A DNA stretch of 64,000 nucleotides from Ignavibacteriota bacterium (GTDB lineage Bacteria; Bacteroidota; Ignavibacteria; UBA10030; UBA6906). The stretch spans positions 50,398-114,397 of the forward strand of contig PMNE01000065.1 in assembly GCA_003162635.1 (NCBI GenBank). The letters are read 5' to 3'. The position numbers were made by a program, and so were the translations under genes. This document shows positions 1 through 64,000 of this stretch, piece after piece (within the stretch, counting starts at the first letter, position 1; the number at the start of each line of letters is the position of its first letter). Under the pieces are notes generated by a model, which saw only the letters and a program-made list of their open reading frames with translations, made no database searches and was not told the DNA's origin.

Positions 1-750
1 TCCCACGATGAGGCGTTTCAGGTACAGCTCGTCCGCAATGCGGAGGTACAAGTCGACGTCGAGCGCGTTATGGTGGGTAGTGAACGGCCGGGCGAACGCA
101 CCGCCATATTGGGGCTGGAGGACCGGGGTTTCCACTTCCAGGAATCCCTTTGCGTCAAAGATTCTTCGTATCGTCGAAACGATTTTCGCGCGTTTGCGGA
201 ACACATCACGCACGGCGGGGTTCACGACGAGGTCGACATAGCGCTGCCGGTAACGCAGTTCCTTATCCGAGAACGGGTCATAGACCGTTGTGTTTCCCTG
301 CTCGTCCTTCTTCTCCTTGGGAACGGGAAGGGGACGGAGGGATTTCGCGAGGAGAACGAGCGTACGGGCATGGACGGACACCTCGCCGGTCTTTGTCCGG
401 AAGACATACCCCTGGACGCCCACAATATCGCCGATATCCATCAGCCGGAAGGCATCATACATTCCACCGAGGTCGTCCTTCCGGAGATACACCTGGATCC
501 TCCCGTACGAGTCCTCGACATGGCAGAAAGACGCCTTCCCCATTCTTCGCAACGACATGATCCGGCCCGCGATCGCGACCTCGCGCGGCGGCGGGTCGTC
601 GGCAAACGATGCAACGATCTCGCGGGAAAAGTCATCGCGCCCGAACCCGTGAGGGTACGGGTCGATCCCGAGCGCACGCAGCTCTTCGAGCTCGGTCCTG
701 CGCCGCATCATCAGTTCGTTCAGTTCCTGGGCGTCCGATCGTTCTTCCAC
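1..750 (-). CDS. lysS: lysyl-tRNA synthetase, N-terminal portion (gene continues past window start)
   Basis: Absent from ORF track because it runs off the window edge. Manual minus-strand translation, codon-aligned opposite ORF 70..765(+), gives [36 protein letters not shown]...[33 protein letters not shown]...[45 protein letters not shown], a class II LysRS anticodon-binding plus catalytic core. Start placed at GTG 750 preceded by AAGGGAG; alternative ATG pair at 702/699. Confidence 0.8.
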
Positions 751-915
751 GCGCTGCTCCCTTGATGAACACTCGGAGGGGAGAACCCTCCTCTCAAAAA
801 ACCAGAAGCAGGGACGCGGCCGCACGGCGAATCCTTCTCGCGCATTGCCTGGTCCCTGCACTCACAAAATACTGAGATCGCCGACGAGAAGCAAGACATG
901 GAGGAAGGGCCGGCG

Positions 916-3411
916 TCACGTCACCTTGAGGACAACCATCGTCATATCATCGTGCTGCGGACGGTCGCCCGCGAACTCGCGGACGTCGCGACACACATGT
1001 TCGATGATCTCCTTCGCCGTCTTCTGCCGGTGACGAGCGATCGACTCGGCGAGACGGGCTTCGCCGAATTCCTCCTCCCGGTCGTTCATTGCCTCCGTAA
1101 ATCCGTCCGTATAGAAGGCAAGAACCTCTCCCGGGTGCAGCGCGATGTCCTGCTCCTCGAGGACCGACTCAAACACCTTTCCCATCTCCAACCCGAGAGC
1201 CATCCCTCGCGGGGTCAGGAATGCGCCCTTTTCCCCCGCCATCTGCGTGAGGATCAGGGGGCATTGCCCCGCCCGCGCAAAGCGGATCGTCCGTTCCCGG
1301 AGATCGAGGATGGCGTAGAACATGCTGACGAACGAATTCCGATCGATTGTCCGGTACATCAGGTTGTTCACCTTCGTCAACACGGAGCGGGGGGAGACGC
1401 TGTCCTCCGCGTGCGACTGCAGAATACCCTTTGTCAAGGTCATATAGATCGCAGCGGGGACCCCCTTGCCCGAGACGTCGCCGACGGCGATGCCTAACTT
1501 CCTTCCCGCAAGATTGACAAAATCGTAGTAGTCTCCCCCCACCTCCTGCGCCGGAAGGCAAATGCCGGCAAGGTCGTAACCGTCAAGAATGGGGTCCGTT
1601 TTCGGCAGCAGGCTCATCTGGACGCTGCGCGCAATTTCCAGCTCCTTCGCCATCCGTTCCCGCTCCGTGATCCGCCGGATATGCGCCGGCATGGTCTCCG
1701 CCGTGAATTCAAACCGCTCGCGGCGCACGGCCCCGACAATGCCGATGCACAAAGGGGCAGCAAAGAGGAGGACGAACAGGATGCGCGCCGGCAGCATCGC
1801 ATCTCCCGCGGAGGAGAAGATGGGGATGCCGAAGCCGAGCACGCCGACGATGAAATTCGCGCCGATGGTCGTCACCAGATCGTACCGCAGGAACAACATG
1901 CTCATCACAAGGCCGAAGACAAAGAGGACCGGGATGGTGCGCCACGGTTCGAACGTGCCGAATGGCAGTTGCCAGATTGAAAGCGCCGCAAACGTCCACA
2001 ATGCAGTGGAAAACAAGACTCCCGGCAACGAGCGTCCCATCCGTTCCCTCAGGAAGGAGAGGAAGAAAAGACGAAATACGATCTCGGCAAAAACCGCCTG
2101 CCCGAACGCCACCATGATCGGCTGCAGCCCCTTGACGAAAGAGTCGGGTACGCCGCCGTTGTCTCCCACGAACACCGACGAATGCCCGAACCGGATCATG
2201 CCCCATGCGGTCAACGTCACGACGCCGCTGAGAATTCCCCCCCATGCATACCCGCGAAGGATGCTCACGCCGAGATCATGTGTGAAGAAGCGGCGCATCA
2301 GTACGCTGTCGGCCGCCTTCAGCTTCCATGGCCATAGACTGCGCGACGATGATTCCCCCACACTCCAGCCGGCAAAGACCATCGCTGCCAGGAACACCTG
2401 GAGAATGCAGACGTTGAGCACCGTCACCACAATCCTGGTGTTGAACGGATTCAGGTCGCCGATACCCCAGGTCGAGCCGATCGCCGGGAATTGGTTCAGC
2501 AGCGCCACGGCCGAGACAGCGAAGATGCCGATGAACACCATCATACCGGTGCGGGTCCCGACCTCCCCTTCATGATATTTCTTCAGGAAGAGGACGACCA
2601 TGAAAAGAAGGAGGAAGAAGATCACGGCGAACGACACCATGGCCAGCATCGTTCCCGACGTCGTTTCCTGGGTGAACCGCGCCGGGAAATCCCCCGTCGG
2701 CGTGTATTGCACGCGGAACCCGCCGACCTCCTCCCCCATGACGAGCACCCACACGGTCGTCTCCGCTCCTCCCTCCCCTTTCACCCAGACGAAGTTGTGG
2801 TCGGTCCTGTGAGCACGCCTGATGTCACTCGCATCCCTGATCTGGTAATCGGCGACGGATATGCCCTGGCGGTCCAGGAAGGCGCGGGCGAGCTTTTCCG
2901 CGGTCGCGCCGTCAAGAGAAGGAAGCGGAACGGAATCCAGGACAAGATGCTGGAAGCCGAGGACCTTTCCGCTCATGCTCAGCCACGCATAGAATTGATC
3001 CTTGTTCTGGCTCTTCGGCACGCTTCGATCGAACCACCAGAGGAACCAGTGATGGCCGGGGAGAGAGTCCGTGCGGAGAATGGCGTTGGCCCTTTCCATC
3101 CCCACCGTGTGTTGCAGGTAAATGTGGACCTCGGCGTTAAAGGACGACCACGCGTCAAGGTGGAGCGTATCAACACGATGGCCGAGTCCCGTGAGAAACG
3201 CCGTCCCGCGCTCCAGGATCTCGGTTCTGCCGGTTTCCACATTGATCGACGCCCTCGGATTCACCGCATCAGTCAGGGCGATCGTCACTACCAGACCGGC
3301 GACACCGAGGAGCAGCAGCAAGGCAAGTGCTCGAAAACCGTTTGTCATACCCTCCCCGTTGTGCGCGCGCATGGAAGCGTCCTTTCCTTCCTTGTCTGCA
3401 TGGGCCATCAC
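916..3411 (-). CDS. membrane sensor serine phosphatase, SpoIIE/PP2C family (periplasmic sensor + multi-TM + C-terminal PP2C)
   Basis: 831 aa. N-terminal signal/TM, ~200 aa extracytoplasmic region, ~8 predicted TM helices, C-terminal PP2C motifs (GDYYDF...GIAVGDVSGKGVPAAIYM...FYTDGFTEA...HDDMTMVVLKV). 4-nt overlap with upstream gene stop. Confidence 0.85.
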   Translation of the reverse strand: MMAHADKEGKDASMRAHNGEGMTNGFRALALLLLLGVAGLVVTIALTDAVNPRASINVETGRTEILERGTAFLTGLGHRVDTLHLDAWSSFNAEVHIYLQHTVGMERANAILRTDSLPGHHWFLWWFDRSVPKSQNKDQFYAWLSMSGKVLGFQHLVLDSVPLPSLDGATAEKLARAFLDRQGISVADYQIRDASDIRRAHRTDHNFVWVKGEGGAETTVWVLVMGEEVGGFRVQYTPTGDFPARFTQETTSGTMLAMVSFAVIFFLLLFMVVLFLKKYHEGEVGTRTGMMVFIGIFAVSAVALLNQFPAIGSTWGIGDLNPFNTRIVVTVLNVCILQVFLAAMVFAGWSVGESSSRSLWPWKLKAADSVLMRRFFTHDLGVSILRGYAWGGILSGVVTLTAWGMIRFGHSSVFVGDNGGVPDSFVKGLQPIMVAFGQAVFAEIVFRLFFLSFLRERMGRSLPGVLFSTALWTFAALSIWQLPFGTFEPWRTIPVLFVFGLVMSMLFLRYDLVTTIGANFIVGVLGFGIPIFSSAGDAMLPARILFVLLFAAPLCIGIVGAVRRERFEFTAETMPAHIRRITERERMAKELEIARSVQMSLLPKTDPILDGYDLAGICLPAQEVGGDYYDFVNLAGRKLGIAVGDVSGKGVPAAIYMTLTKGILQSHAEDSVSPRSVLTKVNNLMYRTIDRNSFVSMFYAILDLRERTIRFARAGQCPLILTQMAGEKGAFLTPRGMALGLEMGKVFESVLEEQDIALHPGEVLAFYTDGFTEAMNDREEEFGEARLAESIARHRQKTAKEIIEHVCRDVREFAGDRPQHDDMTMVVLKVT

Positions 3412-4700
3412 GTACCTTTTTTCCGACCACGGCGCTCCGCCGTCATCGCTTCAATCTGACGGGCAAACTCGGGGTGCCGAGTCACCACCGCCGCGAAAGC
3501 CGACTTGTCCAGCATGTACACGTCGCAATACTTCACCGCCCGGATCGTCGCATTCCGCGGCTTGTCGAACAGGAGGGCATTTTCCCCGAAGAAGTCGCCG
3601 TCACGCAAGAAAGCCACCGGCGTGGTTCCGTCGGGACCGAAGACCTCCAGCTCGCCCTTCCCGATGAAGTACATCTCCTGTCCGGGATCCCCCGCACGGA
3701 CGACGATGTCGCCGGGGGTGAAGATGACCGGCTGCATCTGCAAGGCGATCTCCCGCACGAGATCATCGCTCGCGGCGGCAAAGAGGGGCACTTTCTGGAC
3801 GATGTCCCTCTTCAGGAAGAGCGCCACATCCGTCCGCAATCCCTGGGGCAGCCCGTCGATAATGGATGATTCGTCGTACCCGAGCCGCTGTTCCCAGATG
3901 TAGGAGTAGTACTCGCGGATCCGATGCTGCAGTCCCGCGGGGATGCCCCGTTCATGCATGAAGGCACCGAGCTTCTCGAGATTCTCCAGATGGCGGGTAC
4001 GTGCCGGCTGGAGATGCGTAATGATCGTCGCCACGTTCGCAATGACGTAGCCGTACATCCCGACGCCGACGATCATCGCCGCCATAGAGTACAGGATCTC
4101 CGCGTTCGTCGTCGGCGTGACGTCGCCTGCGCCGATGGTGGTCAGTGTGGAAACACACCAATAGAGGGAGTGCAGATATCGCGTCCAGCCGTCTTCCCCC
4201 GCGGGAATGCCGCGCAAGGCGAGCCAGCCGGCGGCAAGCCAGTGAACGAAAAGGGAAAGCCAATAGACAAAGTACACGAGGCGGAGGGCGTTCCATCTGT
4301 TGAGATGCAGCCGGCGCCACAGGCTCATCCATCGTGCCACGCGAACAAGTTTCAGGCAGCGGAAAAATGCAAGGAACGACCACCCGAAGACGAGCTGCAG
4401 CGGGAGGAAGGCAACCACGTCGGCGGCAAGGAGCAGTTTCTCCGTCCGCGACCGCTTCTCCTCCGCCGCCGCCCGTCTGAAATTGATCACGCAGTCGATA
4501 AAAAAGACAACCATCGCCGCGTCATCGAGCGGGGCAAACGCCGGCATCGTTTGGGCACCGAGGACGATGCGCAGGGGAACCGCCACCGCCTCCGCTGTGG
4601 CAACCACCATGACCAGCGGCGGCCACATGCGCAGAAGCCGCGTCGGCTCGTGTTGCTGCGGTACGGGAAGGTCGAAACGAAACATCCGGGTATGTGCCAT
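3408..4700 (-). CDS. cyclic nucleotide-gated ion channel homologue (pore TTIGAGD + C-terminal cNMP-binding domain)
   Basis: ORF track extends to GTG 4820; ATG 4700 preferred (GAGGA 8 nt upstream). TM region with pore-like TTIGAGDVTPTT; C-terminal CAP/cNMP-binding motifs (GDIVVRAGDPGQEMYFIGKGELEV...FFGENALL...RNATIRA). Confidence 0.8.
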   Translation of the reverse strand: MAHTRMFRFDLPVPQQHEPTRLLRMWPPLVMVVATAEAVAVPLRIVLGAQTMPAFAPLDDAAMVVFFIDCVINFRRAAAEEKRSRTEKLLLAADVVAFLPLQLVFGWSFLAFFRCLKLVRVARWMSLWRRLHLNRWNALRLVYFVYWLSLFVHWLAAGWLALRGIPAGEDGWTRYLHSLYWCVSTLTTIGAGDVTPTTNAEILYSMAAMIVGVGMYGYVIANVATIITHLQPARTRHLENLEKLGAFMHERGIPAGLQHRIREYYSYIWEQRLGYDESSIIDGLPQGLRTDVALFLKRDIVQKVPLFAAASDDLVREIALQMQPVIFTPGDIVVRAGDPGQEMYFIGKGELEVFGPDGTTPVAFLRDGDFFGENALLFDKPRNATIRAVKYCDVYMLDKSAFAAVVTRHPEFARQIEAMTAERRGRKKGT

Positions 4701-4831
4701 ATTTCCGATCCTCAGACGACGTGGGAACACATCATCCCGGAACCGTGCGGACGCATGCAGGACATCTTCCCCGGGAGAGAGATTCCCTGCAAGTTCTGAC
4801 AGATGGCGCCGAGGCCTCACGCATGAACCGT

Positions 4832-5497
4832 TTACTCATCCTTCCCGATCCTGAGGTCGTCGGGGAGTTCGTCACGATCGTCCTCACGCCGGGCAACGCC
4901 ATGCTGGACGAGGAGGTCACCGCACTTGCCGATCGCCGTGATGAGTCCGCCCGCCGGCGTTCCCGATGTGATCCCCTGCACCACCAGTTGCACGACGTCG
5001 TGCCAGTCATCCTTGCCGACCTTTGCGTTGATGCCGGTATCGCCGACGACGAGCACGCGGCGTTCCATCAGACTGATGAACAGAAGAATGCCGGTACGGC
5101 CGCGCGTGCTGAATACCTCTTCCGCGATGAAGGCCTCCGCAGCCCGTTGTCTGACCCGAAAGTCCATCCGATGCTTTCCTGCCAACAGGCGCGTCACAAA
5201 CGGGACCCAGTGTACCACCAGCATGCCTATCGCCGCCGAAACAACAGAGAGAAGGCAGACCTCCAGCAGATCAACAGGATCCCAGGCGCGAGCCAGCCCC
5301 CCCTCCAGCGCTGCAACCGCGAAAGCAAGGATACCACAAAGGAACCCTCCGCGCCACTCCGCCTCTTCGTAGTGATCGCTCCGTTCCACGACGTACGGCA
5401 CGATCTCTCCGGAGGTGCGGGATTCCGCGGAGCGGACCGCTTCAAGGATTCTCATCCGGTCTTCGCTCGTGAACAGACGCGAGGTTTTCTCGTTCAT
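4832..5497 (-). CDS. TPM-domain membrane protein (putative)
   Basis: 221 aa. N-terminal SEDRMRILEAVRSAESRTSGEIVPYVV and C-terminal GRTGILLFISLMERRVLVVGDTGINAKV resemble the two halves of a TPM (PF04536-like) domain split by two TM helices. Assignment tentative. Confidence 0.45.
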   Translation of the reverse strand: MNEKTSRLFTSEDRMRILEAVRSAESRTSGEIVPYVVERSDHYEEAEWRGGFLCGILAFAVAALEGGLARAWDPVDLLEVCLLSVVSAAIGMLVVHWVPFVTRLLAGKHRMDFRVRQRAAEAFIAEEVFSTRGRTGILLFISLMERRVLVVGDTGINAKVGKDDWHDVVQLVVQGITSGTPAGGLITAIGKCGDLLVQHGVARREDDRDELPDDLRIGKDE

Positions 5498-5565
5498 TCA
5501 TGTCTCCTCTTCATTATCGCAATCTATGGAACAGTCCTCCAAGCCACAAGAGAAAATGGCGGAGG

Positions 5566-6105
5566 TCACCCCTTGACGTGCGCATAGCAGTAGCAGTCCA
5601 TGGGAACCCCGCCGAGGTTCGGGAACACCATCCAATGGCGGAGAGTCCCCTCCCGCTTCATCCCCGCCTTCTCCATGACGCGGGCCGAGGCGTGGTTTTC
5701 GACGGCGCATACCGCCCACACACGCCCCACGTCCTCCTCCGCATCGGCCCAGTGAAGGACGGCGGAGAGCGCTTCCGTCGCATACCCCTTGTTCCAGTGC
5801 GCCCGGCCGAGGACATAGCCGATATTGAGCATGTACCCATCCACACGCGCATCGATCATCCCGATCACCCTGCCACTGCCCTGGAGACATATCGCCCAGG
5901 AAAAAATCCTCCCCTCCTGCCAGTCGCACAGAGCCTTGCGGAGGTAGTCGGCTGCCTGACTGCTCTCTTCGTCGGTTTTCCACGTCAGGTATTTCGTCGC
6001 CTCGGGATCCCCGGCATATTCACGGAAGACGGCGTCCGCATCCTCTATGAGCGGCTTCCGGAGGAGGAGGCGGCCGGTGGCGATCTGCTCCGGCGGGTGC
6101 ATCAT
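5566..6105 (-). CDS. GNAT family N-acetyltransferase (RimJ/RimL-like)
   Basis: 179 aa; GNAT core motifs (IGMIDARVD...NIGYVLGRAHWNKGYATEA). Confidence 0.85.
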   Translation of the reverse strand: MMHPPEQIATGRLLLRKPLIEDADAVFREYAGDPEATKYLTWKTDEESSQAADYLRKALCDWQEGRIFSWAICLQGSGRVIGMIDARVDGYMLNIGYVLGRAHWNKGYATEALSAVLHWADAEEDVGRVWAVCAVENHASARVMEKAGMKREGTLRHWMVFPNLGGVPMDCYCYAHVKG

Positions 6106-6139
6106 CTCCGGCCGCCGGAACGTGTGACTTCGGCGCAGG

Positions 6140-6967
6140 TCATTCTGGAGAAAAGTCCCTCACGACGGTGCAGCGCGTGTACACAACGCGGAAGAATTGA
6201 CGCTCGACGTTTCGCTGCGAGGAGGATCCTGGCGACGTCAGGGTGTACGCAATGTCGCATCCCGCTTCGACGGCGTTCTGGAGGAGTGCGCTGATGATCG
6301 ACTTCTGCACGCCGCGCCGCCGGAACAGGGGGAGCGTGCTCGCCCCGTAGAACGCCGCTACCCCCTCGTGAACCGCAAGGGCTCCCCCACCTACCGGCTC
6401 ATCGCCGATCCATGCAAGCAGGCATGATGAATCGGGCCGGTGGAACAGACTCCGGAGGACCGGCAGGTTCTCGTCCGAAGAGGGAAGGTCTTCCGCAAAC
6501 CCGCGCGATACCGTACGCACCCACAGATCATCCTCCGCGCGGGTACATCGGCGGACGTTGACCGCCGGCTCTGCAATGGGGGCAAGGTTCACGCCCTTCA
6601 GCGGGCGCACGAGCATGTTGCTGAATTCCCTGAGGCGGTATCCCCGCGCCCCGAGAAGAGGGATCAGTGAGGGATCGGCATGAGGACAGAGTTCGATCTT
6701 CGTTGCGGAGCCGCGCACTTCAAAGAACGCTTGAAGCTGCTCCAGTTCGGGTCCCCCCACCGGACCCTTCATGCCAACGCCGATCGCCTGGGTGAGGGGC
6801 GAGCCGACGCCCGTGTAGACCGCATCCCCTCCGGCGATCGCCTCGGCAACCGCCCCCGAATCGGGATGGAGCTGCGCATGTATCTGCGCGGCGAGGATGC
6901 CTACCCATCCGTCCGTTGCTTCCAGACGGCGGGCCAGTTGGATGTCCGCAATGAAGGGGCTGCGCAT
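6140..6967 (-). CDS. GNAT family acetyltransferase (two-lobed)
   Basis: 275 aa; C-terminal acetyl-CoA-binding motif (LFRRRGVQKSIISALLQNAVEAGCD); adjacent to the other GNAT. Confidence 0.65.
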   Translation of the reverse strand: MRSPFIADIQLARRLEATDGWVGILAAQIHAQLHPDSGAVAEAIAGGDAVYTGVGSPLTQAIGVGMKGPVGGPELEQLQAFFEVRGSATKIELCPHADPSLIPLLGARGYRLREFSNMLVRPLKGVNLAPIAEPAVNVRRCTRAEDDLWVRTVSRGFAEDLPSSDENLPVLRSLFHRPDSSCLLAWIGDEPVGGGALAVHEGVAAFYGASTLPLFRRRGVQKSIISALLQNAVEAGCDIAYTLTSPGSSSQRNVERQFFRVVYTRCTVVRDFSPE

Positions 6968-6989
6968 GGGATGACGTGATGAAGTGGAT

Positions 6990-7811
6990 TCAGGATTGGC
7001 TCCGCCACTGTTCCTCCTCGGTATACCCGGCCATCCTCTTGAGCTCCCGCACTTCCGCTTTTGTCAGACTCCTGGTCGCTCCCCGGGAGAGGCCTTCCCG
7101 TGTGACAGGGCCGTAGGCGACGCGATCGAGTTTGAGGACCTCGTATCCCAACGACTCGAGCATACGCCGCACTTGTCTGTTCCGCCCCTCATGAATCGTC
7201 ACCCCGATCTCCTTCCCTTTGCTGCCGGGAATGACAACAACATTTGCCGGAGCGCTCTTGCCGTCGTGGAGGTCAACCCCTCTGCGAAGCGCATCAAGGG
7301 AACCCCGGGCCACCTGCTTCGCGCATGTCACCTTGTACGATTTTGGCACCCCGAACTTCGGATGCGTCAGCCGGTGTGCGAACTCCCCGTCGTTCGTGAA
7401 GAGGAGAACGCCGGTCGTATTCCGGTCCAACCGGCCGATCGGGTACACGCGCCGCTGCGACTTCACCAGACCCATGACCGTCGGGCGCCCTTTCTCGTCG
7501 CTCATGGTGGTGATCGCATCCTTCGGCTTGTTCAGAACGAGATAGAGATGTTCGATGACGGCAACGGCCCTCACGCCCTGCACGTACACCTTGTCGCGTT
7601 CAGGATCCACCCGTGTGGCAAGATCTGTTACCACCTCATGATTCACCTCGACTTTTCCCTGGACGACAAGTTCCTCCGCTTTCCGCCGCGAGGTAATGCC
7701 GCTCATGCTCAGGTAGCGATTAATGCGCACCAGGTGGGAATCCTGGGACGGGGGGGGCGCCTTCACCGGGCGTGCGCGGCGCTTGGATGGGGTCATAGTT
7801 GATGGCGTCAA
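6990..7811 (-). CDS. rluB: 23S rRNA pseudouridine synthase, RsuA/RluB family
   Basis: S4 domain (RINRYLSMSGITSRRKAEELV) plus catalytic GRLDRNTTGVLLFTNDG. TTG at 7811 or ATG at 7796. Confidence 0.85.
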   Translation of the reverse strand: MTPSTMTPSKRRARPVKAPPPSQDSHLVRINRYLSMSGITSRRKAEELVVQGKVEVNHEVVTDLATRVDPERDKVYVQGVRAVAVIEHLYLVLNKPKDAITTMSDEKGRPTVMGLVKSQRRVYPIGRLDRNTTGVLLFTNDGEFAHRLTHPKFGVPKSYKVTCAKQVARGSLDALRRGVDLHDGKSAPANVVVIPGSKGKEIGVTIHEGRNRQVRRMLESLGYEVLKLDRVAYGPVTREGLSRGATRSLTKAEVRELKRMAGYTEEEQWRSQS

Positions 7812-7834
7812 CGGAAGTGGCTTCGTGCCCCGGT

Positions 7835-7862
7835 AATATACACATTTTTGCCGATATGTGAA
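7835..7862 (-). promoter_or_regulatory. sigma70-like promoter (TTCACA-N16-TATATT) upstream of rluB
   Basis: Minus-strand reading of 7835..7862 gives TTCACA, 16-nt spacer, TATATT, about 25-40 nt upstream of the rluB start. Confidence 0.35.
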
Positions 7863-7931
7863 GGCGGGAGGAGCTGAGGGATGAAGGGGGGTGGCACCGG
7901 CGGAGGCGGATGTGGAGACAAGAGAGCGGGG

Positions 7932-8684
7932 CTATTCGGGATCGCGCGTAAGATCATCAAATGCAGCGGCTTCACCCGGCCCCTCCACGGGAGGATTGCC
8001 GGCCGCCGGTTCTGACTCTCCGGCCGTCCCCGCCTCTTCGCCATCGTCGATCCCGGCCTTCTTTGACTCGAGTTCTGCGAGCATGCGTTTTTCCACCTCA
8101 TACTCCGCCTCGGCCATGAGCTCGTCAATTTCCCGCGGCTTCGGCAGCTCCGACAGGTCGTTCAACCCGAAGTGCTTCAGGAATTCCCTGGTCGTGCCGT
8201 ACAGAAGAGGTCTCCCCGGCGTCGCCGCACGGCCCGCAATCGTTACCAGTCCTCTCTCCAGCAGTGTGTGGAGAACATAGTCCGCGTTTACACCCCGGAT
8301 CCCTTCGATCTCCGGCTTCGTCACCGGCTGTTTGTAGGCGATGACGGCAAGGGATTCGAGCGCGGAAACGGAGAGCTTCCTCTTCGACTTTTCCCTGACC
8401 ATCCGGCCGAGCCAGACGCCGAACTCCTGCCGGGTGGCAAACTGAAATCCTCCCGCCACTTTCACGATCTGGAACGAGCGGCCGGTCTCTTCATACGCCC
8501 TGTTCAGTTGGTCGATGACGGCCAACACCCCTTCCTGGCTGAGTGATCCAGGATCGTTCCCACCCCCCGGTGTGCCCGCTATTTCCACGAGCTGCTTCAG
8601 CGTGAGGGGTTCATCGGTGGCAAACAGGAGCGCTTCGAGAATCTCCTTCAGGTCCTCCTGCCCCTGTGGCGTCGTATCGCTCAT
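7932..8684 (-). CDS. scpB: segregation and condensation protein B
   Basis: 250 aa; ScpB winged-helix N-terminus (ILEALLFATDEPLTLKQLVEI); overlaps scpA stop by 4 nt. Confidence 0.9.
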   Translation of the reverse strand: MSDTTPQGQEDLKEILEALLFATDEPLTLKQLVEIAGTPGGGNDPGSLSQEGVLAVIDQLNRAYEETGRSFQIVKVAGGFQFATRQEFGVWLGRMVREKSKRKLSVSALESLAVIAYKQPVTKPEIEGIRGVNADYVLHTLLERGLVTIAGRAATPGRPLLYGTTREFLKHFGLNDLSELPKPREIDELMAEAEYEVEKRMLAELESKKAGIDDGEEAGTAGESEPAAGNPPVEGPGEAAAFDDLTRDPE

Positions 8685-9397
8685 GCTGCCGCCAGCGAAA
8701 TGCCGATGTCATCCTGGCCCGTCACCGCCGAAAGCCTGATAATCTTGTTCTTGGTCAGCTCGAGGATCGCAATGACCGTCACGACGATCCAGAGTTTCTC
8801 CGTCATGTGCCGCACGAGACCCAGCAACGTCGTGGAACCGTTGACCCGGAGGAAGTCGAGCACGTAGCTCATCTGTTCATCGACGGAGACATTCAGCAGG
8901 TTCACTTCGTGGATCACCCTGCGGGGGACATTATCCATCGCGCTCTTGAACGCAGAGATGAGGTTAAACATCGAGACCTCCTGCAGCAGGTCCGTGCCTT
9001 CCGCCTCCTCCTGCTCCCTCGGATCGGCCGCGAAGAATTTCCGGTAGTAGATCTTCCGCTGCTCCTCCTCGATGGAGGACATCTCCTGCGACACTTCTTT
9101 GAAGCGTTTGTATTCGATGAGTCGGCGGACGAGTTCGGCGCGGGGGTCTTCCTGTTCCTCTTCATGCTCCCCGCGGGGAAGGAGCATTCTGACCTTGATC
9201 TGCATGAGAGTGGCCGCCATGACGACAAAATCCCCCGCAACGTCAATATCGCATTGGGCCATCAGATGCAAATACTCAAGGAACTCCTGCGTGATCCGGG
9301 AGATGGGGATATCATAGATATTCAGCTCATCCCGCTTAATGAAGAAAAGGAGGAGATCCAGCGGCCCCTCAAACTCCGTCAGCTTGACCCTGTACAT
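8681..9397 (-). CDS. scpA: segregation and condensation protein A
   Basis: 238 aa; ScpA N-terminus (FEGPLDLLLFFIKRDELNIYDIPISRITQEFLEYL). Confidence 0.9.
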   Translation of the reverse strand: MYRVKLTEFEGPLDLLLFFIKRDELNIYDIPISRITQEFLEYLHLMAQCDIDVAGDFVVMAATLMQIKVRMLLPRGEHEEEQEDPRAELVRRLIEYKRFKEVSQEMSSIEEEQRKIYYRKFFAADPREQEEAEGTDLLQEVSMFNLISAFKSAMDNVPRRVIHEVNLLNVSVDEQMSYVLDFLRVNGSTTLLGLVRHMTEKLWIVVTVIAILELTKNKIIRLSAVTGQDDIGISLAAA

Positions 9398-9411
9398 GCA
9401 ACCCCCGCCTC

Positions 9412-10398
9412 TCAGCCCAGTTTCATCGCACTGTGGACTTCCCCCATGGTCATCCGAGCCCGTGCGCGGGCGCGCTGCTCCCCGTCTGCAAGGATATCCC
9501 TGATGATGCCTGGGTTCGCCTCCAACTCCGCCCGTTTTTCACGGAAGGGCGCGAGCACATCCGTCAAACGCGCGGCGATCCGTTTCTTGCATTCAACGCA
9601 TCCGAGGGCGCCGCTTCTGCAGCCCGATTCTATCTCTGACACTTCCCCGGGAGAGAATCTCTGGTGGTATTTGAACACCAGGCAGATTTCCGGCCGCCCC
9701 GGATCGTTCCTGCGTACTTTCTGCGGATCGGTCACTGCCGTTCTCAGTTTCGCCTGGATCTGGTCGGGTTGGTCGGACAGCAGGATGGAATTGCCGGCCG
9801 ATTTGCTCATCTTCCTGTCCACGCCGTCCAATCCGGGCAGACGAGCGAAGCGCGTCAGTTTCGGTTCGGGTTCCGGAAAGACCGTTCCGTACTGTGCGTT
9901 GAACCGCCGTGCAATCTCGCGTGCAATTTCAACGTGCGGAACCTGATCCTCGCCGACGGGAACGAGTTCCCCTTTATAGAGGAGAATATCCGCAGCCTGC
10001 AGCACAGGATAGCCCAGATGCCCGTAGGTGATATTTTCGATGTGGAGATCGCGCACCTGGTCTTTGACGGCGGGATTCCGTTCGAGGCGTGCCGCGGTGA
10101 TCAGCATCGAGAAGAGCAGATGGAGCTCCGTGTGTTCTTTGACCTGCGACTGGCGGAAGATGGGGCTCCGGACCGGATCGATGCCGGCCGCAACCCAGTC
10201 GATAACCATGTCGAACGAGTTCCCCTCGATCCCGGAGGAGTCAAGGTCTGTCGTCAAGGCGTGGTAGTCGGCAATCAGGTGATAATTTGCATATTCCCCC
10301 TGGAGAGCCACCCAGTTCTCCAGGGCGCCGACCAGGTGGCCGAGGTGCAGCTTGCCTGTCGGCCGCATGCCGCTCAGAATCGTCTTGGCGCGAGTCAC
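9412..10398 (-). CDS. trpS: tryptophanyl-tRNA synthetase
   Basis: 328 aa; class I HIGH-like (GKLHLGHLVG) and KMSKS motifs; GTG start. Confidence 0.92.
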   Translation of the reverse strand: MTRAKTILSGMRPTGKLHLGHLVGALENWVALQGEYANYHLIADYHALTTDLDSSGIEGNSFDMVIDWVAAGIDPVRSPIFRQSQVKEHTELHLLFSMLITAARLERNPAVKDQVRDLHIENITYGHLGYPVLQAADILLYKGELVPVGEDQVPHVEIAREIARRFNAQYGTVFPEPEPKLTRFARLPGLDGVDRKMSKSAGNSILLSDQPDQIQAKLRTAVTDPQKVRRNDPGRPEICLVFKYHQRFSPGEVSEIESGCRSGALGCVECKKRIAARLTDVLAPFREKRAELEANPGIIRDILADGEQRARARARMTMGEVHSAMKLG

Positions 10399-10470
10399 AG
10401 CAATGTGTGTGTGTGAATATCTCAGATTCGTGTGGGGATGCAGCGATGCCGCAAGTGTTCCCGGGATCGC

Positions 10471-10932
10471 CTACTGGAGGAAGAGGTAAGGTTTCCAGCG
10501 CTCGTCGACGACGCCCATGACATGCCGGATAAATGTGACATGATTCGGCCGCATCGGCTTTCGTCGCAGCGGCATGCATGCCTCCTCGGGCGTCTGATCC
10601 CCCTTCCGGTTGTTGCACTTGACGCACGCGCAGACGAGATTCTCCCACGAATCGTCGCCGCCGCGGGACGCAGGCACAACATGGTCAAGCGTCAATGCAA
10701 TATCCGCCCTGCCGCAGAACTGGCAACGATGGCCGTCCCTGCGAAGAATATTCTTGCGGGAAAGGATGATGTTCTTGAAGGGAATCCGGACGTACATTGA
10801 GAGGCGGACAATGCTCGGGAAGGGCATGGACATCGAGACCGAGCGGATTTGACGTCCTGTGTGTGCCTCAATCAGTTCCGCCTTCCCAAGGTAGAGAAGA
10901 ACGATGGCTTTCTTGGCATTGATGACGCTCAT
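10471..10932 (-). CDS. HNH endonuclease (standalone, small)
   Basis: 153 aa; HNH motif (HRCQFCGRADIALTLDHVVPASRGGDDSWENLVCACVKCNNRKG). Confidence 0.85.
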   Translation of the reverse strand: MSVINAKKAIVLLYLGKAELIEAHTGRQIRSVSMSMPFPSIVRLSMYVRIPFKNIILSRKNILRRDGHRCQFCGRADIALTLDHVVPASRGGDDSWENLVCACVKCNNRKGDQTPEEACMPLRRKPMRPNHVTFIRHVMGVVDERWKPYLFLQ

Positions 10933-11073
10933 TGGCTCATAGTTCTGGTTCAGAATCAGAACCTTGGCATTGAGTCTCCCGTCGCCATTCCGTGCCTGGA
11001 CATGCGCGCTGAAGTCTTTAGAACCTCCTCACTGTCGGCTGGGTTCAATAATCGCCGTCTGTTGCTTTTGAAA

Positions 11074-11102
11074 AATATACAACCCACGTCCTTCATTGTC
11101 AA
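11074..11102 (-). promoter_or_regulatory. near-consensus sigma70 promoter (TTGACA-N17-TATATT) reading into HNH gene
   Basis: Minus-strand reading: TTGACA (11102..11097), 17-nt spacer, TATATT (11079..11074). Sits between the degP terminator and the HNH gene, ~135 nt leader. Confidence 0.5.
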
Positions 11103-11130
11103 GCAACGGGCGAGGGCGAGCACAAGATCC

Positions 11131-11167
11131 CCGAAAACAACGACGCCCCGGAAGGCCGGGGCGTCGT
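11131..11167 (-). terminator. intrinsic terminator downstream of degP
   Basis: 12-bp GC-rich stem (11140..11151 / 11156..11167, loop GAAG), followed on the minus-strand RNA by UUGUUUUC; 11 nt after degP stop. Confidence 0.55.
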
Positions 11168-11178
11168 CAACGGGGACC

Positions 11179-12714
11179 TTACTTGTCCCGGGGAATCTGG
11201 AGGGCGACGAATGCCAGCCCGCCTTCCGTCTTGACCCGCAAGAGAAGCGAGTCACCCGATTTCTTCCCGTCGATGATCTTCTTCAGGTCAGAGGAAGAGT
11301 GGACTGCTTTCCGATCCGCCTCGACGATCACCGCGTTCTTCGCCAGAAAGCGGTTGTATGCCTCGCCAAACTGCTTCACATCCGTGATCATCGCGCCGCC
11401 GTCAACACCGAGACTTTTCTTCTCGTCCGATGAAAGGGAGCGGACGGTCATTCCCAGGTTATCAAGTTTCAGGGCCTTGGCGGATTCCGCCGCCTCACCC
11501 TCTTCCTCGTCCTCTTTCGGCTCAGCCGCCTCGGCGATCTTCTTCTCCTCCTCGCGCGCCTTGAGAGTCACCTTCTTCTCGGTCACGGCCCCCTCGCGGT
11601 ACACTTTCAATGTCACGACATCGCCGGGGTGGTGCGTTGCGACATAGCTCTGCAGTTCGTTGGCGGCATTGACCTCCCTGCCGTCGACCGTCAGGATCAC
11701 GTCACCGTCCTTCAATCCGGCCGCCTCTCCCGCCCCGCCCTTCACCGTGTTCTGGACAATCACACCTTTGGCTTCCTTTAAACCGAGGGCATCGGCCATG
11801 GTCTGATCCACCGGCCCGATCTTCACACCGATGTACCCGCGTCTGACCTTCCCATCCCTGATGAGATCGGTGGCAACCGTCGTGAGGAGATTGACGGGAA
11901 CCGCGAAGCCGTATCCCTGATAGCCCGCATTAGTCGTCGCGATCGCCGTGTTAATGCCGATCACTTCCCCCCGCAGATTTACCAGCGCCCCGCCGCTGTT
12001 CCCGGGGTTGATCGCGGCATCCGTCTGGATGAAATCCTCGATCCCGTACCCATTGTTGTCTCTGATGATATTGATGTTTCTTCCGACGGCGCTGATGATC
12101 CCGGCAGTCACGGTCGAGGTGAGATTGAGGGGGTTCCCTATCGCCAGAACCCATTCCCCCACCTGCACGCTGTCGGAATTCCCGAGCGCAGCGAGCGGGA
12201 GATCATGCGCATCGATCTTGATGATGGCGATGTCGGTGGACGGATCCGTGCCGATGAGCTTCGCCCTGTAGCGGACCTTGTCCTGCATGACGACTTCAAT
12301 GCCGTCCTTGCCCGCATCGTCCACGACATGGTTATTGGTTGCGATGTAGCCGTCGCGGGTGACGATGACTCCCGAGCCCGATCCCTGTTCCGGATGGGGT
12401 TCTGGATTCTGATACCCGGGTCCGAAGAAATGGAAAAAATCCCGCGGCATATTCTGCTGCGCTTTTTTTCCTGTCGTCGTCACGTTGATGGCAACGACGG
12501 AAGGGGTGACCGCCTTTGCCACCGAGACGAAATTGTCGCTCATCGCTTTCAGGCTCCCGTTGCTGACGACAGGAGCGGGCCCGCCGAGTTTGACATCGCC
12601 TCCGCCCGTGGCAAATCCAAGCCCCACCCCACCGCTGAAGTTCGACACCAGCACAGCACCAAACACGATGCCCACCGTGACCAGCACGAGCGACGTCAAC
12701 ACGCTTCTCTTCAT
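11179..12714 (-). CDS. degP: periplasmic serine endoprotease DegP/HtrA (trypsin domain + 2 PDZ)
   Basis: 511 aa; signal peptide, catalytic GNSGGALVN, PDZ regions; SD GGGAGGAAG 8 nt upstream. Confidence 0.92.
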   Translation of the reverse strand: MKRSVLTSLVLVTVGIVFGAVLVSNFSGGVGLGFATGGGDVKLGGPAPVVSNGSLKAMSDNFVSVAKAVTPSVVAINVTTTGKKAQQNMPRDFFHFFGPGYQNPEPHPEQGSGSGVIVTRDGYIATNNHVVDDAGKDGIEVVMQDKVRYRAKLIGTDPSTDIAIIKIDAHDLPLAALGNSDSVQVGEWVLAIGNPLNLTSTVTAGIISAVGRNINIIRDNNGYGIEDFIQTDAAINPGNSGGALVNLRGEVIGINTAIATTNAGYQGYGFAVPVNLLTTVATDLIRDGKVRRGYIGVKIGPVDQTMADALGLKEAKGVIVQNTVKGGAGEAAGLKDGDVILTVDGREVNAANELQSYVATHHPGDVVTLKVYREGAVTEKKVTLKAREEEKKIAEAAEPKEDEEEGEAAESAKALKLDNLGMTVRSLSSDEKKSLGVDGGAMITDVKQFGEAYNRFLAKNAVIVEADRKAVHSSSDLKKIIDGKKSGDSLLLRVKTEGGLAFVALQIPRDK

Positions 12715-12777
12715 ACCAACTTCCTCCCTGAATAGTTCAGTTTTGTTCTTCTTTCTCTTGAGACACGCGAACGGCGT

Positions 12778-13581
12778 TCAAAGTTGAATGTCTCCGGCGA
12801 GGGGCCCGCTGCCGGACTGCAGTAATGAGGAAAACACCGCTTCCGAGCGGAGAGTTCTCAATCCTTCCACGTGCCCCACGAGGAGCCGCCGCAGCACGCC
12901 CGCAACCTCCCCTTTCACCTGCGGCGAAAGAGTCATGCGTGTCACCGCTTCCGGATCCCTGATTTCCTGGAGACGCTGCAGGATTTTGGCCGCAGGCGCA
13001 GAAAGCGGCTCGATTCCCATCCCCCTCCGGGCGCACTTCGCGCAGACAACGCCATGCTGGCTCACATGCAATCCATGGATGGAAGCAGCATCTTCCAACG
13101 ATGCGCCGCAGTGGGAACAACGGTGAAAACCCGGCGAGAATCCCAGGTTTTCCAACAACCGTGTCTCAAAGTAGTATAACGTATTTCCGGGGTTTCTTGT
13201 TGCACGCGCCGCAGTGGCAAGAGTGCTGAGGAGGAGATCGAGGAGGGGGGCATTCTCCTCTTCCGCCGGCGTGACCGCGTCAACCAATTCCACGGCGGCC
13301 ATGCCCACAGCCATGCGTTCTACATCATCCGTCAGCCCCTTCAATGAGCGGACAAGATCGCACTGGCTGAGCAACTGCAGCTCACGGGTCTGCTTGTAAT
13401 AATACACCGCGGTCACATGATTCATCGGCTGCAATGAAGGACCCAGGCGGCTCTTCCGATCGCGCGCTCCTTTCGCGATCACGCCGATTTTTCCCGCAAC
13501 ACGGGTGAAGAGAGTGGCGATGAGACTCGTTTCCCCGTATTTCAGCGTTCGGAGAACGACGGCTTCCGTGGTAACGATCAT
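12778..13581 (-). CDS. recO: DNA repair protein RecO
   Basis: 267 aa; OB-fold N-terminus, C-terminal zinc finger CSHCG...CAKC. Confidence 0.88.
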   Translation of the reverse strand: MIVTTEAVVLRTLKYGETSLIATLFTRVAGKIGVIAKGARDRKSRLGPSLQPMNHVTAVYYYKQTRELQLLSQCDLVRSLKGLTDDVERMAVGMAAVELVDAVTPAEEENAPLLDLLLSTLATAARATRNPGNTLYYFETRLLENLGFSPGFHRCSHCGASLEDAASIHGLHVSQHGVVCAKCARRGMGIEPLSAPAAKILQRLQEIRDPEAVTRMTLSPQVKGEVAGVLRRLLVGHVEGLRTLRSEAVFSSLLQSGSGPLAGDIQL

Positions 13582-14639
13582 GGGGCGGCTTCAGCGGCGG
13601 GACGCTCGCGAGTGACGGCAGCGATGGATTCATGGTACGGGGGACGGAGAACCGCTTTCTCGGTGATAATGGCGGTAATCAGCGAGGCGGGTGTCACGTC
13701 GAACGCGGGGGCAAAGACCTTCACGCCTGCCGCCGCAATGCGCCGGCCGCCGATATGTGTGACTTCTTCCGACGGCCGCTCTTCAATGGGAATGCCATCC
13801 CCGTCCGGCGTTGCGGGATCGATCGTGGACGTGGGGGCGGCGACATAGAAAGGGATACCATGGCGGGCGGCGAGAACGGAGAGCGGATACGTGCCGATCT
13901 TGTTCGCAGCATCTCCGTTCGCCGCAATGCGGTCAGCACCTACGATGACGGCCTGTACTTTTCCCTGCCGCAGCACTGTCGCAGCGGTGCTGTCCGTCAT
14001 GAGGACCACTTCAATCCCCTGCCGGACAAGTTCCCACGCGGTGAGTCGCGCACCCTGGAGCAGAGGTCTCGTCTCATCAACATACACGCGGGTGACTTTT
14101 CCTTCCCTCGCCGCGGCGGTAATCACGCTGAGAGCCGTCCCTTCCCCCGCGGTCGCCAACGCCCCGGCATTGCAGTGGGTGAGGACGCTCGTGCCGGGCC
14201 GGATCAGTTCTGCGCCGAGCGTCCCGATACGACGGCAGGATTCGACATCCTCCCGCTGGATCGCCAGGGCTTCTTCCCTCACTCTTCGAAGAAGTTCGGA
14301 TGGGGGGAAGGACTCCCCGCCATCGACGGCATGCCTCATTCTTTGCAGAGCCGCAAAGAGATTGACCGCCGTCGGACGCGTGGAAGCGAGGGAGGACACC
14401 GCTTCGTTCATCGCCGAGAGGAAATCGCGTGCAGAGGGGAATTCCTTCCCTGTCACCGCGGCCAGAACTCCGAACGCCGCAGCGACGCCGATCGCCGGCG
14501 CACCGCGTATGCGGAGCGATGTGATCGCTTCGCCGACAACGCGATAGTCCGCAGTTTCTGCATAGATCTCCTCCGCGGGAAGCCGCGTCTGGTCGATGAA
14601 CCGCACTTTCCCTTCCACCCAGGCGACAGTCGTGAACAC
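13578..14639 (-). CDS. mtnA: S-methyl-5-thioribose-1-phosphate isomerase family (MtnA/eIF2B-like; possibly 5-deoxyribose-1-P isomerase)
   Basis: 353 aa; MtnA N-terminus (VRFIDQTRLP...IRGAPAIGVAAAFG), C-terminal isomerase motifs. Confidence 0.85.
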   Translation of the reverse strand: MFTTVAWVEGKVRFIDQTRLPAEEIYAETADYRVVGEAITSLRIRGAPAIGVAAAFGVLAAVTGKEFPSARDFLSAMNEAVSSLASTRPTAVNLFAALQRMRHAVDGGESFPPSELLRRVREEALAIQREDVESCRRIGTLGAELIRPGTSVLTHCNAGALATAGEGTALSVITAAAREGKVTRVYVDETRPLLQGARLTAWELVRQGIEVVLMTDSTAATVLRQGKVQAVIVGADRIAANGDAANKIGTYPLSVLAARHGIPFYVAAPTSTIDPATPDGDGIPIEERPSEEVTHIGGRRIAAAGVKVFAPAFDVTPASLITAIITEKAVLRPPYHESIAAVTRERPAAEAAP

Positions 14640-14642
14640 AGC

Positions 14643-15557
14643 TTAGTCCTCGTCAAAGCGGGACAGCTCGCGGAATTGGCGGAAACGATCCTGGATACTG
14701 AGATAGGTCAGATCGGCGAGTCCATCGACGCCGAATTTCTCAACACAGAAGGAAGCCAGCGTGCTCCCGTAGATCACCGCCCGCTTCAGGTTTTCCTCCG
14801 ACATGTCGTCCGTCCTCGCCAGCCAACCGACAAATCCTCCCGCAAACGCATCCCCGGCACCCGTCGGGTCGAAGATGTTTTCCATCGGATACGCAGGGGC
14901 GGAGAAGACCAATTGGTCCGTCAGGAGGAGTGCGCCATGTTCCCCCTTCTTCACGATGACGACGCTTGGCCCCATCTGCCTGATGGTGCGTCCCGCCTTA
15001 AAGAGATTCGGTTCGTGGGACAGAAGGCGGGCTTCCGAATCGTTGAGGATAAGGACGTTGATCTGCTTCAGGGTTTCCCGCAACTCTTCATTCTTCCGCT
15101 CGATCCAATAATTCATCGTATCGCAGACGACAAACCTCGGTTTCTCCAACTGGTCGAGAACACGCCGTTGAAGGACAGGATCGATGTTGCCAAGACAGAT
15201 GATATTGTTCTTTCGATATTTTTCCGGAATGACAGGATCGAACTTTTCGAAGACATTGAGATCGGTCGAAAGAGTATCCCGTTCGTTCAGATCGTAGTGG
15301 TAGCGGCCGGCCCAGCGGAAGGTCTTCCCCTCGCGAATGACCTGCAGCCCTTCCAGATCCACATTGCGCCTTTCCAGGAAATCAATCCCCTCCTGGGGGA
15401 AATCTCCACCCACCACCCCCACAAGCCGTATGGGACTGTTGAAGTAGCTCGCGGCAGCGGAGATGAAAGTGGCGGAGCCGCCCACTTTGTCTTTCGCCGA
15501 TCCAAAGGGTGTCTCGATGGAATCAAGCGCGAGGGATCCTACGACGAGAACGCTCAC
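14643..15557 (-). CDS. PfkB-family carbohydrate kinase
   Basis: 304 aa; ribokinase-like fold motifs (DPTGAGDAFAGGFV). Immediately upstream of mtnA-like gene with a 3-nt gap. Confidence 0.85.
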   Translation of the reverse strand: MSVLVVGSLALDSIETPFGSAKDKVGGSATFISAAASYFNSPIRLVGVVGGDFPQEGIDFLERRNVDLEGLQVIREGKTFRWAGRYHYDLNERDTLSTDLNVFEKFDPVIPEKYRKNNIICLGNIDPVLQRRVLDQLEKPRFVVCDTMNYWIERKNEELRETLKQINVLILNDSEARLLSHEPNLFKAGRTIRQMGPSVVIVKKGEHGALLLTDQLVFSAPAYPMENIFDPTGAGDAFAGGFVGWLARTDDMSEENLKRAVIYGSTLASFCVEKFGVDGLADLTYLSIQDRFRQFRELSRFDED

Positions 15558-15644
15558 ATGTGTCTCCGGAGGTGGAAAGGTGAGGAAACAGTGGACAATT
15601 CATTCAATGTACGCAACGCTTGCCTGATCTGCAACAGACCCTGT

Positions 15645-16118
15645 CTATCGCGGGAGCGGTATTTCACTCAACGACGCGGCTTCCTCGCCTGCCACGAGTG
15701 ATTCATGAACCACGGAGAGACCTGCCCGCTGTCCCGGCCATACGAGCCGGTTGCGCGCCTGGACGAGCGGGAGCCACACACAGACCGAATGCTCCGTGGA
15801 AAGGCAAGGCATGTCCGACCCACCCACCTGCGCCGCGAAGAACGGGACCAGATTGACCGCATCACGCCGATGGTCGTAGAATGTGCCGGTGAACGGGACG
15901 ACCCAGAAGTGGGTCGCCGCAAGGCCGGTTTCCTCCTTCATCTCCCTGAGGGCGGCGTGCAATGCGGTCTCTCCTTCCTCAATCGTTCCCGTGACGATCT
16001 GCCAGAGGCCTGGATATACCTCCTCGTCGGCAGCGCGTCGCAGGAGAAGATATTCCGGACGGTCTTTCACCATTCTGAACACGCACACTTCGACCATCCG
16101 GGCGACGATGGCGCTCAT
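15645..16118 (-). CDS. NUDIX hydrolase
   Basis: 157 aa; Nudix box GTIEEGETALHAALREMKEETGL. Confidence 0.85.
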   Translation of the reverse strand: MSAIVARMVEVCVFRMVKDRPEYLLLRRAADEEVYPGLWQIVTGTIEEGETALHAALREMKEETGLAATHFWVVPFTGTFYDHRRDAVNLVPFFAAQVGGSDMPCLSTEHSVCVWLPLVQARNRLVWPGQRAGLSVVHESLVAGEEAASLSEIPLPR

Positions 16119-16900
16119 GATTCCCCTCCGAGAGATTGTTGGCGCATAAGGATTCTGACAGCAAGCGACGAGAGGGACCGGACACCGCCCGGCGGCAGAC
16201 CGCCGATCGTGAACGGTCCGATGGCGACGCGATGGAGGCCGATCACCTGGTACCCCAATGCTTCCAACATCCTCCGAATTTCCCGGTTCTTCCCTTCGAT
16301 GAGCGTGATCCGTATCCGGCGGCCATCCGTCGGATCGATCGAGAGGACGGCGGGGCGGAACGTGTTCCTTCCCACGGTCATCCCGCCCCGGATCAGCTCC
16401 GCGTCTGCAAACGTCATGGCATGATCCACATGAACGACATACACTTTCGGGACTTTGCCTCCGGGGGCGGTGATCGCCTCTCCAAAGCGGGTGTCATTGG
16501 TGAGGAGCAGCAGGCCTGAACTCTCTTTGTCAAGCCGTCCCACCGGGAACACCCAGGGTGTCTCATCCGGCAGCAGATCGTAGACGGTCGCACGCCCCTT
16601 TTCATCCGACCGGGTCGTGACGACGCCGGCCGGTTTATGGAGCATCAGGTACACGTGCTTGTGCTTTCGAACGACCTCTCCCCGGACGGCAATCCGGTCG
16701 GTTCGCGGATCGATCCACCGGTCAGGATCGCGGACCGCGCGCCCGTTGACCGTCACGCCCCCGTCCCGGATCAATGTGCCCGCTTCCGTCCTTGAGGCCA
16801 CGCCGAGCTTGGAGAGGGCGCGTGCGAGCGTCACCCGGTCGCCCCGGCGTTGCGACGAAGCTTCCTCCCCTTGCGGCCGTTTGCTCATCCGCGCAGCCAT
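16115..16900 (-). CDS. pseudouridine synthase, RsuA/RluB/RluF family
   Basis: 261 aa; S4 domain plus GRLDKESSGLLLLTNDT catalytic motif. Confidence 0.85.
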   Translation of the reverse strand: MAARMSKRPQGEEASSQRRGDRVTLARALSKLGVASRTEAGTLIRDGGVTVNGRAVRDPDRWIDPRTDRIAVRGEVVRKHKHVYLMLHKPAGVVTTRSDEKGRATVYDLLPDETPWVFPVGRLDKESSGLLLLTNDTRFGEAITAPGGKVPKVYVVHVDHAMTFADAELIRGGMTVGRNTFRPAVLSIDPTDGRRIRITLIEGKNREIRRMLEALGYQVIGLHRVAIGPFTIGGLPPGGVRSLSSLAVRILMRQQSLGGES

Positions 16901-17463
16901 AGCAGGGTGATCACAAAGACGATGAGAAGTATGAGCGACACAGCGGGAACGATTCTGGTCACATACGGTTTCGCGGCAGGGCCGAAGCGAAACAGGAGGA
17001 AGGCCACAAAATAGAACCGGATGATTCTGCCTGCAAGCGCACCGAGGAGGAGCGTCGAAAGAGCGAGCGTCCGGTGGAATCCCGCGGCAAGTGTGAACAC
17101 GGTGAACGGGATCGACGTAAACCCGGAAAAGAGGAGCGTGAGGAAGGCATGGTCATGATAGAGGCGGAGGACGTCCTCAAACCGTCCGTTCATTCCCATG
17201 GCGCTCAGCACTCCCCCGCCGAGAGTGTCGAAGAGTGTCGCGCCGACCAGATACCCCACTGCAGCCCCCGCCACCGACCCGGCGATGCAGAGCGATGCAT
17301 AGGAAAACGAAGCGCGCGGACGGAGAAGGCAGAGCGGGAGCAGAAGCAGATCGACGGGGAGGGGAAAGACGGCCGATTCAATAAATGGAATGATGAATAA
17401 ACCGCCGATCGCCGCGGGCCGATCCGACAGTGATTCGAGCCAGTCGGCAAACCGGGGCTTCAT
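16885..17463 (-). CDS. DedA/VTT-family inner membrane protein
   Basis: ORF track starts at 17595; likely start MKPRFADW at 17463 abutting upstream gene stop; hydrophobic SNARE-associated/DedA-like profile. Confidence 0.6.
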   Translation of the reverse strand: MKPRFADWLESLSDRPAAIGGLFIIPFIESAVFPLPVDLLLLPLCLLRPRASFSYASLCIAGSVAGAAVGYLVGATLFDTLGGGVLSAMGMNGRFEDVLRLYHDHAFLTLLFSGFTSIPFTVFTLAAGFHRTLALSTLLLGALAGRIIRFYFVAFLLFRFGPAAKPYVTRIVPAVSLILLIVFVITLLWLRG

Positions 17464-18275
17464 TCCGACGGAGACTGAAAGTGAGAAAGGACAACGCCGC
17501 AAGCGACTGCAACATTGAGCGACTCTGCAGCACCCATGCGCGGGATCGTCACGCGGACGTCCGCCATTGCCCCGATCTTTCCGGAGACGCCCCATGCTTC
17601 GTTCCCGAACACCACGAGAGACCGCCCTTCCGGATGGACGGTGCCGACGGGTTTCCCTCCCGTCAGTTCCGTCACGTACACGGTGTATCCCTGTTCCCGG
17701 GCAGCCGGAACAAAAGCGGCGAGGTCAACGTCCGTGGCAACGGGAAGATGAAACATTCCCCCCATCGTCGCACGGACGACCTTCGGATTATAAAGGTCAG
17801 CGCTTGTTTGCCCCGCAATGACGGCATCGACGCCAAACCAATCACACGTCCGGATGATCGTCCCGACGTTTCCCGGATCGGCAACGCCGTCGAGTGCCAC
17901 GAGGCAGCGGCCCGAACCCCGGGACTCCAGGATCCTCCCGGCTTCCGCAGGGCGCTGGCGCACGATGGCGAGGATCCCCGAGGCGTGCACGGTCCCCGCG
18001 ATCCGAGCCATTTCGCGCGCAGAGATGCGCTCGACGATCGCGCAGCGCCGCCGGAGCGTCTCCAGAAGTTCCGGCTCCACGGACTCTCCGGCGGCTTCGG
18101 CCGTATAGAATACTTCGACAATCTCGAAATCGGAAGCAGCCGCCTCGCGCATGAGACGGACTCCCTCGACGATGAACAGACCGGTCTCGTCGCGCTCCTT
18201 CTTCTGGGCAAGTGAACGGATGGTCTTGACCCTGTTCTTGGGAAGGGACACGGTCATTCCGCGTATTCTCCCCAC
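17460..18275 (-). CDS. TrmH/SpoU-family RNA 2'-O-methyltransferase
   Basis: 271 aa; SpoU motifs ([25 protein letters not shown]...[11 protein letters not shown]...[12 protein letters not shown]). Alternative ATG at 18257. Confidence 0.85.
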
Positions 18276-19900
18276 ACAGAACGAAGAGCATCCGCAATCT
18301 CTCCGACGGAAGCATACGATGCCACCGCCCGGATGATGGGAGGGAGGAGATTCTCGTCTCCCGCGGCAGCGATCTTCACCGCATGGAGAGCCTCGCCGAC
18401 GGCTGCCGCATCCCTCGTCGCACGGGTCTTCCGCAGCCGTTCCAGTTGCCGCCGTGCACCGCCTTCGTCGATCTCCAGAAGAGCAGGCACAGGGTCGTGA
18501 TCGGCCCGGAAGGCGTTCACGCCGACGATCGTCTTCTCCCCGGACTCAACCGCCCGCTGGTGTGCATAGGCGCTCTCGGCGATCCGGGTCTGGTAAAACT
18601 TCTGCTCGATCGCCCTCACGGCTCCTCCGAGGACGTCGATTTTCCCGATGATGGCCGACGCCTCCTGTTCGATCCGATCGGTCAGCATTTCGACGGCATA
18701 GCTTCCCCCGAGCGGGTCCACCGTGTCGCAGATGCCGGATTCGTGGGCAATGATCTGCTGGGTCCTGAGTGCGAGGGTCGCCGACTCTTCCGTCGGCAGC
18801 GCCAGCGCTTCGTCGCGGCTGTTGGTATGGAGCGATTGACATCCTCCGAACACCGCGGCAAGAGCCTGAATGGTCACACGGACGACGTTGTTGTCGATCT
18901 GTTGCGCAGTGAGGGTCGATCCGCCGGTCTGCGCATGAAACCGGAGCTTCATCGTCTCCGGTTTCGTTGCGCCGAACCGTTCCTTCATGATCTTCGCCCA
19001 GAGGCGGCGCGCCGCCCGGAACTTCGCCACTTCCTCCAAAAAATCGTTGTGCGCGTTGAAAAAGAATGAGAGCTGCGACCCAAAGGCATCGACATCGAGG
19101 CCGGCGTCCAAGGCCGCCTGGACGTACGCGATCCCGTTCGCCAGCGTGAAGCCGAGTTCCTGCGCAGCCGTTGAACCTGCTTCACGGATGTGGTATCCGC
19201 TGATGGAGATGGTATTCCAGCGAGGAAGCTCTTTGCTGCACCAGGAGAATATGTCGGTCACCAGCCGGAGGGAAGGGGCGGGAGGAAAGATGTAAGTCCC
19301 GCGGGCGATGTATTCCTTGAGAATATCGTTCTGGACCGTTCCGGAAATCGCCCGCGGGTCGATCCCCCTTTTCTCCGCAAGCGCAACGTACATGGCCAGG
19401 AGGATCGGCGCTGTTGCATTGATGGTCATCGAGGTTGTCACCTTGTTCAGCGGAATGCCGTTGAACAACACCTCCATGTCTGCCAACGTGTCGATCGGGA
19501 CGCCCACTCTTCCCACCTCTCCTTCAGCAAGGGGGTGGTCCGAATCGTATCCCATTTGGGTGGGGAGATCAAAGGCGACGGAGAGTCCCGTTGTCCCGTT
19601 GTCCAGAAGATAGCGGTACCGTTCATTCGATTCCTCCGCTGAACCAAACCCCGCATACTGCCGCATCGTCCAGAACTGCGTTCGGTACATCGTCGGGTAC
19701 GGTCCCCGGGTGAACGGATACTCGCCCGGGAAGCCCAATGCGGCATCGTACTCCCGTTCACAAGGCAGGTAGACGCGCTCCAAGGGAATTCCCGCGTCGG
19801 TCCGGAAGAGCTTCTTTCGTTCGCCGCGTTTCTTCAGGAGAGGATCGACAAGGCGATCTTCCCACCGTTTTTTCTCATCCTCCATCGTGCTCCGCGCCAT
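18254..19900 (-). CDS. methylmalonyl-CoA mutase, catalytic (N-terminal TIM-barrel) subunit only
   Basis: ORF track from 20032; likely start [11 protein letters not shown] (19900). Strong MCM catalytic-domain similarity ([18 protein letters not shown]...[19 protein letters not shown]...); ends before any B12-binding domain. Confidence 0.85.
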
Positions 19901-19988
19901 AACGCCTTCGCAATTGATCCTGACCCGTGTGACGTGCATCCATGAAACAGCATGATAACCACAAGGGAAGCGAGAATCAAGATGCACA

Positions 19989-22424
19989 TCAGCGCCAGTG
20001 GACCTGCGTGAGGGTCGTTCCGTCTGTTTCAAACATCAGCGCACCCTCGCGATCGGTCCGCGCCACACTCGCGCCCTCTTCATCGTACCGGCGGATCACC
20101 ACACCCGACGGATGGTGGAACTTATTGTGGAGACCGACGGAAATGGCGACCCATGCGGGCCGCACCGCCGCAACAAAAGGGGCCGAACTGCTCGTGATGC
20201 TCCCGTGGTGACCGGCTTTCAGCAGCGACGATCGGAGGAAATCGCCGTACCGGGCGAGAAGATCCTCCTCCACGTCCTCCTCTGCATCGCCGGTCAACAG
20301 AAACGATACGTTGCCGTACTGCAGCTTGATCACCACCGACGTGTTATTGAGATTCGGTGTCGCGTGCGATGTATCGGCATCAACGAATCCGGCTCCGGGG
20401 GCCATGACATACCACCGGCTTCCTTGTCCCCCTTCCAGTATCATCCCCTGTTTGGCGACGACATGCGAGCAGCCGTTGGCCGCCACGGCGCGGAGGAACG
20501 CGTCATATTCCCGTGCGCGGATCGGCTGGCCGGCAGAAACGACCCGTCCCACGGCGAAGTGCCTCATCACCGAAGGAACGCCACCGATGTGATCATTGTG
20601 GGGATGCGTGACGACCAGGAGATCGATCTTCGCTATCCCCCGCCGCTTCAAGAAGGGAACAACGGTCTTCTCCCCCGTGTCAAAATCCGGCGTCCAAGGA
20701 CCTCCATCAATGAGCGCTGTCTCCCCGGATGGGAACTCCAGGAGCAGAGCATCCCCTTGCCCCACATCGATCACGCTGAGGCGGAGCCGCGCCGGATTGG
20801 CCGGATCCGCCGGGCGGACAAAGACAACTAAATTCACGCCGAGCAGAAAAGCGATGACCAGCGCACTTCTCGTTTCCCTTTCCCTCCAATGGAAGAGCAG
20901 ACCCACCGCCGCGTAGAACGGAAAAGCGTCGAGCAAGGTGAACCGGAGGGCGCTGACCGACGCCCACGGGAATGAAGCGGCCCAGCAGGCAGTCTGCAAT
21001 GTCCACCGCAGGACCACCGCATTGACGGTCCCGTAGATCCCGGAGAGCCATGGGCTGACAAGTCCGGTCCCCGCCCCCGCCGCACCGAGAATGACACTGA
21101 GGCCCGTTGCCGGGATGACCGGGATGTTTGCGAGGACGCTGATGACCGAGACACGGCCGAAGGAAAGGGCGGTCACCGGAATGGTACCGAGCGTGGCAAC
21201 GAATGACACGGCGCACATCCGGAGAAGCCAAATGATCGCCCTGTTCCACCATGCGTCCGTTTCCCACGGGGTGATCCACGCGTTTGCGCGCGGATAGAGG
21301 TGGATGATGGAAAGAACGGCGCCGAACGAGAGCTGGAAGCCGATGTCGAACAGTTGGCGCGCATCCCAGAGGAGAATAATGATGGCGGAGAGCCCAAGCG
21401 CATTATACCCATTCGACCGGACCTGCAGCACCCCTGCCAGGAGGTACATCATTGCCATGACGGTTGCCCGTACAACCGACGGCTGGCTCCCCGTGATCGC
21501 CATATAGAGGAGAAGCCCGGCCGCAACGACAACCGGGCGGAGGACTTTCGGCAGCCGGAGAAGGTCGTACAGGAACATGAGCATCATCGCGACAACAGCG
21601 ACGTTCGATCCGGAAACCGCGAGGACGTGCGCAACGCCTGAATCGATGAACGCCTGCTTTGTTTCCGCGCTGATCCCCGAGCGTTCGCCGATGAGGAGCC
21701 CCTTGAGAAACTCCCCTTCTTCGCCCCCCACTGTCGCATCGATCTCTGCCAGCAGGCCCGAACGAAGGGGGACAACGACCTCGCGCATGAGCCAGAGTCC
21801 TTCGCGCCCGCCGCTCACCGTCAGATGCGCCATCCCGCGGACGAACAACGAGCCCGAAATGCCGTTCGCGTCAAAGTACCGGCGCTGGCTGAACTCGCCG
21901 GGATTGCGTTCCGAACAGGGGAGGGAGATCGTCCCCGTCATCTTCACCCTCATCCCGTAGTCGAGATGGAGAACGATCGTGTCGGCCGCAACGGGTACGA
22001 CCGTCGCGGCAAAGGTGGCAGAGAGCGGGAGCGTTCCGTCGCTCGTACGGCACTCTATCCCCCGGAAGAGGAATCTCATCCTCCCTCCCAGCTTCGACGG
22101 CGTTTCCTGCACGACGCCGTCCACAGTGACGACCTCTTCGTCAAGCCGGGCAGGCAGAGAATCATCAGACGCCCGATCGAGCGAGAGACGAAGGGCTCCC
22201 ACGAAAAGGAGGAGGAAGAAGGCAAGTATCGAGAGCAGGGATTTCGCAGAGGCAGGAAGGAACCGGAGGGAGAGAACGAGGAGGGTGGTAAGAATGGCGA
22301 TAAGGACCTCAAGGGAGACGGTCGGAATCCCGGCGAGGTCGCCTGCAACAATGCCGCACGCAAGGAAGAACGCAATGCGGAGGGCGGGACAGAAAGATCT
22401 CCCTGCGTGGAGGGAAGGCTGCAC
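19989..22424 (-). CDS. comEC: DNA internalization competence protein ComEC/Rec2 (membrane domain + MBL-fold hydrolase)
   Basis: 811 aa; polytopic Competence domain and C-terminal metallo-beta-lactamase motif ([17 protein letters not shown]...[14 protein letters not shown]). Confidence 0.88.
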
Positions 22425-22484
22425 GATGCACCATGTCGACTGCGTGAGACAGGTGCGGCGTGCCCCCGGGCGTGCCGCTGCGGT

Positions 22485-23426
22485 TTAGCTTCTTGGCGCT
22501 CCGAAGAGCGCGTCCATGATGGCCGGAGTTACGATTGTCAGGTCCGGCTTTTCCTTTCGTCCCTTGGCATGGCGGGCCACGAATTCGCGATGACCGTCGC
22601 CATAGACAATCAGCGGGACCGGATTCCGCGTGTGCGTTTTCGTCGCCAGGTTTTCAATGTTTCCGTGGTCGCTCGTGATGAGCACCAGGGTCCGCGACGA
22701 ATCTATCGTCTCGACGATCCCCTCGAGGAGGCCGTCGAACTTCTCGAGAACGGAGACCGCTTCCTCCCGGCTCCTTGCATGGCCTGCGTGGTCCGTCTGC
22801 CAATATTCAAACAGAACAAAATCATGATTCTCCAGGAGGCGGACCAGCCGACGGCCTGCTTCCTGGGGGGGGACGATGGGCATCGCGGGATATCCAAGAG
22901 TTCTCCATCCCTCCCCCGTGATGTCCGCTGAAACGCCTCTCCCCGCTTCCAGATCCGTCGCGCGGCGCAAGGGAAGATCCGACGACAGGGAAGCCATGGT
23001 CGTCACGGTCATGCGCCCCCGCCCGTGTTCGATATAGTCAAAGAACCTTTGGGGAAACGCATTGGCGAAGCACGGCGCCTTCCCCCCCTCCTTCACCCGG
23101 CGGAAAACATTCCGCTCGCGGATGATCGGCTTCAGAGTGGAATAGGGGTAAGGGCCGAAATGGCGCCCGGCGATCTTCGCGCCGTTCGCGCCGGTGAAGA
23201 GCGCAGTTTGCCCTGTACCGCTCTGAGGGAGACCGGGAACGCCGAGCGTGGCATCCAGGGGGGTTGCAGTTGCCCTGGCCGCAATGCAGATGCGGTTCCG
23301 CAAAGAAGGGAGTTCACCGTCGAGGATGGAACGGAGCGTTTTCATCGGCGCCGCAAAGAGGGGATTCACCGACGGATCCCTGGCACCGATCCCCACACCG
23401 TCGAGAAAGAGCATGACGATCTTCAT
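22485..23426 (-). CDS. alkaline-phosphatase-superfamily metalloenzyme (cofactor-independent phosphoglycerate mutase/phosphopentomutase-like core)
   Basis: 313 aa; N-terminal MLFLDGVGIG and C-terminal LVLITSDHGN metal-binding motifs typical of PF01676 metalloenzyme domain. Confidence 0.55.
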   Translation of the reverse strand: MKIVMLFLDGVGIGARDPSVNPLFAAPMKTLRSILDGELPSLRNRICIAARATATPLDATLGVPGLPQSGTGQTALFTGANGAKIAGRHFGPYPYSTLKPIIRERNVFRRVKEGGKAPCFANAFPQRFFDYIEHGRGRMTVTTMASLSSDLPLRRATDLEAGRGVSADITGEGWRTLGYPAMPIVPPQEAGRRLVRLLENHDFVLFEYWQTDHAGHARSREEAVSVLEKFDGLLEGIVETIDSSRTLVLITSDHGNIENLATKTHTRNPVPLIVYGDGHREFVARHAKGRKEKPDLTIVTPAIMDALFGAPRS

Positions 23427-23457
23427 TCACGTCCCTTGGCCCCCAGGACAGCCCTCG

Positions 23458-24231
23458 TCACTTGAACGAAGCCGTTCGTGACGCGATATACTTCGCCCAC
23501 TCCTTCTCGATCGCCGTGTAGTCCTGGTTGTAGACCCTCTTGAAGACGACGTCGATTCCGGTCATCCCGTCGAAATTCCTGAAGACGTGAAAGGCCTTCT
23601 TCTCGCCGTACTTTTGGACGAAAAAGGTCATGGTGGCACCGAGGATGAAATGCACGTCGTCGCGCTGCGGGGGATTGGGGTACTGCTGGATGTCCTGATT
23701 GAGATCGGAGAAGGCGGAGAGACGCGCCCCGAGCGGAGGCGTCATGCCTGCAGTCTCAGCGGAATAATAGGCGGCGAAGGACTCGGCAAGCCATCGCGGG
23801 CATCCCTTCTGGACGCTCTGTTCGAGAATTGCGAGCGCGAGCTCATACGTGATCGATTTCTCAAAGATGTTCCGGGTCACCAGCTCGGAGACCGGCTGCA
23901 GGTACAGGATGCCGTGGGTATAGAATGCTCCCCGCCAGGACCGTTGGTGCGTCGATTCGGAGAGAAATTTTCCTACAGATTCATACATGCGCACCTCCAG
24001 CTTCGTGCGCAGATCCAGTCCGAGGTCCCCGCTCAGAGCATTGTATTCCGCCTGGAGAAAGTCAAGGACTTTCCGTGCATCCTCCACATCCACCCCACGT
24101 TGATACCTTACGTCGAAATGGGCGCCACTGAGAGTTCCAAACGCGTCCTGGGCACGGGCTCCGCCCGCAAGCAACGCACACAGGGTGATAATCAGTGGAA
24201 CCATCGCGTGCACACGAATCTTCGGAATCAT
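23458..24231 (-). CDS. secreted hypothetical protein
   Basis: 257 aa; N-terminal signal peptide (LIITLCALLAGGARAQD); no motif recognised. Confidence 0.5.
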   Translation of the reverse strand: MIPKIRVHAMVPLIITLCALLAGGARAQDAFGTLSGAHFDVRYQRGVDVEDARKVLDFLQAEYNALSGDLGLDLRTKLEVRMYESVGKFLSESTHQRSWRGAFYTHGILYLQPVSELVTRNIFEKSITYELALAILEQSVQKGCPRWLAESFAAYYSAETAGMTPPLGARLSAFSDLNQDIQQYPNPPQRDDVHFILGATMTFFVQKYGEKKAFHVFRNFDGMTGIDVVFKRVYNQDYTAIEKEWAKYIASRTASFK

Positions 24232-24704
24232 GTCGGAGCACTCCTTGGCTTGTTGTGGATTGTGCTTTCCAAGAGAATTGTTACAGGACCATCATTGACG
24301 AGAGCAACCGCCATCCTCGCACGGAATTCCCCCGTGCAGACCGCCTCCTCCCCCAGATTCTCCTTCATCCGCTTCACAAAACAACTGTAGAGCGGAAGAG
24401 CTTCGTCAGGAGGCGCCGCATCGCCGAACCCGGGACGATTGCCATGCTGCGCGTCCGCATACAGGGTGAACTGCGAAACGACCAGCGCTTCGCCGCCTGC
24501 ATCCTTCAAGGAGAGGTTCATCTTCCCTGCCGCATCCTCCATGACCCGGAGGGCTGAGCACTTGTCGGCAAGGAAGCGCGCATCGTCCATCGTATCCCCC
24601 GCACGCACCCCGAGCAAGACAACATATCCCGCCCCGATAGATGAACGAACCGCTCCGTCAATCGAGACGGACCCGCTGGACACCCGCTGGACGAGGGCTC
24701 TCAT
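24228..24704 (-). CDS. dtd: D-aminoacyl-tRNA deacylase
   Basis: Start at ATG 24704 (MRALVQRVS...), ATGA overlap with prmC stop; Dtd motifs SQFTLYAD, conserved C-terminal proline-rich loop. Confidence 0.88.
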   Translation of the reverse strand: MRALVQRVSSGSVSIDGAVRSSIGAGYVVLLGVRAGDTMDDARFLADKCSALRVMEDAAGKMNLSLKDAGGEALVVSQFTLYADAQHGNRPGFGDAAPPDEALPLYSCFVKRMKENLGEEAVCTGEFRARMAVALVNDGPVTILLESTIHNKPRSAPT

Positions 24705-25591
24705 GAGCCTTCCCACACAGCGATCAGCACCCGGGGAACGCCCACAAAATCGCGCCGGACATCGACCTGTCGGAGACCCGCTGCCGACGCAAGAGCCCGC
24801 GCATCCCCTTCCTGACCGTAGGCAATTTCCATGGCGACGGCACCGCCTGGCACGAGATGCTTCGGAGCCACGCCAAGAATCCGCCGGATGAATTTGAGCC
24901 CGTCCCCGCCGTCGGTGACCGCCTGCCGCGGCTCGTAGTTCCGGATCTCCTCCTGGACACTCTCAAAGTCGTGCAACGACACATACGGAGGGTTCGCGAC
25001 GATCATATCAAACCGCCAATCGGCCGGGAGGTCACCCAGCACGTCCCAGCGCTGGAACGAAATATTGTGCACGCCGTGTGCCTCGGCATTGGCCCGTGCA
25101 ACATCAAGAGCGTCGGTACTGACGTCGACTGCAGTGACGGTTGCGCGGGGAAGGGATTTCGCGAGCGCCACGGCCATATTCCCGGAACCGGTCCCGATAT
25201 CAAGGATCGTCAGCGACTGTCCGTTGCGGCTGCGCAGAGCATCGAGAGCGCAAGAGACGACATCCTCGGTCTCCGGCCGGGGGATCAAGACACGTTTGTC
25301 CACGGCGATCCGGAGCCCCATGAATTCACACTCACCGACGATATATTGCAGCGGTTCGTGAGCGAGTCGCCGCTGGAACGCCCCTTTGAATCGTGCCAGC
25401 TCTTCCTGATTCAATGGTCGGTCGAACTGAAGATACAGGTTCAACCGGGGAAGTCCCAACACGTGGGAGAGGAGCAATTCCGATGTCAGGCGCGATTCGT
25501 CAAATCCCTTCTGCGCGAGAAATCCGTCAGCCCACTGCAACAGTGAAAGAACAGTCCATGTCGTTACTTTTCCCTGAAGCACTGGAGTCAT
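24701..25591 (-). CDS. prmC: release factor glutamine N5-methyltransferase PrmC/HemK
   Basis: ORF track from 25726; start MTPVLQG (25591) fits PrmC N-terminus. SAM motif DIGTGSGNMAV and NPPY. Confidence 0.85.
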   Translation of the reverse strand: MTPVLQGKVTTWTVLSLLQWADGFLAQKGFDESRLTSELLLSHVLGLPRLNLYLQFDRPLNQEELARFKGAFQRRLAHEPLQYIVGECEFMGLRIAVDKRVLIPRPETEDVVSCALDALRSRNGQSLTILDIGTGSGNMAVALAKSLPRATVTAVDVSTDALDVARANAEAHGVHNISFQRWDVLGDLPADWRFDMIVANPPYVSLHDFESVQEEIRNYEPRQAVTDGGDGLKFIRRILGVAPKHLVPGGAVAMEIAYGQEGDARALASAAGLRQVDVRRDFVGVPRVLIAVWEGS

Positions 25592-25688
25592 CGCAGTTTC
25601 AATATAGCAGGGGGGTGTTGGAAATGCAATCGACGCCTGGCGGCGGCCCCCGCCCGGAATGCAGCCCTGTTCAGGGCGAAAGGTATTT

Positions 25689-26951
25689 TCAGTGGGGAGA
25701 TCCATGGCGCACGGGCTCCTCGACACGAAAAAGGAGAATCAGGATACCGGCGATGGAAAACGCCGCACCGATGGCAAAGACCGTTTTCAGCCCCCACCGG
25801 GCGCCGAGGATTCCCCCCAGCATCCCGCAGAGATACAGGGGTGCAAGGACGGTGTTCATCAGGCCGATGTATGTGGAACGCTTCTTGACGGGGCCGAATT
25901 CGATCGATATGCTGTACCGTGCCATTGTTTCCGTTCCGACATTGACGCCGAGGAAGAGGTATACCAGAACGTACCACCCAACGGTGGGAGCGACCAGGGC
26001 CGTCAGGCTCGCACAAAGAAGGGCCGCTGCCGCGATGACGAGCACCGATTTGTTCCCAAATCGGTCGGCGATGAAACCGTTGATAGGGGCGCTCACCATC
26101 TGCACCGCCACCATCATCATCGTGAACTCGCCGACGTTGGCTTCGGTTGCTCCGAGGCTCTGAAGGGCATGAACCGTAAAAAAGCCGATCGGCATCGTCG
26201 CAACGGTCAGCACCATCGACGCCTCCAGGAATCTCCGGAACGGGGGATTGTTCCTCAGAATGTCCGGCAGTTCCCTGAGGAACGTGATGACCGGCCGGCG
26301 GGTGTGAACCACACTCGGTTCCGCTTCCACCAGGAAGACCTGCAACGTGAACGACACGGCCTGCAACACAAACGCAACAAGGATCGCCGCGACGAAACTG
26401 AAGGGAAAGAGGAATCTCCCGAGAAACCATGTGAGGATGAAGCCGCACACCAGCGCTCCTCCCCCTCCCATCGACGTTCGGATCCCGATGAGGCGTCCCC
26501 GCTGATTGGGAGACGTCACCTTGGCAAAGAGGTCAAACCACCCCGGCGTTGCAATCCCGATCGCCGACTGCATCAGCATATAGAGGAAGAGGAACAGGCC
26601 CAGCGCGAGTGCCGGGGATGTTCCCCCAAAGGCGAAGACGGCGCCGGCCATCACCAGGAGAAGAGATCGGTGCACCGCTCCCCACGTGAGAGCCCAGCGT
26701 TTCTTCCACGCGTGTGTTTCGACATACCGGGCAGAGAGCAACTGCGGGAGAAAAACGCATGCATACACCATGACGCCAAGCGCCCCCACCGCAATCTCCC
26801 CTCCCCCCAATCGCGCCACCAGGGCCGGGAGGACGGTCTGCGGATTCACGAATGCCCCCGAGGAGGAGAAGATTGCTCCCTCGGCTGCATTCAGCACGAA
26901 ATTGCGTTTTCTGAGCCGGTTCGGTTCCGGAGATTCCCGCGCAACCGTCAC
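25689..26951 (-). CDS. MFS transporter
   Basis: 420 aa; 12-TM profile. Confidence 0.8.
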   Translation of the reverse strand: MTVARESPEPNRLRKRNFVLNAAEGAIFSSSGAFVNPQTVLPALVARLGGGEIAVGALGVMVYACVFLPQLLSARYVETHAWKKRWALTWGAVHRSLLLVMAGAVFAFGGTSPALALGLFLFLYMLMQSAIGIATPGWFDLFAKVTSPNQRGRLIGIRTSMGGGGALVCGFILTWFLGRFLFPFSFVAAILVAFVLQAVSFTLQVFLVEAEPSVVHTRRPVITFLRELPDILRNNPPFRRFLEASMVLTVATMPIGFFTVHALQSLGATEANVGEFTMMMVAVQMVSAPINGFIADRFGNKSVLVIAAAALLCASLTALVAPTVGWYVLVYLFLGVNVGTETMARYSISIEFGPVKKRSTYIGLMNTVLAPLYLCGMLGGILGARWGLKTVFAIGAAFSIAGILILLFRVEEPVRHGSPH

Positions 26952-28657
26952 TTCACTGCCACGCTTTGGACGGCCGGAGTATAGACGATGGATCCGCCGA
27001 TCATGGTCATTTCCACGGAGGTGTCAAGGATCTCACGGGGTTCCACTGTCATGATGTCTTTCGATAATACAACCATGTCCGCCCATTTTCCCGGTTCGAT
27101 GCTCCCCTTGTCCTTTTCCTGGAACCCCGCATAGGCACCCCAGAGCGTAAACGACTTCAGGGCTTCACTGCGGGTCATGCATTGTTCGGGGAACCACCCG
27201 CCCGCGGGTTTCCCGTTCCGGTCCTGTCGGGTGATAGCGGCATAGAAGCCGAGGAGGGGATTCGGGCTTTCGACCGGAAAGTCGGACCCACCGGGGATGA
27301 TGCTTCCGTGATCCAGGAGAGAACGCCACGCGTACGCACCGAGGATCCTCTTGGGACCGAGGCGCGCTTCGGCCCATCGCATATCCGACGTGGCGTGGGT
27401 CGGCTGCATCATCGGGAGAATGCCGAGCTGTGCAAACCGCGGGATGTCAGTTGCGGACAGGACCTGGGCGTGCTCGATCCTCCACCGCCTGTCGCCATGA
27501 CCTGCCGGATCGGATTTCAGCGCTTCTGCGTACACATCCAGGACAATCGCATTGGCCCGATCGCCGATGGCGTGCGTGCACATCTGGAATCCGGAGGAGA
27601 GGGCTTCCCGCGCGGCCTTGAGAAGATCGGCCTGTGAGACGAGGGTCAAGCCCCTGTTGCCCGGATCGTCGTCATACGGTTCAAGGAGAGCCGCCCCCCG
27701 GGAACCGAGCGCGCCGTCTGCGTAGAACTTCACTCCCCGGATCGTCAGGCGTCCGCCGCAATCATTGATGACGGGGCCGGACTTCCGATACATTTCCCAT
27801 GTCGAGGCGGACATCCCGTCCACCGCGATGACCATACGAAGCTGGATCCTCCCTGCGGTGATAAGCTGCCGCGTCATATCGATACCCGCAGAATCAACTC
27901 CCATGTCGTGCACTTCGGTCAGGCCGTTTGCCAGACAGACATCGGCTGCTTTCTTCAGTGCATCCATCCTCTCTTCGGTCGTCGGCGGAGGAAGGACCGC
28001 TTCCAGGGGCAGGATTGCATTGTCCACAAAGACACCGGTTGCCTCTCCGCGTGCATCGCGCACGATCCGCCCTCCCGGCGTGTCGGGTGTGGTCCTGGTG
28101 ATCCCCGCGAGAGTCATCGCCTTCCTGTTGACCCAGACCGCATGCCCATCCACGCGCAAGAGAAAGACAGGAGCATCGGGGGATGCACGGTCAAGGACTC
28201 CGTGGGTTGGCAGATTTTTCCCGTGCCACCGTGTCTGGTCCCACCCCCTCCCCCTTATCCAACCGCCCGGCACGGTGCTCCGCACCGCCGCGGCGACCAG
28301 TGACGCGGCCTCTTCCGGAGACTCCGCACCTGTAAGATCCACCTCCTTGATCGATGCACCGAGCCCCTCGAGATGTGCGTGGGAGTCGATAAATCCCGGA
28401 TACATCGCCCTGCCCCGGAGATCGATCACCCGATCGGCAGTGAACCGCCGGAGGATTTCCTCGTTCGTGCCGACTCCGACGATGCGGTCCCCATCAATCG
28501 CCACTGCTTCCGCACGCGGCTGCCGATCATTGACGGTGTGCACTGTGCCGTTGACGAACAGCATGGTGACGCCTCTTTGCATGGTGTGTTGCAGAATGAG
28601 CGAGAGCACGATTCCAGCGGCGGTGAGAATCCCGAGAATTCCAAGCGCCTGCTTCAT
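26948..28657 (-). CDS. amidohydrolase-3 family metal-dependent hydrolase (periplasmic, TIM barrel)
   Basis: ORF track extends to 29020 but the extension overlaps mazG on the other strand; start MKQALGILG at 28657 with signal peptide; HAHLEG and HAIGD metal-ligand motifs. Confidence 0.8.
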   Translation of the reverse strand: MKQALGILGILTAAGIVLSLILQHTMQRGVTMLFVNGTVHTVNDRQPRAEAVAIDGDRIVGVGTNEEILRRFTADRVIDLRGRAMYPGFIDSHAHLEGLGASIKEVDLTGAESPEEAASLVAAAVRSTVPGGWIRGRGWDQTRWHGKNLPTHGVLDRASPDAPVFLLRVDGHAVWVNRKAMTLAGITRTTPDTPGGRIVRDARGEATGVFVDNAILPLEAVLPPPTTEERMDALKKAADVCLANGLTEVHDMGVDSAGIDMTRQLITAGRIQLRMVIAVDGMSASTWEMYRKSGPVINDCGGRLTIRGVKFYADGALGSRGAALLEPYDDDPGNRGLTLVSQADLLKAAREALSSGFQMCTHAIGDRANAIVLDVYAEALKSDPAGHGDRRWRIEHAQVLSATDIPRFAQLGILPMMQPTHATSDMRWAEARLGPKRILGAYAWRSLLDHGSIIPGGSDFPVESPNPLLGFYAAITRQDRNGKPAGGWFPEQCMTRSEALKSFTLWGAYAGFQEKDKGSIEPGKWADMVVLSKDIMTVEPREILDTSVEMTMIGGSIVYTPAVQSVAVK

Positions 28658-28797
28658 GGAGGACCCCCTGTCGAGACTGTTCGACGAACGGTTGGAGGGA
28701 AAATATAGAAAACCCCGCCGCGAGAATCCACAGGCGTTGCATCTCAGGGCGGCAATCGGTACGTTGACAGGAATCAGCCCACATTCTCCCCATCCCC

Positions 28798-29595
28798 ATG
28801 CCCCGTCACCGTCTTCCTTCCATTCCATCGAAAGAATTCTCCAGGTTTGTTGCCATCGTCCGGCGCCTGCGGAAGGAGTGTCCGTGGGACAGAAGGCAGA
28901 CGCATCGTTCCCTCCGGGAGGGTCTGCTTGAGGAGACGTATGAGGTGATCGAAACGCTGGATCGGGGTGACATGCGGGAACTGGAGAAGGAACTCGGCGA
29001 CCTGCTGCTGCACGTCGCACTGCACGCAGCGATCGCAGAAGAGAAGGGGGAATTCGCCTGGGAGAACGTGCTCCGCGGAATCAACCGGAAGTTAATCCGC
29101 CGCCACCCGCACGTCTTCGGAACGGCAAAGGCTGCGGGGGCGAAAGATGTCGCGCGAGCATGGGAAAAGACCAAACTGCAGGAAGGGCGCACCTCGCTTC
29201 TGGAGGGGGTCCCGCGGGCAATGCCTGCGCTGCAGCGGGCGTTGCGGGTACAGCAGCGGGCGTCGCATGCGGGGTTCGACTGGAGCAAGGTGGACGATGT
29301 CTGGGCAAAAGTGAGGGAGGAAGTCGAGGAGCTTCGCGTCGCCGCGACGCGGGGGAAGAAGCGCGCACGCGAGGAGGAGTTTGGCGATTTCCTCTTCTCG
29401 CTTGTCAATTTCTCCCGTTTTCTCGGGATCAATCCGGAGCACGCGTTGCGTGCGACCGTTGACAAGTTTACGACCCGCTTTCAGTACATCGAAACGGAGC
29501 TACTCCGGCAGGGACGCGACATTCACGGAGCGACGCTTGCCGAGATGGATGTCCTCTGGACCGAGGCAAAGAAACGGCGGCGATCGCGCTCCTGA
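28798..29595 (+). CDS. mazG: nucleoside triphosphate pyrophosphohydrolase MazG
   Basis: 265 aa; MazG N-terminus (RLRKECPWD) and EEVEEL motifs. Confidence 0.88.
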   Translation: MPRHRLPSIPSKEFSRFVAIVRRLRKECPWDRRQTHRSLREGLLEETYEVIETLDRGDMRELEKELGDLLLHVALHAAIAEEKGEFAWENVLRGINRKLIRRHPHVFGTAKAAGAKDVARAWEKTKLQEGRTSLLEGVPRAMPALQRALRVQQRASHAGFDWSKVDDVWAKVREEVEELRVAATRGKKRAREEEFGDFLFSLVNFSRFLGINPEHALRATVDKFTTRFQYIETELLRQGRDIHGATLAEMDVLWTEAKKRRRSRS

Positions 29596-29619
29596 ACGGA
29601 ACGGGACCGTCCCGCTGCA

Positions 29620-30660
29620 TTACTTCCCTCCGTTCTCCTGTGTTCCGGTTTTCTTTTCCTCCGTTCCCGCCGTCCCTTCTCTTCTGCTTCCGTTGTTGTA
29701 CCTGTCGTATGCGTCGATGATGTCCTTCACCAGGCGGTGGCGGACAACGTCATTCCTGTCGAAGTACACGAACGCGATCCCTTCGATCCCCTTCAACACC
29801 TCCTGGATCTGGACGAGCCCCGAGCTCATTTTGTTCGGCAGATCGATCTGGGTGACATCGCCCGTGATGATCGCGCGGGAGTTGGGTCCAAGGCGTGTCA
29901 GGAACATTTTCATCTGCATGGCAGAAGCGTTCTGCGCTTCATCGAGGATAACGAACGCGTTATGCAACGTACGCCCCCGCATATAGGCCAGGGGGGCGAT
30001 CTCGATAATGCGTTTCTCGAGGTAAGCGCGAAGCTTCTCCCCCGGCAGCATGTCGTCGAGCGCGTCGTACAGCGGTCGAAGATAGGGATCCACCTTCTCT
30101 TTCAAATCGCCGGGCAGGAAGCCAAGACTCTCGCCTGCCTCCACCGCCGGACGGGTAAGGACGATCTTGGTGATCTCATTGTTCTTGAGCGCGGCAACTG
30201 CAATTGCCACCGCCATGTACGTCTTGCCTGTCCCCGCGGGTCCGACGGCAAACACGATATCGTTCTTCCGAACCTCCCTCAGGTACGCCCGTTGGCCGGA
30301 AGTTTTCGCACGAATGACCTGGTTCTTTGTGTACAGGATCAGGGAGTCAAGCTCGTCCTTGGGCAGAGTCGATGTGACGCCGCGCGGGACAGCCGGTTCG
30401 CCGTTGGCCGTCACCAGATCGATGACGGTTTCCACGTCGTTGGTCGTCAGGTTGCCGTTCCTCGTCAGGAGAAACATCATCTCCCTGAAGATGCGTTCGA
30501 GTTGATCCACTTCACCCGCGTCCCCCCGGAGGGTGATGAGGTCGCCCCGTACGACGACGGTGGAATCGAAACGCCGTTCCACAATATGAAGGTTCTCGTC
30601 GTTCAGGCCGAGGAATGCGACTGCATCCACCCCCTCCATTCTGATTTTCTTTTCGTTCAC
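29620..30660 (-). CDS. phoH: PhoH-like ATPase
   Basis: 346 aa; Walker A GPAGTGKTY, DEAQN; GTG start with GAAGGAGAG SD. Confidence 0.9.
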   Translation of the reverse strand: MNEKKIRMEGVDAVAFLGLNDENLHIVERRFDSTVVVRGDLITLRGDAGEVDQLERIFREMMFLLTRNGNLTTNDVETVIDLVTANGEPAVPRGVTSTLPKDELDSLILYTKNQVIRAKTSGQRAYLREVRKNDIVFAVGPAGTGKTYMAVAIAVAALKNNEITKIVLTRPAVEAGESLGFLPGDLKEKVDPYLRPLYDALDDMLPGEKLRAYLEKRIIEIAPLAYMRGRTLHNAFVILDEAQNASAMQMKMFLTRLGPNSRAIITGDVTQIDLPNKMSSGLVQIQEVLKGIEGIAFVYFDRNDVVRHRLVKDIIDAYDRYNNGSRREGTAGTEEKKTGTQENGGK

Positions 30661-30787
30661 GCCTGCTCTCCTTCATGCTGAAAACACACAACCCCCTCCC
30701 CTGTGCGAGACAGGAAAGGGGGTTGGACAACCGGCCGATGCCCGCAAGAGCGGGAGACGTCCTTCATCGGACAAACTGCTCCGTCAT

Positions 30788-31516
30788 CTACTTCGCCGCC
30801 TTCTTCGCATAATACTTCTTTGCGGCCTTCGCCTCATCCGTCGTCAGCTCTTTTCCCTTCGGGATCTGGAGTTTCTGTCCCTTCTTGATCACATCGGGAT
30901 CCTTGATCTGATCACGATTTCCCTGCCAGATTTTCGGCCAGAGCCAGGCATTGTCATAGATGTCTTTCTTCTTGGCAATATTCCAGAGGCAATCGCGGTT
31001 CTTGGCCCAGGTACCGACCGTGTAGATGTTCACCTGGTTCTTGAGGGTTGCTTGCAGACCTTTCACTTTTTCGTTCAGTGCGGTCAGGCGATCCCAGAAT
31101 TCCGGAATGAGGGAGAGCTTATTCTCCCACAATCCCTTCACATTCGCGGCAAGCTCGTCCACTTCGCTGCTGCGGGCGACGAGATCTGCATCCGAGAGAC
31201 GGGCAAGTTCGTTCGCCTTGTTCTCCGCGGCATCGATATCCGCACGGTAGGCGGCTGCCTTTGTCGCATCAGAGCCGACGAGGGCGTAGAGCGCGTCCAT
31301 GCACTTCTGGTAGTCGGCATCGAGCTGGGATGATTGCGACTGCAACTTCGCGATATTATCCGACAGGGCCTTCACTTTGGCCGTGAGCTCTGTCCTCGTC
31401 TGTGTATATTTGGTGATTTCCTGCTGCCATTGATCTTTCGTCATCTCCTGCGCAACAGCGCCGGCGGCGAAAACGAGCAGGGCAGCGATCACAAAGAATG
31501 TATGTTTCACGTTCAT
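30788..31516 (-). CDS. secreted coiled-coil protein with C-terminal LysM-like peptidoglycan-binding domain
   Basis: ORF from 31549; start MNVKHTFFVIAALLVFAAGAVAQE (signal peptide). ~150 aa heptad-like Ala/Leu/Lys-rich region, C-terminal YTVGTWAKNRD...IKKGQKLQIP LysM-like segment, Lys-rich tail. Confidence 0.6.
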   Translation of the reverse strand: MNVKHTFFVIAALLVFAAGAVAQEMTKDQWQQEITKYTQTRTELTAKVKALSDNIAKLQSQSSQLDADYQKCMDALYALVGSDATKAAAYRADIDAAENKANELARLSDADLVARSSEVDELAANVKGLWENKLSLIPEFWDRLTALNEKVKGLQATLKNQVNIYTVGTWAKNRDCLWNIAKKKDIYDNAWLWPKIWQGNRDQIKDPDVIKKGQKLQIPKGKELTTDEAKAAKKYYAKKAAK

Positions 31517-31549
31517 TGTCAAAGACTCCTTTTTTCGTTGTTCGCGCAT

Positions 31550-31819
31550 TTACTTGGCCAGCCGCTGCTTTACGATCGCCTGATCGTCGTTGCACTTCTT
31601 GATCTTCGCGTTCTTTTCTGCGACCTCACGATCAAGTGCGCCCTTCTGTTGCTCCTTGTCCGAGAGATCCTTCTGCATCGACGCAACTTCCTCTTTCAAG
31701 TCGTTCAGTTGCTTCAGTTGGGCCTCATCGGGACTCGATGAGCATCCAACGAGAACGAGCGAACCTGAAAAGAGGAGAGCCAGCGAAAATGCGGTGACTG
31801 TCCTGTTGAATTTTGGCAT
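31550..31819 (-). CDS. small coiled-coil lipoprotein (Lpp/Braun-like architecture)
   Basis: 89 aa; lipobox LVGC, ~65-aa charged heptad-like mature region ending in Lys; strong SD AGGAGG 7 nt upstream. Confidence 0.6.
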   Translation of the reverse strand: MPKFNRTVTAFSLALLFSGSLVLVGCSSSPDEAQLKQLNDLKEEVASMQKDLSDKEQQKGALDREVAEKNAKIKKCNDDQAIVKQRLAK

Positions 31820-31892
31820 TGGAACCCCTCCTGCGATTATATAGGAATGAGGAAACGAGAGAATCCCGTGTCTGTCTCAAAACCTAATCTTG

Positions 31893-31921
31893 ATAATACA
31901 AAAAAGTGTCACCTTTGTCAA
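31893..31921 (-). promoter_or_regulatory. consensus sigma70 promoter (TTGACA-N17-TATTAT) for lipoprotein/LysM operon
   Basis: Minus-strand reading: TTGACA (31921..31916), 17-nt spacer, TATTAT (31898..31893); ~65-nt leader to lipoprotein ATG. Confidence 0.55.
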
Positions 31922-31947
31922 TGACGAAATCCATGATTCGCAAACTT

Positions 31948-32667
31948 TTACACATATCCTCTCGCGGCGAGACTTGTGAAGCTGTTTCCGGCTACGATAA
32001 GATGATCATGGAGGGGGATGCCGACGATTTTGCCGGCTTCGCAGAGCTGATGTGTAATCTCGATATCCTCGCGGCTGGGTTCGGGATTTCCGCTCGGATG
32101 GTTATGCGCCACGATGACGGCGGCTGCCAGGCGGTCGATGGCAAACTTAAAAACCTCCCGCGGGTGGACGATGCTCGCGTTCAGCGTCCCGCGGGAAAGC
32201 TCGCTTTCGCCCACGACGCTGTTGTTTGTGTCGAGAACGAGGACAACAAACGTCTCGTGCCGGAGATCCCGCATACGGGGAATAAGGAACCGGGCGGCAT
32301 CCTCCGGGGAGCAGAGGGAATGCCTGTCACCGCATTCCTGCGCTTGCAAACGCCTTCCGATCTCCACGGCGGCCAGAATTTCGACCGCTTTGGCAAGTCC
32401 CACCCCCTGCACCCGTATCAGCTCTTCGGCGTTCTTCCGCGCCATTTCCCGCAATCCGCCCCCGTCGAGCACGCCGCGGGCAACATCCAGTGCGGAAGAG
32501 GACCCCGAGCCCGAACGGAGCAGGATCGCAAGAAGTTCGGCATCGGTCAGGGAGCCCGGTCCGCAACGCAGGAGGCGCTCACGGGGGCGTTCCTCTTCCG
32601 GCCATGTTGTGATGGCACCTCGTGCAGCGAGCGGTTCCTTGACGCATTCACGGCGACTGTTTTTCAC
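31948..32667 (-). CDS. radC: RadC-like JAB-domain protein (UPF0758)
   Basis: 239 aa; EERPRERLL helix-hairpin-helix N-terminus; JAMM motif HNHPSG. Confidence 0.88.
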   Translation of the reverse strand: MKNSRRECVKEPLAARGAITTWPEEERPRERLLRCGPGSLTDAELLAILLRSGSGSSSALDVARGVLDGGGLREMARKNAEELIRVQGVGLAKAVEILAAVEIGRRLQAQECGDRHSLCSPEDAARFLIPRMRDLRHETFVVLVLDTNNSVVGESELSRGTLNASIVHPREVFKFAIDRLAAAVIVAHNHPSGNPEPSREDIEITHQLCEAGKIVGIPLHDHLIVAGNSFTSLAARGYV

Positions 32668-34720
32668 TATTTCCCCTCACGCCGGAAGGGAGACCTGCAT
32701 CCAGCTCCTCCACTTTCCGGAGATCATCATCCTCGTACTTCATAATCGTCAGCCAGCTGTTCACCCTGTCCCCCGCAAGCGTGATCTTCGTGTGCAGGGT
32801 ATGGAAATCCTTCACGTCAGCCAGTGCCCGCTGCAGTGCTTCCCGCGTCGTGGCCCCATTCTTCACGAGGCTGAGCACGAGGAGAGCAGTGTCATAGCCA
32901 TAGAGTGTGTTGCGCGAGGGTTTCTTCTTGAAGCGGGCGACGAAACCGTTGACGAACGCCGCGTACGCCCCCCCCGTCGTATCGATGTCGCTATCCGATT
33001 CGAATGCAACGCCGCTGCAATACCTCCGGTTCGCATTCAATTCTGCCAGGTTGTTCCACTCGCCGGAGCCGAGGATCTGCGTCTGCAGATTGAAGTAGAC
33101 GATCTGGGAACAGACCACGCCGATCTCCTCTGCCGAGTTGATCGGGACGTACAGCGCTTCGATCGCATCCACGGGGTATTCAAGACTATCCGCACGCGAC
33201 TCGTCGAACATCGCGGGAATGCCGAGCGAATCAAGCGTGAACCGCGCCCGGGGACCCAGAAGCGAGATTGCGCTGATCGCGGCCCCCGTGCTCATGAGCG
33301 AATCAAGACGTGTGATGGAGACGCCGAGATGCACAAGTTTGAGGAGAGTCTGTTGACCCGTGCGGCCCCCGAACGAAATCCGCGCGTCCTCTCCGGCCTC
33401 CGCCCCCGCACGCCTGATTTTCGCAAGCGGCTGCTTCAGGTCGGACGAACCGCGCTGGTACCATTCCGTCGCCACGACGCGGGCGCCGAGGCGGGTGGCT
33501 TCGCGCACGAACGCCTCCGCGAGAAACTTCCCATAGGAATCGATGGGAGCAAGAACGGCGAGCGTCCGGAAACCGCGCGAAACGACGGCATACCGTGCCA
33601 TGGCGCGGCCGCGTGCATCATAGTCCGGGTTGGCAAGAAACACGTATTTCCCGGACGATGCCAGCCCAACGGCATTTGCCGTGGGGGTGACAAGGGGGAC
33701 TTTGCGCGCGTTGGCAACAGCCGCTGCAGACGTCACCGTGGTGGAAAAGACAGGTCCGATCACCCCGATGACCTCTTTGTCGTCGCAGAGTTCCTCCGCC
33801 CCTTTTGTCGCCAGCCGGGGTTCACGCTCCGTGTCGCGCGTTTCCAGCGTCACATTGACACGAATTCCCGGCGTCTGTTCATACTGCTCCACAGCGAACA
33901 GAACGCCGTCATACACATCGTTCCCGACTTCTTTTGCCGCCGAAGGCTCGCTCGTCCGCATCAGAGGAAGGAGCGCCCCCAGCTTCACGCTGCTTTGCGA
34001 GGCCACCCGGCCGCGAAGGGCGCTGATGCGATCCGCATACGCGGCCGACCGATAGCGGCCCGTCAGTGAATCAAGGGCAATGCCGGCGCCGACCGAGTTC
34101 TCATCCGCGGCTTCCTTCTCGGCCACCTTCAGCCAGAGATAGGCGCGGACTTCAGGATGCGCAGCCCGCGAGAGCATCTGGCGGAGGGTCGACACCCGCA
34201 GGTGCGCGTCAATGGTGGAATCGAGCGAGGCAACAACAGCGGACCCGAGTTTCGACGGCTCCTCATGCCGAAGATCACCGAGCGCCGTCAGGAGCATGTC
34301 TGTCGCCTCCTCGTATCGCTCGATTTTTTCATACACGAGGCCGATGACGTGTTCCGCATCCGGAACATACTCGCTGGCGGGAAAACGAGTAAGGAATGCC
34401 TTCATCGTTCTTGCAGCGTCGAGATTTTCGCCGGCATGATAGAGCGCCTTCCCCTTCATGACGAACGCTGCAGTGATCCGCTGTGAGGAGGGGTATTCCC
34501 GCACCAACTGGTCGAATCGCGCTGCCGCATCGCGATACGTCCCTGCATCGTAGCTCGTCAATGCCGCGCGGAACTGTCGCTCGGCGGCTTCGGAATACTC
34601 CACGCGCGTCTGGGCGCCGAGCACGCCATGCGAAGCGCCCACGGCGAGAAGAAGGCAGAGAGCAAGGTATCCGGGTCCCATCGAGGTGCACCCTCCGACT
34701 GTGAGAAACCTGCGCGGCAT
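32648..34720 (-). CDS. TPR-repeat / type-1 periplasmic binding protein fusion (LpoA-like architecture; substrate unknown)
   Basis: ORF from 34831; start MPRRFLTV (34720) with signal peptide. N-terminal TPR-like helices, C-terminal Leu/Ile/Val-binding-protein-like fold. Confidence 0.65.
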   Translation of the reverse strand: MPRRFLTVGGCTSMGPGYLALCLLLAVGASHGVLGAQTRVEYSEAAERQFRAALTSYDAGTYRDAAARFDQLVREYPSSQRITAAFVMKGKALYHAGENLDAARTMKAFLTRFPASEYVPDAEHVIGLVYEKIERYEEATDMLLTALGDLRHEEPSKLGSAVVASLDSTIDAHLRVSTLRQMLSRAAHPEVRAYLWLKVAEKEAADENSVGAGIALDSLTGRYRSAAYADRISALRGRVASQSSVKLGALLPLMRTSEPSAAKEVGNDVYDGVLFAVEQYEQTPGIRVNVTLETRDTEREPRLATKGAEELCDDKEVIGVIGPVFSTTVTSAAAVANARKVPLVTPTANAVGLASSGKYVFLANPDYDARGRAMARYAVVSRGFRTLAVLAPIDSYGKFLAEAFVREATRLGARVVATEWYQRGSSDLKQPLAKIRRAGAEAGEDARISFGGRTGQQTLLKLVHLGVSITRLDSLMSTGAAISAISLLGPRARFTLDSLGIPAMFDESRADSLEYPVDAIEALYVPINSAEEIGVVCSQIVYFNLQTQILGSGEWNNLAELNANRRYCSGVAFESDSDIDTTGGAYAAFVNGFVARFKKKPSRNTLYGYDTALLVLSLVKNGATTREALQRALADVKDFHTLHTKITLAGDRVNSWLTIMKYEDDDLRKVEELDAGLPSGVRGNSEKQSP

Positions 34721-34731
34721 GATTCTTCCCC

Positions 34732-36423
34732 CTATTGATCTTTTCGCAGCGCCAGCAGTCCGAGCGCCGACGCACCGAAGAACACTATGCCGGAAAGCAC
34801 GCCGACTGCCGCGAGAGGCAGGATCACCCATGCCTGCGACGCCGACCCCCTGAAAATCAACAGTTCAAAGTACCGGTTCACCGGGAGAAAGAGAATCGCG
34901 ACGACGCAGCCAAGGTACACCATGCTGCCGAGGAAGCTCAGAGACGCCCCCTGCGATGAGGCGATGCGAATCGGATTCTTCTCCCGGTACGAGGCGAAAT
35001 AGGTCCCGGCGCCAAGATTCGCCCCCGTCAGAGTCAGTGCAACGAAGGCGGTGCAAACGAGGTTGAGAACGAAAATGGAGGGATATTCCTTCACGGCCAT
35101 TGTGGATGCGGCAGCAAGAACTTCGGACACCACAAGTATCGGGAGAAACGCCCCCACGAATTTTTGCCAGTACAGCCCCGGCAGGGAGACAGGGGCCGAT
35201 CGCACGCACCAGAAGGCATCTCCCTCCAGGCTCATGCTGGGAAACACAAAACGAAGTGCCACCGACGCGACAAAGAAACTGTTGAAGAGGAAGACGGCAA
35301 GATAGGATACTGTCCGCAGAAACGGCTGTGTCAGCTTCAATTCGAGAGACCTGATCGACGCCAGAAAGACGACAAGGAGGAGTGCCATGAGCAAGAGGTG
35401 GAGCCATTGGCTCGGCTCCCGGAGGAAGCAGAGGATATCCCTCCGGAGCAGCACATCCCTCTGGGGAGGCAGCGGCCCCCCGCGGTCCAGTCGGAACGCG
35501 CCGGCGCGCCGGAAGAGCGATATCCCGCCCCCTCCTTCCCGGCCATCCGACGCTGTCAGCCAGCTCTTATAGTAATACTGCCGCGCAAGGATCCCGGCAA
35601 CAACGAGCAGACCCGCCAGCGTCAGAAACAGCGCAAGAAGATTGCCGACGGCCCTCGCGTGGTCCCCCATCATGGTCCAGTAGAGATATTCAGCGACCCA
35701 ATGATTTGGCAGGTAGCGCACGAACGGAGGGTCAAGGTAGCCGAAATACGCATTGACATCCGGATAATGACGCATCACTTCGGCGACGAGGGAGACCGGA
35801 TTGGTCAGGTAGAAATACACATAGATCACCCCCATGTACAGCAACGCCACGCCGGAGAGAAGCCATCGGATGCCGACGAACGCCGCCACCCTGATCAGGA
35901 TCATGAGCAGGATCACCGCCGACAGCGCGGCAATCAGCATGAAAGGAACGAGGACGGCGAACAGAGTGAACAGGTAGAAGTACCATGGCATCGCAAACGA
36001 AGAGCCGTATCCGAGCAGGAGAGCAAGCCCGAGCAGGAGAAGCGTGCTGGAGCTGTAGAAGAAATTGTCGATGAACTTGACGACAAAGATCTTCGCATGC
36101 GAGAAAGGAAGAGCCACCAGAAACTGGACCTCCTCCGAACGGTAGAGCGTCGCGTAACAGACGATCATGTTCCCAAGGTTTACCGTGATAAAGAACACGT
36201 AGAGGAGCATGGAGAGAAAACGGTGGAAGAGGAACATGCCGATGTGTTCCTGCTGGAGGAGGTACACTGTCGCCGACCGGGAGAGAAGGAAGACGCCGGC
36301 GGCGACACTGCACGAGATAAGCATCGAAGCAATGTTCTTCAGCAGGCTCGCCGGCCGAAAGTCCGTTGCCCCTTTCAGGAAAATGCTCGACTTGACGTTG
36401 AGGGCGCTCAGTATTTCGTGCAT
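34732..36423 (-). CDS. ABC transporter permease, large polytopic
   Basis: ORF from 36558; start MHEILSAL (36423) 7 nt after ATPase stop; ~12 TM helices. Confidence 0.65.
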   Translation of the reverse strand: MHEILSALNVKSSIFLKGATDFRPASLLKNIASMLISCSVAAGVFLLSRSATVYLLQQEHIGMFLFHRFLSMLLYVFFITVNLGNMIVCYATLYRSEEVQFLVALPFSHAKIFVVKFIDNFFYSSSTLLLLGLALLLGYGSSFAMPWYFYLFTLFAVLVPFMLIAALSAVILLMILIRVAAFVGIRWLLSGVALLYMGVIYVYFYLTNPVSLVAEVMRHYPDVNAYFGYLDPPFVRYLPNHWVAEYLYWTMMGDHARAVGNLLALFLTLAGLLVVAGILARQYYYKSWLTASDGREGGGGISLFRRAGAFRLDRGGPLPPQRDVLLRRDILCFLREPSQWLHLLLMALLLVVFLASIRSLELKLTQPFLRTVSYLAVFLFNSFFVASVALRFVFPSMSLEGDAFWCVRSAPVSLPGLYWQKFVGAFLPILVVSEVLAAASTMAVKEYPSIFVLNLVCTAFVALTLTGANLGAGTYFASYREKNPIRIASSQGASLSFLGSMVYLGCVVAILFLPVNRYFELLIFRGSASQAWVILPLAAVGVLSGIVFFGASALGLLALRKDQ

Positions 36424-36430
36424 GGGCCCG

Positions 36431-37138
36431 TCATTTTGTAAGGTCCAGGAACAACGCCTCCAGTTCTCCATTCTCCCGCTTCCGGGAGTCCTGGATTTCC
36501 TCGTGGATGATCCGCCCCCGCTGGATAATGGCGATCCTGTCGCAGAGTTCTTCGACAATCTCCAGAAGATGGGTCGACATGAAGATGGTGACCCCCTGTT
36601 CCGTTCTCTTCTTCAGGAGGTCCTTCACCAACCGGGCACTGCGGGGATCGAGCCCCACCATCGGCTCGTCGACGATCAGCACTTTGGGGTCGTGCAGCAG
36701 CGCCGCCGTAAGGACGATCCGCTGTCTCATCCCCTGCGAGTACTCCTCCGCCCGTTTGTCAACGAAGTCCCCCGTCTCAAAGATGTCCACGTATTCTTCG
36801 ATCCGCACCCTGAGATCTGCCTTCGACAGACGGAAGAGTCCGCCGACAAAATAGAGAAACTCCCGGCCGGTGAGCTTTTCATAGAGGAAGGGTTGATCCG
36901 GCACATACCCGATGGACTGCTTCGCCGCGAGGGGGTTCTTTTGGACGTCGAAGCCGTTGACGAGGCAGGATCCCGAGGTCGGCGCGTAGAGACCTGTCAA
37001 CATTTTGATCGTTGTGGTCTTTCCCGCCCCGTTGGGACCCAGGAAACCGAAGAATTGTCCCCGCTCAATCCTCAGGGAAACGCCATCGACGGCGGCAAAA
37101 GTGCCGAATTTCTTGGTGACGTTGTGCAGTTCAATCAT
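36431..37138 (-). CDS. ABC transporter ATP-binding protein
   Basis: 235 aa; Walker A GPNGAGKTT, signature YSQGMRQR, Walker B LIVDEP. Confidence 0.9.
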   Translation of the reverse strand: MIELHNVTKKFGTFAAVDGVSLRIERGQFFGFLGPNGAGKTTTIKMLTGLYAPTSGSCLVNGFDVQKNPLAAKQSIGYVPDQPFLYEKLTGREFLYFVGGLFRLSKADLRVRIEEYVDIFETGDFVDKRAEEYSQGMRQRIVLTAALLHDPKVLIVDEPMVGLDPRSARLVKDLLKKRTEQGVTIFMSTHLLEIVEELCDRIAIIQRGRIIHEEIQDSRKRENGELEALFLDLTK

Positions 37139-37183
37139 CGCAACTGTTCTTTCTATGCCGCAAAGGGGAGAGCATGACGGCGA

Positions 37184-37927
37184 TCAGCGGGCACCCGATC
37201 GCACTCCCCGCAGGAGGCGGGCATGCGCGTGCTGCAAGCGGCGCGCGATTCTCCCCGCGTACGGGTTAAAGCGCCACATGTCTCTGAATATCTGCCCCGT
37301 GTCGTTCCCCGCGATCGTGACGAGTGCTGCAAGATGCCGATACGAAGGAGTGGACCAGGCATGCGGTGCAATCCCCGCTGCCGGGATGAGGCGCCCGACG
37401 TACTGGCTGAGCAGTAACGTCTCCGCCATCATCCGGTCATGCTCCATGGGCGTCATCACATGAAAAAGGACTCCCACACGGCGCGCCTCTCTTTTCGCCG
37501 CTTCAAGCCGCCTGGATGACACCCTCACGGGGCAGAGGACGATCCTCTGTCCCTTGAGAGAGCCCGTATCGCTGTCCGGCCCGAACAAGGGGTGCGTGCC
37601 AAGGATCTCCACATCGGGGGGGAGAATTTCCTTCATCCATCGCACCGGCAGCGTCTTCACCGAACAGACATCGACCACCAGCGTCCCAGCCTTCACATGG
37701 GAGCGGATGGAACGAAGGGCTGTACGGAGGGACGACATAGGGACCGCCAGAACCACGATCGGCTGCGATGCGGCCTGTGCCATCGTCCCACGCCTGACCC
37801 GCGCAGGAAGTCTTCCGGTCCGCGCTCGTTGTGCGTCATACACGACAACATCGCTCCAGCCGGCGAGATAACGCGCAGCCAGCAGCCCAAACCTACCGCA
37901 GCCTATCAGACCCACCGCGGGCTTCAT
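37184..37927 (-). CDS. tyrA: prephenate/arogenate dehydrogenase (no CM domain)
   Basis: 247 aa; NAD-binding GLIGCGRFG, PDH catalytic region. Confidence 0.75.
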   Translation of the reverse strand: MKPAVGLIGCGRFGLLAARYLAGWSDVVVYDAQRARTGRLPARVRRGTMAQAASQPIVVLAVPMSSLRTALRSIRSHVKAGTLVVDVCSVKTLPVRWMKEILPPDVEILGTHPLFGPDSDTGSLKGQRIVLCPVRVSSRRLEAAKREARRVGVLFHVMTPMEHDRMMAETLLLSQYVGRLIPAAGIAPHAWSTPSYRHLAALVTIAGNDTGQIFRDMWRFNPYAGRIARRLQHAHARLLRGVRSGAR

Positions 37928-39276
37928 CGGTCGACGAGTTCCCTTTGCGATGTCTTGGCAAGCTTGAAGACGGCCCGGAACATCTGCTCCACAAACCGGA
38001 CATCCAGACGGAGATCGCGCGCCACGCCAAGTTGCTTCTTCAGGACGGCCTGCTCCCGTCCCTTGTCGAGCACGCGCGACCCGCGTTTCTTCTTGAGCGC
38101 TCCGATCTGGCGGACAAGGCCCTGGCGTTCACTGAGCAGAAGGACGATGTTGTGATCGATCAGATCGATCGTATCGCGAAGGTCCTGCAGCTTGCTCTTT
38201 CTTGCAAGAAGACGCTGCCGCGTCATGTGATCGATGAGGGTCAATGCCACCATCCCCTCCGCAACCGGCACGACGCGGGGACATATGCAAGGATCGTGAC
38301 GCCCCCCGACCGTGATGACCGCCGGCGCCCCTTCCACGGTGACCGTCTCCTGTTCCTTGCGGATCGATGAGGGGGGTTTGACCGCAATCCGGACAATAAT
38401 GTCTTCGCCGTTGGAGATTCCTCCGGCGATGCCGCCTGCGTTATTCGTCCTTGTCCGGACCCGACCCGTGCCCTTTTCCACGTACATCGGATCGTTATTC
38501 CGGCTCCCCTTGAGGCGTGCGGCCGCAAACCCGTTGCCGACTTCGAACCCCTTGATCGCCCCGATGGACATCAGTGCCTTCGCCAGATCGGCCTCAAGCT
38601 TGTCGAACACCGGTTCTCCCAGACCCAGCGGCGGGTTCATCACGATCACCTCGACAACGCCGCCGACGGAATCTCCCTCCTTCTTCGCTTTCAAGACACG
38701 CCGCTCCATCACTTTCGCCGCGAGGGGGTCTGCGCACCGCAGGGGATTCTGTTCGATCACCGAGCGGTCGAACGTTTTCGCGCGGACTCCCGCTGCCTCC
38801 ATCGTGTGCCCGATGATCTCGATCCCCCGCCGGGCAAGGATGTTCTTCGCAACGGCACCCGCTGCAACCCGCGCAGCGGTTTCACGGCCGGAGGATCGCC
38901 CTCCCCCCCGATAGTCGCTGATGCCGTATTTGGCAAGGTAGGTGAAGCCCGCATGCCCGGGGCGGAATACGTCTTTGAGCTTCTCGTACGCCTTCGGCTG
39001 CTGGTCCTTGTTCCACACGATCATGCAAATGGGCGTCCCTGTGGTCCTGCCTTCGTACACACCGCTCAAAATCTCCACCTGGTCGGTTTCCTGGCGCGAC
39101 GTGGTCAGCTTGCTCTGTCCCGGCCGGCGCCGTTCAAGTTCATGCTGTATGAATGCCAGATCGATCGGGAGACCCGGGCGTACGCCGTCGATCACCGCGC
39201 CAATCGCCCGGCCATGGCTTTCCCCGAATGTGGTGATTCGAAAGTGATTGCCTATCGCATTGCCTGCCATGGTCAT
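37924..39276 (-). CDS. aroC: chorismate synthase fused to C-terminal AroQ-type chorismate mutase domain
   Basis: 450 aa. Residues ~1-355 are AroC (GESHGRAIGAVIDG...). C-terminal ~90 aa (LQDLRDTIDLIDHNIVLLLSERQGLVRQIGALKK...VLKKQLGVARDL...VEQMFRAVF) match the AroQ CM helix-bundle consensus. Confidence 0.8.
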   Translation of the reverse strand: MTMAGNAIGNHFRITTFGESHGRAIGAVIDGVRPGLPIDLAFIQHELERRRPGQSKLTTSRQETDQVEILSGVYEGRTTGTPICMIVWNKDQQPKAYEKLKDVFRPGHAGFTYLAKYGISDYRGGGRSSGRETAARVAAGAVAKNILARRGIEIIGHTMEAAGVRAKTFDRSVIEQNPLRCADPLAAKVMERRVLKAKKEGDSVGGVVEVIVMNPPLGLGEPVFDKLEADLAKALMSIGAIKGFEVGNGFAAARLKGSRNNDPMYVEKGTGRVRTRTNNAGGIAGGISNGEDIIVRIAVKPPSSIRKEQETVTVEGAPAVITVGGRHDPCICPRVVPVAEGMVALTLIDHMTRQRLLARKSKLQDLRDTIDLIDHNIVLLLSERQGLVRQIGALKKKRGSRVLDKGREQAVLKKQLGVARDLRLDVRFVEQMFRAVFKLAKTSQRELVDR

Positions 39277-39333
39277 TCACAAAAAGGATGTGGATCCGGT
39301 GTACCTCCGCCAGCGACTTCTGCTCCCGGGTTC

Positions 39334-40599
39334 TTACGCAGGGCGCAGGCGGTCGAACTCCGTCCAGAATTCCGGGAAGGACTTCCTGACGCATTCAGGG
39401 TTTTCGACCTCGACTCCCGGAACGCGGAGTCCGATGAGTGCGAAGCTCATAGCCAAACGGTGATCATCATGGACGTCAAGACGCGCGCCCCGGAGGGGGA
39501 CAGGGTTGACCTCCATTGTCTCCCCGTTCATCCGCACATCTGCTCCGAGCTTCCGCAGCTCCGCTGCCAGCCCCTCTCCCCTGTCCGACTCCTTGTAGCG
39601 GAGGTGAGCAACATGCAGGATGCGCGTCCCCCCCTCCGCAAAAAGTGCGACAGCAACGAGGGTCGGAACGACATCGGGCATCCCGTTCATATCCACTTCC
39701 GTTCCCCGCAACGCCCCTTCCCGCAGAACGGTGAGTCCACGATCGTGTGCGCGGATGTCGCAACCCATCGCACGGAGGACATCCGTGAATCGCGCGTCTC
39801 CCTGCAACGAATCTTCCCGCACACCGGGAAGGAAGACCCTCCCTCCGGCAATGGCGGCGGCTGCCATGGGATAGGATGCACCCGACGCATCCGGTTCCAC
39901 TTCATACTCCGCAGGGACGTACCGTTGCCCGCTCCTCACGGTGAAAGTGCCTGCTTCGCCTTTCTTTGCTTCGACACCGAACGCCCGCATCACTTCAGTG
40001 GTCAGGAGCACGTAGGGAGCAGACGCCAGGTCCTCCACGACCCTGAGAGTGGTGTCCCTGAGCGCGCACGGAGCGACAAGCATCAGCGAAGAGAGAAACT
40101 GCGAGCTGCGGGAACTCCGGACTTCCACACTCCCTCCGGCGAGCGCGCCTCCCCTGACATCGAACCTGCTTGTCCCCGGGTGCCAATCGATCTGAATTCC
40201 CTGCTGCTTCAGCGCTGACAGGAGATCGTCGTTGGGACGGGCGGCCATCCGTTCGTCCCCCTGCAGCGACGTCGTCCCTTCTGCCACTGCGGCCACCGAG
40301 AGGAGAAACCGGAGAGTCGTTCCGGCGTTCCCCACAGGAATTGGAAATTTCGGTGCGAAGAGCCGGCCCCCCGTCCCTCCGACAATCATGTCCGTGCCTG
40401 AGCGGCGAACCAGGACGCCGAGCTGGTTCAACCCGTTCGCCATGAACGCCGAGTCGTCGCTGTCCGACGCGTTCCGGATCGTCGACTCCCCCTGGGCAAG
40501 CGCAGCGCAGACAAGGGCCCGATTCGTCAAGCTCTTCGAGCCGGGGACACGGAAAACGCCGTCAACCGGGCCGCCTGTTCGGATCTCCCTGATCATCAA
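39334..40599 (-). CDS. aroA: 3-phosphoshikimate 1-carboxyvinyltransferase (EPSP synthase)
   Basis: 421 aa; canonical EPSPS motifs (LPGSKSLTNRAL...). Confidence 0.92.
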   Translation of the reverse strand: MMIREIRTGGPVDGVFRVPGSKSLTNRALVCAALAQGESTIRNASDSDDSAFMANGLNQLGVLVRRSGTDMIVGGTGGRLFAPKFPIPVGNAGTTLRFLLSVAAVAEGTTSLQGDERMAARPNDDLLSALKQQGIQIDWHPGTSRFDVRGGALAGGSVEVRSSRSSQFLSSLMLVAPCALRDTTLRVVEDLASAPYVLLTTEVMRAFGVEAKKGEAGTFTVRSGQRYVPAEYEVEPDASGASYPMAAAAIAGGRVFLPGVREDSLQGDARFTDVLRAMGCDIRAHDRGLTVLREGALRGTEVDMNGMPDVVPTLVAVALFAEGGTRILHVAHLRYKESDRGEGLAAELRKLGADVRMNGETMEVNPVPLRGARLDVHDDHRLAMSFALIGLRVPGVEVENPECVRKSFPEFWTEFDRLRPA

Positions 40600-40605
40600 A
40601 TGATC

Positions 40606-42060
40606 TCAGGATCGTTGCGAGAGTATTTCCTTCATGGCATCCATGTCCGGGGCAATACCCGCGTAGAGCCGGAACTGTCGTGCCGCCTGATTGATGTACA
40701 TTTCCGTCCCCTCGATGGTCTGCGCCCCGACTGCCGCCGCAGCCCGGAGAAGTTCCGTCACGGGAGGATTGTACACAACGTCAAAGACGAGCTTGCCCTG
40801 AAGCATTGAGGCAGGGGCCGGAGAACCGGCGATGTTCGGCGCCATGCCGATCGTCGTCGCATTAACAAGAATATCGAAAAAAATGGACCTAATTTCTTTC
40901 ATTTCAATATGTTGTATGTGCAAATCGAATGCAAGACGCCGCGCTCTTTTCTCCGTCCTGTTTGCGACGAGAACAACGGCTCCCCTCTTCCTTGCCTCGT
41001 ATGCAATCGCTCTTGCGGCTCCCCCAGCACCCAGGAGAAGGATGGTCTTCCCCGCCACGCTGGTCCGCTTTTCGATGGCATCGAGAGCTCCAGGAGCATC
41101 GGTATTTGTTCCCCACCATCCGCCACGTCGACGGAGGACGGTATTGACTGCTCCGATGGCCTTTGCTCTCCCATCGATCGCCTGCAAATATTTCATCACA
41201 CCCGCCTTATGGGGGATAGTAACGCTGAAACCCTTCAGAACGGGCGCCGCCCGTTTCATAAAGCGGCCGAGGTCGGCGACCACGAAACGGCAATAGATGG
41301 CGTTCTTGCCGGCACGGGAAAAGAGGGCATTGTGAACGAATATTCCCTTGCTCTGACCGACGGGATTGCCGATCACTCCGAATATTCTCGTCGTTCGCTT
41401 TCGCCGGTCCGCCCGATACACATCCTTGAGCATCCGGGCGCTCACCTGCCCCGGAGCCGCCGGTTTCCCTTCCTCCGAAGAAGCATATGTTGCCCATCCG
41501 CCGAACACCCGGTAGAGCACCCTGCTCGGTTCCCCTGCATCCCCCATGGCGATGGCAACGGCCTTCCGTCTCTCTTTCCCGGCCAATGTCAGGAATTCCC
41601 ACGCAAGGGCATTTTGCCACGCATCGGTCGCATGGAACGCGAATTTCAACACATCTGCATCGAACCTGCTCATGGTTCGGTACACTCCCCGCACGTTCAC
41701 CGTTGCCCCCTTCGGGAGATGACGCGAGAGGATGACGCCTGTTTCCCTCCTCCGGGCAAGGAATCCCGAAAGAAACCGCCTGGAAGTTCCCATCTCGATG
41801 TCGACGTAGTCCGCCCCGAGAAGCGAGGCAGATGACAGGATCTCGACCCTTGCCGCTTCTGAACCGCGGAAACCTCCCCCCTCCCATGCAGGTCTGCACG
41901 TCGCGACAATCGGCTTCGCGGTGGAGAGCATCAGGGTGGCAATCGCCGGCGCGCGGATGAGATCGAGACGGAATTCAAACGCGTCGGCAAATCGGTCGGA
42001 TGATGCCACCTGGGCCAGAGCATCGCTCATTGTCGGCCCCGTAATCGAAACGATGATCAC
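40606..42060 (-). CDS. aroDE: bifunctional 3-dehydroquinate dehydratase (type I) / shikimate dehydrogenase
   Basis: 484 aa. N-terminal type I DHQase (~230 aa) followed by AroE (GVIGNPVGQSKGIFVHN...LLLGAGGAARAIAYE). Confidence 0.85.
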   Translation of the reverse strand: MIIVSITGPTMSDALAQVASSDRFADAFEFRLDLIRAPAIATLMLSTAKPIVATCRPAWEGGGFRGSEAARVEILSSASLLGADYVDIEMGTSRRFLSGFLARRRETGVILSRHLPKGATVNVRGVYRTMSRFDADVLKFAFHATDAWQNALAWEFLTLAGKERRKAVAIAMGDAGEPSRVLYRVFGGWATYASSEEGKPAAPGQVSARMLKDVYRADRRKRTTRIFGVIGNPVGQSKGIFVHNALFSRAGKNAIYCRFVVADLGRFMKRAAPVLKGFSVTIPHKAGVMKYLQAIDGRAKAIGAVNTVLRRRGGWWGTNTDAPGALDAIEKRTSVAGKTILLLGAGGAARAIAYEARKRGAVVLVANRTEKRARRLAFDLHIQHIEMKEIRSIFFDILVNATTIGMAPNIAGSPAPASMLQGKLVFDVVYNPPVTELLRAAAAVGAQTIEGTEMYINQAARQFRLYAGIAPDMDAMKEILSQRS

Positions 42061-42171
42061 GACTCTCTCCCTTCATCTATAGTCACAGAGAGACCGGATT
42101 TCCGAACCCCAAAGGAGTTTCCGGCGTGAACAACGTTTCCCATCCAACCTGCCCCTGCATCCTGCGAGAGA

Positions 42172-43266
42172 TTATTCATACAAGAACATATCGATGCAAT
42201 TGATGAACTCCGGGGGGACACGAACACCGATGGCACACTCACCTATGGCACGGGGAAGAACGAACGCCGTCCCCCGTGCATCGCCCTTCTTATCCATTGC
42301 CAGCGAGGACCGGAGCGTTTTCCAGTCAATTTTCCGCGGTGCATTCGTCGGCAGGTGCATAAGGTGGAGCACGTTCTCCAGCCGTACGGCAGTCTCCGGC
42401 GCGGTCAAACCGAGGGCGACGGCCAGACGTGTCTCGGCCATCAGGCCGATCGCGACACCGAATCCATGCTTCAGCCGGTAGCCGGTCGAGGCTTCCAGCG
42501 CATGTCCAATGGTATGCCCCAGATTAAGGGATTTCCGGAGGCCGGATTCAAACTCATCGCGTGCGACGACTGCTCCCTTAAGTCCGACCGCCCTGGTGAT
42601 GAGCCGGGTGAGGAGGCGATGATTCGATCGAGTGATGCGCCCTCCCAGGAGTTCGAGCGATCGGAAGAATTCTGCATCGAGGGCTGCGGCGATCTTCACG
42701 ACTTCTGCAAGGCCGTTTGCAAACTCCACTGCCGGAAGCGTACGCAAAAACCGCGGGTCAATGAACACGGCAACGGGCTGATGAAACGCCCCCAGGAGAT
42801 TTTTCCCCGCCGGGTGGTCAATCCCGACTTTCCCTCCGACGCTGCTGTCGACCTGCGCGAGGAGCGACGTTGGAACCTGGACAAACCTGATTCCGCGCAG
42901 CACCGTCGAGGCGACATAGCCGGCGAGGTCTCCGATGACGCCGCCGCCCAGCCCAACAACAAGACTGTCCCGTTTCACGCGTCCACGGAGGAGGCGCGAC
43001 TGGAGGGAAAGGGCCATGGCGGAGGACTTCGACCGTTCCCCGGCCGGAACTGTCAGCAGAATCGCATCAGTGCCGAGGTGCAACAACCTTTTGAGCAGGA
43101 CCCTGCCATACCGGGGTGCGACGTGACGGTCGGTGACAATGAAAATGCGTCCGCCCCCCGCTATGTGCGCAAGACGGCGGGGAAGGGTCCCGAACAACCC
43201 GGAGCGGATCGTCACGGTGTATGACCTGTCCCGAAGGGGGGCAAGCCGTATCTGGATCTGCGGCAT
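42172..43266 (-). CDS. aroB: 3-dehydroquinate synthase
   Basis: 364 aa; AroB motifs (GGGVIGDLAGYVAST...). Confidence 0.9.
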   Translation of the reverse strand: MPQIQIRLAPLRDRSYTVTIRSGLFGTLPRRLAHIAGGGRIFIVTDRHVAPRYGRVLLKRLLHLGTDAILLTVPAGERSKSSAMALSLQSRLLRGRVKRDSLVVGLGGGVIGDLAGYVASTVLRGIRFVQVPTSLLAQVDSSVGGKVGIDHPAGKNLLGAFHQPVAVFIDPRFLRTLPAVEFANGLAEVVKIAAALDAEFFRSLELLGGRITRSNHRLLTRLITRAVGLKGAVVARDEFESGLRKSLNLGHTIGHALEASTGYRLKHGFGVAIGLMAETRLAVALGLTAPETAVRLENVLHLMHLPTNAPRKIDWKTLRSSLAMDKKGDARGTAFVLPRAIGECAIGVRVPPEFINCIDMFLYE

Positions 43267-43476
43267 AGGAAGACTTCATCGATGACGGAACAAACAAAAA
43301 ACCTTCACCTTTCACCGGTGGAGGTTACAAAATGTATATGCAAATCAAGACAAAAAGTCAAGGCGTGGAGAACCACCTCCTTCCCTCCCTCCCAGGTCTG
43401 CGGCAGGCGAAAGGAGCACTTGGAACTCCCGCCGCCGTTTCGTATCTTTCATGGCAGATCATCCATCCGCCGCGTC

Positions 43477-44175
43477 GTGCAGAAGCAGAACATCCGCTCA
43501 CTTTTTGATTCCATCGCCCACCGGTATGATTTTCTCAACCATGTGCTGAGCGGCGGGACCGATTATCTCTGGCGGCGCCGGGCGATCGATCACCTTCGCG
43601 ATCTCCACCCGCTTACCATTCTTGATGTTGCAACCGGCACTGCTGATTTTGCGCTTGCGGCCATGCAGCTTGGCCCCCAAGAAGTGGTCGGAATCGACAT
43701 TTCCGAACAAATGCTCAATCGCGGGAGGGCGAAGATCATACGCCGCGGATTCGATCGTACCATTGCGCTCAGGACGGGAGATGCCGAGAACCTTGAGTTT
43801 CCCAATGACAGATTTGATGCGGCCATCGTTGCGTTCGGCGCGCGGAACTTCGAAAATCTTGAACGCGGGCTCTCGGAGATGTTCAGGACCCTTCGGCCGG
43901 GAGGAAGAATCGTCGTCCTGGAGTTCTCTCGTCCATCCCTTTTCCCCGTCAAGCAGCTCTACTTTTTCTATTTCCGCCGCATCCTCCCGCTCATTGGGCG
44001 AATCGTCTCGGGAGACAGGCAGGCGTACAACCACCTCCCCGAGACAGTGATGAGATTTCCGCAAGGCGAGGCATTTCTTGCGATCTTGAGGAAAATCGGA
44101 TTTGCCCTGGCGGAAGACGATCGCCTGACCTTTGGCATTGCCTCCATCTATACCGGGACCAAGCCCCTGCGATGA
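43477..44175 (+). CDS. ubiE: demethylmenaquinone/ubiquinone methyltransferase UbiE/MenG
   Basis: ORF track from ATG 43282, only 15 nt from the divergent aroB start. GTG 43477 gives MQKQNIRSLFDSIAHRYDF, parallel to the MenG N-terminus; SAM motif ILDVATGTADFA. Start uncertain (TTG 43420 also possible). Confidence 0.8.
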   Translation: MQKQNIRSLFDSIAHRYDFLNHVLSGGTDYLWRRRAIDHLRDLHPLTILDVATGTADFALAAMQLGPQEVVGIDISEQMLNRGRAKIIRRGFDRTIALRTGDAENLEFPNDRFDAAIVAFGARNFENLERGLSEMFRTLRPGGRIVVLEFSRPSLFPVKQLYFFYFRRILPLIGRIVSGDRQAYNHLPETVMRFPQGEAFLAILRKIGFALAEDDRLTFGIASIYTGTKPLR

Positions 44176-44663
44176 CCCATACCCTCCACCGGGGCGGGAT
44201 CGAGATCAGCACCGACCCATCCCGCCTCGACATCGATGTCATCTATGGATTCCTCACCCGGTCGTACTGGGCGGAGCAAATCCCCCGGGCCATCGTCGAG
44301 CGTTCTCTGGCCAACTCGATCTGCTTCGGTGCATACCGGGGGAATGCGCAGATCGGCTTTGCCAGGGTGATCAGCGATGAAGCCACCTATGCGTACCTCG
44401 CGGACGTTTTTGTCCTGGAGCCGTTCCGCGGCCGGGGAGTGGGAAGTCTTCTGATGGAATGCATCACCTCGCATCCGGATTTGCAGGGCTTGCGACGGTG
44501 GACGTTGCTCACCCGCGACGCTCATGGTCTGTACCGACGCTTCGGCTTTGACGAACCGAGGAATCCGGAGCGCTTCATGGAAATCAGCAACCCCGACGTC
44601 TATAAGACCGCCTGTTCCCCTGACGAGGAGAAGAAGAGAAGCGATCCGATGACCCCCGAATGA
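44172..44663 (+). CDS. GNAT family N-acetyltransferase
   Basis: 163 aa; ATGA overlap with ubiE stop; motif RGRGVGSLLMEC. Confidence 0.8.
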   Translation: MTHTLHRGGIEISTDPSRLDIDVIYGFLTRSYWAEQIPRAIVERSLANSICFGAYRGNAQIGFARVISDEATYAYLADVFVLEPFRGRGVGSLLMECITSHPDLQGLRRWTLLTRDAHGLYRRFGFDEPRNPERFMEISNPDVYKTACSPDEEKKRSDPMTPE

Positions 44664-44739
44664 GCCGGGTGCGGCCGCCCCCGGTTTCTCCGCAGCACAC
44701 CGAAGCTCCGGATCATATCACCCTCAAGGAATTCCGCGC

Positions 44740-45576
44740 ATGGCTGACAGAATTGTGAAGGTGGGACACAGTCCCGATCCCGATGATGCTTTTATGTTCT
44801 ATGGTCTTGCCAGCGGCAAGGTGAAACTTCCCGGCATTGCGATCGAGCACCTGCTGGAAGACATCCAGTCGCTGAACGAGCGGGCGCAGCGCGCCGAGCT
44901 GGAGGTCACCGCCATCTCAGCTCACGCCTTTGCCGCCGTGGCCGACAAGTACTGGATCATGAGAACCGGCGCAAGCATGGGCGAGGGATACGGGCCCGTG
45001 CTTATTTCGCGGAAATACCGATCACTCGAAGATCTGCAAGGGAAGACGGTGGGTACCCCCGGTCCGTTGACGACCGCCACCTTGCTGTTCAAGACCTTTA
45101 CCAGCGGCATCCGCAATATCGACATGCCCTTCGATGCCATCATGGAAGCAGTGGACAATGGAAAGGTCGATGCAGGTCTCCTCATCCACGAAGGACAGAT
45201 TACGTATCATTCGCTGGGGTACAACAAAGTGCTCGACTTCGGCGAGTTCTGGGAGAAGGAGACGGGAGGCCTGCCGCTGCCGCTGGGGCTTGATGTGGTT
45301 CGGAAGGACCTGGGGGAGGATATGGCACAACGGCTTTCCATCGGGTTGCGCGACAGCATCGCCTACGGTTACGCACACCAGGATGAATCGCTCCCCTACG
45401 CTCTCCGTTGGGGCCGGGGGATCAGCTCGGCATTGGGCGAGAAGTTTGTCAAGATGTACGTGAGTGAACTCACGATTGATATGGGGGAGAAGGGGAAGCA
45501 GGGACTTGAGTTTCTCTTCCGCAGGGCGCAGCAGAAGAACCTGGTCGGCGCGATCCCCCCCATCGTCTTGTATTGA
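44740..45576 (+). CDS. MqnA/MqnD family menaquinone biosynthesis protein (futalosine pathway)
   Basis: 278 aa; N-terminal VGHSPDPDDAFMFYGL typical of MqnA/MqnD (PBP-like fold). Cannot distinguish MqnA from MqnD by eye. Confidence 0.7.
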   Translation: MADRIVKVGHSPDPDDAFMFYGLASGKVKLPGIAIEHLLEDIQSLNERAQRAELEVTAISAHAFAAVADKYWIMRTGASMGEGYGPVLISRKYRSLEDLQGKTVGTPGPLTTATLLFKTFTSGIRNIDMPFDAIMEAVDNGKVDAGLLIHEGQITYHSLGYNKVLDFGEFWEKETGGLPLPLGLDVVRKDLGEDMAQRLSIGLRDSIAYGYAHQDESLPYALRWGRGISSALGEKFVKMYVSELTIDMGEKGKQGLEFLFRRAQQKNLVGAIPPIVLY

Positions 45577-45606
45577 GATCCCGCCCCGGGTCGCCCGCCG
45601 GCGATT

Positions 45607-46707
45607 TCAGACCGCAACCTCCGCGGTGGGGATCACGCGGAGAATCTCATACAGCGTCGTCCGTTGCGCGGCAGAGAACCCCGCATCGTGAATCAGCCTG
45701 ACGCATTCCTCGGTGCTGGTCGTATTCACGAAATTCGCCGCGGCATGGACATTCTCTTCTTGCAGCGTCCCGCCGAAATCATCCGCACCGAAATGCAGCG
45801 CCATCTGGCCCGTCTTCTTCCCCTCCGAGAACCATGACGCCTGGATGTGAGGGAGATTGTCCAGGTAGAGCCTGGAAAAGGCGATCATCTGCAGGTAGCG
45901 CGTCGGCGTCGCATAGTGAGGGATAATCTTCTCCAGCGGAGTGTTCCCCGGTTTGAAGCTCCACGGGATGAAGGCGGTAAATCCGTTTCCCTCATCCTGG
46001 ATTTGCCTGACCAATTCCAGATGTTCAACGACATCCTCTTCATTCTCGAGATGCCCGTACATCATTGTGGCAGTAGTCTTGTATCCGATCCGATGTGCCT
46101 GCTTCATCACCCCGGCCCAATCAGCGCTCGTTCCCTTCAGGCGGCTGATCTTCTTCTTCACGCGATCGGAGAGTATTTCCGCCCCCCCTCCCGGCAATGA
46201 GCGCAAACCGGCATCCCATAACTCACGCAGGACCTGTTCGGTCGACATGCCGGCGCCATGCGCCATCCCGATGATTTCCGACGTCGAGAAGAAGTGCGGG
46301 AACACCTCCGGCACTTCTTTCCGGGTCCGCCGGACCAGCTCTTTATAATAGTCAAAGGGAAGGGAAGGATGCACGCCCCCCTGCAGCAGGACTGTTGTCA
46401 CCCCATGCCCGGCTGATTCCTTGAATTTGCCGATCATATGATCAACAGTGTATGTGTACTCCCCTTCCTCCCCGGGATGGCGGTAGAAGGCACAGAAGAT
46501 GCAGTCGATCGTGCAGACGTTGGAGTAGTTCGGGTTGGTGTCAACAACAAAAGTGACCTGTTGCCCGGGATTTTTCCGGAAGCGGATCTCATTGGCTGCC
46601 TCGGCCAGATCGAGCAGCTCGGCGTGGCGATAGAGTTCGATCCCCTCCTCGCGGGTGATCCTCTCTCCCTCGCGGGCCTTCGCAAGAATATCCTGAACGT
46701 ACATCAT
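45607..46707 (-). CDS. radical SAM enzyme, MqnC/MqnE family
   Basis: 366 aa; CxxxCxFC cluster motif (CTIDCIFCAF), CofH/MqnC/MqnE architecture. Confidence 0.75.
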   Translation of the reverse strand: MMYVQDILAKAREGERITREEGIELYRHAELLDLAEAANEIRFRKNPGQQVTFVVDTNPNYSNVCTIDCIFCAFYRHPGEEGEYTYTVDHMIGKFKESAGHGVTTVLLQGGVHPSLPFDYYKELVRRTRKEVPEVFPHFFSTSEIIGMAHGAGMSTEQVLRELWDAGLRSLPGGGAEILSDRVKKKISRLKGTSADWAGVMKQAHRIGYKTTATMMYGHLENEEDVVEHLELVRQIQDEGNGFTAFIPWSFKPGNTPLEKIIPHYATPTRYLQMIAFSRLYLDNLPHIQASWFSEGKKTGQMALHFGADDFGGTLQEENVHAAANFVNTTSTEECVRLIHDAGFSAAQRTTLYEILRVIPTAEVAV

Positions 46708-48581
46708 CCCTCCCGACTGTCTCCGTTTCCCACGCCGCTGGCGGCCAATTCCGCCTGGAAGCGCCTGAAAACACGGATGGCCTCCTGTTCCCGCTCGCCC
46801 AGCTTGTAATTGAAGCCCTCAAGATACTCCTGCGTCTCCGCCTCTGTCAAACCGATCCTTCTGCCATGGGTTCCGGCAATCGAGGCAAAATCGTCACCGC
46901 ACGCATCCAGCGATCTCTCCAGAAGCCCGGCCAGATCACGCCGCGACTCTTCCGGAAGCGCTTTCCGGATCGCCCACACAGCGAAGACAAACGGAAGTTT
47001 CTGCCACTCATACCACTCGCTGGCGAGGTCGAAGACGAGTTCGAATCCATCCAGCCCCGCCTTGTTGTGCCGGAGGGCTTCATCTCCGATCAACAGCACG
47101 GCATCGAACCGGGAACAATCGTTCACCCCGGCATGGAGCCGTTCAAAGGTCGCATGAACATGGTACTTCTTTTCCAGAAGAACGCGGAGAAGCTGGACCG
47201 ACGTTGCCGTATCGTCGGTGATGCCGATCGTTTTCCCTTCAAGATCACGCCATCCTTCCTTCGAGAAGAGCATCACGCTTTTCACCTGGTCGCGCGTTGC
47301 GATGCACCACCCGAGGGGTTCGAGCACATCCTCCAGCCGGAGAAAGTCCATCAGGGAAAACAATCCAGCGTCGAGTTCTCCCTGCGCTGCCAGGACCCCC
47401 ATCCGCCGCGGGACGACGGGAAGAAGCCGGAACTGCTGCTTCTCCAGATGCGCGTGAAAGGGGACGGAATTCAAATACGGGATCTTCCCGATGACGTTGT
47501 CAGCGTAGACATGGATCGGGTTATAATAGACATCGCGCTCGACGGGAATCTTCCCCGCATCCCGGATCATCTGGATGAGCTTTTCCTTTGCGATGGTCGT
47601 TGGGCTGGTTGCGCCCGCATCGTGGGCGATCTTCTCACCCCCCACCGTTCCGTCGATGTCATCCGCGCCGAAATTCAGGGCCACCGAAGTCACTTCCTCG
47701 GTCAGCATCACCCAATATGCTTTGATGTGCGGGAAGTTATCGAGCATGAGACGGGACACCGCGATCGTCTTGAGGTCGTCGATTGCCGACGTGAACATGT
47801 TTCTCGGTTTGATCCCCGTCTCCCCGGGCTGGAACGCAAGCGGGATGAATGTGAGGAATCCCCCCGTTTCATCCTGCGCGTCGCGGAGTTTGATCATGTG
47901 AATGAGCCGTTCTTCCAGCGTTTCCACGTGACCATAGAGCATGGTGCTGTTCGTCGGGATCCCAAGCCGGTGCGCGGTGCTATGGACATCGAACCACCCT
48001 TTGGCGCCGATCTTCTGGTTGAAGAGAAGTTTCCGGACCCGCTCCGAAAATATCTCCGCCCCGCCACCCGGCATGGTTTTCAGGCCGGCCGCCTGGAGTT
48101 GCCGGAGTACCTCTTCGATGGACATCCGGAATTTCTTGTGGAAGAAGTCGATCTCCACAGCCGTAAAGGCCTTGACATCGGCTTCGGGGAGCCGGTGGTG
48201 GATGGTGCGGACGAGGTCGAGGTATCGTTCCCATGGCCAATCGGGAGGCATGCCGCCGGTAATGTGGACTTCCCGGATCTCCGGCGTCAGCTTTGCCAGC
48301 ACATCCTCCGTGGTCATCTCGTAGGCGCGTTCATCACCCTTCTTTGCGGCAAAGTCGCAGAACTTGCAGGAGAGGACACAGATATTGGTGTGTTCGATCT
48401 TCTGATTCAGCACAAAGTAGACCGCATCACCGCTCTTGGCCTGTTGCACCTCGTTCGCCATCCGTCCGAGCGCGATGACGTCCTGGGTCGTGTACAGGGC
48501 CAGGCCGTCCGCAAGCGTCAGGCGTTGCCCCTGCTGTATTTTGTCCCAGATGGGGGCGAGTTTTCTGTCACGTATGTTCAT
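46704..48581 (-). CDS. fusion: radical SAM MqnC/MqnE-family domain + C-terminal MqnA/MqnD-family domain
   Basis: 625 aa. N-terminal ~370 aa with CVLSCKFC radical SAM motif and MqnC/E-like body; C-terminal ~250 aa PBP-like domain resembling MqnA/D. ATGA overlap with downstream gene. Confidence 0.7.
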   Translation of the reverse strand: MNIRDRKLAPIWDKIQQGQRLTLADGLALYTTQDVIALGRMANEVQQAKSGDAVYFVLNQKIEHTNICVLSCKFCDFAAKKGDERAYEMTTEDVLAKLTPEIREVHITGGMPPDWPWERYLDLVRTIHHRLPEADVKAFTAVEIDFFHKKFRMSIEEVLRQLQAAGLKTMPGGGAEIFSERVRKLLFNQKIGAKGWFDVHSTAHRLGIPTNSTMLYGHVETLEERLIHMIKLRDAQDETGGFLTFIPLAFQPGETGIKPRNMFTSAIDDLKTIAVSRLMLDNFPHIKAYWVMLTEEVTSVALNFGADDIDGTVGGEKIAHDAGATSPTTIAKEKLIQMIRDAGKIPVERDVYYNPIHVYADNVIGKIPYLNSVPFHAHLEKQQFRLLPVVPRRMGVLAAQGELDAGLFSLMDFLRLEDVLEPLGWCIATRDQVKSVMLFSKEGWRDLEGKTIGITDDTATSVQLLRVLLEKKYHVHATFERLHAGVNDCSRFDAVLLIGDEALRHNKAGLDGFELVFDLASEWYEWQKLPFVFAVWAIRKALPEESRRDLAGLLERSLDACGDDFASIAGTHGRRIGLTEAETQEYLEGFNYKLGEREQEAIRVFRRFQAELAASGVGNGDSREG

Positions 48582-48611
48582 TCTTCACCATGGTCGTGGC
48601 GCATCATCGTT

Positions 48612-50381
48612 CTAACGCCAATACACGTCCCAGCGTTCCTCAACTTTCCTGGAAACCTCCGCCTTCATCTCCAGCGGCTTCGGGTAGCCCGGCTTCCACG
48701 TTGCATCGATCCCCATCACGCCATTATACACCGGACAGGCGCCGATGAGTTTCTGCTCCGTGAATATGACGTCACGCTCGCAATCAAACCGTGTAAACAT
48801 CCCCCAGATGGTGTTTTCCCGGTCCCGGAGATCGACATCCTCGCTGACCGTCGCAATGAGCGGGACATTATGGAAGGCCGGATGCTTGACCAGCTTCTTC
48901 AGCACGGGCATCCCCACGCCGGAGACGCTCACCAGAAGAAGAGATCCCTCCACAAATTCCGTCTCCCGTATCCGGCGATCCAGGTCTTTCGCTGCGGGAA
49001 ACCGCCTCTGAGAAAGTTGTGCCGGCTTGCGCCTCTCCTCTCCCGGTTTCCGGGTCGCGTCGAGGATCATCTTGCTCCCGAGATTCATCGTATAGCTCGT
49101 GAAGTCGAGCGTATCCATCGGAACATGCGGGAGCAGGACAAAATCCTCGTGCGGGTCGAAATTCTCCCGCACTTCCCTCATGACCGCACCAAAGTCCTTG
49201 ACGTCGGTTCCTTCGCTGACAAGGACGATACATTTTGTCAGGGCAAGCTGAGACAAGCCAAGGAGGCCGAGGGCGGTCTTGAGCGCTTCCTTGCCGTACC
49301 GCTGGTCGACGGCGACAACGAGGAGATTGTGGAAGCCGGCTTCATAGTATGCCCAGAGATCGGCGATCTCAGGGTGGATGAGCCGGGCAAGAGGGCCGAG
49401 AATCTTCTGCGTCGCATCGCCGAGGAATTTGTCTTCCATCGGGGGGATTCCGACGACGGTCGCGGGATAGACCGGATCATGCCGATGGGTCACTGCGCTG
49501 ATATGGAAGACCGGAAACTTCGCAGCAGGGGAGTAGTGGCCGAAGTGATCGCCGAACGGTCCCTCCCTTCGCCTCTCACCGGGAGGCACGACCCCTTCGA
49601 GGATGAATTCCGCATTCGCGGGAACCGGGATGGAAATCGAGACCCCCCGGACAAATTCCGTTCGACGCCCCCGGAGGAATCCGGCAAACATCGCCTCGTC
49701 GATATTCTCGGGAAGCGCGGCAATGGTCGCCATCAGGAGCGCGGGATCGGTGCCGAGAGCCACCGCCAGTTCCAACGGGCGGCCGAGTTTTTCGGCCTGA
49801 TAGTAGTGAAACCCGCCCCCTTTCTGGATCTGCCAGTGCATGCCCGTGGTTTTCTTGTCAAACACCTGCATCCGGTACATCCCCATGTTCCGTTTCCCAT
49901 TCCGGGGATCGTACGTCACGACCTGCGGCAGCGTGAGAAACCGCCCCCCATCCCCCGGCCAGCAAGTGAGAACAGGAAGGGCGTCGAGATCGGGCTCTTC
50001 GTGAATCTCCTGCGAGAGGCCGGATGACACGTTCCTGGGGGGAGCATGGAGAAGCCTCCTGACCAGTGCCCGGTGCTTCCACACCATGGAGGGACGCGGA
50101 GGGAACAGATCGCCGAAGAAGTCGATCAACTCCTCCCCCAATTCCTCCGGGTGTTTCTGCAGGGCGAGTTCGCACCGCCGGTCGCTTGCAAGCGCATTGA
50201 TGACAATAGGATAGGATGAACCGCGGACCTTCTCGAAAAGAATGGCCGGCTTCCCCTCCCGAATCCCGCGCGAGGCGATCTCGGTGATCTCCAGGTATGG
50301 ATCCACCTCGATCGAAACCCTGTGCAACTCGCCAACGGATTCAAGATAACGGGCAAAATCGCCGTATGATCTGAATGTCAT
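48612..50381 (-). CDS. UbiD-family decarboxylase (menaquinone/ubiquinone ring decarboxylase)
   Basis: ORF from 50702; start MTFRSYGDF at 50381 (ATGA overlap with UbiX-like stop). UbiD motifs throughout. Confidence 0.82.
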   Translation of the reverse strand: MTFRSYGDFARYLESVGELHRVSIEVDPYLEITEIASRGIREGKPAILFEKVRGSSYPIVINALASDRRCELALQKHPEELGEELIDFFGDLFPPRPSMVWKHRALVRRLLHAPPRNVSSGLSQEIHEEPDLDALPVLTCWPGDGGRFLTLPQVVTYDPRNGKRNMGMYRMQVFDKKTTGMHWQIQKGGGFHYYQAEKLGRPLELAVALGTDPALLMATIAALPENIDEAMFAGFLRGRRTEFVRGVSISIPVPANAEFILEGVVPPGERRREGPFGDHFGHYSPAAKFPVFHISAVTHRHDPVYPATVVGIPPMEDKFLGDATQKILGPLARLIHPEIADLWAYYEAGFHNLLVVAVDQRYGKEALKTALGLLGLSQLALTKCIVLVSEGTDVKDFGAVMREVRENFDPHEDFVLLPHVPMDTLDFTSYTMNLGSKMILDATRKPGEERRKPAQLSQRRFPAAKDLDRRIRETEFVEGSLLLVSVSGVGMPVLKKLVKHPAFHNVPLIATVSEDVDLRDRENTIWGMFTRFDCERDVIFTEQKLIGACPVYNGVMGIDATWKPGYPKPLEMKAEVSRKVEERWDVYWR

Positions 50382-50929
50382 TCTAACTCCTCCCGGCGCC
50401 ACCCCCGCGAATTCGTGACGCCAAGTTGAGCGAGGACCTTGTCGGTGAAGGCGCCGACGTACTCGCCGACCGTCTCGGGAACGAAATAGAGCGGGGAGGA
50501 AATCGGCATGATCACTGCGCCGTACCCCGACAGGCGGGCGCATTGCTCCAGCGTAAGGGTGGAAAGGGGAGTCTCGCGGATGCAGAGGATCAGTGGAAAC
50601 CGCTCCTTCAGACAGACCTGGGCGGTGCGCGTGATCAGCGTGTCGCCGATGCCGGAAGCGATCTTCCCGACGGTCGATGTCGATGCCGGCAGGATGACGC
50701 ACGCATCAAGGACGTTTGACCCTGAGGCCATGGGGGCCGTCAGATCATCGTCGGAATAGACACGGTCGACGAACGGAAGGAGATCCTTCTCCCCCATCTT
50801 CAGTTCATCCCGCAGCAGTACTTTCCCCCACGCGCTCGTGATGAGAAATTTCTTCGGCGGACATTTCTTCAGGAAATCCAGCGCATAGACGGCGCCGGAC
50901 GATCCCGTGATACCGACGACGATTTTCAC
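50378..50929 (-). CDS. ubiX: UbiX-family flavin prenyltransferase
   Basis: ORF from 50956; likely GTG start VKIVVGITGSSGA at 50929 overlapping UbiA-like stop. Confidence 0.85.
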   Translation of the reverse strand: MKIVVGITGSSGAVYALDFLKKCPPKKFLITSAWGKVLLRDELKMGEKDLLPFVDRVYSDDDLTAPMASGSNVLDACVILPASTSTVGKIASGIGDTLITRTAQVCLKERFPLILCIRETPLSTLTLEQCARLSGYGAVIMPISSPLYFVPETVGEYVGAFTDKVLAQLGVTNSRGWRREELE

Positions 50930-51759
50930 CCATAGACTCCGATAAGGACCATGCACAGGACGACAAATCCCGCCACGGAATTGATCCTGAAAAATGCCAG
51001 CTCGACATCCTCCGCCTTGCGTTGTTCAAGATAGAGGAGGCATCCCGTCAGCAGGAGGAGCGGAAGCGCCAGCAGGGAAAAGACTGAGGTGAAGAACAAG
51101 GCAACCAGAACGCCGAACGCAACGAGATGAAAGAGGGCGGAAAACCGAAGGGCCGTTCTCCTGCCAAAAAGTGCCGGGAAGGAATAGAGTGATTCCTCCC
51201 TGTCGAAGTTCTCGTCCAACGTCGAATAGATGATATCGAATCCCGCCACCCAAAAGAGGGTGAAGACCGACAGGAGCGCCGGCGGGAGCAGATTCTCGAA
51301 GGAGGGAGAGACCGCGAACCACCCGCCCAGCGGACCCATCGCCAGCCCGAGACCGACTCCGAAATGCGCAAGCGGCGTGTACCGTTTCATCGTCGGATAC
51401 ACGACGAAGATGATCAGCGGGATGGGTGAAAGCATGAAACAGAAATCGGAGATCAGCCACGCCGACCCGCCGTACAGGGCGAGCCCGGTCACCGTCACCC
51501 AGGCGGCTTCCCAGAGTGTCATGCGGCCGCTGGGGAGATCGCGCATTGCCGTACGGGGGTTCCGCCCATCGATTTGCCGGTCGATGATCCTGTTCAGTGC
51601 AAACGCGACCGTCCGCGCCCCTGTGGCCGCGGCAAGCACAAGGAGAAGGATACGCAGCGGGGGAGCGCCGTTCTTTGATCCGAGGAGAACGCCGCTGTAG
51701 ATCAACGGGAGGGAAAAGAGGGTGTGTTCGATCCTGACAAACGAGAAGAACTTTTTCAT
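50926..51759 (-). CDS. UbiA-family polyprenyltransferase (MenA/MqnP-like)
   Basis: ORF from 51840; start MKKFFSFVRIEH at 51759, 8 nt after guaA stop; UbiA motifs (NRIIDRQID, DIIYSTLD). Confidence 0.8.
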   Translation of the reverse strand: MKKFFSFVRIEHTLFSLPLIYSGVLLGSKNGAPPLRILLLVLAAATGARTVAFALNRIIDRQIDGRNPRTAMRDLPSGRMTLWEAAWVTVTGLALYGGSAWLISDFCFMLSPIPLIIFVVYPTMKRYTPLAHFGVGLGLAMGPLGGWFAVSPSFENLLPPALLSVFTLFWVAGFDIIYSTLDENFDREESLYSFPALFGRRTALRFSALFHLVAFGVLVALFFTSVFSLLALPLLLLTGCLLYLEQRKAEDVELAFFRINSVAGFVVLCMVLIGVYG

Positions 51760-51766
51760 TCCGGCC

Positions 51767-53320
51767 TCACTCCCATTCGATCGTTGCGGGAGGCTTGGAG
51801 CTGATATCATAGACCACACGGTTGATGCCGCGGACCTCATTGGTGATGCGCGAAGAGATGCGCGCCGCCACTTCGTGCGGCATGCGGAACCAATCGGCGG
51901 TCATGCCATCCACGCTCGTCACCGCCCGGACTGCGGCCGTGTATTCATACGTTCTTCCGTCCCCCATGACGCCGACCGATTTCACCGGCAGCAGCACGAT
52001 GAAACCCTGCCAGATGTCACGGTAGAGCCCGGCACGTTTCACCTCGTCGACGAAGATCGCGTCCGCCTCCCGGAGCAGCGCGAGGCGCTCGCGTGTAATG
52101 TCGCCGAGAACGCGCACACCCAGCCCGGGACCCGGGAATGGATGGCGCCAGATGAGGTCGTCCGGGAGTCCCAACGCTGCTCCCACGGCGCGAACTTCGT
52201 CTTTGAAGAGTTCCCGGAACGGCTCGATGAGCGTGAAGTTCATCTTTTCCGGAAGTCCGCCGACATTGTGGTGGGATTTGATGGTCACCGACGGGCCGCG
52301 GAAGGAGGTCGACTCGATGACATCGGGGTACAACGTCCCCTGGGCGAGGAAATCCACTGTGCCGATCTTCTTCGCTTCGCGCTCAAAGACCTCGATGAAA
52401 AGCCGCCCGATGATCTTCCGTTTCTCCTCGGGATCGCTGACTCCCGCCAACGCAGAAAGGAAGAGGTCGGTCGCATCCACATAGTCCAATCCCATGCTGA
52501 ACGTGTCGCGGAAAGTCTTGAGGACGCTCTCCGACTCGTTCTTCCGCATCAGTCCGTTGTTGATGTGAAAGCACATCAGGCGGTCACCGATCGCTTTGTG
52601 CAGGAGGAGGGCAAGAACGGAGGAATCGACACCCCCGCTGAGGGCACAGATCACTTTCCGCTCCCCGACCGTGGAGCGGATCGCGGCAACGGATGATTCA
52701 ATGAACGATGTGGGATTCCATCCGCCGGAGCATCCGCAGATACGATAGAGAAAATTCCGCAGGACCTCCTTTCCCTTCGGCGTGTGGACAACCTCGGGAT
52801 GGAATTGCACGCCATAGATCCGCTTTGCGTCGTTCCTGATCGCACAAATGGGGGCATTGGAGGTATGTGCGATCGGGACAAATCCCCGGGGGCAGCCCGT
52901 AAGGTGGTCGCCATGGCTCATCCACACATCAAGCCCGTCAGCCCCGTCGGGCTCAATCCCCGCGAAAAGGTCTTTTGCGTCATCGATCCGGAGATGTGCC
53001 GGGCCGTATTCCCGCCGGGCGGCCTTATCAATCTCACCGCCCAACTGGTAGGCCATAAGCTGAAGGCCGTAGCAAATTCCCAGGATGGGGATGCCAAGAT
53101 TGAAGATCTCGGGCGACGATATCGGGGCGCCGTCCTCGTATGCGCTGTAGGGGCTCCCGGAGAGGATCAGGCCCTTCGGTCTGAGTGCAACAATCTGGTC
53201 AAGGGGGATGGAAAATGGATGCAGTTCCGAGTAGACGCCGAGTTCGCGCACTCTCCGCGCGATGAGCTGGGAATACTGCGAACCGTAGTCAAGAACAAGA
53301 ACAGTTTCGGCGTGGGTCAT
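51767..53320 (-). CDS. guaA: GMP synthase (glutamine-hydrolysing)
   Basis: 517 aa; GATase-1 and ATP-PPase SGGVDSSV motifs. Confidence 0.93.
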
Positions 53321-53430
53321 CGGTCGGGGGAGGAGTTCAATAATAATAGTAATATATGCAATTTCGCCCTCTTGTCCAACATGGCGGGCGGGGGGGCTTC
53401 CGGACCTCTCCCCCCGGGCCCCTTCCCTGA

Positions 53431-54795
53431 TTATTTCCGCCGTCTGCTCTTCTTCTTCGGCGATTTCTTCTTCGGCATCTTCGTCAGGAAATCCCCAAGG
53501 ATCGTCCCGAGATCGGGTGTCGTGATTTCCTCAAGAGCGTATTGCACGCGGACCGACGGTTTGTTGATCTTCAGAATCCTCCGCAAATCGATCGGCGTAC
53601 CAATGATCACCGCCTCGCACGGGACCGCATTGATCGTCGCTTCCAGATCCTTCACCTGCTCGTCGCCATATCCCATGGCAGGGAGCACTGCGCCGGTCCG
53701 CGGGTATTTCTCGAATGTCGCGGCAATGGACTTCACGGCAAAAGGACGCGGGTCAACGATCTCGCGGGCGCCGAACATTTTCGCCGCGATCGTTCCCGCG
53801 CCGTATTTCATCTCCCCGTGGGTCAGTGTCGGTCCATCCTCAACAACGAGAACGCTCTTCCCCCGAATGATCGAGGCATCCTCCACGCTGATCGCTGAAT
53901 TCGCCTGGACGATCTGTGCATGGGGGTTGATCGTCCTGACATTCCTGATCACCGTCGCCACATTTTCCTTTTCCGCGGAATCGACCTTGTTCACCACAAT
54001 GACATCGGCAAGACGCACATTGGTCTCTCCGGGATAATAGGTCATCTCGTGTCCCGGCCTGTGGGGATCGACCACCGTGATTGTCAGGTCCGGTTGGTAG
54101 AAGGACATGTCATTGTTTCCGCCGTCCCACACAATGACGTCCGCTTCCTTCTCTGCCTGACGGAGGATATCCTGGTAATCGACGCCGGCATAGATGATCG
54201 TCCCGTTGACGATGTGCGGCTCGTATTCTTCCATCTCCTCCACAGTGCACTTGTTGGCAAGCAGGTCGGCCAGCGATCCGTAGCGCTGCATTCTCTGCTT
54301 CACAAGATCCCCGTAGGGCATCGGATGGCGGACGGCGACGACGCGCATCCCCTTGCTCCGGAGGAACTCGCAGACTTTGCGCGACGTCTGGCTCTTCCCT
54401 GACCCCGTGCGAACTGCGACGACAGCAACGACGGGGACCTTGGACTTCAGCATGGTGTGGTCGCCTCCCAGAAGCCGGAAGTCGGCGCCGAGAGACAGAA
54501 CGAGCGACGCCTTGTCCATGACGTACTGGTGGGAAACGTCGGAATACGAGAAGATCACCTCATCGACTTTCAAGTCGGCGATCAACCGTGGAAGTTCCGA
54601 CTCGGGGCGGATGGGTATGCCTTTCGGGTAGAGCTTCCCTGCAAGCTTCGCCGGATATCGCCTCCCATCGATGTTCGGGATCTGCGTTGCAGTAAAGGCA
54701 ACCACCTGGAAACGTGCATTGGCGCGAAAGAGCGTATTGAAGTTATGGAAGTCTCTTCCAGCCGCTCCCATGAGGATGATTCTTGTTTTCGGCAT
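53431..54795 (-). CDS. P-loop protein of the cyclic 2,3-diphosphoglycerate synthetase (CpgS)/COG2403 family (tentative)
   Basis: 454 aa; N-terminal Rossmann-like region, P-loop VRTGSGKSQ, overall length and layout as archaeal cDPG synthetase homologues; Lys-rich C-terminal tail. Family assignment from memory, needs search. Confidence 0.5.
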
Positions 54796-54911
54796 TGGGT
54801 GTTCTCCTTGTCGGGTACTGTCGGTGCACGACCGCCCCGATTCATTCGCGCATCCAATGGATGCGATTGATGGATTTGCACGGAAACCCTGCAGGGTGTC
54901 CCCGGCGGCGT

Positions 54912-55856
54912 CTATGCGTCATTCAGAATTCTCGTTCCACCCCTCCCTTCGACCGCATCGAGCAGGGTTCCCGCGTTCGTGATCACGGCATGCTTTCCTT
55001 CGCGTTCCAGAAACACGAGCGCAGCCCTGATCTTCGGCCCCATGCTCCCTTCCGGAAACTGTCCTTCGGCAAGATACCTCCGGCATTCTGCCGCCGTCAT
55101 GGTGGCGAGCTTCCGCTGGGTGGGCTTCCTGTAGTCGAGACAGACCATTTCTTCGTCGGTCTCAATGGCAAAAACGTCGGCATGCAGCTGCGATGCCAGA
55201 ATGGCGGACGTGTGATCCTTGTCGATGACCGCCTCGACTCCTTTTTCGATGTCGTGGTCATTAAACACCGGGACACCACCGCCTCCCGCCGCAATGACGA
55301 CCAGCCCCCGGTCGACGCAGGCCCGGATGGCCTCAAGCTCGACGATCCCCTTCGGCTCCGGAGAAGCAACCACACGGCGGTACCCCCGCGAGAGATCCTC
55401 CACCATATGCCAATCGAACAGGTCGCGGTAGCGATACGCTTCATCCCGGGTGTAGAAGGGTCCCACGGGTTTGGTGGGAACGCGGAAAGCGGGGTCATCC
55501 GGATCGACGAGGACCTGCGTCACCAGGGAAACAACGGGGGTGTTGAGTCCCTCCGCCTGCATCGCCTGCCACATGGCATACTGGAGCACGTAGCCGATCT
55601 CTCCCTGCGTTGCGGCAACGCAGCAGTCGATGGGCATCCGATACGCATACGCCGCGGCAAGTTCCGATCTCACAAGCTGGGCGCCGACCTGGGGGCCGTT
55701 CCCATGCGTCAGCACCAAACGGTAGCCGGCCTTGATCAGTTTGACGGCGACGTTCGCCGTCTCCGCGGCATTTTGAAACTGCTCCTGGGCTGTCCCCTTC
55801 TGCCCCGCGCGGATCAACGCATTTCCCCCCACCGCCACGAGCACAAGTTTTGGCAT
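54912..55856 (-). CDS. arcC: carbamate kinase
   Basis: ORF from TTG 55889; ATG at 55856 gives MPKLVLVAVGGNAL, typical CK N-terminus. Confidence 0.88.
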   Translation of the reverse strand: MPKLVLVAVGGNALIRAGQKGTAQEQFQNAAETANVAVKLIKAGYRLVLTHGNGPQVGAQLVRSELAAAYAYRMPIDCCVAATQGEIGYVLQYAMWQAMQAEGLNTPVVSLVTQVLVDPDDPAFRVPTKPVGPFYTRDEAYRYRDLFDWHMVEDLSRGYRRVVASPEPKGIVELEAIRACVDRGLVVIAAGGGGVPVFNDHDIEKGVEAVIDKDHTSAILASQLHADVFAIETDEEMVCLDYRKPTQRKLATMTAAECRRYLAEGQFPEGSMGPKIRAALVFLEREGKHAVITNAGTLLDAVEGRGGTRILNDA

Positions 55857-55885
55857 CCCTCCCCCTTCGTCCTGCGACAATTTGC

Positions 55886-56842
55886 TCAACCCTTCAGCAA
55901 TCCAACCATGATCGCCTTCTGGGCGTGGAGCCGGTTCTCCGCCTCCTGGAAGACGACGGAGTTCTTTGAATCCATAATTTCATCCGTCACTTCCCACCCT
56001 CTGTGTGCGGGAAGGCAGTGCATGAACAGCGCATCGCCGTGGGCATGGGAGAAGAGCCCGCGATTCACCTGGTACGAGTTGAACTCCTCGCGCCGCTGCT
56101 CCGCCTCCGCCTCCTGTCCCATGCTGGCCCATGTGTCGGTGTACACAACGTCCGCATTGTGCACCGCCTCCACGGGGCTGGAGGTCCAGACGATCGTTCC
56201 ACCGTTCTCGCGGGCGAGCGCCACGGCGCGGTCCATCACATTCTGATCGGGTTTGTATTTTTCCGGCGTTCCGACGAACAGCGTTGCGCCGAGTTTCCCG
56301 GCCATCAGGAGGAGCGAATGTGCAACGTTATTGCCATCGCCGACATAGGCTATTTTCGCCTTTGCGAGGTTTTTGCGGCATTCGATGATGGTCATGAAGT
56401 CGGCCATGGCCTGGCAGGGATGCTCCAGGTCCGTCAGGCCATTGATGACCGGAATGGCGGCATGCGCGGCCAGCGAGGTGCAGATATCGTGGCCGAAGGT
56501 CCGGATCATGATCCCGTCGACCATGCGCTCCAGATTCTTCGCAACATCATAGACCGACTCCCGCTTGCCGAGGTTGATGTCGGCCGGCGTAAGGAGCAGG
56601 GCATCGCCGCCGAGCTGTTTGATCCCCACGGTGAAGGTCGTGCGGGTGCGCAGCGACGGTTTCTCGAAAATCAGAGCCATCATCGCCCCTTCAAGCGCTG
56701 CGCGGTATTTCCGCGGATGGGCCTTCATGTCGCGCGCGAGAACAAGCACCGATCTGATCTCCGCGGGAGAGAAATCATCCACCGAGAGAAAGTCCCTCCC
56801 CTTCAACCCCTTTTTCCGCGGCTTGACGGTCTTTTTTGTCAC
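55886..56842 (-). CDS. argF: ornithine carbamoyltransferase
   Basis: ORF from 57010; GTG 56842 (GAAGGAG 7 nt upstream) gives VTKKTVKPRKKGLKGRDFLSV; STRTR, HPCQ, HCLP motifs. Confidence 0.88.
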   Translation of the reverse strand: MTKKTVKPRKKGLKGRDFLSVDDFSPAEIRSVLVLARDMKAHPRKYRAALEGAMMALIFEKPSLRTRTTFTVGIKQLGGDALLLTPADINLGKRESVYDVAKNLERMVDGIMIRTFGHDICTSLAAHAAIPVINGLTDLEHPCQAMADFMTIIECRKNLAKAKIAYVGDGNNVAHSLLLMAGKLGATLFVGTPEKYKPDQNVMDRAVALARENGGTIVWTSSPVEAVHNADVVYTDTWASMGQEAEAEQRREEFNSYQVNRGLFSHAHGDALFMHCLPAHRGWEVTDEIMDSKNSVVFQEAENRLHAQKAIMVGLLKG

Positions 56843-57071
56843 TGCGTCGCTCCTTCTGGATTCTGTTGCACCAAACGTCGTATATTGACAATGTACGATT
56901 CCGCCCCGGCCGTTGCAACGGAAGGGGAGCGGGTGGATCCGGTCCCTATGATCGGTCAAATAGTATGCCGAAGGTGACCTGAGTTTAAATTCCATTTTCA
57001 ACGATTTCATCGCCGGGAGACATGGGTCGTTTCCTATCTGTAGGAAGAAGAGAACAACGCGAGGGAAAGCA

Positions 57072-57920
57072 ATGAACGTTGCATTTCAGGGTGTGCATGG
57101 TGCGTACAGCGAACTTGCTGCGAGGGAGATCCTCGGTCCGCGCATCAGCACAACACCGTGCGCGACTTTTGAGCAGGTCTTCACCGCGGTGGAAAAGGGG
57201 AAAGCCGACCGCGGTCTCATCCCTATCGAGAACTCGCTGGCAGGGAGCATCCACCAGAATTACGACCTCTTGCTCGCTCATCGGCTGCACATCGTGGGAG
57301 AAACTTACCTGCGGATCGAGCACGTGCTTGCCTGTCACCCACGGTCGAATCTGCGGAAGCTTCTGGCCGTCCGCTCCCACCCACAGGCGCTCGCCCAATG
57401 CAGCGAGTTCTTCCGGAAGCACCCCTCGTTGCTGGCGGAACCGTATTACGACACCGCCGGCGCGGCGGAATCGATCGCACGGGGGGACCATCGCGAGATC
57501 GGGGCCATCGCAGGGGAATACGCAGCCCGCTTGTACGGCCTGCGGATCCTGAAGCGGAACATCGAGAACAGCCAGCATAATTTCACGCGTTTCCTTGTGA
57601 TCGCCCGCGCGCCCTGGCACTACCGCCGCACCTCACCGACGAGAACGAGCATCGTCATCACGCCGGCGGAAAACCGCCCCGGCATCCTCTTCCATATCCT
57701 CGGTGCCTTTGCATTGCGCGGGATCGATCTTCTGAAGATAGAGTCGCGCCCCGATCCGCGGTCGCCATTCCAATACCTCTTTTACGTCGACCTCGCCGGT
57801 GGGCCGCACGAACAACGTGTTGCCCGCGCCTTTGACCATCTCCGCGAGATCGTTTCCGAGTTCCGCATCCTCGGCACCTATCCGGCAAGCACAGCGACAC
57901 TTGCCGCGAAGGATCGCTGA
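57072..57920 (+). CDS. pheA: prephenate dehydratase (PDT + ACT, no CM domain)
   Basis: 282 aa; PDT motifs (TRF...ESRP) and ACT domain. Confidence 0.88.
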   Translation: MNVAFQGVHGAYSELAAREILGPRISTTPCATFEQVFTAVEKGKADRGLIPIENSLAGSIHQNYDLLLAHRLHIVGETYLRIEHVLACHPRSNLRKLLAVRSHPQALAQCSEFFRKHPSLLAEPYYDTAGAAESIARGDHREIGAIAGEYAARLYGLRILKRNIENSQHNFTRFLVIARAPWHYRRTSPTRTSIVITPAENRPGILFHILGAFALRGIDLLKIESRPDPRSPFQYLFYVDLAGGPHEQRVARAFDHLREIVSEFRILGTYPASTATLAAKDR

Positions 57921-58000
57921 GGGCCGGCCCCACACCCGCACATTGAACTTGAAGGGCGGTCTCCGTACCTTAGAAGATTATGAAAGGAGTGTGCCCTTCC

Positions 58001-60868
<2,868 letters not shown>

Positions 60869-60880
60869 CCATCGGGCCCC

Positions 60881-61261
60881 TTACTTGCCGATGAGGGCCT
60901 TGTATCCCGCCGCGTCCAGGAGGGATGCCGCTTCCGCGGGATTCGACAGCTTCACCTTCACCAACCATCCCTTGCCGTACGGGTCCTTGTTGACGACCTC
61001 GGGTGTTGCAGCGACATCGGCGTTCACTTCGACGACCGACCCGGAGACCGGCGCGTAGAGATCGGAGACTGCTTTGACGGCCTCGATCGTTCCAAACGAT
61101 TCATGCTGCTTCACCATCTTGCCGACAGCCGGCAGTTCCAGAAACACCACGTCTCCGAGTTCCCCCTGTGCATAGTCGGTAATGCCGACGATACCCGTGT
61201 CTCCGCTGATCCGGATCCACTCGTGATCTTTTGTGTACTTCACGTCTGCGGGAAAGTTCAT
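60881..61261 (-). CDS. gcvH: glycine cleavage system H protein
   Basis: ORF from 61348; start MNFPADVKYTKDHEWI at 61261; lipoyl-Lys motif ESFGTIEAVKAVSD. Confidence 0.9.
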   Translation of the reverse strand: MNFPADVKYTKDHEWIRISGDTGIVGITDYAQGELGDVVFLELPAVGKMVKQHESFGTIEAVKAVSDLYAPVSGSVVEVNADVAATPEVVNKDPYGKGWLVKVKLSNPAEAASLLDAAGYKALIGK

Positions 61262-61316
61262 AGGAGAGATCCCTTTCAGAGAATTCAATGAGTTCGCGTG
61301 CCGCAGCCACCGGACG

Positions 61317-62681
61317 TTACGCCGGCCCTTCTCCTTCTTGTCCTGCATGGAACTGAAACGTATCGAGGAAGCTCGTGTCGAACTTGCCGCTCCTGAACCT
61401 TTCGTCCGCCATCACTTGCCTGTGAAACGGAACGGTCGTCTTGATCCCTTCGATGACAAACTCCTCAAGCGCACCGGCCATCTTCTGGATGGCTCCTTCA
61501 CGGGTCTGTGCGTACACAATTAGTTTTGCGATCAACGAATCGTAGTAGGGGGGGACGACATAGTCCGTGTATGCATGAGTGTCGACGCGCACGCCGAATC
61601 CACCGGGGATATGGAAATCTTTGATCCTCCCCGGTGATGGGCGGAATCCGGCTGCCGGATCCTCCGCATTGACCCGGCATTCGATGGCATGACCCCGGGG
61701 AACGATCTTCTTCTTCGGCAGGCGTTCCCCCGCGGCCACACGGAACTGGAGCTTGATCAGGTCGTGTCCCGTCACTTGTTCGGTCACGGGATGTTCGACC
61801 TGAATCCGCGTGTTCATTTCCATGAAATAAAAATTCCGGTCCTTGTCGACCAGGAATTCGACCGTGCCGGCGTTGAGATAATTGACGGATTTGCATCCCC
61901 TGACCGCGGCTTCCCCCATGCGGGTCCGGAGCTCGTCGTCAACCACCGGCGAGGGAGCTTCTTCAATGAGTTTCTGATGGCGTCGCTGCACCGAGCAGTC
62001 GCGCTCGCCAAAGTGGATCACATTCCCGTGGCGGTCGCCGAAGACCTGGATCTCGACGTGGCGGGGCTGATCGACGTACTTCTCGATGTACACGTCCGGA
62101 TTGTTGAATCCCTGCTCCGCCTCGTGCTGGGCAATCTTGAAAGCGGTTTCGAACTCCGAATCCTCCCTGACGATCCTCATGCCGCGCCCCCCTCCCCCTG
62201 CGACGGCTTTGATGATGACGGGAAGTCCGATGGCCCGGGCGATCTCCAGCCCTTCTCCTGCAGTCTTCACGACGCCTTCGCTCCCGGGAACGACAGGAAC
62301 GCCGGCATTCTTCATTGTCTCCTTCGCGACCGCCTTGTCCCCCATGGCTCTGATCATTTCCGGGGTGGGCCCGATGAAGGTGATCCCAGAGGAGTCGCAG
62401 ATCTCGGCAAAGGCGGCATTCTCGGCCAGGAAGCCATAGCCCGGGTGGATCGCATCGGCCCCCGTGATCTCCGCTGCTGCGATGATTCTCGGAATTTTCA
62501 GGTAGCTCTCGCGACTGTTCGGCGGACCAATACACACCGCCTCGTCGGCGAAGCGCACGTGCAGGGAGTCGCGGTCGGCGGTCGAATAGACCGCAACGGT
62601 TTTGATCCCAAACTGCTTGCAGACGCGGACGACGCGGAGGGCAATCTCCCCCCTGTTCGCGATGAGGACTTTCTTGAACAC
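61317..62681 (-). CDS. accC: acetyl-CoA carboxylase biotin carboxylase subunit
   Basis: 454 aa; canonical ATP-grasp biotin carboxylase. Confidence 0.93.
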
Positions 62682-62710
62682 CCTGGGCTCCGGTTGGCGG
62701 ATGGAGGAGC

Positions 62711-63190
62711 TTATGACTTTTCGACAAGAAAGAGCGTCTGGTCGTATTCGACCGGCTGGCCGTTCTCCGCAAGGATCTTGACGATCTTGCCGGCCACATC
62801 CGCTTCAATCTCGTTCATGAGCTTCATGGCTTCGATGATGCACAGAGCGGTGCCGGGTTGGATGGAGGATCCCACCTGGACAAAGGGGACGGCATCGGGC
62901 GACGGCGCCCGATAGAAGGTTCCGACAATAGGCGATTTGATCTCATGGTACCCTGCTCCTTCCGGTGAGGGAGGGGTAGCGGAGGGGAAAGCGACGGAAG
63001 GAGGCGTCACCGGCACCCCCTGCACCGCAACGGGGTTCACACCGAAGGGGGGATACCACGAGGGAACCTCAGGGGCAGTCGCGGCGTGCCTGGCAAGCCG
63101 GATCCTCTTTCCCTCTTCCTCAATCTCGATCTCGTCAACTTCGCTTTCCGAGAGCAGTTTCATCAGTCTCTTCACGTAATTCAGATCCAT
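62711..63190 (-). CDS. accB: biotin carboxyl carrier protein
   Basis: ORF from 63226; start MDLNYVKRL at 63190; biotinyl motif [11 protein letters not shown]. Confidence 0.9.
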
Positions 63191-63247
63191 GCAGTCTCCA
63201 CGTTGGTCAGACACACACGAGAGCACACCCGGACGTCCTGCCCCACG

Positions 63248-63811
63248 TCACCCCTTGACACGTTCGATATACCCCCCGGATCGCGTATCGATCTTGACAA
63301 CATCCCCTTCGTTGATGAAGAGGGGGACATTTACGGTCGCCCCTGTCTCCACATGGGCCGGCTTGGTCCCCGGATTCGCACTGTCCCCTTTGACCCCGGG
63401 GACGGTCTCCGTGACGCGAAGTTCCACGGTGATGGGAAGTTCAATGCCGGTGATCTCGGCCCCGTTGAAGAGGATGTCGACCGATTCGCCGTCCTTAAGG
63501 AACTTTGCTCCCTCACCAACTTCCGATTCCTGCACGCTCATCTGCTCGTAGTTTTCCTTGTCCATGAAGACGCAGCCGCTTCCGTCGCGGAAGAGGAATT
63601 GGAATTCCTTCCGTTCGATCCGGATCGTTTCGATGGCTTCACCGGCCCGGAAGCGGTTTTCTATGACCTTGCCGCTTTTGACGTTCTTCAGCTTCGTCCT
63701 CACAAATGCACGCCAGTTGCCGGGATTCACATGCTGGAACTCGATGATCTGCCACAACTCGTTGTTGTACTTGATGACCAGGCCGGGCCGGAAATCGGAT
63801 GTCGAAGGCAT
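63248..63811 (-). CDS. efp: elongation factor P
   Basis: 187 aa; canonical EF-P. Confidence 0.93.
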   Translation of the reverse strand: MPSTSDFRPGLVIKYNNELWQIIEFQHVNPGNWRAFVRTKLKNVKSGKVIENRFRAGEAIETIRIERKEFQFLFRDGSGCVFMDKENYEQMSVQESEVGEGAKFLKDGESVDILFNGAEITGIELPITVELRVTETVPGVKGDSANPGTKPAHVETGATVNVPLFINEGDVVKIDTRSGGYIERVKG

Positions 63812-63955
63812 AACTCGTTGAATTTATTGGCGTAACAGTAAAGAAAGGCAATAATTATACACAATCCCCTGCACATTGTCAAGGAATGCCGGGTGCGGCG
63901 CGGGATCCGCCCCTTCAAGGTTGAATTGCCCGCATTTTTTCCCTATGATGATATC

Positions 63956-64000
63956 ATGAGACTCTTTTCCTCTCTCCTGCTCCTCTTTTCCTTCATGGGT
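63956..64000 (+). CDS. possible start of a secreted-protein gene truncated by window end
   Basis: ATG 63956 then MRLFSSLLLLFSFMG... hydrophobic signal-peptide-like run to the window edge. Confidence 0.25.
   Translation, partial: MRLFSSLLLLFSFMG

What the first reader, a model, noticed from the sequence alone, without database searches (positions are those of the whole stretch)
30788..31922. Consensus-promoter operon: Lpp-like coiled-coil lipoprotein followed by a coiled-coil LysM protein (candidate two-part OM-peptidoglycan tether)
Upstream sits a near-perfect sigma70 promoter (TTGACA-N17-TATTAT, minus strand 31921..31893), with a perfect AGGAGG SD. It drives an 89-aa lipoprotein whose lipobox is LVGC. 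The mature ~65-aa part is a charged heptad-like helix ending in Lys, as in Braun's lipoprotein, whose C-terminal Lys is the peptidoglycan cross-link site. Thirty-three nt downstream is a signal-peptide protein with ~150 aa of similar coiled coil, a C-terminal LysM-like peptidoglycan-binding segment and a Lys-rich tail. Lpp proper is restricted to a subset of proteobacteria. A lipid-anchored coiled coil plus a peptidoglycan-binding coiled coil, co-transcribed from a strong promoter, would be a plausible and undescribed split OM-PG tether.
Basis: partly seen in the sequence, partly recalled or inferred. Interest (0 to 1): 0.55.

Follow-up and report, generated by a model that had tools for sequence, protein, structure and literature searches.

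The report
Paired lipoprotein and LysM wall tether
A strongly promoted two-gene operon, conserved across Ignavibacteria, encodes a small helical lipoprotein and a cell-wall-binding (LysM) protein whose sequences have co-evolved as if they zip into one disulfide-locked rod linking a membrane to the cell wall, an arrangement that no paper found here describes.

Summary
It comprises a TTGACA-N17-TATTAT promoter, an AGGAGG ribosome-binding site, an 89-aa lipoprotein (gene 1, lipobox LVGC, one long helix), a secreted 242-aa helical LysM protein (gene 2) 33 nt downstream, and a terminator hairpin.

The pair is conserved. All 80 related genome loci (43-76% identity, Ignavibacteria-type MAGs) have the small lipoprotein gene directly upstream. 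The promoter is conserved too.

The two products appear to bind each other:
- Each has one cysteine at a heptad d position, 50 residues from its mature N-terminus.
- Both cysteines are present in 69 of the 80 pairs scored. They were lost together in at least four independent lineages.
- Covariation between the proteins peaks on the parallel diagonal that aligns the two cysteines.
- Polar core residues in one helix face hydrophobic ones in the other.

Best model: a parallel hetero-coiled coil stapled by a disulfide. The lipid anchor sits at one end and the LysM domain, which binds peptidoglycan non-covalently, probably at the other. The rod is about 8 nm long.

The Braun-lipoprotein analogy fails on its key point. 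The C-terminal Lys is not conserved (35 of 79 orthologues) and no Lpp model matches. I rate this a new variant of a known kind. Function and membrane location are inferred, not shown.

The parts
31893..31921 (-). Sigma-70-type promoter: TTGACA, 17-nt spacer, TATTAT
   Evidence: 11 of 12 consensus positions. The same motif lies 60-70 nt upstream of gene 1 in 66 of 75 related loci.
31820..31892 (-). 5' untranslated leader of about 65 nt, with the ribosome-binding site AGGAGG at 31832..31827
   Evidence: Sequence read. The leader length is similar in relatives. No Rfam match.
31550..31819 (-). Gene 1: 89-aa lipoprotein. Signal peptide residues 1-25, lipobox LVGC (Cys26, nt 31744..31742), 64-aa mature single helix.
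   Evidence: A lipoprotein gene occupies this position in all related loci that could be examined.
31592..31594 (-). Codon for gene 1 Cys76 (mature position 51), at a heptad d position; proposed disulfide partner
31517..31549 (-). 33-nt spacer between the genes, with the gene 2 ribosome-binding site AAGGAG (31531..31526) and no terminator
30788..31516 (-). Gene 2: 242-aa secreted protein made of a coiled coil, a helical bundle and a LysM domain
31280..31438 (-). Gene 2 helix 1 (residues 27-79): canonical heptads; proposed partner of the gene 1 helix
31301..31303 (-). Codon for gene 2 Cys72, at a heptad d position; proposed disulfide partner
31040..31267 (-). Gene 2 helices 2-4 (residues 84-159): fold-back helical bundle resembling a spectrin or BAG three-helix bundle
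30860..31033 (-). LysM domain of the Kbp/YgaU type (residues 162-219), with invariant Cys176
   Evidence: Cys176 is present in 80 of 80 sequences.
30794..30841 (-). Conserved basic and aromatic C-terminal helix (residues 226-241, pattern E..A...YY..K)
30689..30725 (-). Terminator-like hairpin (16-bp stem, T-rich tail) between gene 2 and phoH

Best explanation
The operon makes two envelope proteins that assemble into one elongated complex linking a membrane to peptidoglycan.

Proposed steps:
1. Gene 1 is exported, lipidated at Cys26 and anchored in a membrane. The outer-membrane inner leaflet is most likely, because residue +2 is Ser, Thr, Ala or Gly and never Asp in 79 orthologues; this applies the E. 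coli sorting rule and is an inference.
2. Its 57-residue helix pairs in parallel and in register with the first helix of secreted gene 2. Both N-termini are then next to the membrane.
3. About 8 nm from the anchor, the two d-position cysteines (gene 1 mature Cys51, gene 2 Cys72) form an inter-chain disulfide that locks the heteromer.
4. Gene 2 then probably folds back into a helical bundle that places its LysM domain at the far end (topology inferred; no coordinates were available). The LysM domain binds the glycan strands of peptidoglycan non-covalently.

The very strong conserved promoter and ribosome-binding sites suggest an abundant structural protein. The complex would work like Lpp or Pal (anchoring, and perhaps setting spacing) but with a different covalent logic: lipid, helix, disulfide, LysM.

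Shown here: gene structure, conservation of the pair, coupling of the cysteines, the covariation register, and the folds.

Inferred: the physical complex, the disulfide, which membrane, peptidoglycan binding, and the tether function.
For: Numbers in brackets are tool call numbers.

(1) Conservation of the pair. All 80 best genome loci (43-76% identity) carry a small lipoprotein gene 1-136 nt upstream of the LysM gene; in one locus a contig end cuts it and only its C-terminus is visible (21-25). The pair recurs in distant relatives: L086, 33% identical, and L094, of the subfamily with two LysM domains, whose partner lipoprotein is again 64 residues when mature.

(2) Coupling of the cysteines. 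Both cysteines are present in 69 pairs and both absent in 10; gene 1 alone keeps its cysteine in 1; gene 2 alone in none. On a neighbour-joining tree the joint losses fall in four separate lineages. Further look-ups added two more pairs lacking both cysteines (L085, L092) and one more keeping only the gene 1 cysteine (P0059).

(3) Position. Both cysteines occupy heptad d positions and lie 50 residues from the mature N-terminus. L086 again has Cys at mature position 51 (81).

(4) Covariation between the proteins (mutual information with average-product correction, 80 pairs, effective number 47). Cys51-Cys72 ranks 4th of 15,488 pairs. The best of 436 diagonals is the parallel offset +21, which aligns the two cysteines: z=4.1-4.6, and 3.7 without the cysteine pair. 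No antiparallel diagonal exceeds z=2. Other offsets in heptad phase score z about 1.0-1.4 (58-60).

(5) Complementary cores at that register. Gene 1 K30, K34, K44 and Q55 face gene 2 L51, I55, L65 and L76. Gene 2 R41 and S62 face gene 1 V20 and V41 (70).

(6) A profile-profile alignment of gene 1 with gene 2 helix 1 is ungapped at the same offset (probability 92.5%, E=5e-7), suggesting gene 1 is a duplicated copy of that helix (71).

(7) The LysM fold is confirmed.

(8) Some relatives carry their own lipobox: 13 of 150 family representatives do, and in the P0266 lineage both subunits are lipidated. This fits N-termini lying next to a membrane.

(9) The promoter is conserved.
Against:
- Two lineages (L010 and P0059) lost the gene 2 cysteine but kept the gene 1 cysteine, so the coupling is not absolute. 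A gene 1 to gene 1 disulfide or a higher-order complex is possible.
- The covariation rests on an effective number of only 47 sequences, with no correction for shared ancestry.
- Gene order around the pair is well conserved in this class in general: phoH follows in 78 of 80 loci. Adjacency alone is therefore weak evidence.
- Outer versus inner membrane is unknown for this phylum. The gene 2 signal peptide was judged cleavable only from its A-x-A motif and 15-residue hydrophobic core.
- In Borrelia BB0323, the nearest characterised analogue, deleting LysM did not affect outer-membrane organisation (PMC5462797). A LysM domain therefore does not prove a tether role.
- In one distant relative (L090) the small partner has no lipobox.
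Confidence: 0.55

Rival explanations
1. Braun-type covalent tether: gene 1 is a functional Lpp whose C-terminal Lys is cross-linked to peptidoglycan by an L,D-transpeptidase, and gene 2 is merely an accessory.
For: Gene 1 is a small lipoprotein with a single 57-residue helix and a terminal Lys in the window and its close relatives (106 of 120 close homologues). It has a very strong promoter. JGI labels a few homologues 'Lpp'.
Against: The terminal residue is Lys in only 35 of 79 orthologues (otherwise M, Q, N, H or E). There is no Pfam LPP hit. The NCBIfam Lpp/OprI score is less than half the cut-off, and the matched stretch (residues 12-66) includes much of the signal peptide. A gene 1 profile finds no Lpp chain in the PDB. 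Lpp itself is confined to four gammaproteobacterial orders (bioRxiv 10.1101/2021.05.31.446380).
Confidence: 0.07
2. Scaffold for cell division or wall remodelling rather than a static tether. In the manner of EnvC, NlpD, DipM or Borrelia BB0323, the coiled coil plus LysM would recruit or regulate peptidoglycan hydrolases, or organise the envelope at the septum.
For: Coiled coil combined with LysM is typical of division-site factors. Automatic JGI names for homologues are EnvC, CwlO or EzrA. BB0323 (helical N-terminal domain, C-terminal LysM) is needed for cell fission and outer-membrane stability (PMC5462797). A conserved secreted protein with TPR and periplasmic-binding-protein-like domains lies two genes upstream.
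Against: There is no LytM, amidase or other enzymatic or regulatory domain. The JGI names reflect coiled-coil composition only. The consensus promoter suggests very high constitutive expression, which is more typical of a structural protein. Nothing here excludes this role, and it could coexist with tethering.
Confidence: 0.2
3. No heteromer. Each protein forms its own homo-oligomer with its own d-position disulfide, and the cysteines were lost together only because some lineages lost oxidative folding in the periplasm.
For: A d-position Cys can also bridge a parallel homodimer; Salmonella LppB forms disulfide-linked homodimers (bioRxiv 10.1101/2025.11.13.688167). Two lineages keep the gene 1 Cys without the gene 2 Cys.
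Against: The covariation diagonal between the proteins sits at exactly the register that aligns the cysteines, and it persists without the cysteine pair. Gene 1 has three Lys residues and a Gln at core positions, which would be unfavourable in a homodimer but are matched by hydrophobic residues in gene 2. The LysM Cys176 is retained in all 80 sequences, including lineages that lost the coil cysteines.
Confidence: 0.12
4. A domesticated phage two-component spanin or other lysis-cassette remnant: a small lipoprotein plus a periplasmic coiled-coil protein with inter-chain disulfides.
For: Weak PHROG hits of the gene 2 N-terminus to Rz-like spanins (E=0.004-0.008, with no stretch significant on its own). 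Spanins pair an outer-membrane lipoprotein with a coiled-coil protein and use intermolecular disulfides (PMC6139136, PMC5295617).
Against: The locus is a housekeeping chromosomal position fixed across a whole class (radC ... phoH, mazG, shikimate genes), with no phage genes. The gene order is the reverse of a spanin pair. The lipoprotein is a long helix, whereas o-spanins are, to my recollection, short and proline-rich. Gene 2 has a cleavable-looking signal peptide and a LysM domain.
Confidence: 0.02

Closest known systems
Braun's lipoprotein Lpp (E. coli; PDB 1EQ7) and Salmonella LppB
   Same: A small, abundant-looking lipoprotein whose mature part is one helix of about 56-57 residues (about 8 nm), expressed from a very strong promoter. 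LppB also uses a C-terminal-region cysteine for inter-chain disulfides (bioRxiv 10.1101/2025.11.13.688167).
   Different: There is no detectable sequence relationship. The C-terminal Lys is not conserved. Contact with peptidoglycan is delegated to a second polypeptide with a LysM domain. The partner is a different protein, not identical chains in a trimer. The organisms are Ignavibacteria, not Gammaproteobacteria.
Borrelia burgdorferi BB0323
   Same: An envelope protein with a helical N-terminal domain and a single C-terminal LysM domain that binds peptidoglycan. It is required for outer-membrane stability and cell fission, and it works as two associated polypeptides after proteolytic processing (PMC5462797).
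   Different: BB0323 is made as a single gene product and cleaved afterwards, whereas here two genes are involved. BB0323's partner BB0238 is unrelated to gene 1. No disulfide is described for it.
Pal, OmpA-family lipoproteins and LysM lipoproteins (NlpD, Leptospira LipL71/LruA)
   Same: A lipid anchor combined with a non-covalent peptidoglycan-binding module. The gene 2 C-terminus matches the LipL71 LysM region at E=2e-9. Some relatives of gene 2 are themselves lipoproteins.
   Different: Those are single chains. Pal and OmpA use an OmpA_C domain, and NlpD carries a LytM domain. None of them has the long hetero-coiled coil or the conserved cysteine pair.
E. coli Kbp/YgaU (PDB 7pvc)
   Different: Kbp is BON plus LysM, and its PDB entry names it a potassium-binding protein. 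Gene 2 has no BON domain, has a signal peptide, and has a 135-residue helical region.
Two-part tethers: phage Rz/Rz1 spanins, and the trimeric autotransporter AtaA with its peptidoglycan-binding partner TpgA
   Same: An envelope link built from two separate polypeptides. One is anchored in a membrane and the other spans or binds the wall. Spanins use coiled coils and inter-chain disulfides (PMC6139136, PMC5295617, PMC12523085).
   Different: There is no homology, and the subunit topology and biology differ. Spanins bridge the inner and outer membranes to fuse them during lysis. TpgA binds a beta-barrel protein, not a lipoprotein helix.

Membership tests
Lpp / Braun lipoprotein (Pfam PF04728; NCBIfam NF040598 Lpp/OprI alanine-zipper) | Sequence match to the family model above its curated cut-off | tested here: not met
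   PF04728 is absent from the Pfam hits at E<=1. NF040598 scores 20.5 bits against a 43-bit cut-off, and the matched stretch (residues 12-66) includes much of the signal peptide. A gene 1 profile finds no Lpp chain in the PDB at E<=10.
Lpp / Braun lipoprotein | Conserved C-terminal Lys used for cross-linking to peptidoglycan | tested here: not met
   Lys in 35 of 79 orthologues; M in 15, Q in 14, N in 11, H in 1, E in 1. Among relatives at least 66% identical it is K in 106, Q in 11 and H in 3.
Lpp / Braun lipoprotein | Lipobox followed by a single helix of about 56 residues with heptad repeats | tested here: met
   Lipobox LVGC. AlphaFold2 helix 32-88. Hydrophobic period of 3.5 residues.
Lpp / Braun lipoprotein | Homotrimeric assembly | not testable with these tools
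   No multimer prediction was available. The core Lys and Gln residues in gene 1 argue against a homo-oligomer.
LysM domain (Pfam PF01476) | Match to the family model | tested here: inconclusive
   The window protein scores 20.2 bits against the 20.9-bit gathering score. Several homologues carry a precomputed PF01476 hit. NCBIfam PRK11198 gives E=1.2e-8. A family profile matches the Kbp LysM at E=4e-12.
LysM domain (Pfam PF01476) | Beta-alpha-alpha-beta fold | tested here: met
LysM domain (Pfam PF01476) | Binds peptidoglycan or GlcNAc-containing glycans | not testable with these tools
   Requires a pull-down with purified sacculi.
Kbp/YgaU (BON + LysM) | BON domain N-terminal to the LysM domain | tested here: not met
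   No BON hit. The N-terminal region is a coiled coil and helical bundle.
LytM factors (EnvC, NlpD, DipM) | LytM (Peptidase_M23) domain | tested here: not met
   No M23 or LytM hit in either protein. EnvC appears only at E=8 in the PDB search, through its coiled coil.
Pal / OmpA-type tethers | OmpA_C peptidoglycan-binding domain | tested here: not met
   No OmpA_C hit.
Two-component spanin (Rz/Rz1) | Located in a phage lysis cassette; the i-spanin has an N-terminal membrane anchor and the o-spanin is a short lipoprotein | tested here: not met
   Only insignificant PHROG hits. The chromosomal housekeeping context is fixed across the class. The lipoprotein is a long helix and is encoded first.
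Borrelia BB0323-like envelope proteins | Helical N-terminal domain plus C-terminal LysM; sequence homology to BB0323 | not tested
   The architecture is similar.

The most novel reading that the evidence does not exclude
Ignavibacteria and related lineages that carry the same gene pair use a previously unrecognised class of envelope tether. It is a heterodimeric parallel coiled coil made of a lipidated 64-residue stub, which arose by duplication of the first helix of its partner, and a secreted LysM protein. In most Ignavibacteria the two are stapled by a d-d' disulfide. The complex would act as the abundant outer-membrane-to-peptidoglycan link and periplasmic spacer, evolved independently of Lpp and Pal.
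Probability: 0.35. Interest if true: 0.75.

Novelty: new variant of a known kind. Interest (0 to 1): 0.62.

Why it matters
Tethering of the outer membrane to the cell wall is essential for envelope stability. The survey read here counts only four main systems: Lpp, Pal, OmpA and OmpM. Lpp, the textbook case, is confined to four gammaproteobacterial orders.

A fifth solution that is conserved across a class would broaden the picture of how bacteria with two membranes hold their envelope together. Here the lipid anchor and the wall-binding module sit on separate chains, joined by a coiled coil and a disulfide.

The pair also makes a clean test case:
- Two small genes and one cysteine pair.
- Natural variants that lack both cysteines.
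- Relatives in which both subunits are lipidated.
- A helix length that can be altered to test the idea that it sets the width of the periplasm.

The evidence for a heteromer comes entirely from sequence co-evolution, so it can be checked directly with simple biochemistry.

Tried and rejected
No complex model exists.
- The afdb50 fold library was unavailable.
- Rfam found nothing in the leader or the operon.
- PHROGs gave only hits at the level of the LysM domain and insignificant spanin hits.
- Gene 1 sequence and profile searches of the PDB gave only designed or generic coiled coils.
- Weak Pfam hits for gene 1 (DUF5798, FAM76 and others) are all below their cut-offs and were treated as coiled-coil noise.
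- JGI names such as EnvC, CwlO, EzrA, 'nucleoid-associated protein YgaU' and 'Lpp' were treated as automatic labels, not evidence.
- An intramolecular Cys72-Cys176 disulfide in gene 2 was considered and judged unlikely: Cys176 stays invariant where Cys72 is lost. Model coordinates could not be inspected.
- The upstream ATG at 31549 was rejected as the gene 2 start. The ribosome-binding site sits before 31516, and homologues start at the equivalent Met.
Full report
**Observation.**
TTGACA-N17-TATTAT lies at 31921..31893, matching 11 of 12 consensus positions; the 2-kb region has 4 promoter-like sites against 0.7 expected from shuffles. AGGAGG sits 7 nt before the ATG at 31819. Gene 1 (31550..31819) encodes 89 aa with lipobox L-V-G-C26 and a 64-aa charged mature part ending in Lys. 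After a 33-nt spacer containing AAGGAG, gene 2 (30788..31516) encodes 242 aa with a signal peptide ending A-V-A|Q. A 16-bp hairpin with a T-rich tail follows at 30725..30689. The flanking genes are housekeeping: radC, phoH, mazG, an amidohydrolase, an ABC transporter, shikimate-pathway genes and comEC.

**What the two proteins are.**
AlphaFold2 predicts gene 1 as one uninterrupted helix, residues 32-88, after the lipobox. For gene 2 (mean pLDDT 84.5) it predicts:
- a 53-residue helix (27-79);
- three or four shorter helices (84-159);
- a beta-alpha-alpha-beta domain (162-219);
- a basic C-terminal helix (226-241).

Across 80 orthologues, hydrophobic positions repeat every 3.5 residues in gene 1 (8-63) and in gene 2 helix 1 (27-80). 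They repeat at 3.6 in the rest of gene 2.

**Distribution and conservation of the pair.**
Gene 2 has more than 1,500 relatives, and gene 1 has 236 detectable ones, all close. Both sets come from MAGs labelled Bacteroidota or Ignavibacteria. A scan of one genome per species found at least 530 relatives. The best 80 loci (76-43% identity) are nearly all labelled Ignavibacteria or Bacteroidota, including a MAG assigned to Ignavibacterium album.

In every one of these loci a small lipoprotein gene (83-117 aa) lies 1-136 nt upstream on the same strand. Two were missed by my lipobox pattern and found by eye. One is cut by a contig end but shows the C-terminal remnant.

The promoter is conserved as TTGAC[A/T]-N17-TAT..T about 60-70 nt upstream of gene 1. 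In 66 of 75 loci it matches at least 10 of 12 positions, against about 8 in shuffled sequence.

Gene order here is generally conserved: phoH follows in 78 of 80 loci and radC precedes in 64 of 80. Adjacency alone would therefore not prove a functional link.

**Evidence that the two products interact.**
- *Paired cysteines.* Gene 1 has a single mature-region cysteine (KKCNDD, mature position 51). Gene 2 has one in helix 1 (YQKCMDALYALVG, Cys72). Of the 80 pairs scored (the window plus 79 loci; L070 could not be scored), both cysteines are present in 69, both absent in 10, only gene 1 keeps it in 1, and only gene 2 keeps it in none.
- *Independent joint losses.* On a neighbour-joining tree the joint losses fall in four separate lineages: L022; L017-19; L069/71/72/74/78; and L065. 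The sister of L065, L010, has lost only the gene 2 cysteine. Extra look-ups gave two more pairs lacking both cysteines (L085, L092) and one more that keeps only the gene 1 cysteine (P0059, seen on six contigs).
- *Same position.* Both cysteines are at heptad d positions and both lie 50 residues from the mature N-terminus.
- *Covariation.* Mutual information with average-product correction between the two proteins ranks Cys51-Cys72 4th of 15,488 column pairs. Of 436 parallel and antiparallel diagonals, the best is the parallel offset +21, exactly the register that superposes the cysteines. Its z is 4.1-4.6, and 3.7 with the cysteine pair removed. No antiparallel diagonal exceeds z=2. Other offsets in heptad phase reach only z about 1.0-1.4.
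- *Complementary cores.* At that register, gene 1 K30, K34, K44 and Q55 face gene 2 L51, I55, L65 and L76. Gene 2 R41 and S62 face gene 1 V20 and V41. This disfavours homo-oligomers of gene 1.
- *Paralogy.* A profile-profile alignment built from 80 sequences on each side aligns gene 1 residues 11-55 with gene 2 residues 32-76 without gaps, at the same offset (probability 92.5%, E=5e-7). Gene 1 is probably a duplicated and truncated copy of gene 2's first helix.

**Relatives that extend the picture.**
- In L086 (33% identity) the partner is a lipoprotein with Cys again at mature position 51. The LysM protein there carries the coil cysteine and also its own lipobox. This fits both N-termini lying at one membrane.
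- In L094, a protein with two LysM domains is preceded by a lipoprotein of exactly 64 mature residues; neither has the cysteine.
- In L090 the small partner lacks a lipobox.
- Of 150 representatives of the wider family (clustered at 50% identity), 13 are lipoproteins themselves.

**Mechanism proposed (inference).**
Gene 1 is lipid-anchored. Its helix of about 8 nm pairs in parallel with helix 1 of gene 2. The disulfide near the end far from the membrane makes the path from lipid to LysM covalent. The fold-back bundle probably presents the LysM domain to peptidoglycan; this topology is inferred, because no model coordinates were available.

Residue +2 is never Asp in 79 orthologues. Under the E. 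coli sorting rule this favours the outer membrane, but the rule is unverified in this phylum. The conserved consensus promoter and strong ribosome-binding sites suggest high abundance.

**Comparison with known systems.**
- *Lpp.* Membership fails on the sequence models and on the conserved C-terminal Lys. Lpp is confined to four gammaproteobacterial orders.
- *Closest functional analogues.* These are Borrelia BB0323 (helical domain plus LysM, needed for outer-membrane stability, acts as two associated polypeptides), single-chain LysM or OmpA_C lipoproteins (NlpD, LipL71, Pal), and Salmonella LppB for the use of a cysteine in a tether helix.
- *Spanins.* They share the lipoprotein, coiled-coil and disulfide logic, but their context and topology exclude them.
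- *Literature.* Searches found no description of this pair.

**Caveats.**
- All evidence is computational, and no multimer model could be run.
- The covariation uses an effective number of 47 sequences without correction for shared ancestry.
- Two lineages break the cysteine coupling in one direction.
- Deleting the LysM domain of BB0323 had no effect on outer-membrane organisation.
- The membrane location and the cleavage of the gene 2 signal peptide are predictions.

**Verdict.**
The two-part-tether idea is supported and sharpened into a disulfide-locked hetero-coiled coil. The Braun-type Lys cross-link is not supported. I rate this a new variant of a known kind, of moderately high interest.

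Noticed in passing
window 32648..34831 (-): A 727-aa secreted protein with an N-terminal TPR/YfiO-like region and a Peripla_BP_6/ANF_receptor domain. It is conserved two genes upstream of the pair in 58 of 80 related loci. The architecture recalls the penicillin-binding-protein activator LpoA, which I cite from memory and did not test.
   Followed up: partly
window 29620..30660 (-); L086, L094: phoH follows the pair on the same strand in 78 of 80 Ignavibacteria loci. It also does so in two very distant relatives, including one of the subfamily with two LysM domains. The three-gene order (small coiled-coil protein, LysM protein, phoH) is therefore ancient. In the window a strong hairpin separates gene 2 from phoH. 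The reason for the linkage is unknown.
   Followed up: partly
L086 2147..3364: In this distant lineage both subunits are lipoproteins. The 112-aa partner has lipobox IAGC and Cys at mature position 51. The LysM protein P0266 has lipobox LISC and the coil cysteine (LKRCQDE).
   Followed up: partly
L090 119..400; L094 2182..2451: Proteins with two LysM domains also have a small coiled-coil partner upstream. In L094 it is a lipoprotein of exactly 64 mature residues without the cysteine. In L090 its signal peptide has no lipobox cysteine at all.
   Followed up: partly
L010; L082-L084 (P0059): Two independent recent lineages have changed gene 2 Cys72 to Ser while gene 1 keeps Cys51. The reverse state was never seen. 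This may mean the gene 2 cysteine is lost first, or that gene 1 has a second disulfide partner, for example another gene 1 chain in a higher-order complex.
   Followed up: partly
window 30989..30991 (-), gene 2 Cys176: The cysteine inside the LysM domain (RDCLWNI) is invariant in 80 of 80 sequences, even where the coil cysteines are lost. Kbp has Thr at this position and several two-LysM relatives have Tyr. Its role, whether a free thiol or core packing, is unexplained.
   Followed up: no
window 30794..30841 (-), gene 2 residues 226-241: A basic and aromatic C-terminal helix (pattern E..A...YY..K) is conserved after the LysM domain in the single-LysM subfamily. It is replaced by a second LysM domain in the other subfamily. 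It could be an extra contact with the wall or a membrane.
   Followed up: no
homologues P0391, P0413, P0418, P0480, P0484: Some homologues carry precomputed Pfam accessions PF28422 and PF28420, which are not in the local Pfam copy. A recent Pfam release may already define a family for the helical region. I could not check this.
   Followed up: no
window 31820..31892 (-): A leader of about 65 nt lies between the conserved promoter and gene 1, and its length is similar in relatives. It contains a second TATAAT-like box at about 31845..31840. There is no Rfam match.
   Followed up: partly

Follow-up and report, generated by a model that had tools for sequence, protein, structure and literature searches.

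Aromatic metabolism has its main branch point at chorismate. In the stretch of DNA analysed here (the window, 64 kb), which comes from a soil and wetland bacterium of an uncultured lineage in the Bacteroidota/Ignavibacteriota group, the first-pass annotation had pointed to a 450-aa reading frame in which chorismate synthase (AroC) is followed by a chorismate mutase (CM) domain, so that the enzyme that makes chorismate would also carry one that consumes it. The locus raises the questions of whether this protein is real, whether its C-terminal domain is a working mutase, and whether that domain is the only CM of the cell.

Layout of the aromatic-biosynthesis operon

An ORF check found the five reading frames of the cluster on the minus strand at the coordinates given in the first-pass annotation, and Pfam searches bore out both the proposed gene order and the two domain fusions (Table 1). 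The five genes form a conserved operon for aromatic biosynthesis, in the order aroB, aroD-aroE, aroA, aroC-CM and tyrA, with two ABC-transporter genes after them. The aroC-CM stop codon (37924–37926) overlaps the tyrA start by 4 nt (ATGA). The ABC ATPase gene lies directly 3' of tyrA in 21 of 23 related loci, at 63–78% identity, and the ABC_tran_2 membrane protein is its conserved partner, with synteny kept in the related loci; the real start of the latter is probably downstream of the longest-ORF start.

Table 1. Features of the operon, its flanking transporter genes and the unlinked pheA gene (coordinates in the window).
Feature	Coordinates	Strand	Evidence
aroB (3-dehydroquinate synthase, 364 aa; operon gene 1)	42172–43266	-	TIGR01357, 354 bits vs cutoff 305; PF01761 + PF24621
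aroD-aroE fusion, 484 aa	40606–42060	-	PF01487; PF08501, PF01488, PF18317
Type I 3-dehydroquinate dehydratase domain, ~residues 1–215	41416–42060	-	PF01487 DHquinase_I at 4–215, E=6.5e-39
Shikimate dehydrogenase domain, ~residues 226–484	40609–41385	-	PF08501, PF01488, PF18317
aroA (EPSP synthase, 421 aa)	39334–40599	-	TIGR01356, 400.2 bits vs cutoff 287.25; PF00275, E=1.4e-110
aroC-CM fusion, 450 aa	37924–39276	-	PF01264 + PF01817
AroC domain, residues 1–355	38212–39276	-	NF003793, TIGR00033, PF01264
Linker + AroQ-type CM domain, residues 356–450	37927–38211	-	PF01817; CM_2 at 366–444 = 37945–38181
tyrA (TyrA-family dehydrogenase, 247 aa)	37184–37927	-	PF02153, E=9e-17, 61.4 bits vs 26.5
ABC transporter ATPase, 235 aa	36431–37138	-	PF00005; 45 bp downstream of tyrA
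ABC_tran_2-family membrane protein, <=608 aa	34732–36558	-	PF16949, E=8.5e-65
pheA (prephenate or arogenate dehydratase, 282 aa)	57072–57920	+	PF00800, E=8.6e-63, + PF01842; NF008865

Scans of the entire window for Rfam families and tRNAs returned zero matches; the operon thus has no nearby riboswitch, T-box or leader. Promoter and terminator counts in 34000–44500, obtained with a promoter tool that does not cover Bacteroidota-type promoters, did not exceed the shuffle expectation and marked no operon boundary. The gaps between aroB, aroDE and aroA in related loci were considered as sites for aroK and contain instead two other ORFs, one Dabb-like (~100 aa) and one small and lipoprotein-like. 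Several long ORFs, among them 46866–50027, 38806–40218 and 54783–56246 on the plus strand, have no Pfam match and were rejected as genes; we attribute these shadow ORFs to the 60% GC content. The operon is adjoined by a chorismate-consuming futalosine menaquinone cluster, which contains an MqnE-MqnA-like fusion. Its genes include an MqnA/MqnD-family domain, MqnA being chorismate dehydratase.

The description of the AroD-AroE fusion as plant-type was upheld, as its best solved relative is the Arabidopsis DHQ-SDH enzyme 2GPT (270 bits, full length), with residues 9–481 aligning to residues 10–512. The operon protein has the same domain order and catalytic residues as the Arabidopsis enzyme (2GPT/2O7Q/6BMB): in the alignment to 2GPT, the two dehydratase catalytic residues, Lys and His, are matched, as are the dehydrogenase residues Lys (PHK) and Asp (NTD). 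Unlike the Arabidopsis protein, it is bacterial; its 186.4 bits against the bacterial bifunctional model NF006802 are under the cutoff of 598. Among the NCBIfam models of the separate enzymes, it reaches 225.8 bits for TIGR00507 (aroE; cutoff 200.2) and 116.9 for TIGR01093 (aroD; cutoff 139.3).

Domain structure of the AroC-CM protein

In the 450-aa product, Pfam places PF01264 (Chorismate_synt) at residues 12–351 (E=5.8e-139, 462.8 bits), and the AroC part lies above the curated cutoffs of NF003793 (473.2 bits vs 321) and TIGR00033 (453.8 vs 212.2, residues 12–355). The best PDB matches of this part, chorismate synthases 1R52, 5Z9A and 4LJ2, cover only residues 3–355. Residues H21, H108 and R326-H327-D328 are invariant in an alignment of 81 fusion proteins; the GESHG His, the RPGHA His and GRHDPC are motifs that we take, from AroC structures, to belong to the active site.

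The extension beyond AroC, proposed earlier to be an AroQ domain, is indeed a true AroQ/CM_2 domain, with its catalytic residues retained. PF01817 matches residues 366–444 over profile positions 1–79 of 80 (E=1.1e-17; 64.4 bits vs a gathering score of 27), and the domain aligns without gaps to the E. coli mutase EcCM (1ECM). Seven of the eight active-site residues are retained, R367, R384, K395, D404, R407, E408 and Q444 corresponding to EcCM R11, R28, K39, D48, R51, E52 and Q88; the sole change is EcCM Ser84, which is A440 in the fusion protein. Across 120 homologues, R367, R384, K395, R407 and Q444 are invariant, while D404 is found in 118 and E408 in 111. Judged by these residues, the CM domain looks catalytic. 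Its scores are below the NCBIfam CM equivalog cutoffs of TIGR01791 (CM_archaeal, the best of them; 55.2 bits vs 66.95) and NF004925 (52.5 vs 77), and none of the NCBIfam models matched by the 450-aa product is an AroC-CM model. TIGR01791 and NF004925 describe specific monofunctional or other-fusion CM subfamilies.

In an AF2 model of the monomer (pLDDT 86.8; 87–94 in the CM region), the last AroC helix spans residues 332–357 and is followed by a break at 358–361 and by CM helices at 362–398, 405–421 and 426–449. The CM domain is modelled as an all-alpha AroQ protomer of three helices, the first of which (H1) is long, joined to AroC by ~4 residues. AroQ mutases are active solely as intertwined dimers with shared active sites, and AroC is a tetramer. 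By analogy with these parent families, two CM dimers are likely attached to one AroC tetramer in the assembly.

Predicted role of the fused mutase and probable route to tyrosine and phenylalanine

The observation that neither TyrA nor PheA carries a CM domain stands: Pfam detects only PF02153 in the former and only PF00800 (PDT) and ACT in the latter. The accompanying generalization, that CM is usually fused to one of these two enzymes, applies mainly to Proteobacteria. PheA exceeds the NF008865 cutoff of 219 with 234.5 bits; its gene is unlinked to the operon, 14 kb away. The assignment of TyrA to its family held on the strength of PF02153 and a catalytic His, but prephenate dehydrogenase is the less likely activity. 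The best PDB matches are the soybean PDH1 structures 5T95 and 5T9F. H112 aligns with the catalytic His124 of GmPDH1, and D209 aligns with the specificity residue 222 of this distant relative (50 bits to 5T95); both residues are invariant in 23 lineage homologues. In the plant-like TyrA clades for which the rule was established, a non-acidic residue at 222 indicates prephenate and Asp or Glu indicates arogenate (PMC5681985). The operon TyrA shares the ~250-aa core, the catalytic His and an acidic 222-equivalent with plant-type TyrA proteins (soybean PDH1 5T95; plant and spirochaete arogenate dehydrogenases, PMC5681985), although it is only distantly related to them, and it scores below all NCBIfam prephenate dehydrogenase equivalog cutoffs (110 vs 310). 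We propose that it is probably an arogenate rather than a prephenate dehydrogenase, applying to a distant relative a rule drawn from plant-like clades. An Asp after β2 (VVVYD) hints at the use of NAD rather than NADP.

From its sequence features, we consider it probable that this conserved operon encodes a genuine bifunctional AroC-CM enzyme that supplies prephenate for tyrosine and phenylalanine. A complete chorismate synthase (residues ~1–355) and a complete three-helix AroQ mutase (362–449) would reside on one polypeptide. Reduced-FMN-dependent AroC would convert EPSP to chorismate, which would be converted to prephenate at the active site of the same chain. Prephenate would then yield tyrosine and phenylalanine, probably via arogenate, with the tyrosine step performed by the translationally coupled TyrA with its arogenate-type Asp, and the phenylalanine step by the unlinked PDT-ACT protein. 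The fusion would place the branch-point enzyme beside the source of its substrate. Channelling cannot be obligatory: chorismate is also needed by the futalosine menaquinone genes alongside and by tryptophan and folate synthesis.

Whether the fused domain is the only CM is a separate matter. Searches of the window and of ~10 kb beyond each end turned up neither a second CM nor a DAHP synthase or shikimate kinase. The Pfam scans, in which CM_1 and CM_2 were sought, took in selected ORFs across the window, which make up most of its plausible genes. An in-house HMM, which as a positive control detected unrelated CMs in loci L024, L026 and L027, gave exactly one AroQ match in the window, and likewise a single one per related locus. 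With a searched range of ~84 kb, there is about an even chance that the AroC-linked CM is the sole CM of the genome.

It is quite conceivable, if not what we expect, that the fused CM works but is redundant, one of two, with another CM encoded elsewhere, most plausibly fused to a DAHP synthase like that of other Bacteroidota, or else a small monofunctional AroQ or AroH. In Bacteroides, a member of the same superphylum, CM is carried on DAHP synthase, and Bacteroides thetaiotaomicron has an aroA(I-β)-aroQ fusion next to tyrA (PMC1173090, Table 7). The Porphyromonas DAH7PS-CM is a studied bifunctional enzyme (PMC12202928). A third support comes from the absence of DAHP synthase and shikimate kinase from the ~84 kb, which means that part of the pathway is encoded elsewhere. 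Against redundancy stand the CM-less TyrA and PheA, as well as the fact that the lineage strictly conserves the CM catalytic residues, which argues that the domain carries real flux. An unrelated organism (locus L038) also argues against it: an AroC-CM-AroE-AroK protein is encoded there in a shikimate operon containing every step, including DAHP synthase. This DAHP synthase is free of CM, which leaves the fused domain as the sole CM of that operon. Redundancy bears on the sole-CM claim alone and not on the fusion.

A stronger proposal, that the fused CM is the lineage's only CM and that the two active sites are functionally coupled, by proximity channelling of chorismate or by cross-talk like that reported for DAH7PS-CM, is unlikely, but would have clear consequences. 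One protein would set the chorismate split between phenylalanine/tyrosine and the adjacent futalosine menaquinone route, and this would be the first chorismate synthase with its output controlled at the enzyme level.

Less credible still is a mainly regulatory role, in which the AroQ domain would be a ligand sensor that modulates chorismate synthase and not the working mutase of the cell. Among PDB entries, the CM domain is closest in sequence to the CM-like domain at the N terminus of Listeria DAHP synthase (3NVT), with the equivalent domains of 5J6F and 5GMU also matched, and DAHP synthase-borne CM domains are known to mediate allostery (PMC12202928; PMC5526877). However, the catalytic residues are kept as in the fully active EcCM, DAHP synthase-linked CM domains usually retain some CM activity, and the domain sits directly ahead of tyrA, the point at which the pathway calls for a mutase. 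Chorismate synthase is also not known to be regulated allosterically. A different chemistry for the AroQ fold, that of a PchB-like isochorismate pyruvate lyase or a 4-amino-4-deoxychorismate mutase, is highly improbable: the PchB structure matches are weak (E ~3e-3), the isochorismate lyase model NF005475 gives 30.9 bits vs a cutoff of 126 and is outscored by all CM models, and the neighbours are tyrA and shikimate genes, with no isochorismate synthase or aminodeoxychorismate genes nearby.

Conservation of the fusion and comparison with known CM fusions

We give practically no credence to an assembly or frameshift artefact joining separate aroC and CM genes, a hazard foreseen in the first-pass annotation, as the junction has no stop and no indels, the fused architecture recurs at similar length in all 120 best clusters, which come from independent NCBI, JGI, ENA and Logan assemblies, and 23 species-level MAGs carry the fused gene. 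The fusion is genuine: its frame is open across the junction at the DNA level, and it is conserved in over 120 protein clusters and in 23 genomes at species level. The best 120 homologue clusters (69–100% identity, lengths 439–470) all carry the CM extension (PF01264 + PF01817) and have a linker without indels, and 23 GTDB species representatives keep both the fusion and the order aroB, aroDE, aroA, aroC-CM, tyrA, ABC, ABC. The fusion had been thought uncommon, which is true across bacteria overall; within this lineage it is the norm, and other phyla also have it. AroC-CM fusions were also found in unrelated lineages and in other gene contexts, where they probably arose by independent events. 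The top match in a representative-library search was an unfused AroC with 57% identity, and no obvious representative of the protein's own family was returned, which makes the fusion-cluster counts from this library lower bounds.

The E. coli P-protein (CM-PDT-ACT) and T-protein (CM-TyrA) have in common with AroC-CM the ~90-residue AroQ CM with its catalytic residues and the fusion of consecutive steps. In the E. coli proteins, CM is N-terminal on a consumer of prephenate, whereas in AroC-CM it is C-terminal on the maker of its own substrate, and TyrA and PheA are CM-less here. In DAHP synthase-CM proteins, CM is C-terminal in Bacteroides, Porphyromonas and Prevotella, and a CM-like domain is N-terminal in Bacillus, Listeria and Geobacillus (3NVT, 5J6F). 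These proteins resemble AroC-CM in that CM is attached to a common-pathway shikimate enzyme and in occurring in the same superphylum (PMC1173090; PMC12202928). In contrast, the CM partner here is the last enzyme of the common pathway, and the two reactions are therefore consecutive. The CM-shikimate dehydrogenase of Clostridium (3FBT) and the exported CM-cyclohexadienyl dehydratase (PMC10520331) likewise illustrate how readily AroQ CM joins aromatic enzymes, but with other fusion partners. A sequence search of the PDB found no chain with AroC plus CM, chorismate synthase is not mentioned in PMC10520331, and our literature search found no description of an AroC-CM fusion, the survey PMC9885046 also being silent. 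The pairing is real and apparently undescribed, but departs only modestly from enzyme fusions already known.

The finding is useful rather than surprising, because the underlying biochemistry is well known. A maker and a consumer of chorismate in one chain is a simple natural design for biasing flux to phenylalanine and tyrosine, of interest to metabolic engineers, who already make synthetic fusions in the aromatic pathway. Public sources label AroC-CM proteins just 'chorismate synthase'; because of this name, CM may be wrongly scored as missing and phenylalanine/tyrosine auxotrophy called, and the misannotation may affect pathway reconstructions of abundant soil, fen and bioreactor bacteria. 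The 23 species-level MAGs were deposited as Ignavibacteriota, Bacteroidota or Chlorobi. The identical 450-aa protein is on record from 18 contigs, and the 108–109-aa 'chorismate mutase' entries in its cluster, considered as separate genes, proved to be C-terminal fragments of the 450-aa fusion.

The chorismate synthase-chorismate mutase fusion

The genes aroB, aroD-aroE, aroA, aroC-CM and tyrA occupy the minus strand exactly at the sites and in the order given by the first-pass annotation, and the two domain fusions it proposed are real. Curated NCBIfam cutoffs are exceeded by aroB, aroA, the aroE domain and aroC. The 450-aa AroC-CM protein contains PF01264 (chorismate synthase) at residues 12-351 (E=5.8e-139) and PF01817 (chorismate mutase, CM_2) at residues 366-444 (E=1.1e-17; its 64.4 bits exceed the gathering score of 27). 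Source annotations call it simply 'chorismate synthase'. The reported lack of a CM domain in TyrA and PheA was borne out by Pfam, which found PDH_N alone in the former and PDT and ACT alone in the latter. The aroC-CM stop and the tyrA start overlap in the sequence ATGA.

Coordinates of features in the window and, where a locus is named, in related genomes
Feature	Position	Strand	Remark
ABC ATPase and PF16949 (ABC_tran_2) membrane protein	34732-37138	-	45-bp gap after tyrA
tyrA	37184-37927	-	247 aa
aroC-CM	37924-39276	-	450 aa
aroA	39334-40599	-	421 aa
aroD-aroE fusion	40606-42060	-	484 aa
aroB	42172-43266	-	364 aa
UbiE/MenG	43282-44175	+	
VitK2_biosynth protein	44740-45576	+	
MqnC	45607-46707	-	above NCBIfam cutoff
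MqnE and VitK2_biosynth fusion	46704-48581	-	625 aa
UbiD-type menaquinone decarboxylase	48612-50702	-	above NCBIfam cutoff
UbiX	50378-50956	-	
UbiA/MqnP-like prenyltransferase	50926-51840	-	
Ornithine carbamoyltransferase and carbamate-kinase-like amino-acid kinase	54912-57010	-	374 and 325 aa
PheA	57072-57920	+	PDT and ACT (Pfam)
Rejected antisense ORFs	35164-36441; 38806-40218; 46866-50027; 54783-56246	+	425-1053 aa
Dabb-like ORF	L005 7166-7594; L014 7308-7637; L017 4022-4330; L018 7307-7669	+	
Myxococcota aro operon	L036 190-5799		
P0268 gene	L038 5139-7697		852 aa

A frameshift artefact joining two genes is dismissed by the junction DNA, which is one unbroken reading frame, and by the homologs. 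Among 5.8 billion proteins searched, the 120 best clusters (69-100% identity, 439-470 aa), drawn from independent NCBI, JGI, ENA and Logan assemblies, all carry both PF01264 and PF01817, and no linker indel occurs in 120 homologous proteins. A cluster member identical to the window protein (P0122) is present on 18 contigs of up to 294 kb. Separate 'chorismate mutase' and 'chorismate synthase' entries of 108-292 aa in the same cluster proved to be C-terminal fragments of the AroC-CM protein. The 450-aa protein is a real, conserved chorismate synthase-chorismate mutase fusion.

The final 95 residues align without gaps with the E. coli AroQ mutase EcCM (PDB: 1ECM). In 120 homologs, R367, R384, K395, R407 and Q444 (EcCM R11, R28, K39, R51 and Q88) are invariant, D404 (D48) is kept in 118 and E408 (E52) in 111, with Gln in the remaining nine; A440, at the position of EcCM S84, is Ala in 114 and Ser in six. 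With these residues, the mutase domain looks catalytic, and the whole protein is probably active as a chorismate synthase-chorismate mutase. An AlphaFold2 model built from an alignment of 81 fusion sequences (pLDDT 86.8) places the last AroC helix at residues 332-357, followed by a four-residue break (358-361) and three CM helices, H1 (362-398, 37 residues), H2 (405-421) and H3 (426-449), in the classic AroQ topology. A PDB search returned no chain with both AroC and CM, and the chorismate synthase structures all match residues 3-355 only. In the parent families, AroQ mutases form obligate intertwined dimers and AroC forms tetramers, so the natural assembly would be an AroC tetramer bearing two CM dimers.

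Known fusion partners of AroQ CM domains are PDT and TyrA (PMC10520331; PMC1173090), DAHP synthase (PMC12202928; PDB: 3NVT, 5J6F), shikimate dehydrogenase (PDB: 3FBT) and cyclohexadienyl dehydratase (PMC10520331); the partner in the window, in contrast, is chorismate synthase. That enzyme is nowhere mentioned in PMC10520331, and no description of a CM-chorismate synthase fusion was found in a literature search whose scope excluded most subscription journals, so that a prior mention is possible. The NCBIfam matches of the protein include no bifunctional AroC/CM model, although models for CM/PDH, CM/PDT and DAHPS/CM exist. AroC-CM is a further variant within the well-known CM fusion enzymes and will not surprise specialists. 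Its relevance lies in annotation and pathway reconstruction, and it is a natural template for flux engineering.

Distribution and origins of the fusion

Two peptide patterns specific to the family's CM domain, run against 185,579 GTDB species representatives, identified 23 species, all uncultured MAGs, deposited under such varied names as Ignavibacteriota, Ignavibacteria, Bacteroidota, Chlorobi and Chitinophagales. By tblastn with the window proteins, essentially all of the 23 loci keep one arrangement: mqnC, the VitK2_biosynth gene, in some cases a GNAT gene, and ubiE, divergent from aroB, aroDE, aroA, aroC-CM, tyrA, ABC ATPase and ABC permease. At one locus, L018 ('Chlorobi CHB1'), tyrA is absent from the operon position. 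Fusion and operon are thus the norm within the lineage rather than a one-off. Stordalen Mire ('WOOD18') is among the metagenomes in which the window organism occurs.

Some further features of these loci were recorded. The ABC ATPase/PF16949 pair holds its position after tyrA in essentially all 23 species. Several relatives have an extra, conserved ORF of ~100 aa (MLKHIVMWKFKE...VDY), resembling Dabb/stress-responsive alpha-beta-barrel proteins, between aroDE and aroA; in the window, just 6 bp separate these two genes. L008 and L017 have a small lipoprotein-like ORF between aroB and aroDE.

The closest unfused AroC proteins are 56-58% identical to the window AroC, and one of the unfused proteins, P0144, is encoded by a solitary gene without aro neighbors. 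Eleven further AroCs with a CM domain turned up among the 150 best 50%-identity cluster representatives, in differing gene contexts: aroB, aroDE, aroA, aroK and aroC-CM in a Myxococcota MAG (GCA_041686345.1, locus L036), just aroA and aroC-CM in another genome, and, at L038, aroB, aroA, the gene for the four-domain AroC-CM-AroE-AroK protein P0268, type II dehydroquinase and a CM-free DAHP synthase. As a multi-enzyme shikimate protein, the bacterial P0268 differs from the fungal AROM protein in its domain set.

In a neighbor-joining tree of AroC domains, a rough one without support values, the window family forms a single fusion clade and the other fusions are scattered among unfused sequences, with eight state changes by parsimony. 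The CM domains of different fusion lineages are 22-32% identical, no closer to one another than each is to EcCM. Because of this scatter and divergence, several independent fusion events are favored. The fusion had been called uncommon, which is true across bacteria but not of the window lineage, where it is fixed; it also recurs elsewhere.

The distant Myxococcota AroC-CM (44% identity) lies in an operon ordered like that of the window, aroD-aroE fusion included; aroK is inserted before aroC-CM and tyrA is absent after it, while the window cluster has no shikimate kinase. Chorismate synthases with other partners or extensions also occur (P0142, P0184, P0202, P0213, P0260), among them shikimate kinase fusions in both orders (AroK-AroC in P0142, AroC-AroK in P0184). 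Some AroCs carry N-terminal extensions of 380-430 residues, possibly EPSP synthase.

Supply and use of chorismate

The 484-aa AroD-AroE protein matches PF01487 followed by shikimate dehydrogenase domains. Its full-length alignment to Arabidopsis DHQ-SDH (PDB: 2GPT; 270 bits) also pairs the catalytic residues of both domains, in agreement with its description as plant-type. The best solved relatives of TyrA are also of plant type (soybean PDH1 variants, PDB: 5T95, 5T9F). Its H112 aligns with the catalytic His and D209 with specificity position 222, both invariant in 23 lineage TyrAs. An acidic residue at position 222 confers arogenate specificity in plants and related bacterial TyrAs (Schenck et al., PMC5681985). 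The enzyme assigned as TyrA is probably an arogenate dehydrogenase. Since D209 is acidic, tyrosine would probably be made via arogenate, a route that needs prephenate aminotransferase; none was seen in the window.

In the selected ORFs, which comprise most of the plausible genes of the 64-kb window, Pfam found no further CM_2 or CM_1 domain, DAHP synthase or shikimate kinase. A purpose-built AroQ HMM run against all six-frame ORFs gave one match in the window and one per related locus; as a control, it detected unrelated CMs in three loci. Following identical proteins onto longer contigs for ~10 kb past each window end added nothing relevant, for a total coverage of ~84 kb of a multi-megabase genome. 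In Bacteroides, CM is located on DAHP synthase (PMC1173090, Table 7), which makes a second CM elsewhere plausible. Whether the AroC-linked domain is the genome's sole CM, as first proposed, is evenly balanced.

The operon is flanked by a futalosine-pathway menaquinone gene set, and the divergent mqn/ubiE-aroB layout is kept in related MAGs. Chorismate is the starting compound of this pathway, so it must still leave the AroC-CM enzyme, and chorismate channeling, if any, is partial. In the 625-aa protein, residues 11-356 belong to aminofutalosine synthase MqnE (TIGR03700; 464.7 bits, cutoff 434.55), and a VitK2_biosynth domain from the MqnA/MqnD family (PF02621, E=1.2e-49) covers residues 364-609. 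Should this domain be MqnA (chorismate dehydratase), the first two futalosine steps are fused; within 12 kb this would be the third fusion of consecutive steps, and it would rival the fused CM for chorismate.

Four long plus-strand ORFs antisense to verified genes, Pfam-negative where tested, were rejected as genes. DNA of 60% GC typically gives rise to such shadow ORFs, which may mislead a reading from sequence alone. The ornithine carbamoyltransferase and carbamate-kinase-like genes, back-to-back with pheA, may belong to a pathway of the arginine deiminase type.

Follow-up and report, generated by a model that had tools for sequence, protein, structure and literature searches.

The system closest to the locus described here is the archaeal arginine synthetase pathway of Thermococcus kodakarensis, in which ArcE (TK2200), an arginine synthetase catalysing Arg + ADP + Pi <-> citrulline + NH3 + ATP, acts together with ornithine carbamoyltransferase (OTC) and carbamate kinase (CK) (Michimori, Yokooji and Atomi, PNAS 2024, PMC11032458). 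TK2200p, the only protein for which the activity is known, accepts L-arginine and free ammonia specifically, has a Ks for NH3 in the millimolar range and prefers ADP, its activity with GDP being 8.4% of that with ADP. The reaction is reversible, TK2200 sustaining growth on citrulline plus NH4+, and an anabolic role has been suggested for some bacteria, which possess CPS, ArcB and ArcE without ArgG/H (PMC11032458). According to genetic work of 2026, the CK of T. kodakarensis is unable to supply carbamoyl phosphate for growth (Michimori et al., PMC13260591), which contradicts, for this organism, the view taken in the initial annotation of the present DNA that hyperthermophiles make carbamoyl phosphate with CK. 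Also relevant is the cyclic 2,3-diphosphoglycerate (cDPG) synthetase, cDPGS, of Methanothermus fervidus (PDB 8ORK/8ORU), in whose P-loop, GxGKRxGKT, residues K145 and R146 bind 2,3-DPG.

The three genes considered here very probably encode the same ArcE-ArcB-ArcC pathway, with a 454-aa P-loop protein taking the place of arginine deiminase (ADI). Gene identities, homology, fold, shared motifs and linkage were computed in this work, while the reaction itself is taken from the literature on T. kodakarensis TK2200p. The locus is explained by known biology, as a bacterial member, of putative activity and mis-annotated in databases, of a known pathway; the kind of system is not new, its discovery having been published in 2024.

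The locus and its surroundings

All three ORFs were confirmed on the minus strand at the coordinates of Table 1, with 29 nt between the OTC stop and the CK start and 116 nt between the CK stop and the start of the gene for the 454-aa protein. OTC starts at a GTG with the Shine-Dalgarno sequence AGAAGGAG 8 nt upstream, and the JGI gene call agrees on a 318-aa product; in a 374-aa form starting from an ATG at 57010, the 56 additional residues are without homology. The protein scores 386 bits against TIGR00658 (an equivalog model, cutoff 281) and 415 bits against PRK00779, has Pfam matches to OTCace_N and OTCace, and contains SLRTR, HPCQ, DTWASMG and HCLP, which correspond to the ornithine-type motifs SxRTR, HPxQ, DxxxSMG and HCLP. 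Its closest solved structures are 1pvv and 1a1s (E = 5e-98), the putrescine carbamoyltransferase model gives it only 296 against a cutoff of 500, and it is top-scoring on the PRK00779/TIGR00658 type of about 305 aa rather than on the models of about 335 aa. CK reaches 364.5 bits against TIGR00746 (arcC; equivalog cutoff 358.25), also matches Pfam AA_kinase, and aligns over residues 1-311 with residues 1-313 of its closest solved structure, 1e19 (E = 2.3e-82). Both enzymes are securely identified, and the initial naming of the three products as OTC, CK and a CpgS-like P-loop protein was right.

Table 1. Features of the locus, with positions counted in the window (the whole 64-kb stretch analysed)
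Feature	Position	Strand	Remarks
arcB/argF ornithine carbamoyltransferase	55886..56842	-	318 aa, GTG start
arcC carbamate kinase	54912..55856	-	314 aa, ATG start
arcE-like gene, putative arginine synthetase (ATP/NTP-forming arginine deiminase)	53431..54795	-	454 aa, ATG start
CK-arcE intergenic spacer, 116 nt	54796..54911	-	GGAG Shine-Dalgarno before arcE ATG
17-nt palindrome CGCATCCATTGGATGCG	54849..54865	.	lineage-specific; function possibly none
OTC/pheA divergent intergenic region	56843..57071	.	presumed promoter region of arcB-arcC-arcE unit; position only

Gene calls, Pfam tables and Pfam scans, covering nearly all of the 64-kb window, gave neither an ADI nor carAB, in agreement with the earlier statement that no ADI is nearby. 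An Amidinotransf/ADI gene was likewise missing from the window and from the roughly 0.8 kb past its high-coordinate end, arcD from the window, and 2-phosphoglycerate kinase from among the neighbouring genes. The sole CPSase_L_D2 match in the window is the biotin carboxylase AccC, which adjoins BCCP. A window without arcA fits the reported complementarity of arcA and arcE. The operon stands in biosynthetic surroundings (pheA, guaA, aro and mqn genes). A sigma-70 scan gave no promoter-like site in the OTC/pheA intergenic region; one such site, TGGACA-16-TATATT, lies just upstream of guaA. After arcE no terminator was found, the 3' spacer folding worse than its own shuffles (z = +1.6).

The palindrome reported earlier in the CK-arcE spacer is present, as CGCATCCA-T-TGGATGCG, and has no second copy in the window. 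Two syntenic relatives (loci L008 and L012) lack it, their spacers not being alignable to the present one, and the present spacer matches no Rfam family and folds no better than shuffles (z = -0.76). Given this lack of conservation and of folding, the palindrome shows no sign of function, and operator, riboswitch and terminator were rejected as interpretations, there being no Rfam match, significant fold, conservation or T-tract. The closest syntenic relatives carry the label Bacteroidota.

The 454-aa protein, its family and its linkage

The 454-aa protein has a Walker A motif, RTGSGKS, at 129-135, WDGGNND at 223-229, NKVD at 269-272 and a C-terminal tail rich in Lys and Arg. Its family is large, compact and very conserved, with at least 8000 word-sharing homologues and 3735 representative clusters, and the most conserved blocks are RHPMPYG and EExEEYEP. 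Among bacteria the family is common and strongly conserved, and it extends over many mesophilic phyla, so that the earlier proposal of a horizontally acquired module does not hold in the sense of a rare archaeal import; the ArcE/OTC/CK pathway does provide the archaeal precedent that had been suspected (PMC11032458). In the sources, family members are named "predicted GTPase" or, by NCBI/PGAP, "cDPG synthase", and this naming is how Michimori et al. 2024 describe the TK2200 homologues (PMC11032458).

The tie to TK2200 runs through proteins of Hyperthermus and Pyrodictium (Desulfurococcales), both named as genera with arcE homologues (PMC11032458). Protein P0296 of Hyperthermus butylicus is 46% identical to the 454-aa protein over 441 residues (one gap, E = 1e-146), and P0332 of Pyrodictium occultum is also 46% identical, over 433 residues (one gap, E = 1e-136), the similarity extending over the full length of the protein; all signature motifs of the family are common to the bacterial and Thermoproteota clades. 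Looking up the clusters of 20 representatives of the family brought no Thermococcales names. On the strength of this bridge we judge that the 454-aa protein probably belongs to the same family as ArcE, and we infer that it would have the activity of TK2200p. The literature searched yielded no assayed bacterial member of the family, nor anything on COG2403 or on a predicted GTPase with carbamate kinase.

Of 80 related loci, drawn from many phyla, 31 have CK on the same strand and no more than 3 kb away, the gap being at most 157 nt in 29 of them, and 14 have OTC at such a position, which answers the earlier question of conserved arcC/argF linkage in the affirmative. The CK-linked loci span Bacteroidota, Ignavibacteria, Zixibacteria, Marinimicrobia, Calditrichaeota, Acidobacteriota and Fidelibacterota; the order of the genes varies among linked loci (EC, ECB, BCE, EBC and EB). 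The linkage is far beyond chance. Neither CK nor OTC is close by in about half of the related loci, and no ADI-like gene recurs among the neighbours in the 80. On a RefSeq-annotated plasmid of the haloarchaeon Salinirubellus, arcC adjoins a homologue 56.6% identical to the 454-aa protein; the arcE homologue of H. butylicus adjoins neither arcB nor arcC, so that this locus gives no support from context.

Proposed pathway and alternative readings

In the proposed pathway the ArcE-type 454-aa protein would convert L-arginine + NDP + Pi to L-citrulline + NH3 + NTP, keeping the energy that ADI would waste. OTC would then phosphorolyse citrulline to ornithine and carbamoyl phosphate, and CK would move the phosphate to ADP, the carbamate left over decaying to CO2 and NH3. 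The net reaction would be Arg + 2 ADP + 2 Pi + H2O -> Orn + CO2 + 2 NH3 + 2 ATP, ArcE in place of ADI thus giving two ATP per arginine instead of one. The presence of CK within the operon suggests that its direction is mainly catabolic. By analogy with CTP synthase and dethiobiotin synthetase, whose P-loop domains are related in structure, the enzyme of the first step may form an O-phosphoryl-isourea (phospho-citrulline) as an intermediate, on which NH3 and Pi are exchanged.

As to the nucleotide, all 120 close homologues examined keep NK[VI]D, and 65 of the 80 cross-phylum loci keep NK[VIM]D; the corresponding residues are [TN]K[VA]S in homologues from Thermoproteota and NKEN and NKEE in those from haloarchaea and Thermoplasmatota. 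Asp272 of NKVD aligns with E305 of cDPGS, a nucleotide-contacting residue. Since the bacterial NK[VI]D is a guanine-specificity motif and TK2200p prefers ADP, the nucleotide, and conceivably the kinetics, may differ between the two. That the bacterial ArcE clade is a guanine-coupled variant (Arg + GDP + Pi <-> Cit + NH3 + GTP) is a tentative proposal, somewhat on the doubtful side.

The same genes could also serve chiefly in the opposite direction, for an aspartate-free synthesis of arginine in which OTC would form citrulline with carbamoyl phosphate from CK and/or CPS, and ArcE would aminate the citrulline with free NH3 and NTP, replacing or supplementing ArgG/ArgH. An anabolic role is made possible by the biosynthetic surroundings (pheA, guaA, aro) together with an OTC that scores best on the short PRK00779/TIGR00658 type usual in biosynthesis. 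It is also in keeping with the reversibility of the ArcE reaction and the growth on citrulline and NH4+ that TK2200 sustains, with the anabolic role suggested for some ArgG/H-less bacteria, and with the position of ArgS in 11 Anaerolineae loci, immediately upstream of the homologue. The CK of the operon, however, points to ATP recovery from carbamoyl phosphate, the T. kodakarensis enzyme cannot feed carbamoyl phosphate for growth, and the Ks of TK2200p for NH3 is millimolar, so we hold this reading to be unlikely. As a separate possibility, the fully reversible three-enzyme operon may also run backwards in this ammonia-exposed anaerobe, taking ornithine to arginine with 2 NTP and independently of aspartate.

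The initial annotation had placed the 454-aa protein with cDPGS, and a true cDPG synthetase making a thermo- or osmoprotective solute, with CK and OTC nearby by accident, would agree with the NCBI/PGAP name and with cDPGS being the closest solved structure. A single-sequence phmmer search, however, finds only 9sxb (cDPGS; E = 7.7e-6 over 110 residues), and 8ORK/8ORU are reached only with the family profile and over partial regions (E = 7.7e-15); used as a homology query, the 110-residue 9sxb fragment gave no match. Structural alignments give 12-14% identity, and only the P-loop region and residues 212-395 can be aligned; RHPMPYG and EExEEYEP fall in the profile stretch (about 156-211) that HMMER left unaligned to cDPGS. 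The P-loops differ (GTGKRIGKT in cDPGS, AVRTGSGKS here), and in the profile alignment K145 and R146 correspond to T130 and G131, so that the 2,3-DPG-binding residues are not conserved. With cDPG reported only from hyperthermophilic methanogens, no 2-phosphoglycerate kinase close by and a cross-phylum linkage to CK that is not incidental, this identity is hardly credible. Scarcely better is the case for a metallochaperone GTPase of the G3E type (CobW/HypB/UreG-like), or another NTPase that matures or regulates CK and OTC or uses carbamoyl phosphate: NKVD is a G4 motif, and Pfam cobW matches residues 231-297 at 31.7 bits (cutoff 20.7), but the match covers no more than the final third of the profile (positions 111-180 of 180), and the weak HypB (TIGR00073) and ZigA matches reach 22.9 and 21.1 against cutoffs of 121.2 and 600. 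The protein has, besides, N- and C-terminal domains common to cDPGS and ArcE, neither OTC nor CK needs a metal centre assembled, and the characterised member of the family is a metabolic enzyme. A two-component carbamoyl-phosphate synthetase made of the 454-aa protein and CK was given up because the family has a characterised function, and also because T. kodakarensis CK supplies no carbamoyl phosphate. The earlier idea that the CpgS-like enzyme does something unrecognised in connection with CK and OTC was right; use of carbamoyl phosphate is not expected, and the family was assigned to ArcE in 2024 (PMC11032458), so that a different, characterised family probably explains the 454-aa protein.

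Relation to known systems

The labels "cDPG synthase" and "GTPase" are borne by thousands of proteins from bacteria and archaea, among them the present one, and some metagenome studies take them as thermoprotectant genes. Their recognition as ArcE would alter metabolic reconstructions in widespread lineages of anaerobes and of soil (Bacteroidota, Ignavibacteria, Anaerolineae, Acidobacteriota, Marinimicrobia and Zixibacteria), which would gain arginine fermentation at 2 ATP per arginine and perhaps a synthesis of arginine that depends on ammonia. The OTC-CK-ArcE operon is a clean bacterial test case for the enzyme outside the hyperthermophilic archaea.

Among P-loop proteins, the distant cDPGS serves here as an outgroup, as is also stated in PMC11032458, and differs in genomic context as well as in phylogenetic range. 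For the synthetase domain of CTP synthase and for dethiobiotin synthetase, of the BioD-like SIMIBI type, no family relationship to the 454-aa protein is detectable outside the P-loop region (a profile search gives BioD at E = 0.009), and with their different substrates and domain architecture the likeness is mechanistic only. The G3E GTPases (CobW/HypB/UreG/MeaB) match in part, the 454-aa protein lacking a metallochaperone architecture.

The ArcE pathway of T. kodakarensis shares with the locus the same database labels (GTPase, cDPG synthase), fold neighbours in common (LpxK, P-loop NTPases), the same partners, OTC and CK, and the absence of ADI (here from the window). It differs in its archaeal host, the present one being a mesophilic bacterium (a MAG of 60% GC from peat/soil-type metagenomes), and in its dispersed genes (TK2200, TK0871 and TK2158), which here form one tight three-gene operon; the 454-aa protein, moreover, has the invariant NK[VI]D where Thermoproteota homologues have [TN]K[VA]S, and a basic C-terminal tail. 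With the ADI pathway (arcABC) the proposed pathway shares two downstream steps, catalysed by OTC and CK, and the overall conversion of arginine to ornithine, CO2 and 2 NH3 with substrate-level phosphorylation. The first step is where they part, a putative P-loop NTP-forming enzyme standing here in place of the hydrolytic ArcA with its guanidino-modifying fold, and the yield here would be 2 ATP per arginine, with every step reversible, against 1 ATP in the ADI pathway.

The OTC-CK-arcE-like cluster and its surroundings

Three consecutive minus-strand ORFs encode ornithine carbamoyltransferase (OTC, arcB), carbamate kinase (CK, arcC) and an ArcE-like P-loop protein of 454 aa, and the three same-strand genes of the initial annotation are borne out, with OTC and CK both scoring above their family cutoffs. 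OTC matches TIGR00658 with 386 bits (cutoff 281), PRK00779 with 415 bits and both OTCase Pfam domains, and its translation carries the ornithine-type motifs SLRTR, HPCQ, DTWASMG and HCLP; CK matches TIGR00746 arcC with 364.5 bits (cutoff 358.25). A 374-aa form of OTC starting at 57010 was rejected: its 56 extra residues are without homology, and the JGI call is also 318 aa. The closest solved structures are 1pvv/1a1s for OTC (E = 5e-98) and 1e19 for CK (E = 2.3e-82), which we take to be Pyrococcus furiosus enzymes. The genes of those two enzymes, PF0594 and PF0676, appear as arcB and arcC of the arginine synthetase pathway in the supplement of PMC13260591.

Features of the arc cluster and its surroundings (window coordinates)
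Feature	Position	Strand	Remarks
OTC (arcB)	56842..55886	minus	318 aa; GTG start; AGAAGGAG ahead of start
CK (arcC)	55856..54912	minus	314 aa; 29 nt past OTC
ArcE-like protein gene	54795..53431	minus	116 nt past CK
Palindrome	54849-54865		17 nt
Lys/Arg-rich tail of the ArcE-like protein	53431-53478		last 16 residues
Sigma-70-like promoter match	53351-53378	minus	TGGACA-16-TATATT
Antisense ORF	54783-56246	plus	487 aa
Antisense ORF	56003-56977	plus	324 aa
Antisense ORF	52784-54037	plus	417 aa
UbiA/UbiX/UbiD and menaquinone genes	about 45600-51840	minus	directly 3' of guaA
Shikimate/aromatic amino acid cluster	about 37000-43300	minus

The long antisense ORFs overlapping the CK, OTC and ArcE genes are artefacts of the 60% GC content and not genes; antisense ORFs within arcE also form pseudo-families in related loci (42 and 15 loci).

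The palindrome annotated ahead of the third gene is present in the CK-arcE spacer. It has no Rfam match, no T-tract and no significant RNA fold (z = -0.76), its counterpart is absent from both syntenic relatives, and we take it to be specific to the lineage, possibly without a function. Upstream of the cluster lie pheA and gcvP, in divergent orientation, and the next gene downstream of arcE is guaA, on the same strand after a 110-nt gap. The sequence past arcE showed no terminator-like hairpin; the sole sigma-70-like promoter match in the region sits in the arcE-guaA spacer, which suggests that guaA has a transcript of its own, apart from that of the arc operon.

Gene calls and precomputed Pfam matches on identical metagenomic contigs, together with our own Pfam scans, covered nearly all of the 64 kb and detected no Amidinotransf-type arginine deiminase (ADI, arcA) and no carAB in the window. 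The description of the cluster as not a standard ADI operon is correct. The only CPSase_L_D2 match in the window belongs to a biotin carboxylase adjoining BCCP, not to a CPS. The gene content otherwise comprises housekeeping genes, a shikimate cluster, the glycine cleavage system, AccB/AccC, EF-P, UbiA/UbiX/UbiD and futalosine-type menaquinone genes. The UbiA prenyltransferase, UbiX and UbiD genes precede the menaquinone set, which includes a 625-aa protein in which a radical-SAM/CofH_C enzyme is fused to a VitK2_biosynth (MqnA-like) domain, and the shikimate cluster contains two fusion proteins, chorismate synthase with chorismate mutase (450 aa) and dehydroquinase I with shikimate dehydrogenase (484 aa).

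Affinities of the 454-aa protein

For the 454-aa protein Pfam gives only a partial cobW match (31.7 bits, last third of the domain), and the NCBIfam matches to HypB and ZigA are far below threshold. Its AlphaFold model is confident (pLDDT 92.7); the basic tail, shorter in close relatives, has a pLDDT of about 55-62. A single-sequence PDB search returned only one entry, a cyclic 2,3-diphosphoglycerate synthetase (cDPGS), 9sxb (E = 7.7e-6, 110 residues), and a family-profile search returned 9sxb (E = 2.7e-20) and the M. fervidus cDPGS (8ORK/8ORU, E = 7.7e-15), matches by which the protein is a genuine but distant cDPGS relative. In the cDPGS P-loop, GTGKRIGKT, K145 and R146 bind 2,3-DPG and stabilise the transition state (De Rose et al.); the profile alignment places T130 and G131 of the window protein's AVRTGSGKS at these positions. 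The family's most conserved blocks, RHPMPYG and EExEEYEP, fall in profile positions ~156-211, a stretch that HMMER left unaligned to cDPGS. Since those two P-loop residues are not kept and the conserved blocks lie outside the alignment, the features that define cDPGS are lacking, and the cDPGS-family identity originally proposed reduces to a distant relation.

The protein's closer kin point elsewhere. TK2200 of Thermococcus kodakarensis has been named ArcE, arginine synthetase, with cDPG synthase as a low-similarity outgroup, and its homologues are described as annotated hypothetical protein or putative GTPase (Michimori, Yokooji and Atomi, PNAS 2024, PMC11032458), which matches the database names of the window protein's family ('predicted GTPase', 'GTPase', 'cyclic 2,3-diphosphoglycerate synthase'). 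The window protein was linked to TK2200 indirectly, through named archaeal intermediates: a search with a Thermoproteota family member recovered proteins of Hyperthermus butylicus, Pyrodictium occultum and Ignisphaera aggregans, the first two genera being listed arcE carriers (PMC11032458). The alignments of the window protein with the Hyperthermus and Pyrodictium proteins cover essentially its whole length at 46% identity and contain one gap (E = 1e-146 and 1e-136). In a 362-sequence alignment every signature block (Walker A, RHPMxYG, EExEEYEP, WDGGNND, DxxRPG, EDxPTxTHG, DPRP and PxxGY) is common to the bacterial and Thermoproteota clades, a pattern that speaks for a single active site and a shared function.

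The family is compact and very large: word sharing with the 454-aa query identifies at least 8000 homologues, of which the first 120 have 73-80% identity to it, 3735 matches occur among 50%-identity representatives, and relatives are found in more than 578 species genomes. The best 80 of these relatives, 62-73% identical, come from Bacteroidota, Ignavibacteria, Chloroflexota, Acidobacteriota, Zixibacteria, Marinimicrobia, Calditrichaeota, Fidelibacterota, Verrucomicrobiota and Actinomycetes, and from Bathyarchaeota and Thermoplasmatota MAGs. In the related loci (L007-L086) adjacent CK is 38-53% identical to that of the window, except in two syntenic Bacteroidota loci (73-76%), and for OTC the range is 38-77%; the ArcE-like protein is by contrast unusually conserved, which could reflect strong constraint or recent horizontal spread.

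Gene neighbourhoods in related loci

Among the best 80 of the more than 578 relatives, CK lies near the arcE homologue (within 3 kb, same strand) in 31 loci, with a gap of at most 157 nt in 29 of them (median 44 nt), and OTC in 14. The order is arcE-arcC in 19 loci, arcE-arcC-arcB in eight, and arcB-arcC-arcE (as in the window), arcE-arcB-arcC and arcE-arcB in two each. Neither gene is nearby in 47 loci, in 12 of which the sequence ends close to the arcE homologue. Because the linkage persists through rearrangement across phyla, it indicates that arcE is functionally coupled to CK and OTC, as had been supposed for the cDPGS-like gene. A case from independent RefSeq annotation is the Salinirubellus sp. 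megaplasmid NZ_CP147842.1 (107732-110046), where arcC and an ArcE homologue of 56.6% identity stand side by side in divergent orientation. The PGAP/RefSeq label of the homologue, 'cyclic 2,3-diphosphoglycerate synthase', illustrates a systematic mis-annotation; four universal stress protein genes surround the pair.

The arrangement aldehyde dehydrogenase-ArcE-CK-SucC-SucD (Pfam identities confirmed) recurs in eight loci, of Marinimicrobia, Zixibacteria and others, and could, speculatively, form a longer module for arginine/ornithine fermentation that includes three substrate-level phosphorylations. ArgS immediately precedes the ArcE homologue in 11 other loci, with Obg downstream in seven and neither CK nor OTC nearby in any; ten are labelled Anaerolineae or other Chloroflexota, the eleventh being a Lentimicrobiaceae MAG (Bacteroidota). 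This adjacency may be another arginine-related linkage or lineage synteny only.

Direction, nucleotide choice and the probable arginine synthetase pathway

The reaction of TK2200p, Arg + ADP + Pi <-> Cit + NH3 + ATP, has a Keq of about 10 at 80 °C; the enzyme uses L-arginine and free ammonia specifically, and with OTC and CK it constitutes the 'arginine synthetase pathway', yielding 2 ATP per arginine (PMC11032458). The best-supported reading of the window cluster, transferring this published reaction by homology, is that ArcE would convert arginine, NDP and Pi to citrulline, NH3 and NTP, that OTC would phosphorolyse citrulline to ornithine and carbamoyl phosphate, and that CK would use the latter to make ATP. 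The arginine synthetase papers do not discuss the chemistry of the ArcE step; by analogy with CTP synthase and BioD, structural neighbours of the 454-aa protein, it may pass through a phospho-isourea intermediate on the ureido/guanidino carbon.

We infer a catabolic direction because CK is in the operon and because of the recurrent neighbours elsewhere, where aldehyde dehydrogenase, SucC and SucD would, speculatively, suit further energy-yielding breakdown of ornithine-derived carbon. The reverse, anabolic use (Cit + NH3 + NTP -> Arg) would accord with the reversibility of the ArcE reaction, the short type of the window OTC, the setting of the operon among biosynthetic genes and the ArgS genes ahead of ArcE in the 11 loci above; in T. 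kodakarensis, however, CK was unable to supply carbamoyl phosphate for growth, and we consider this direction improbable.

The nucleotide may differ between clades. At residues 269-272 the 454-aa protein has NKVD, which in P-loop GTPases is the G4 motif that confers guanine specificity. All 120 close homologues (best of at least 8000) have NK[VI]D and 65 of the best 80 cross-phylum loci have NK[VIM]D; at the same position Thermoproteota homologues have [TN]K[VA]S, a haloarchaeal homologue NKEN and a Thermoplasmatota homologue (MAG) NKEE. In the profile alignment D272 falls on cDPGS E305, among the residues reported to contact adenosine, ribose or the alpha-phosphate. TK2200p prefers ADP, GDP giving 8.4% of the ADP activity (PMC11032458). 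We therefore hypothesise that the bacterial clade may couple the reaction to GDP/GTP.

No assayed bacterial ArcE was found in the literature searched, and the remaining interest lies there, in the possible guanine-nucleotide coupling and in the physiological direction. As for the system itself, arcE homologues are reported to occur widely across bacteria, Bacteroidota, Acidobacteria, Chloroflexi and Caldithrix among them, sometimes to adjoin arcB and arcC, and to complement a missing arcA in genomes with arcC (PMC11032458). The explanation is already in the literature, in papers of 2024 and 2026, and the window operon very probably represents the ArcE arginine synthetase pathway in a bacterium, uncharacterised and mis-annotated, rather than a new kind of system.
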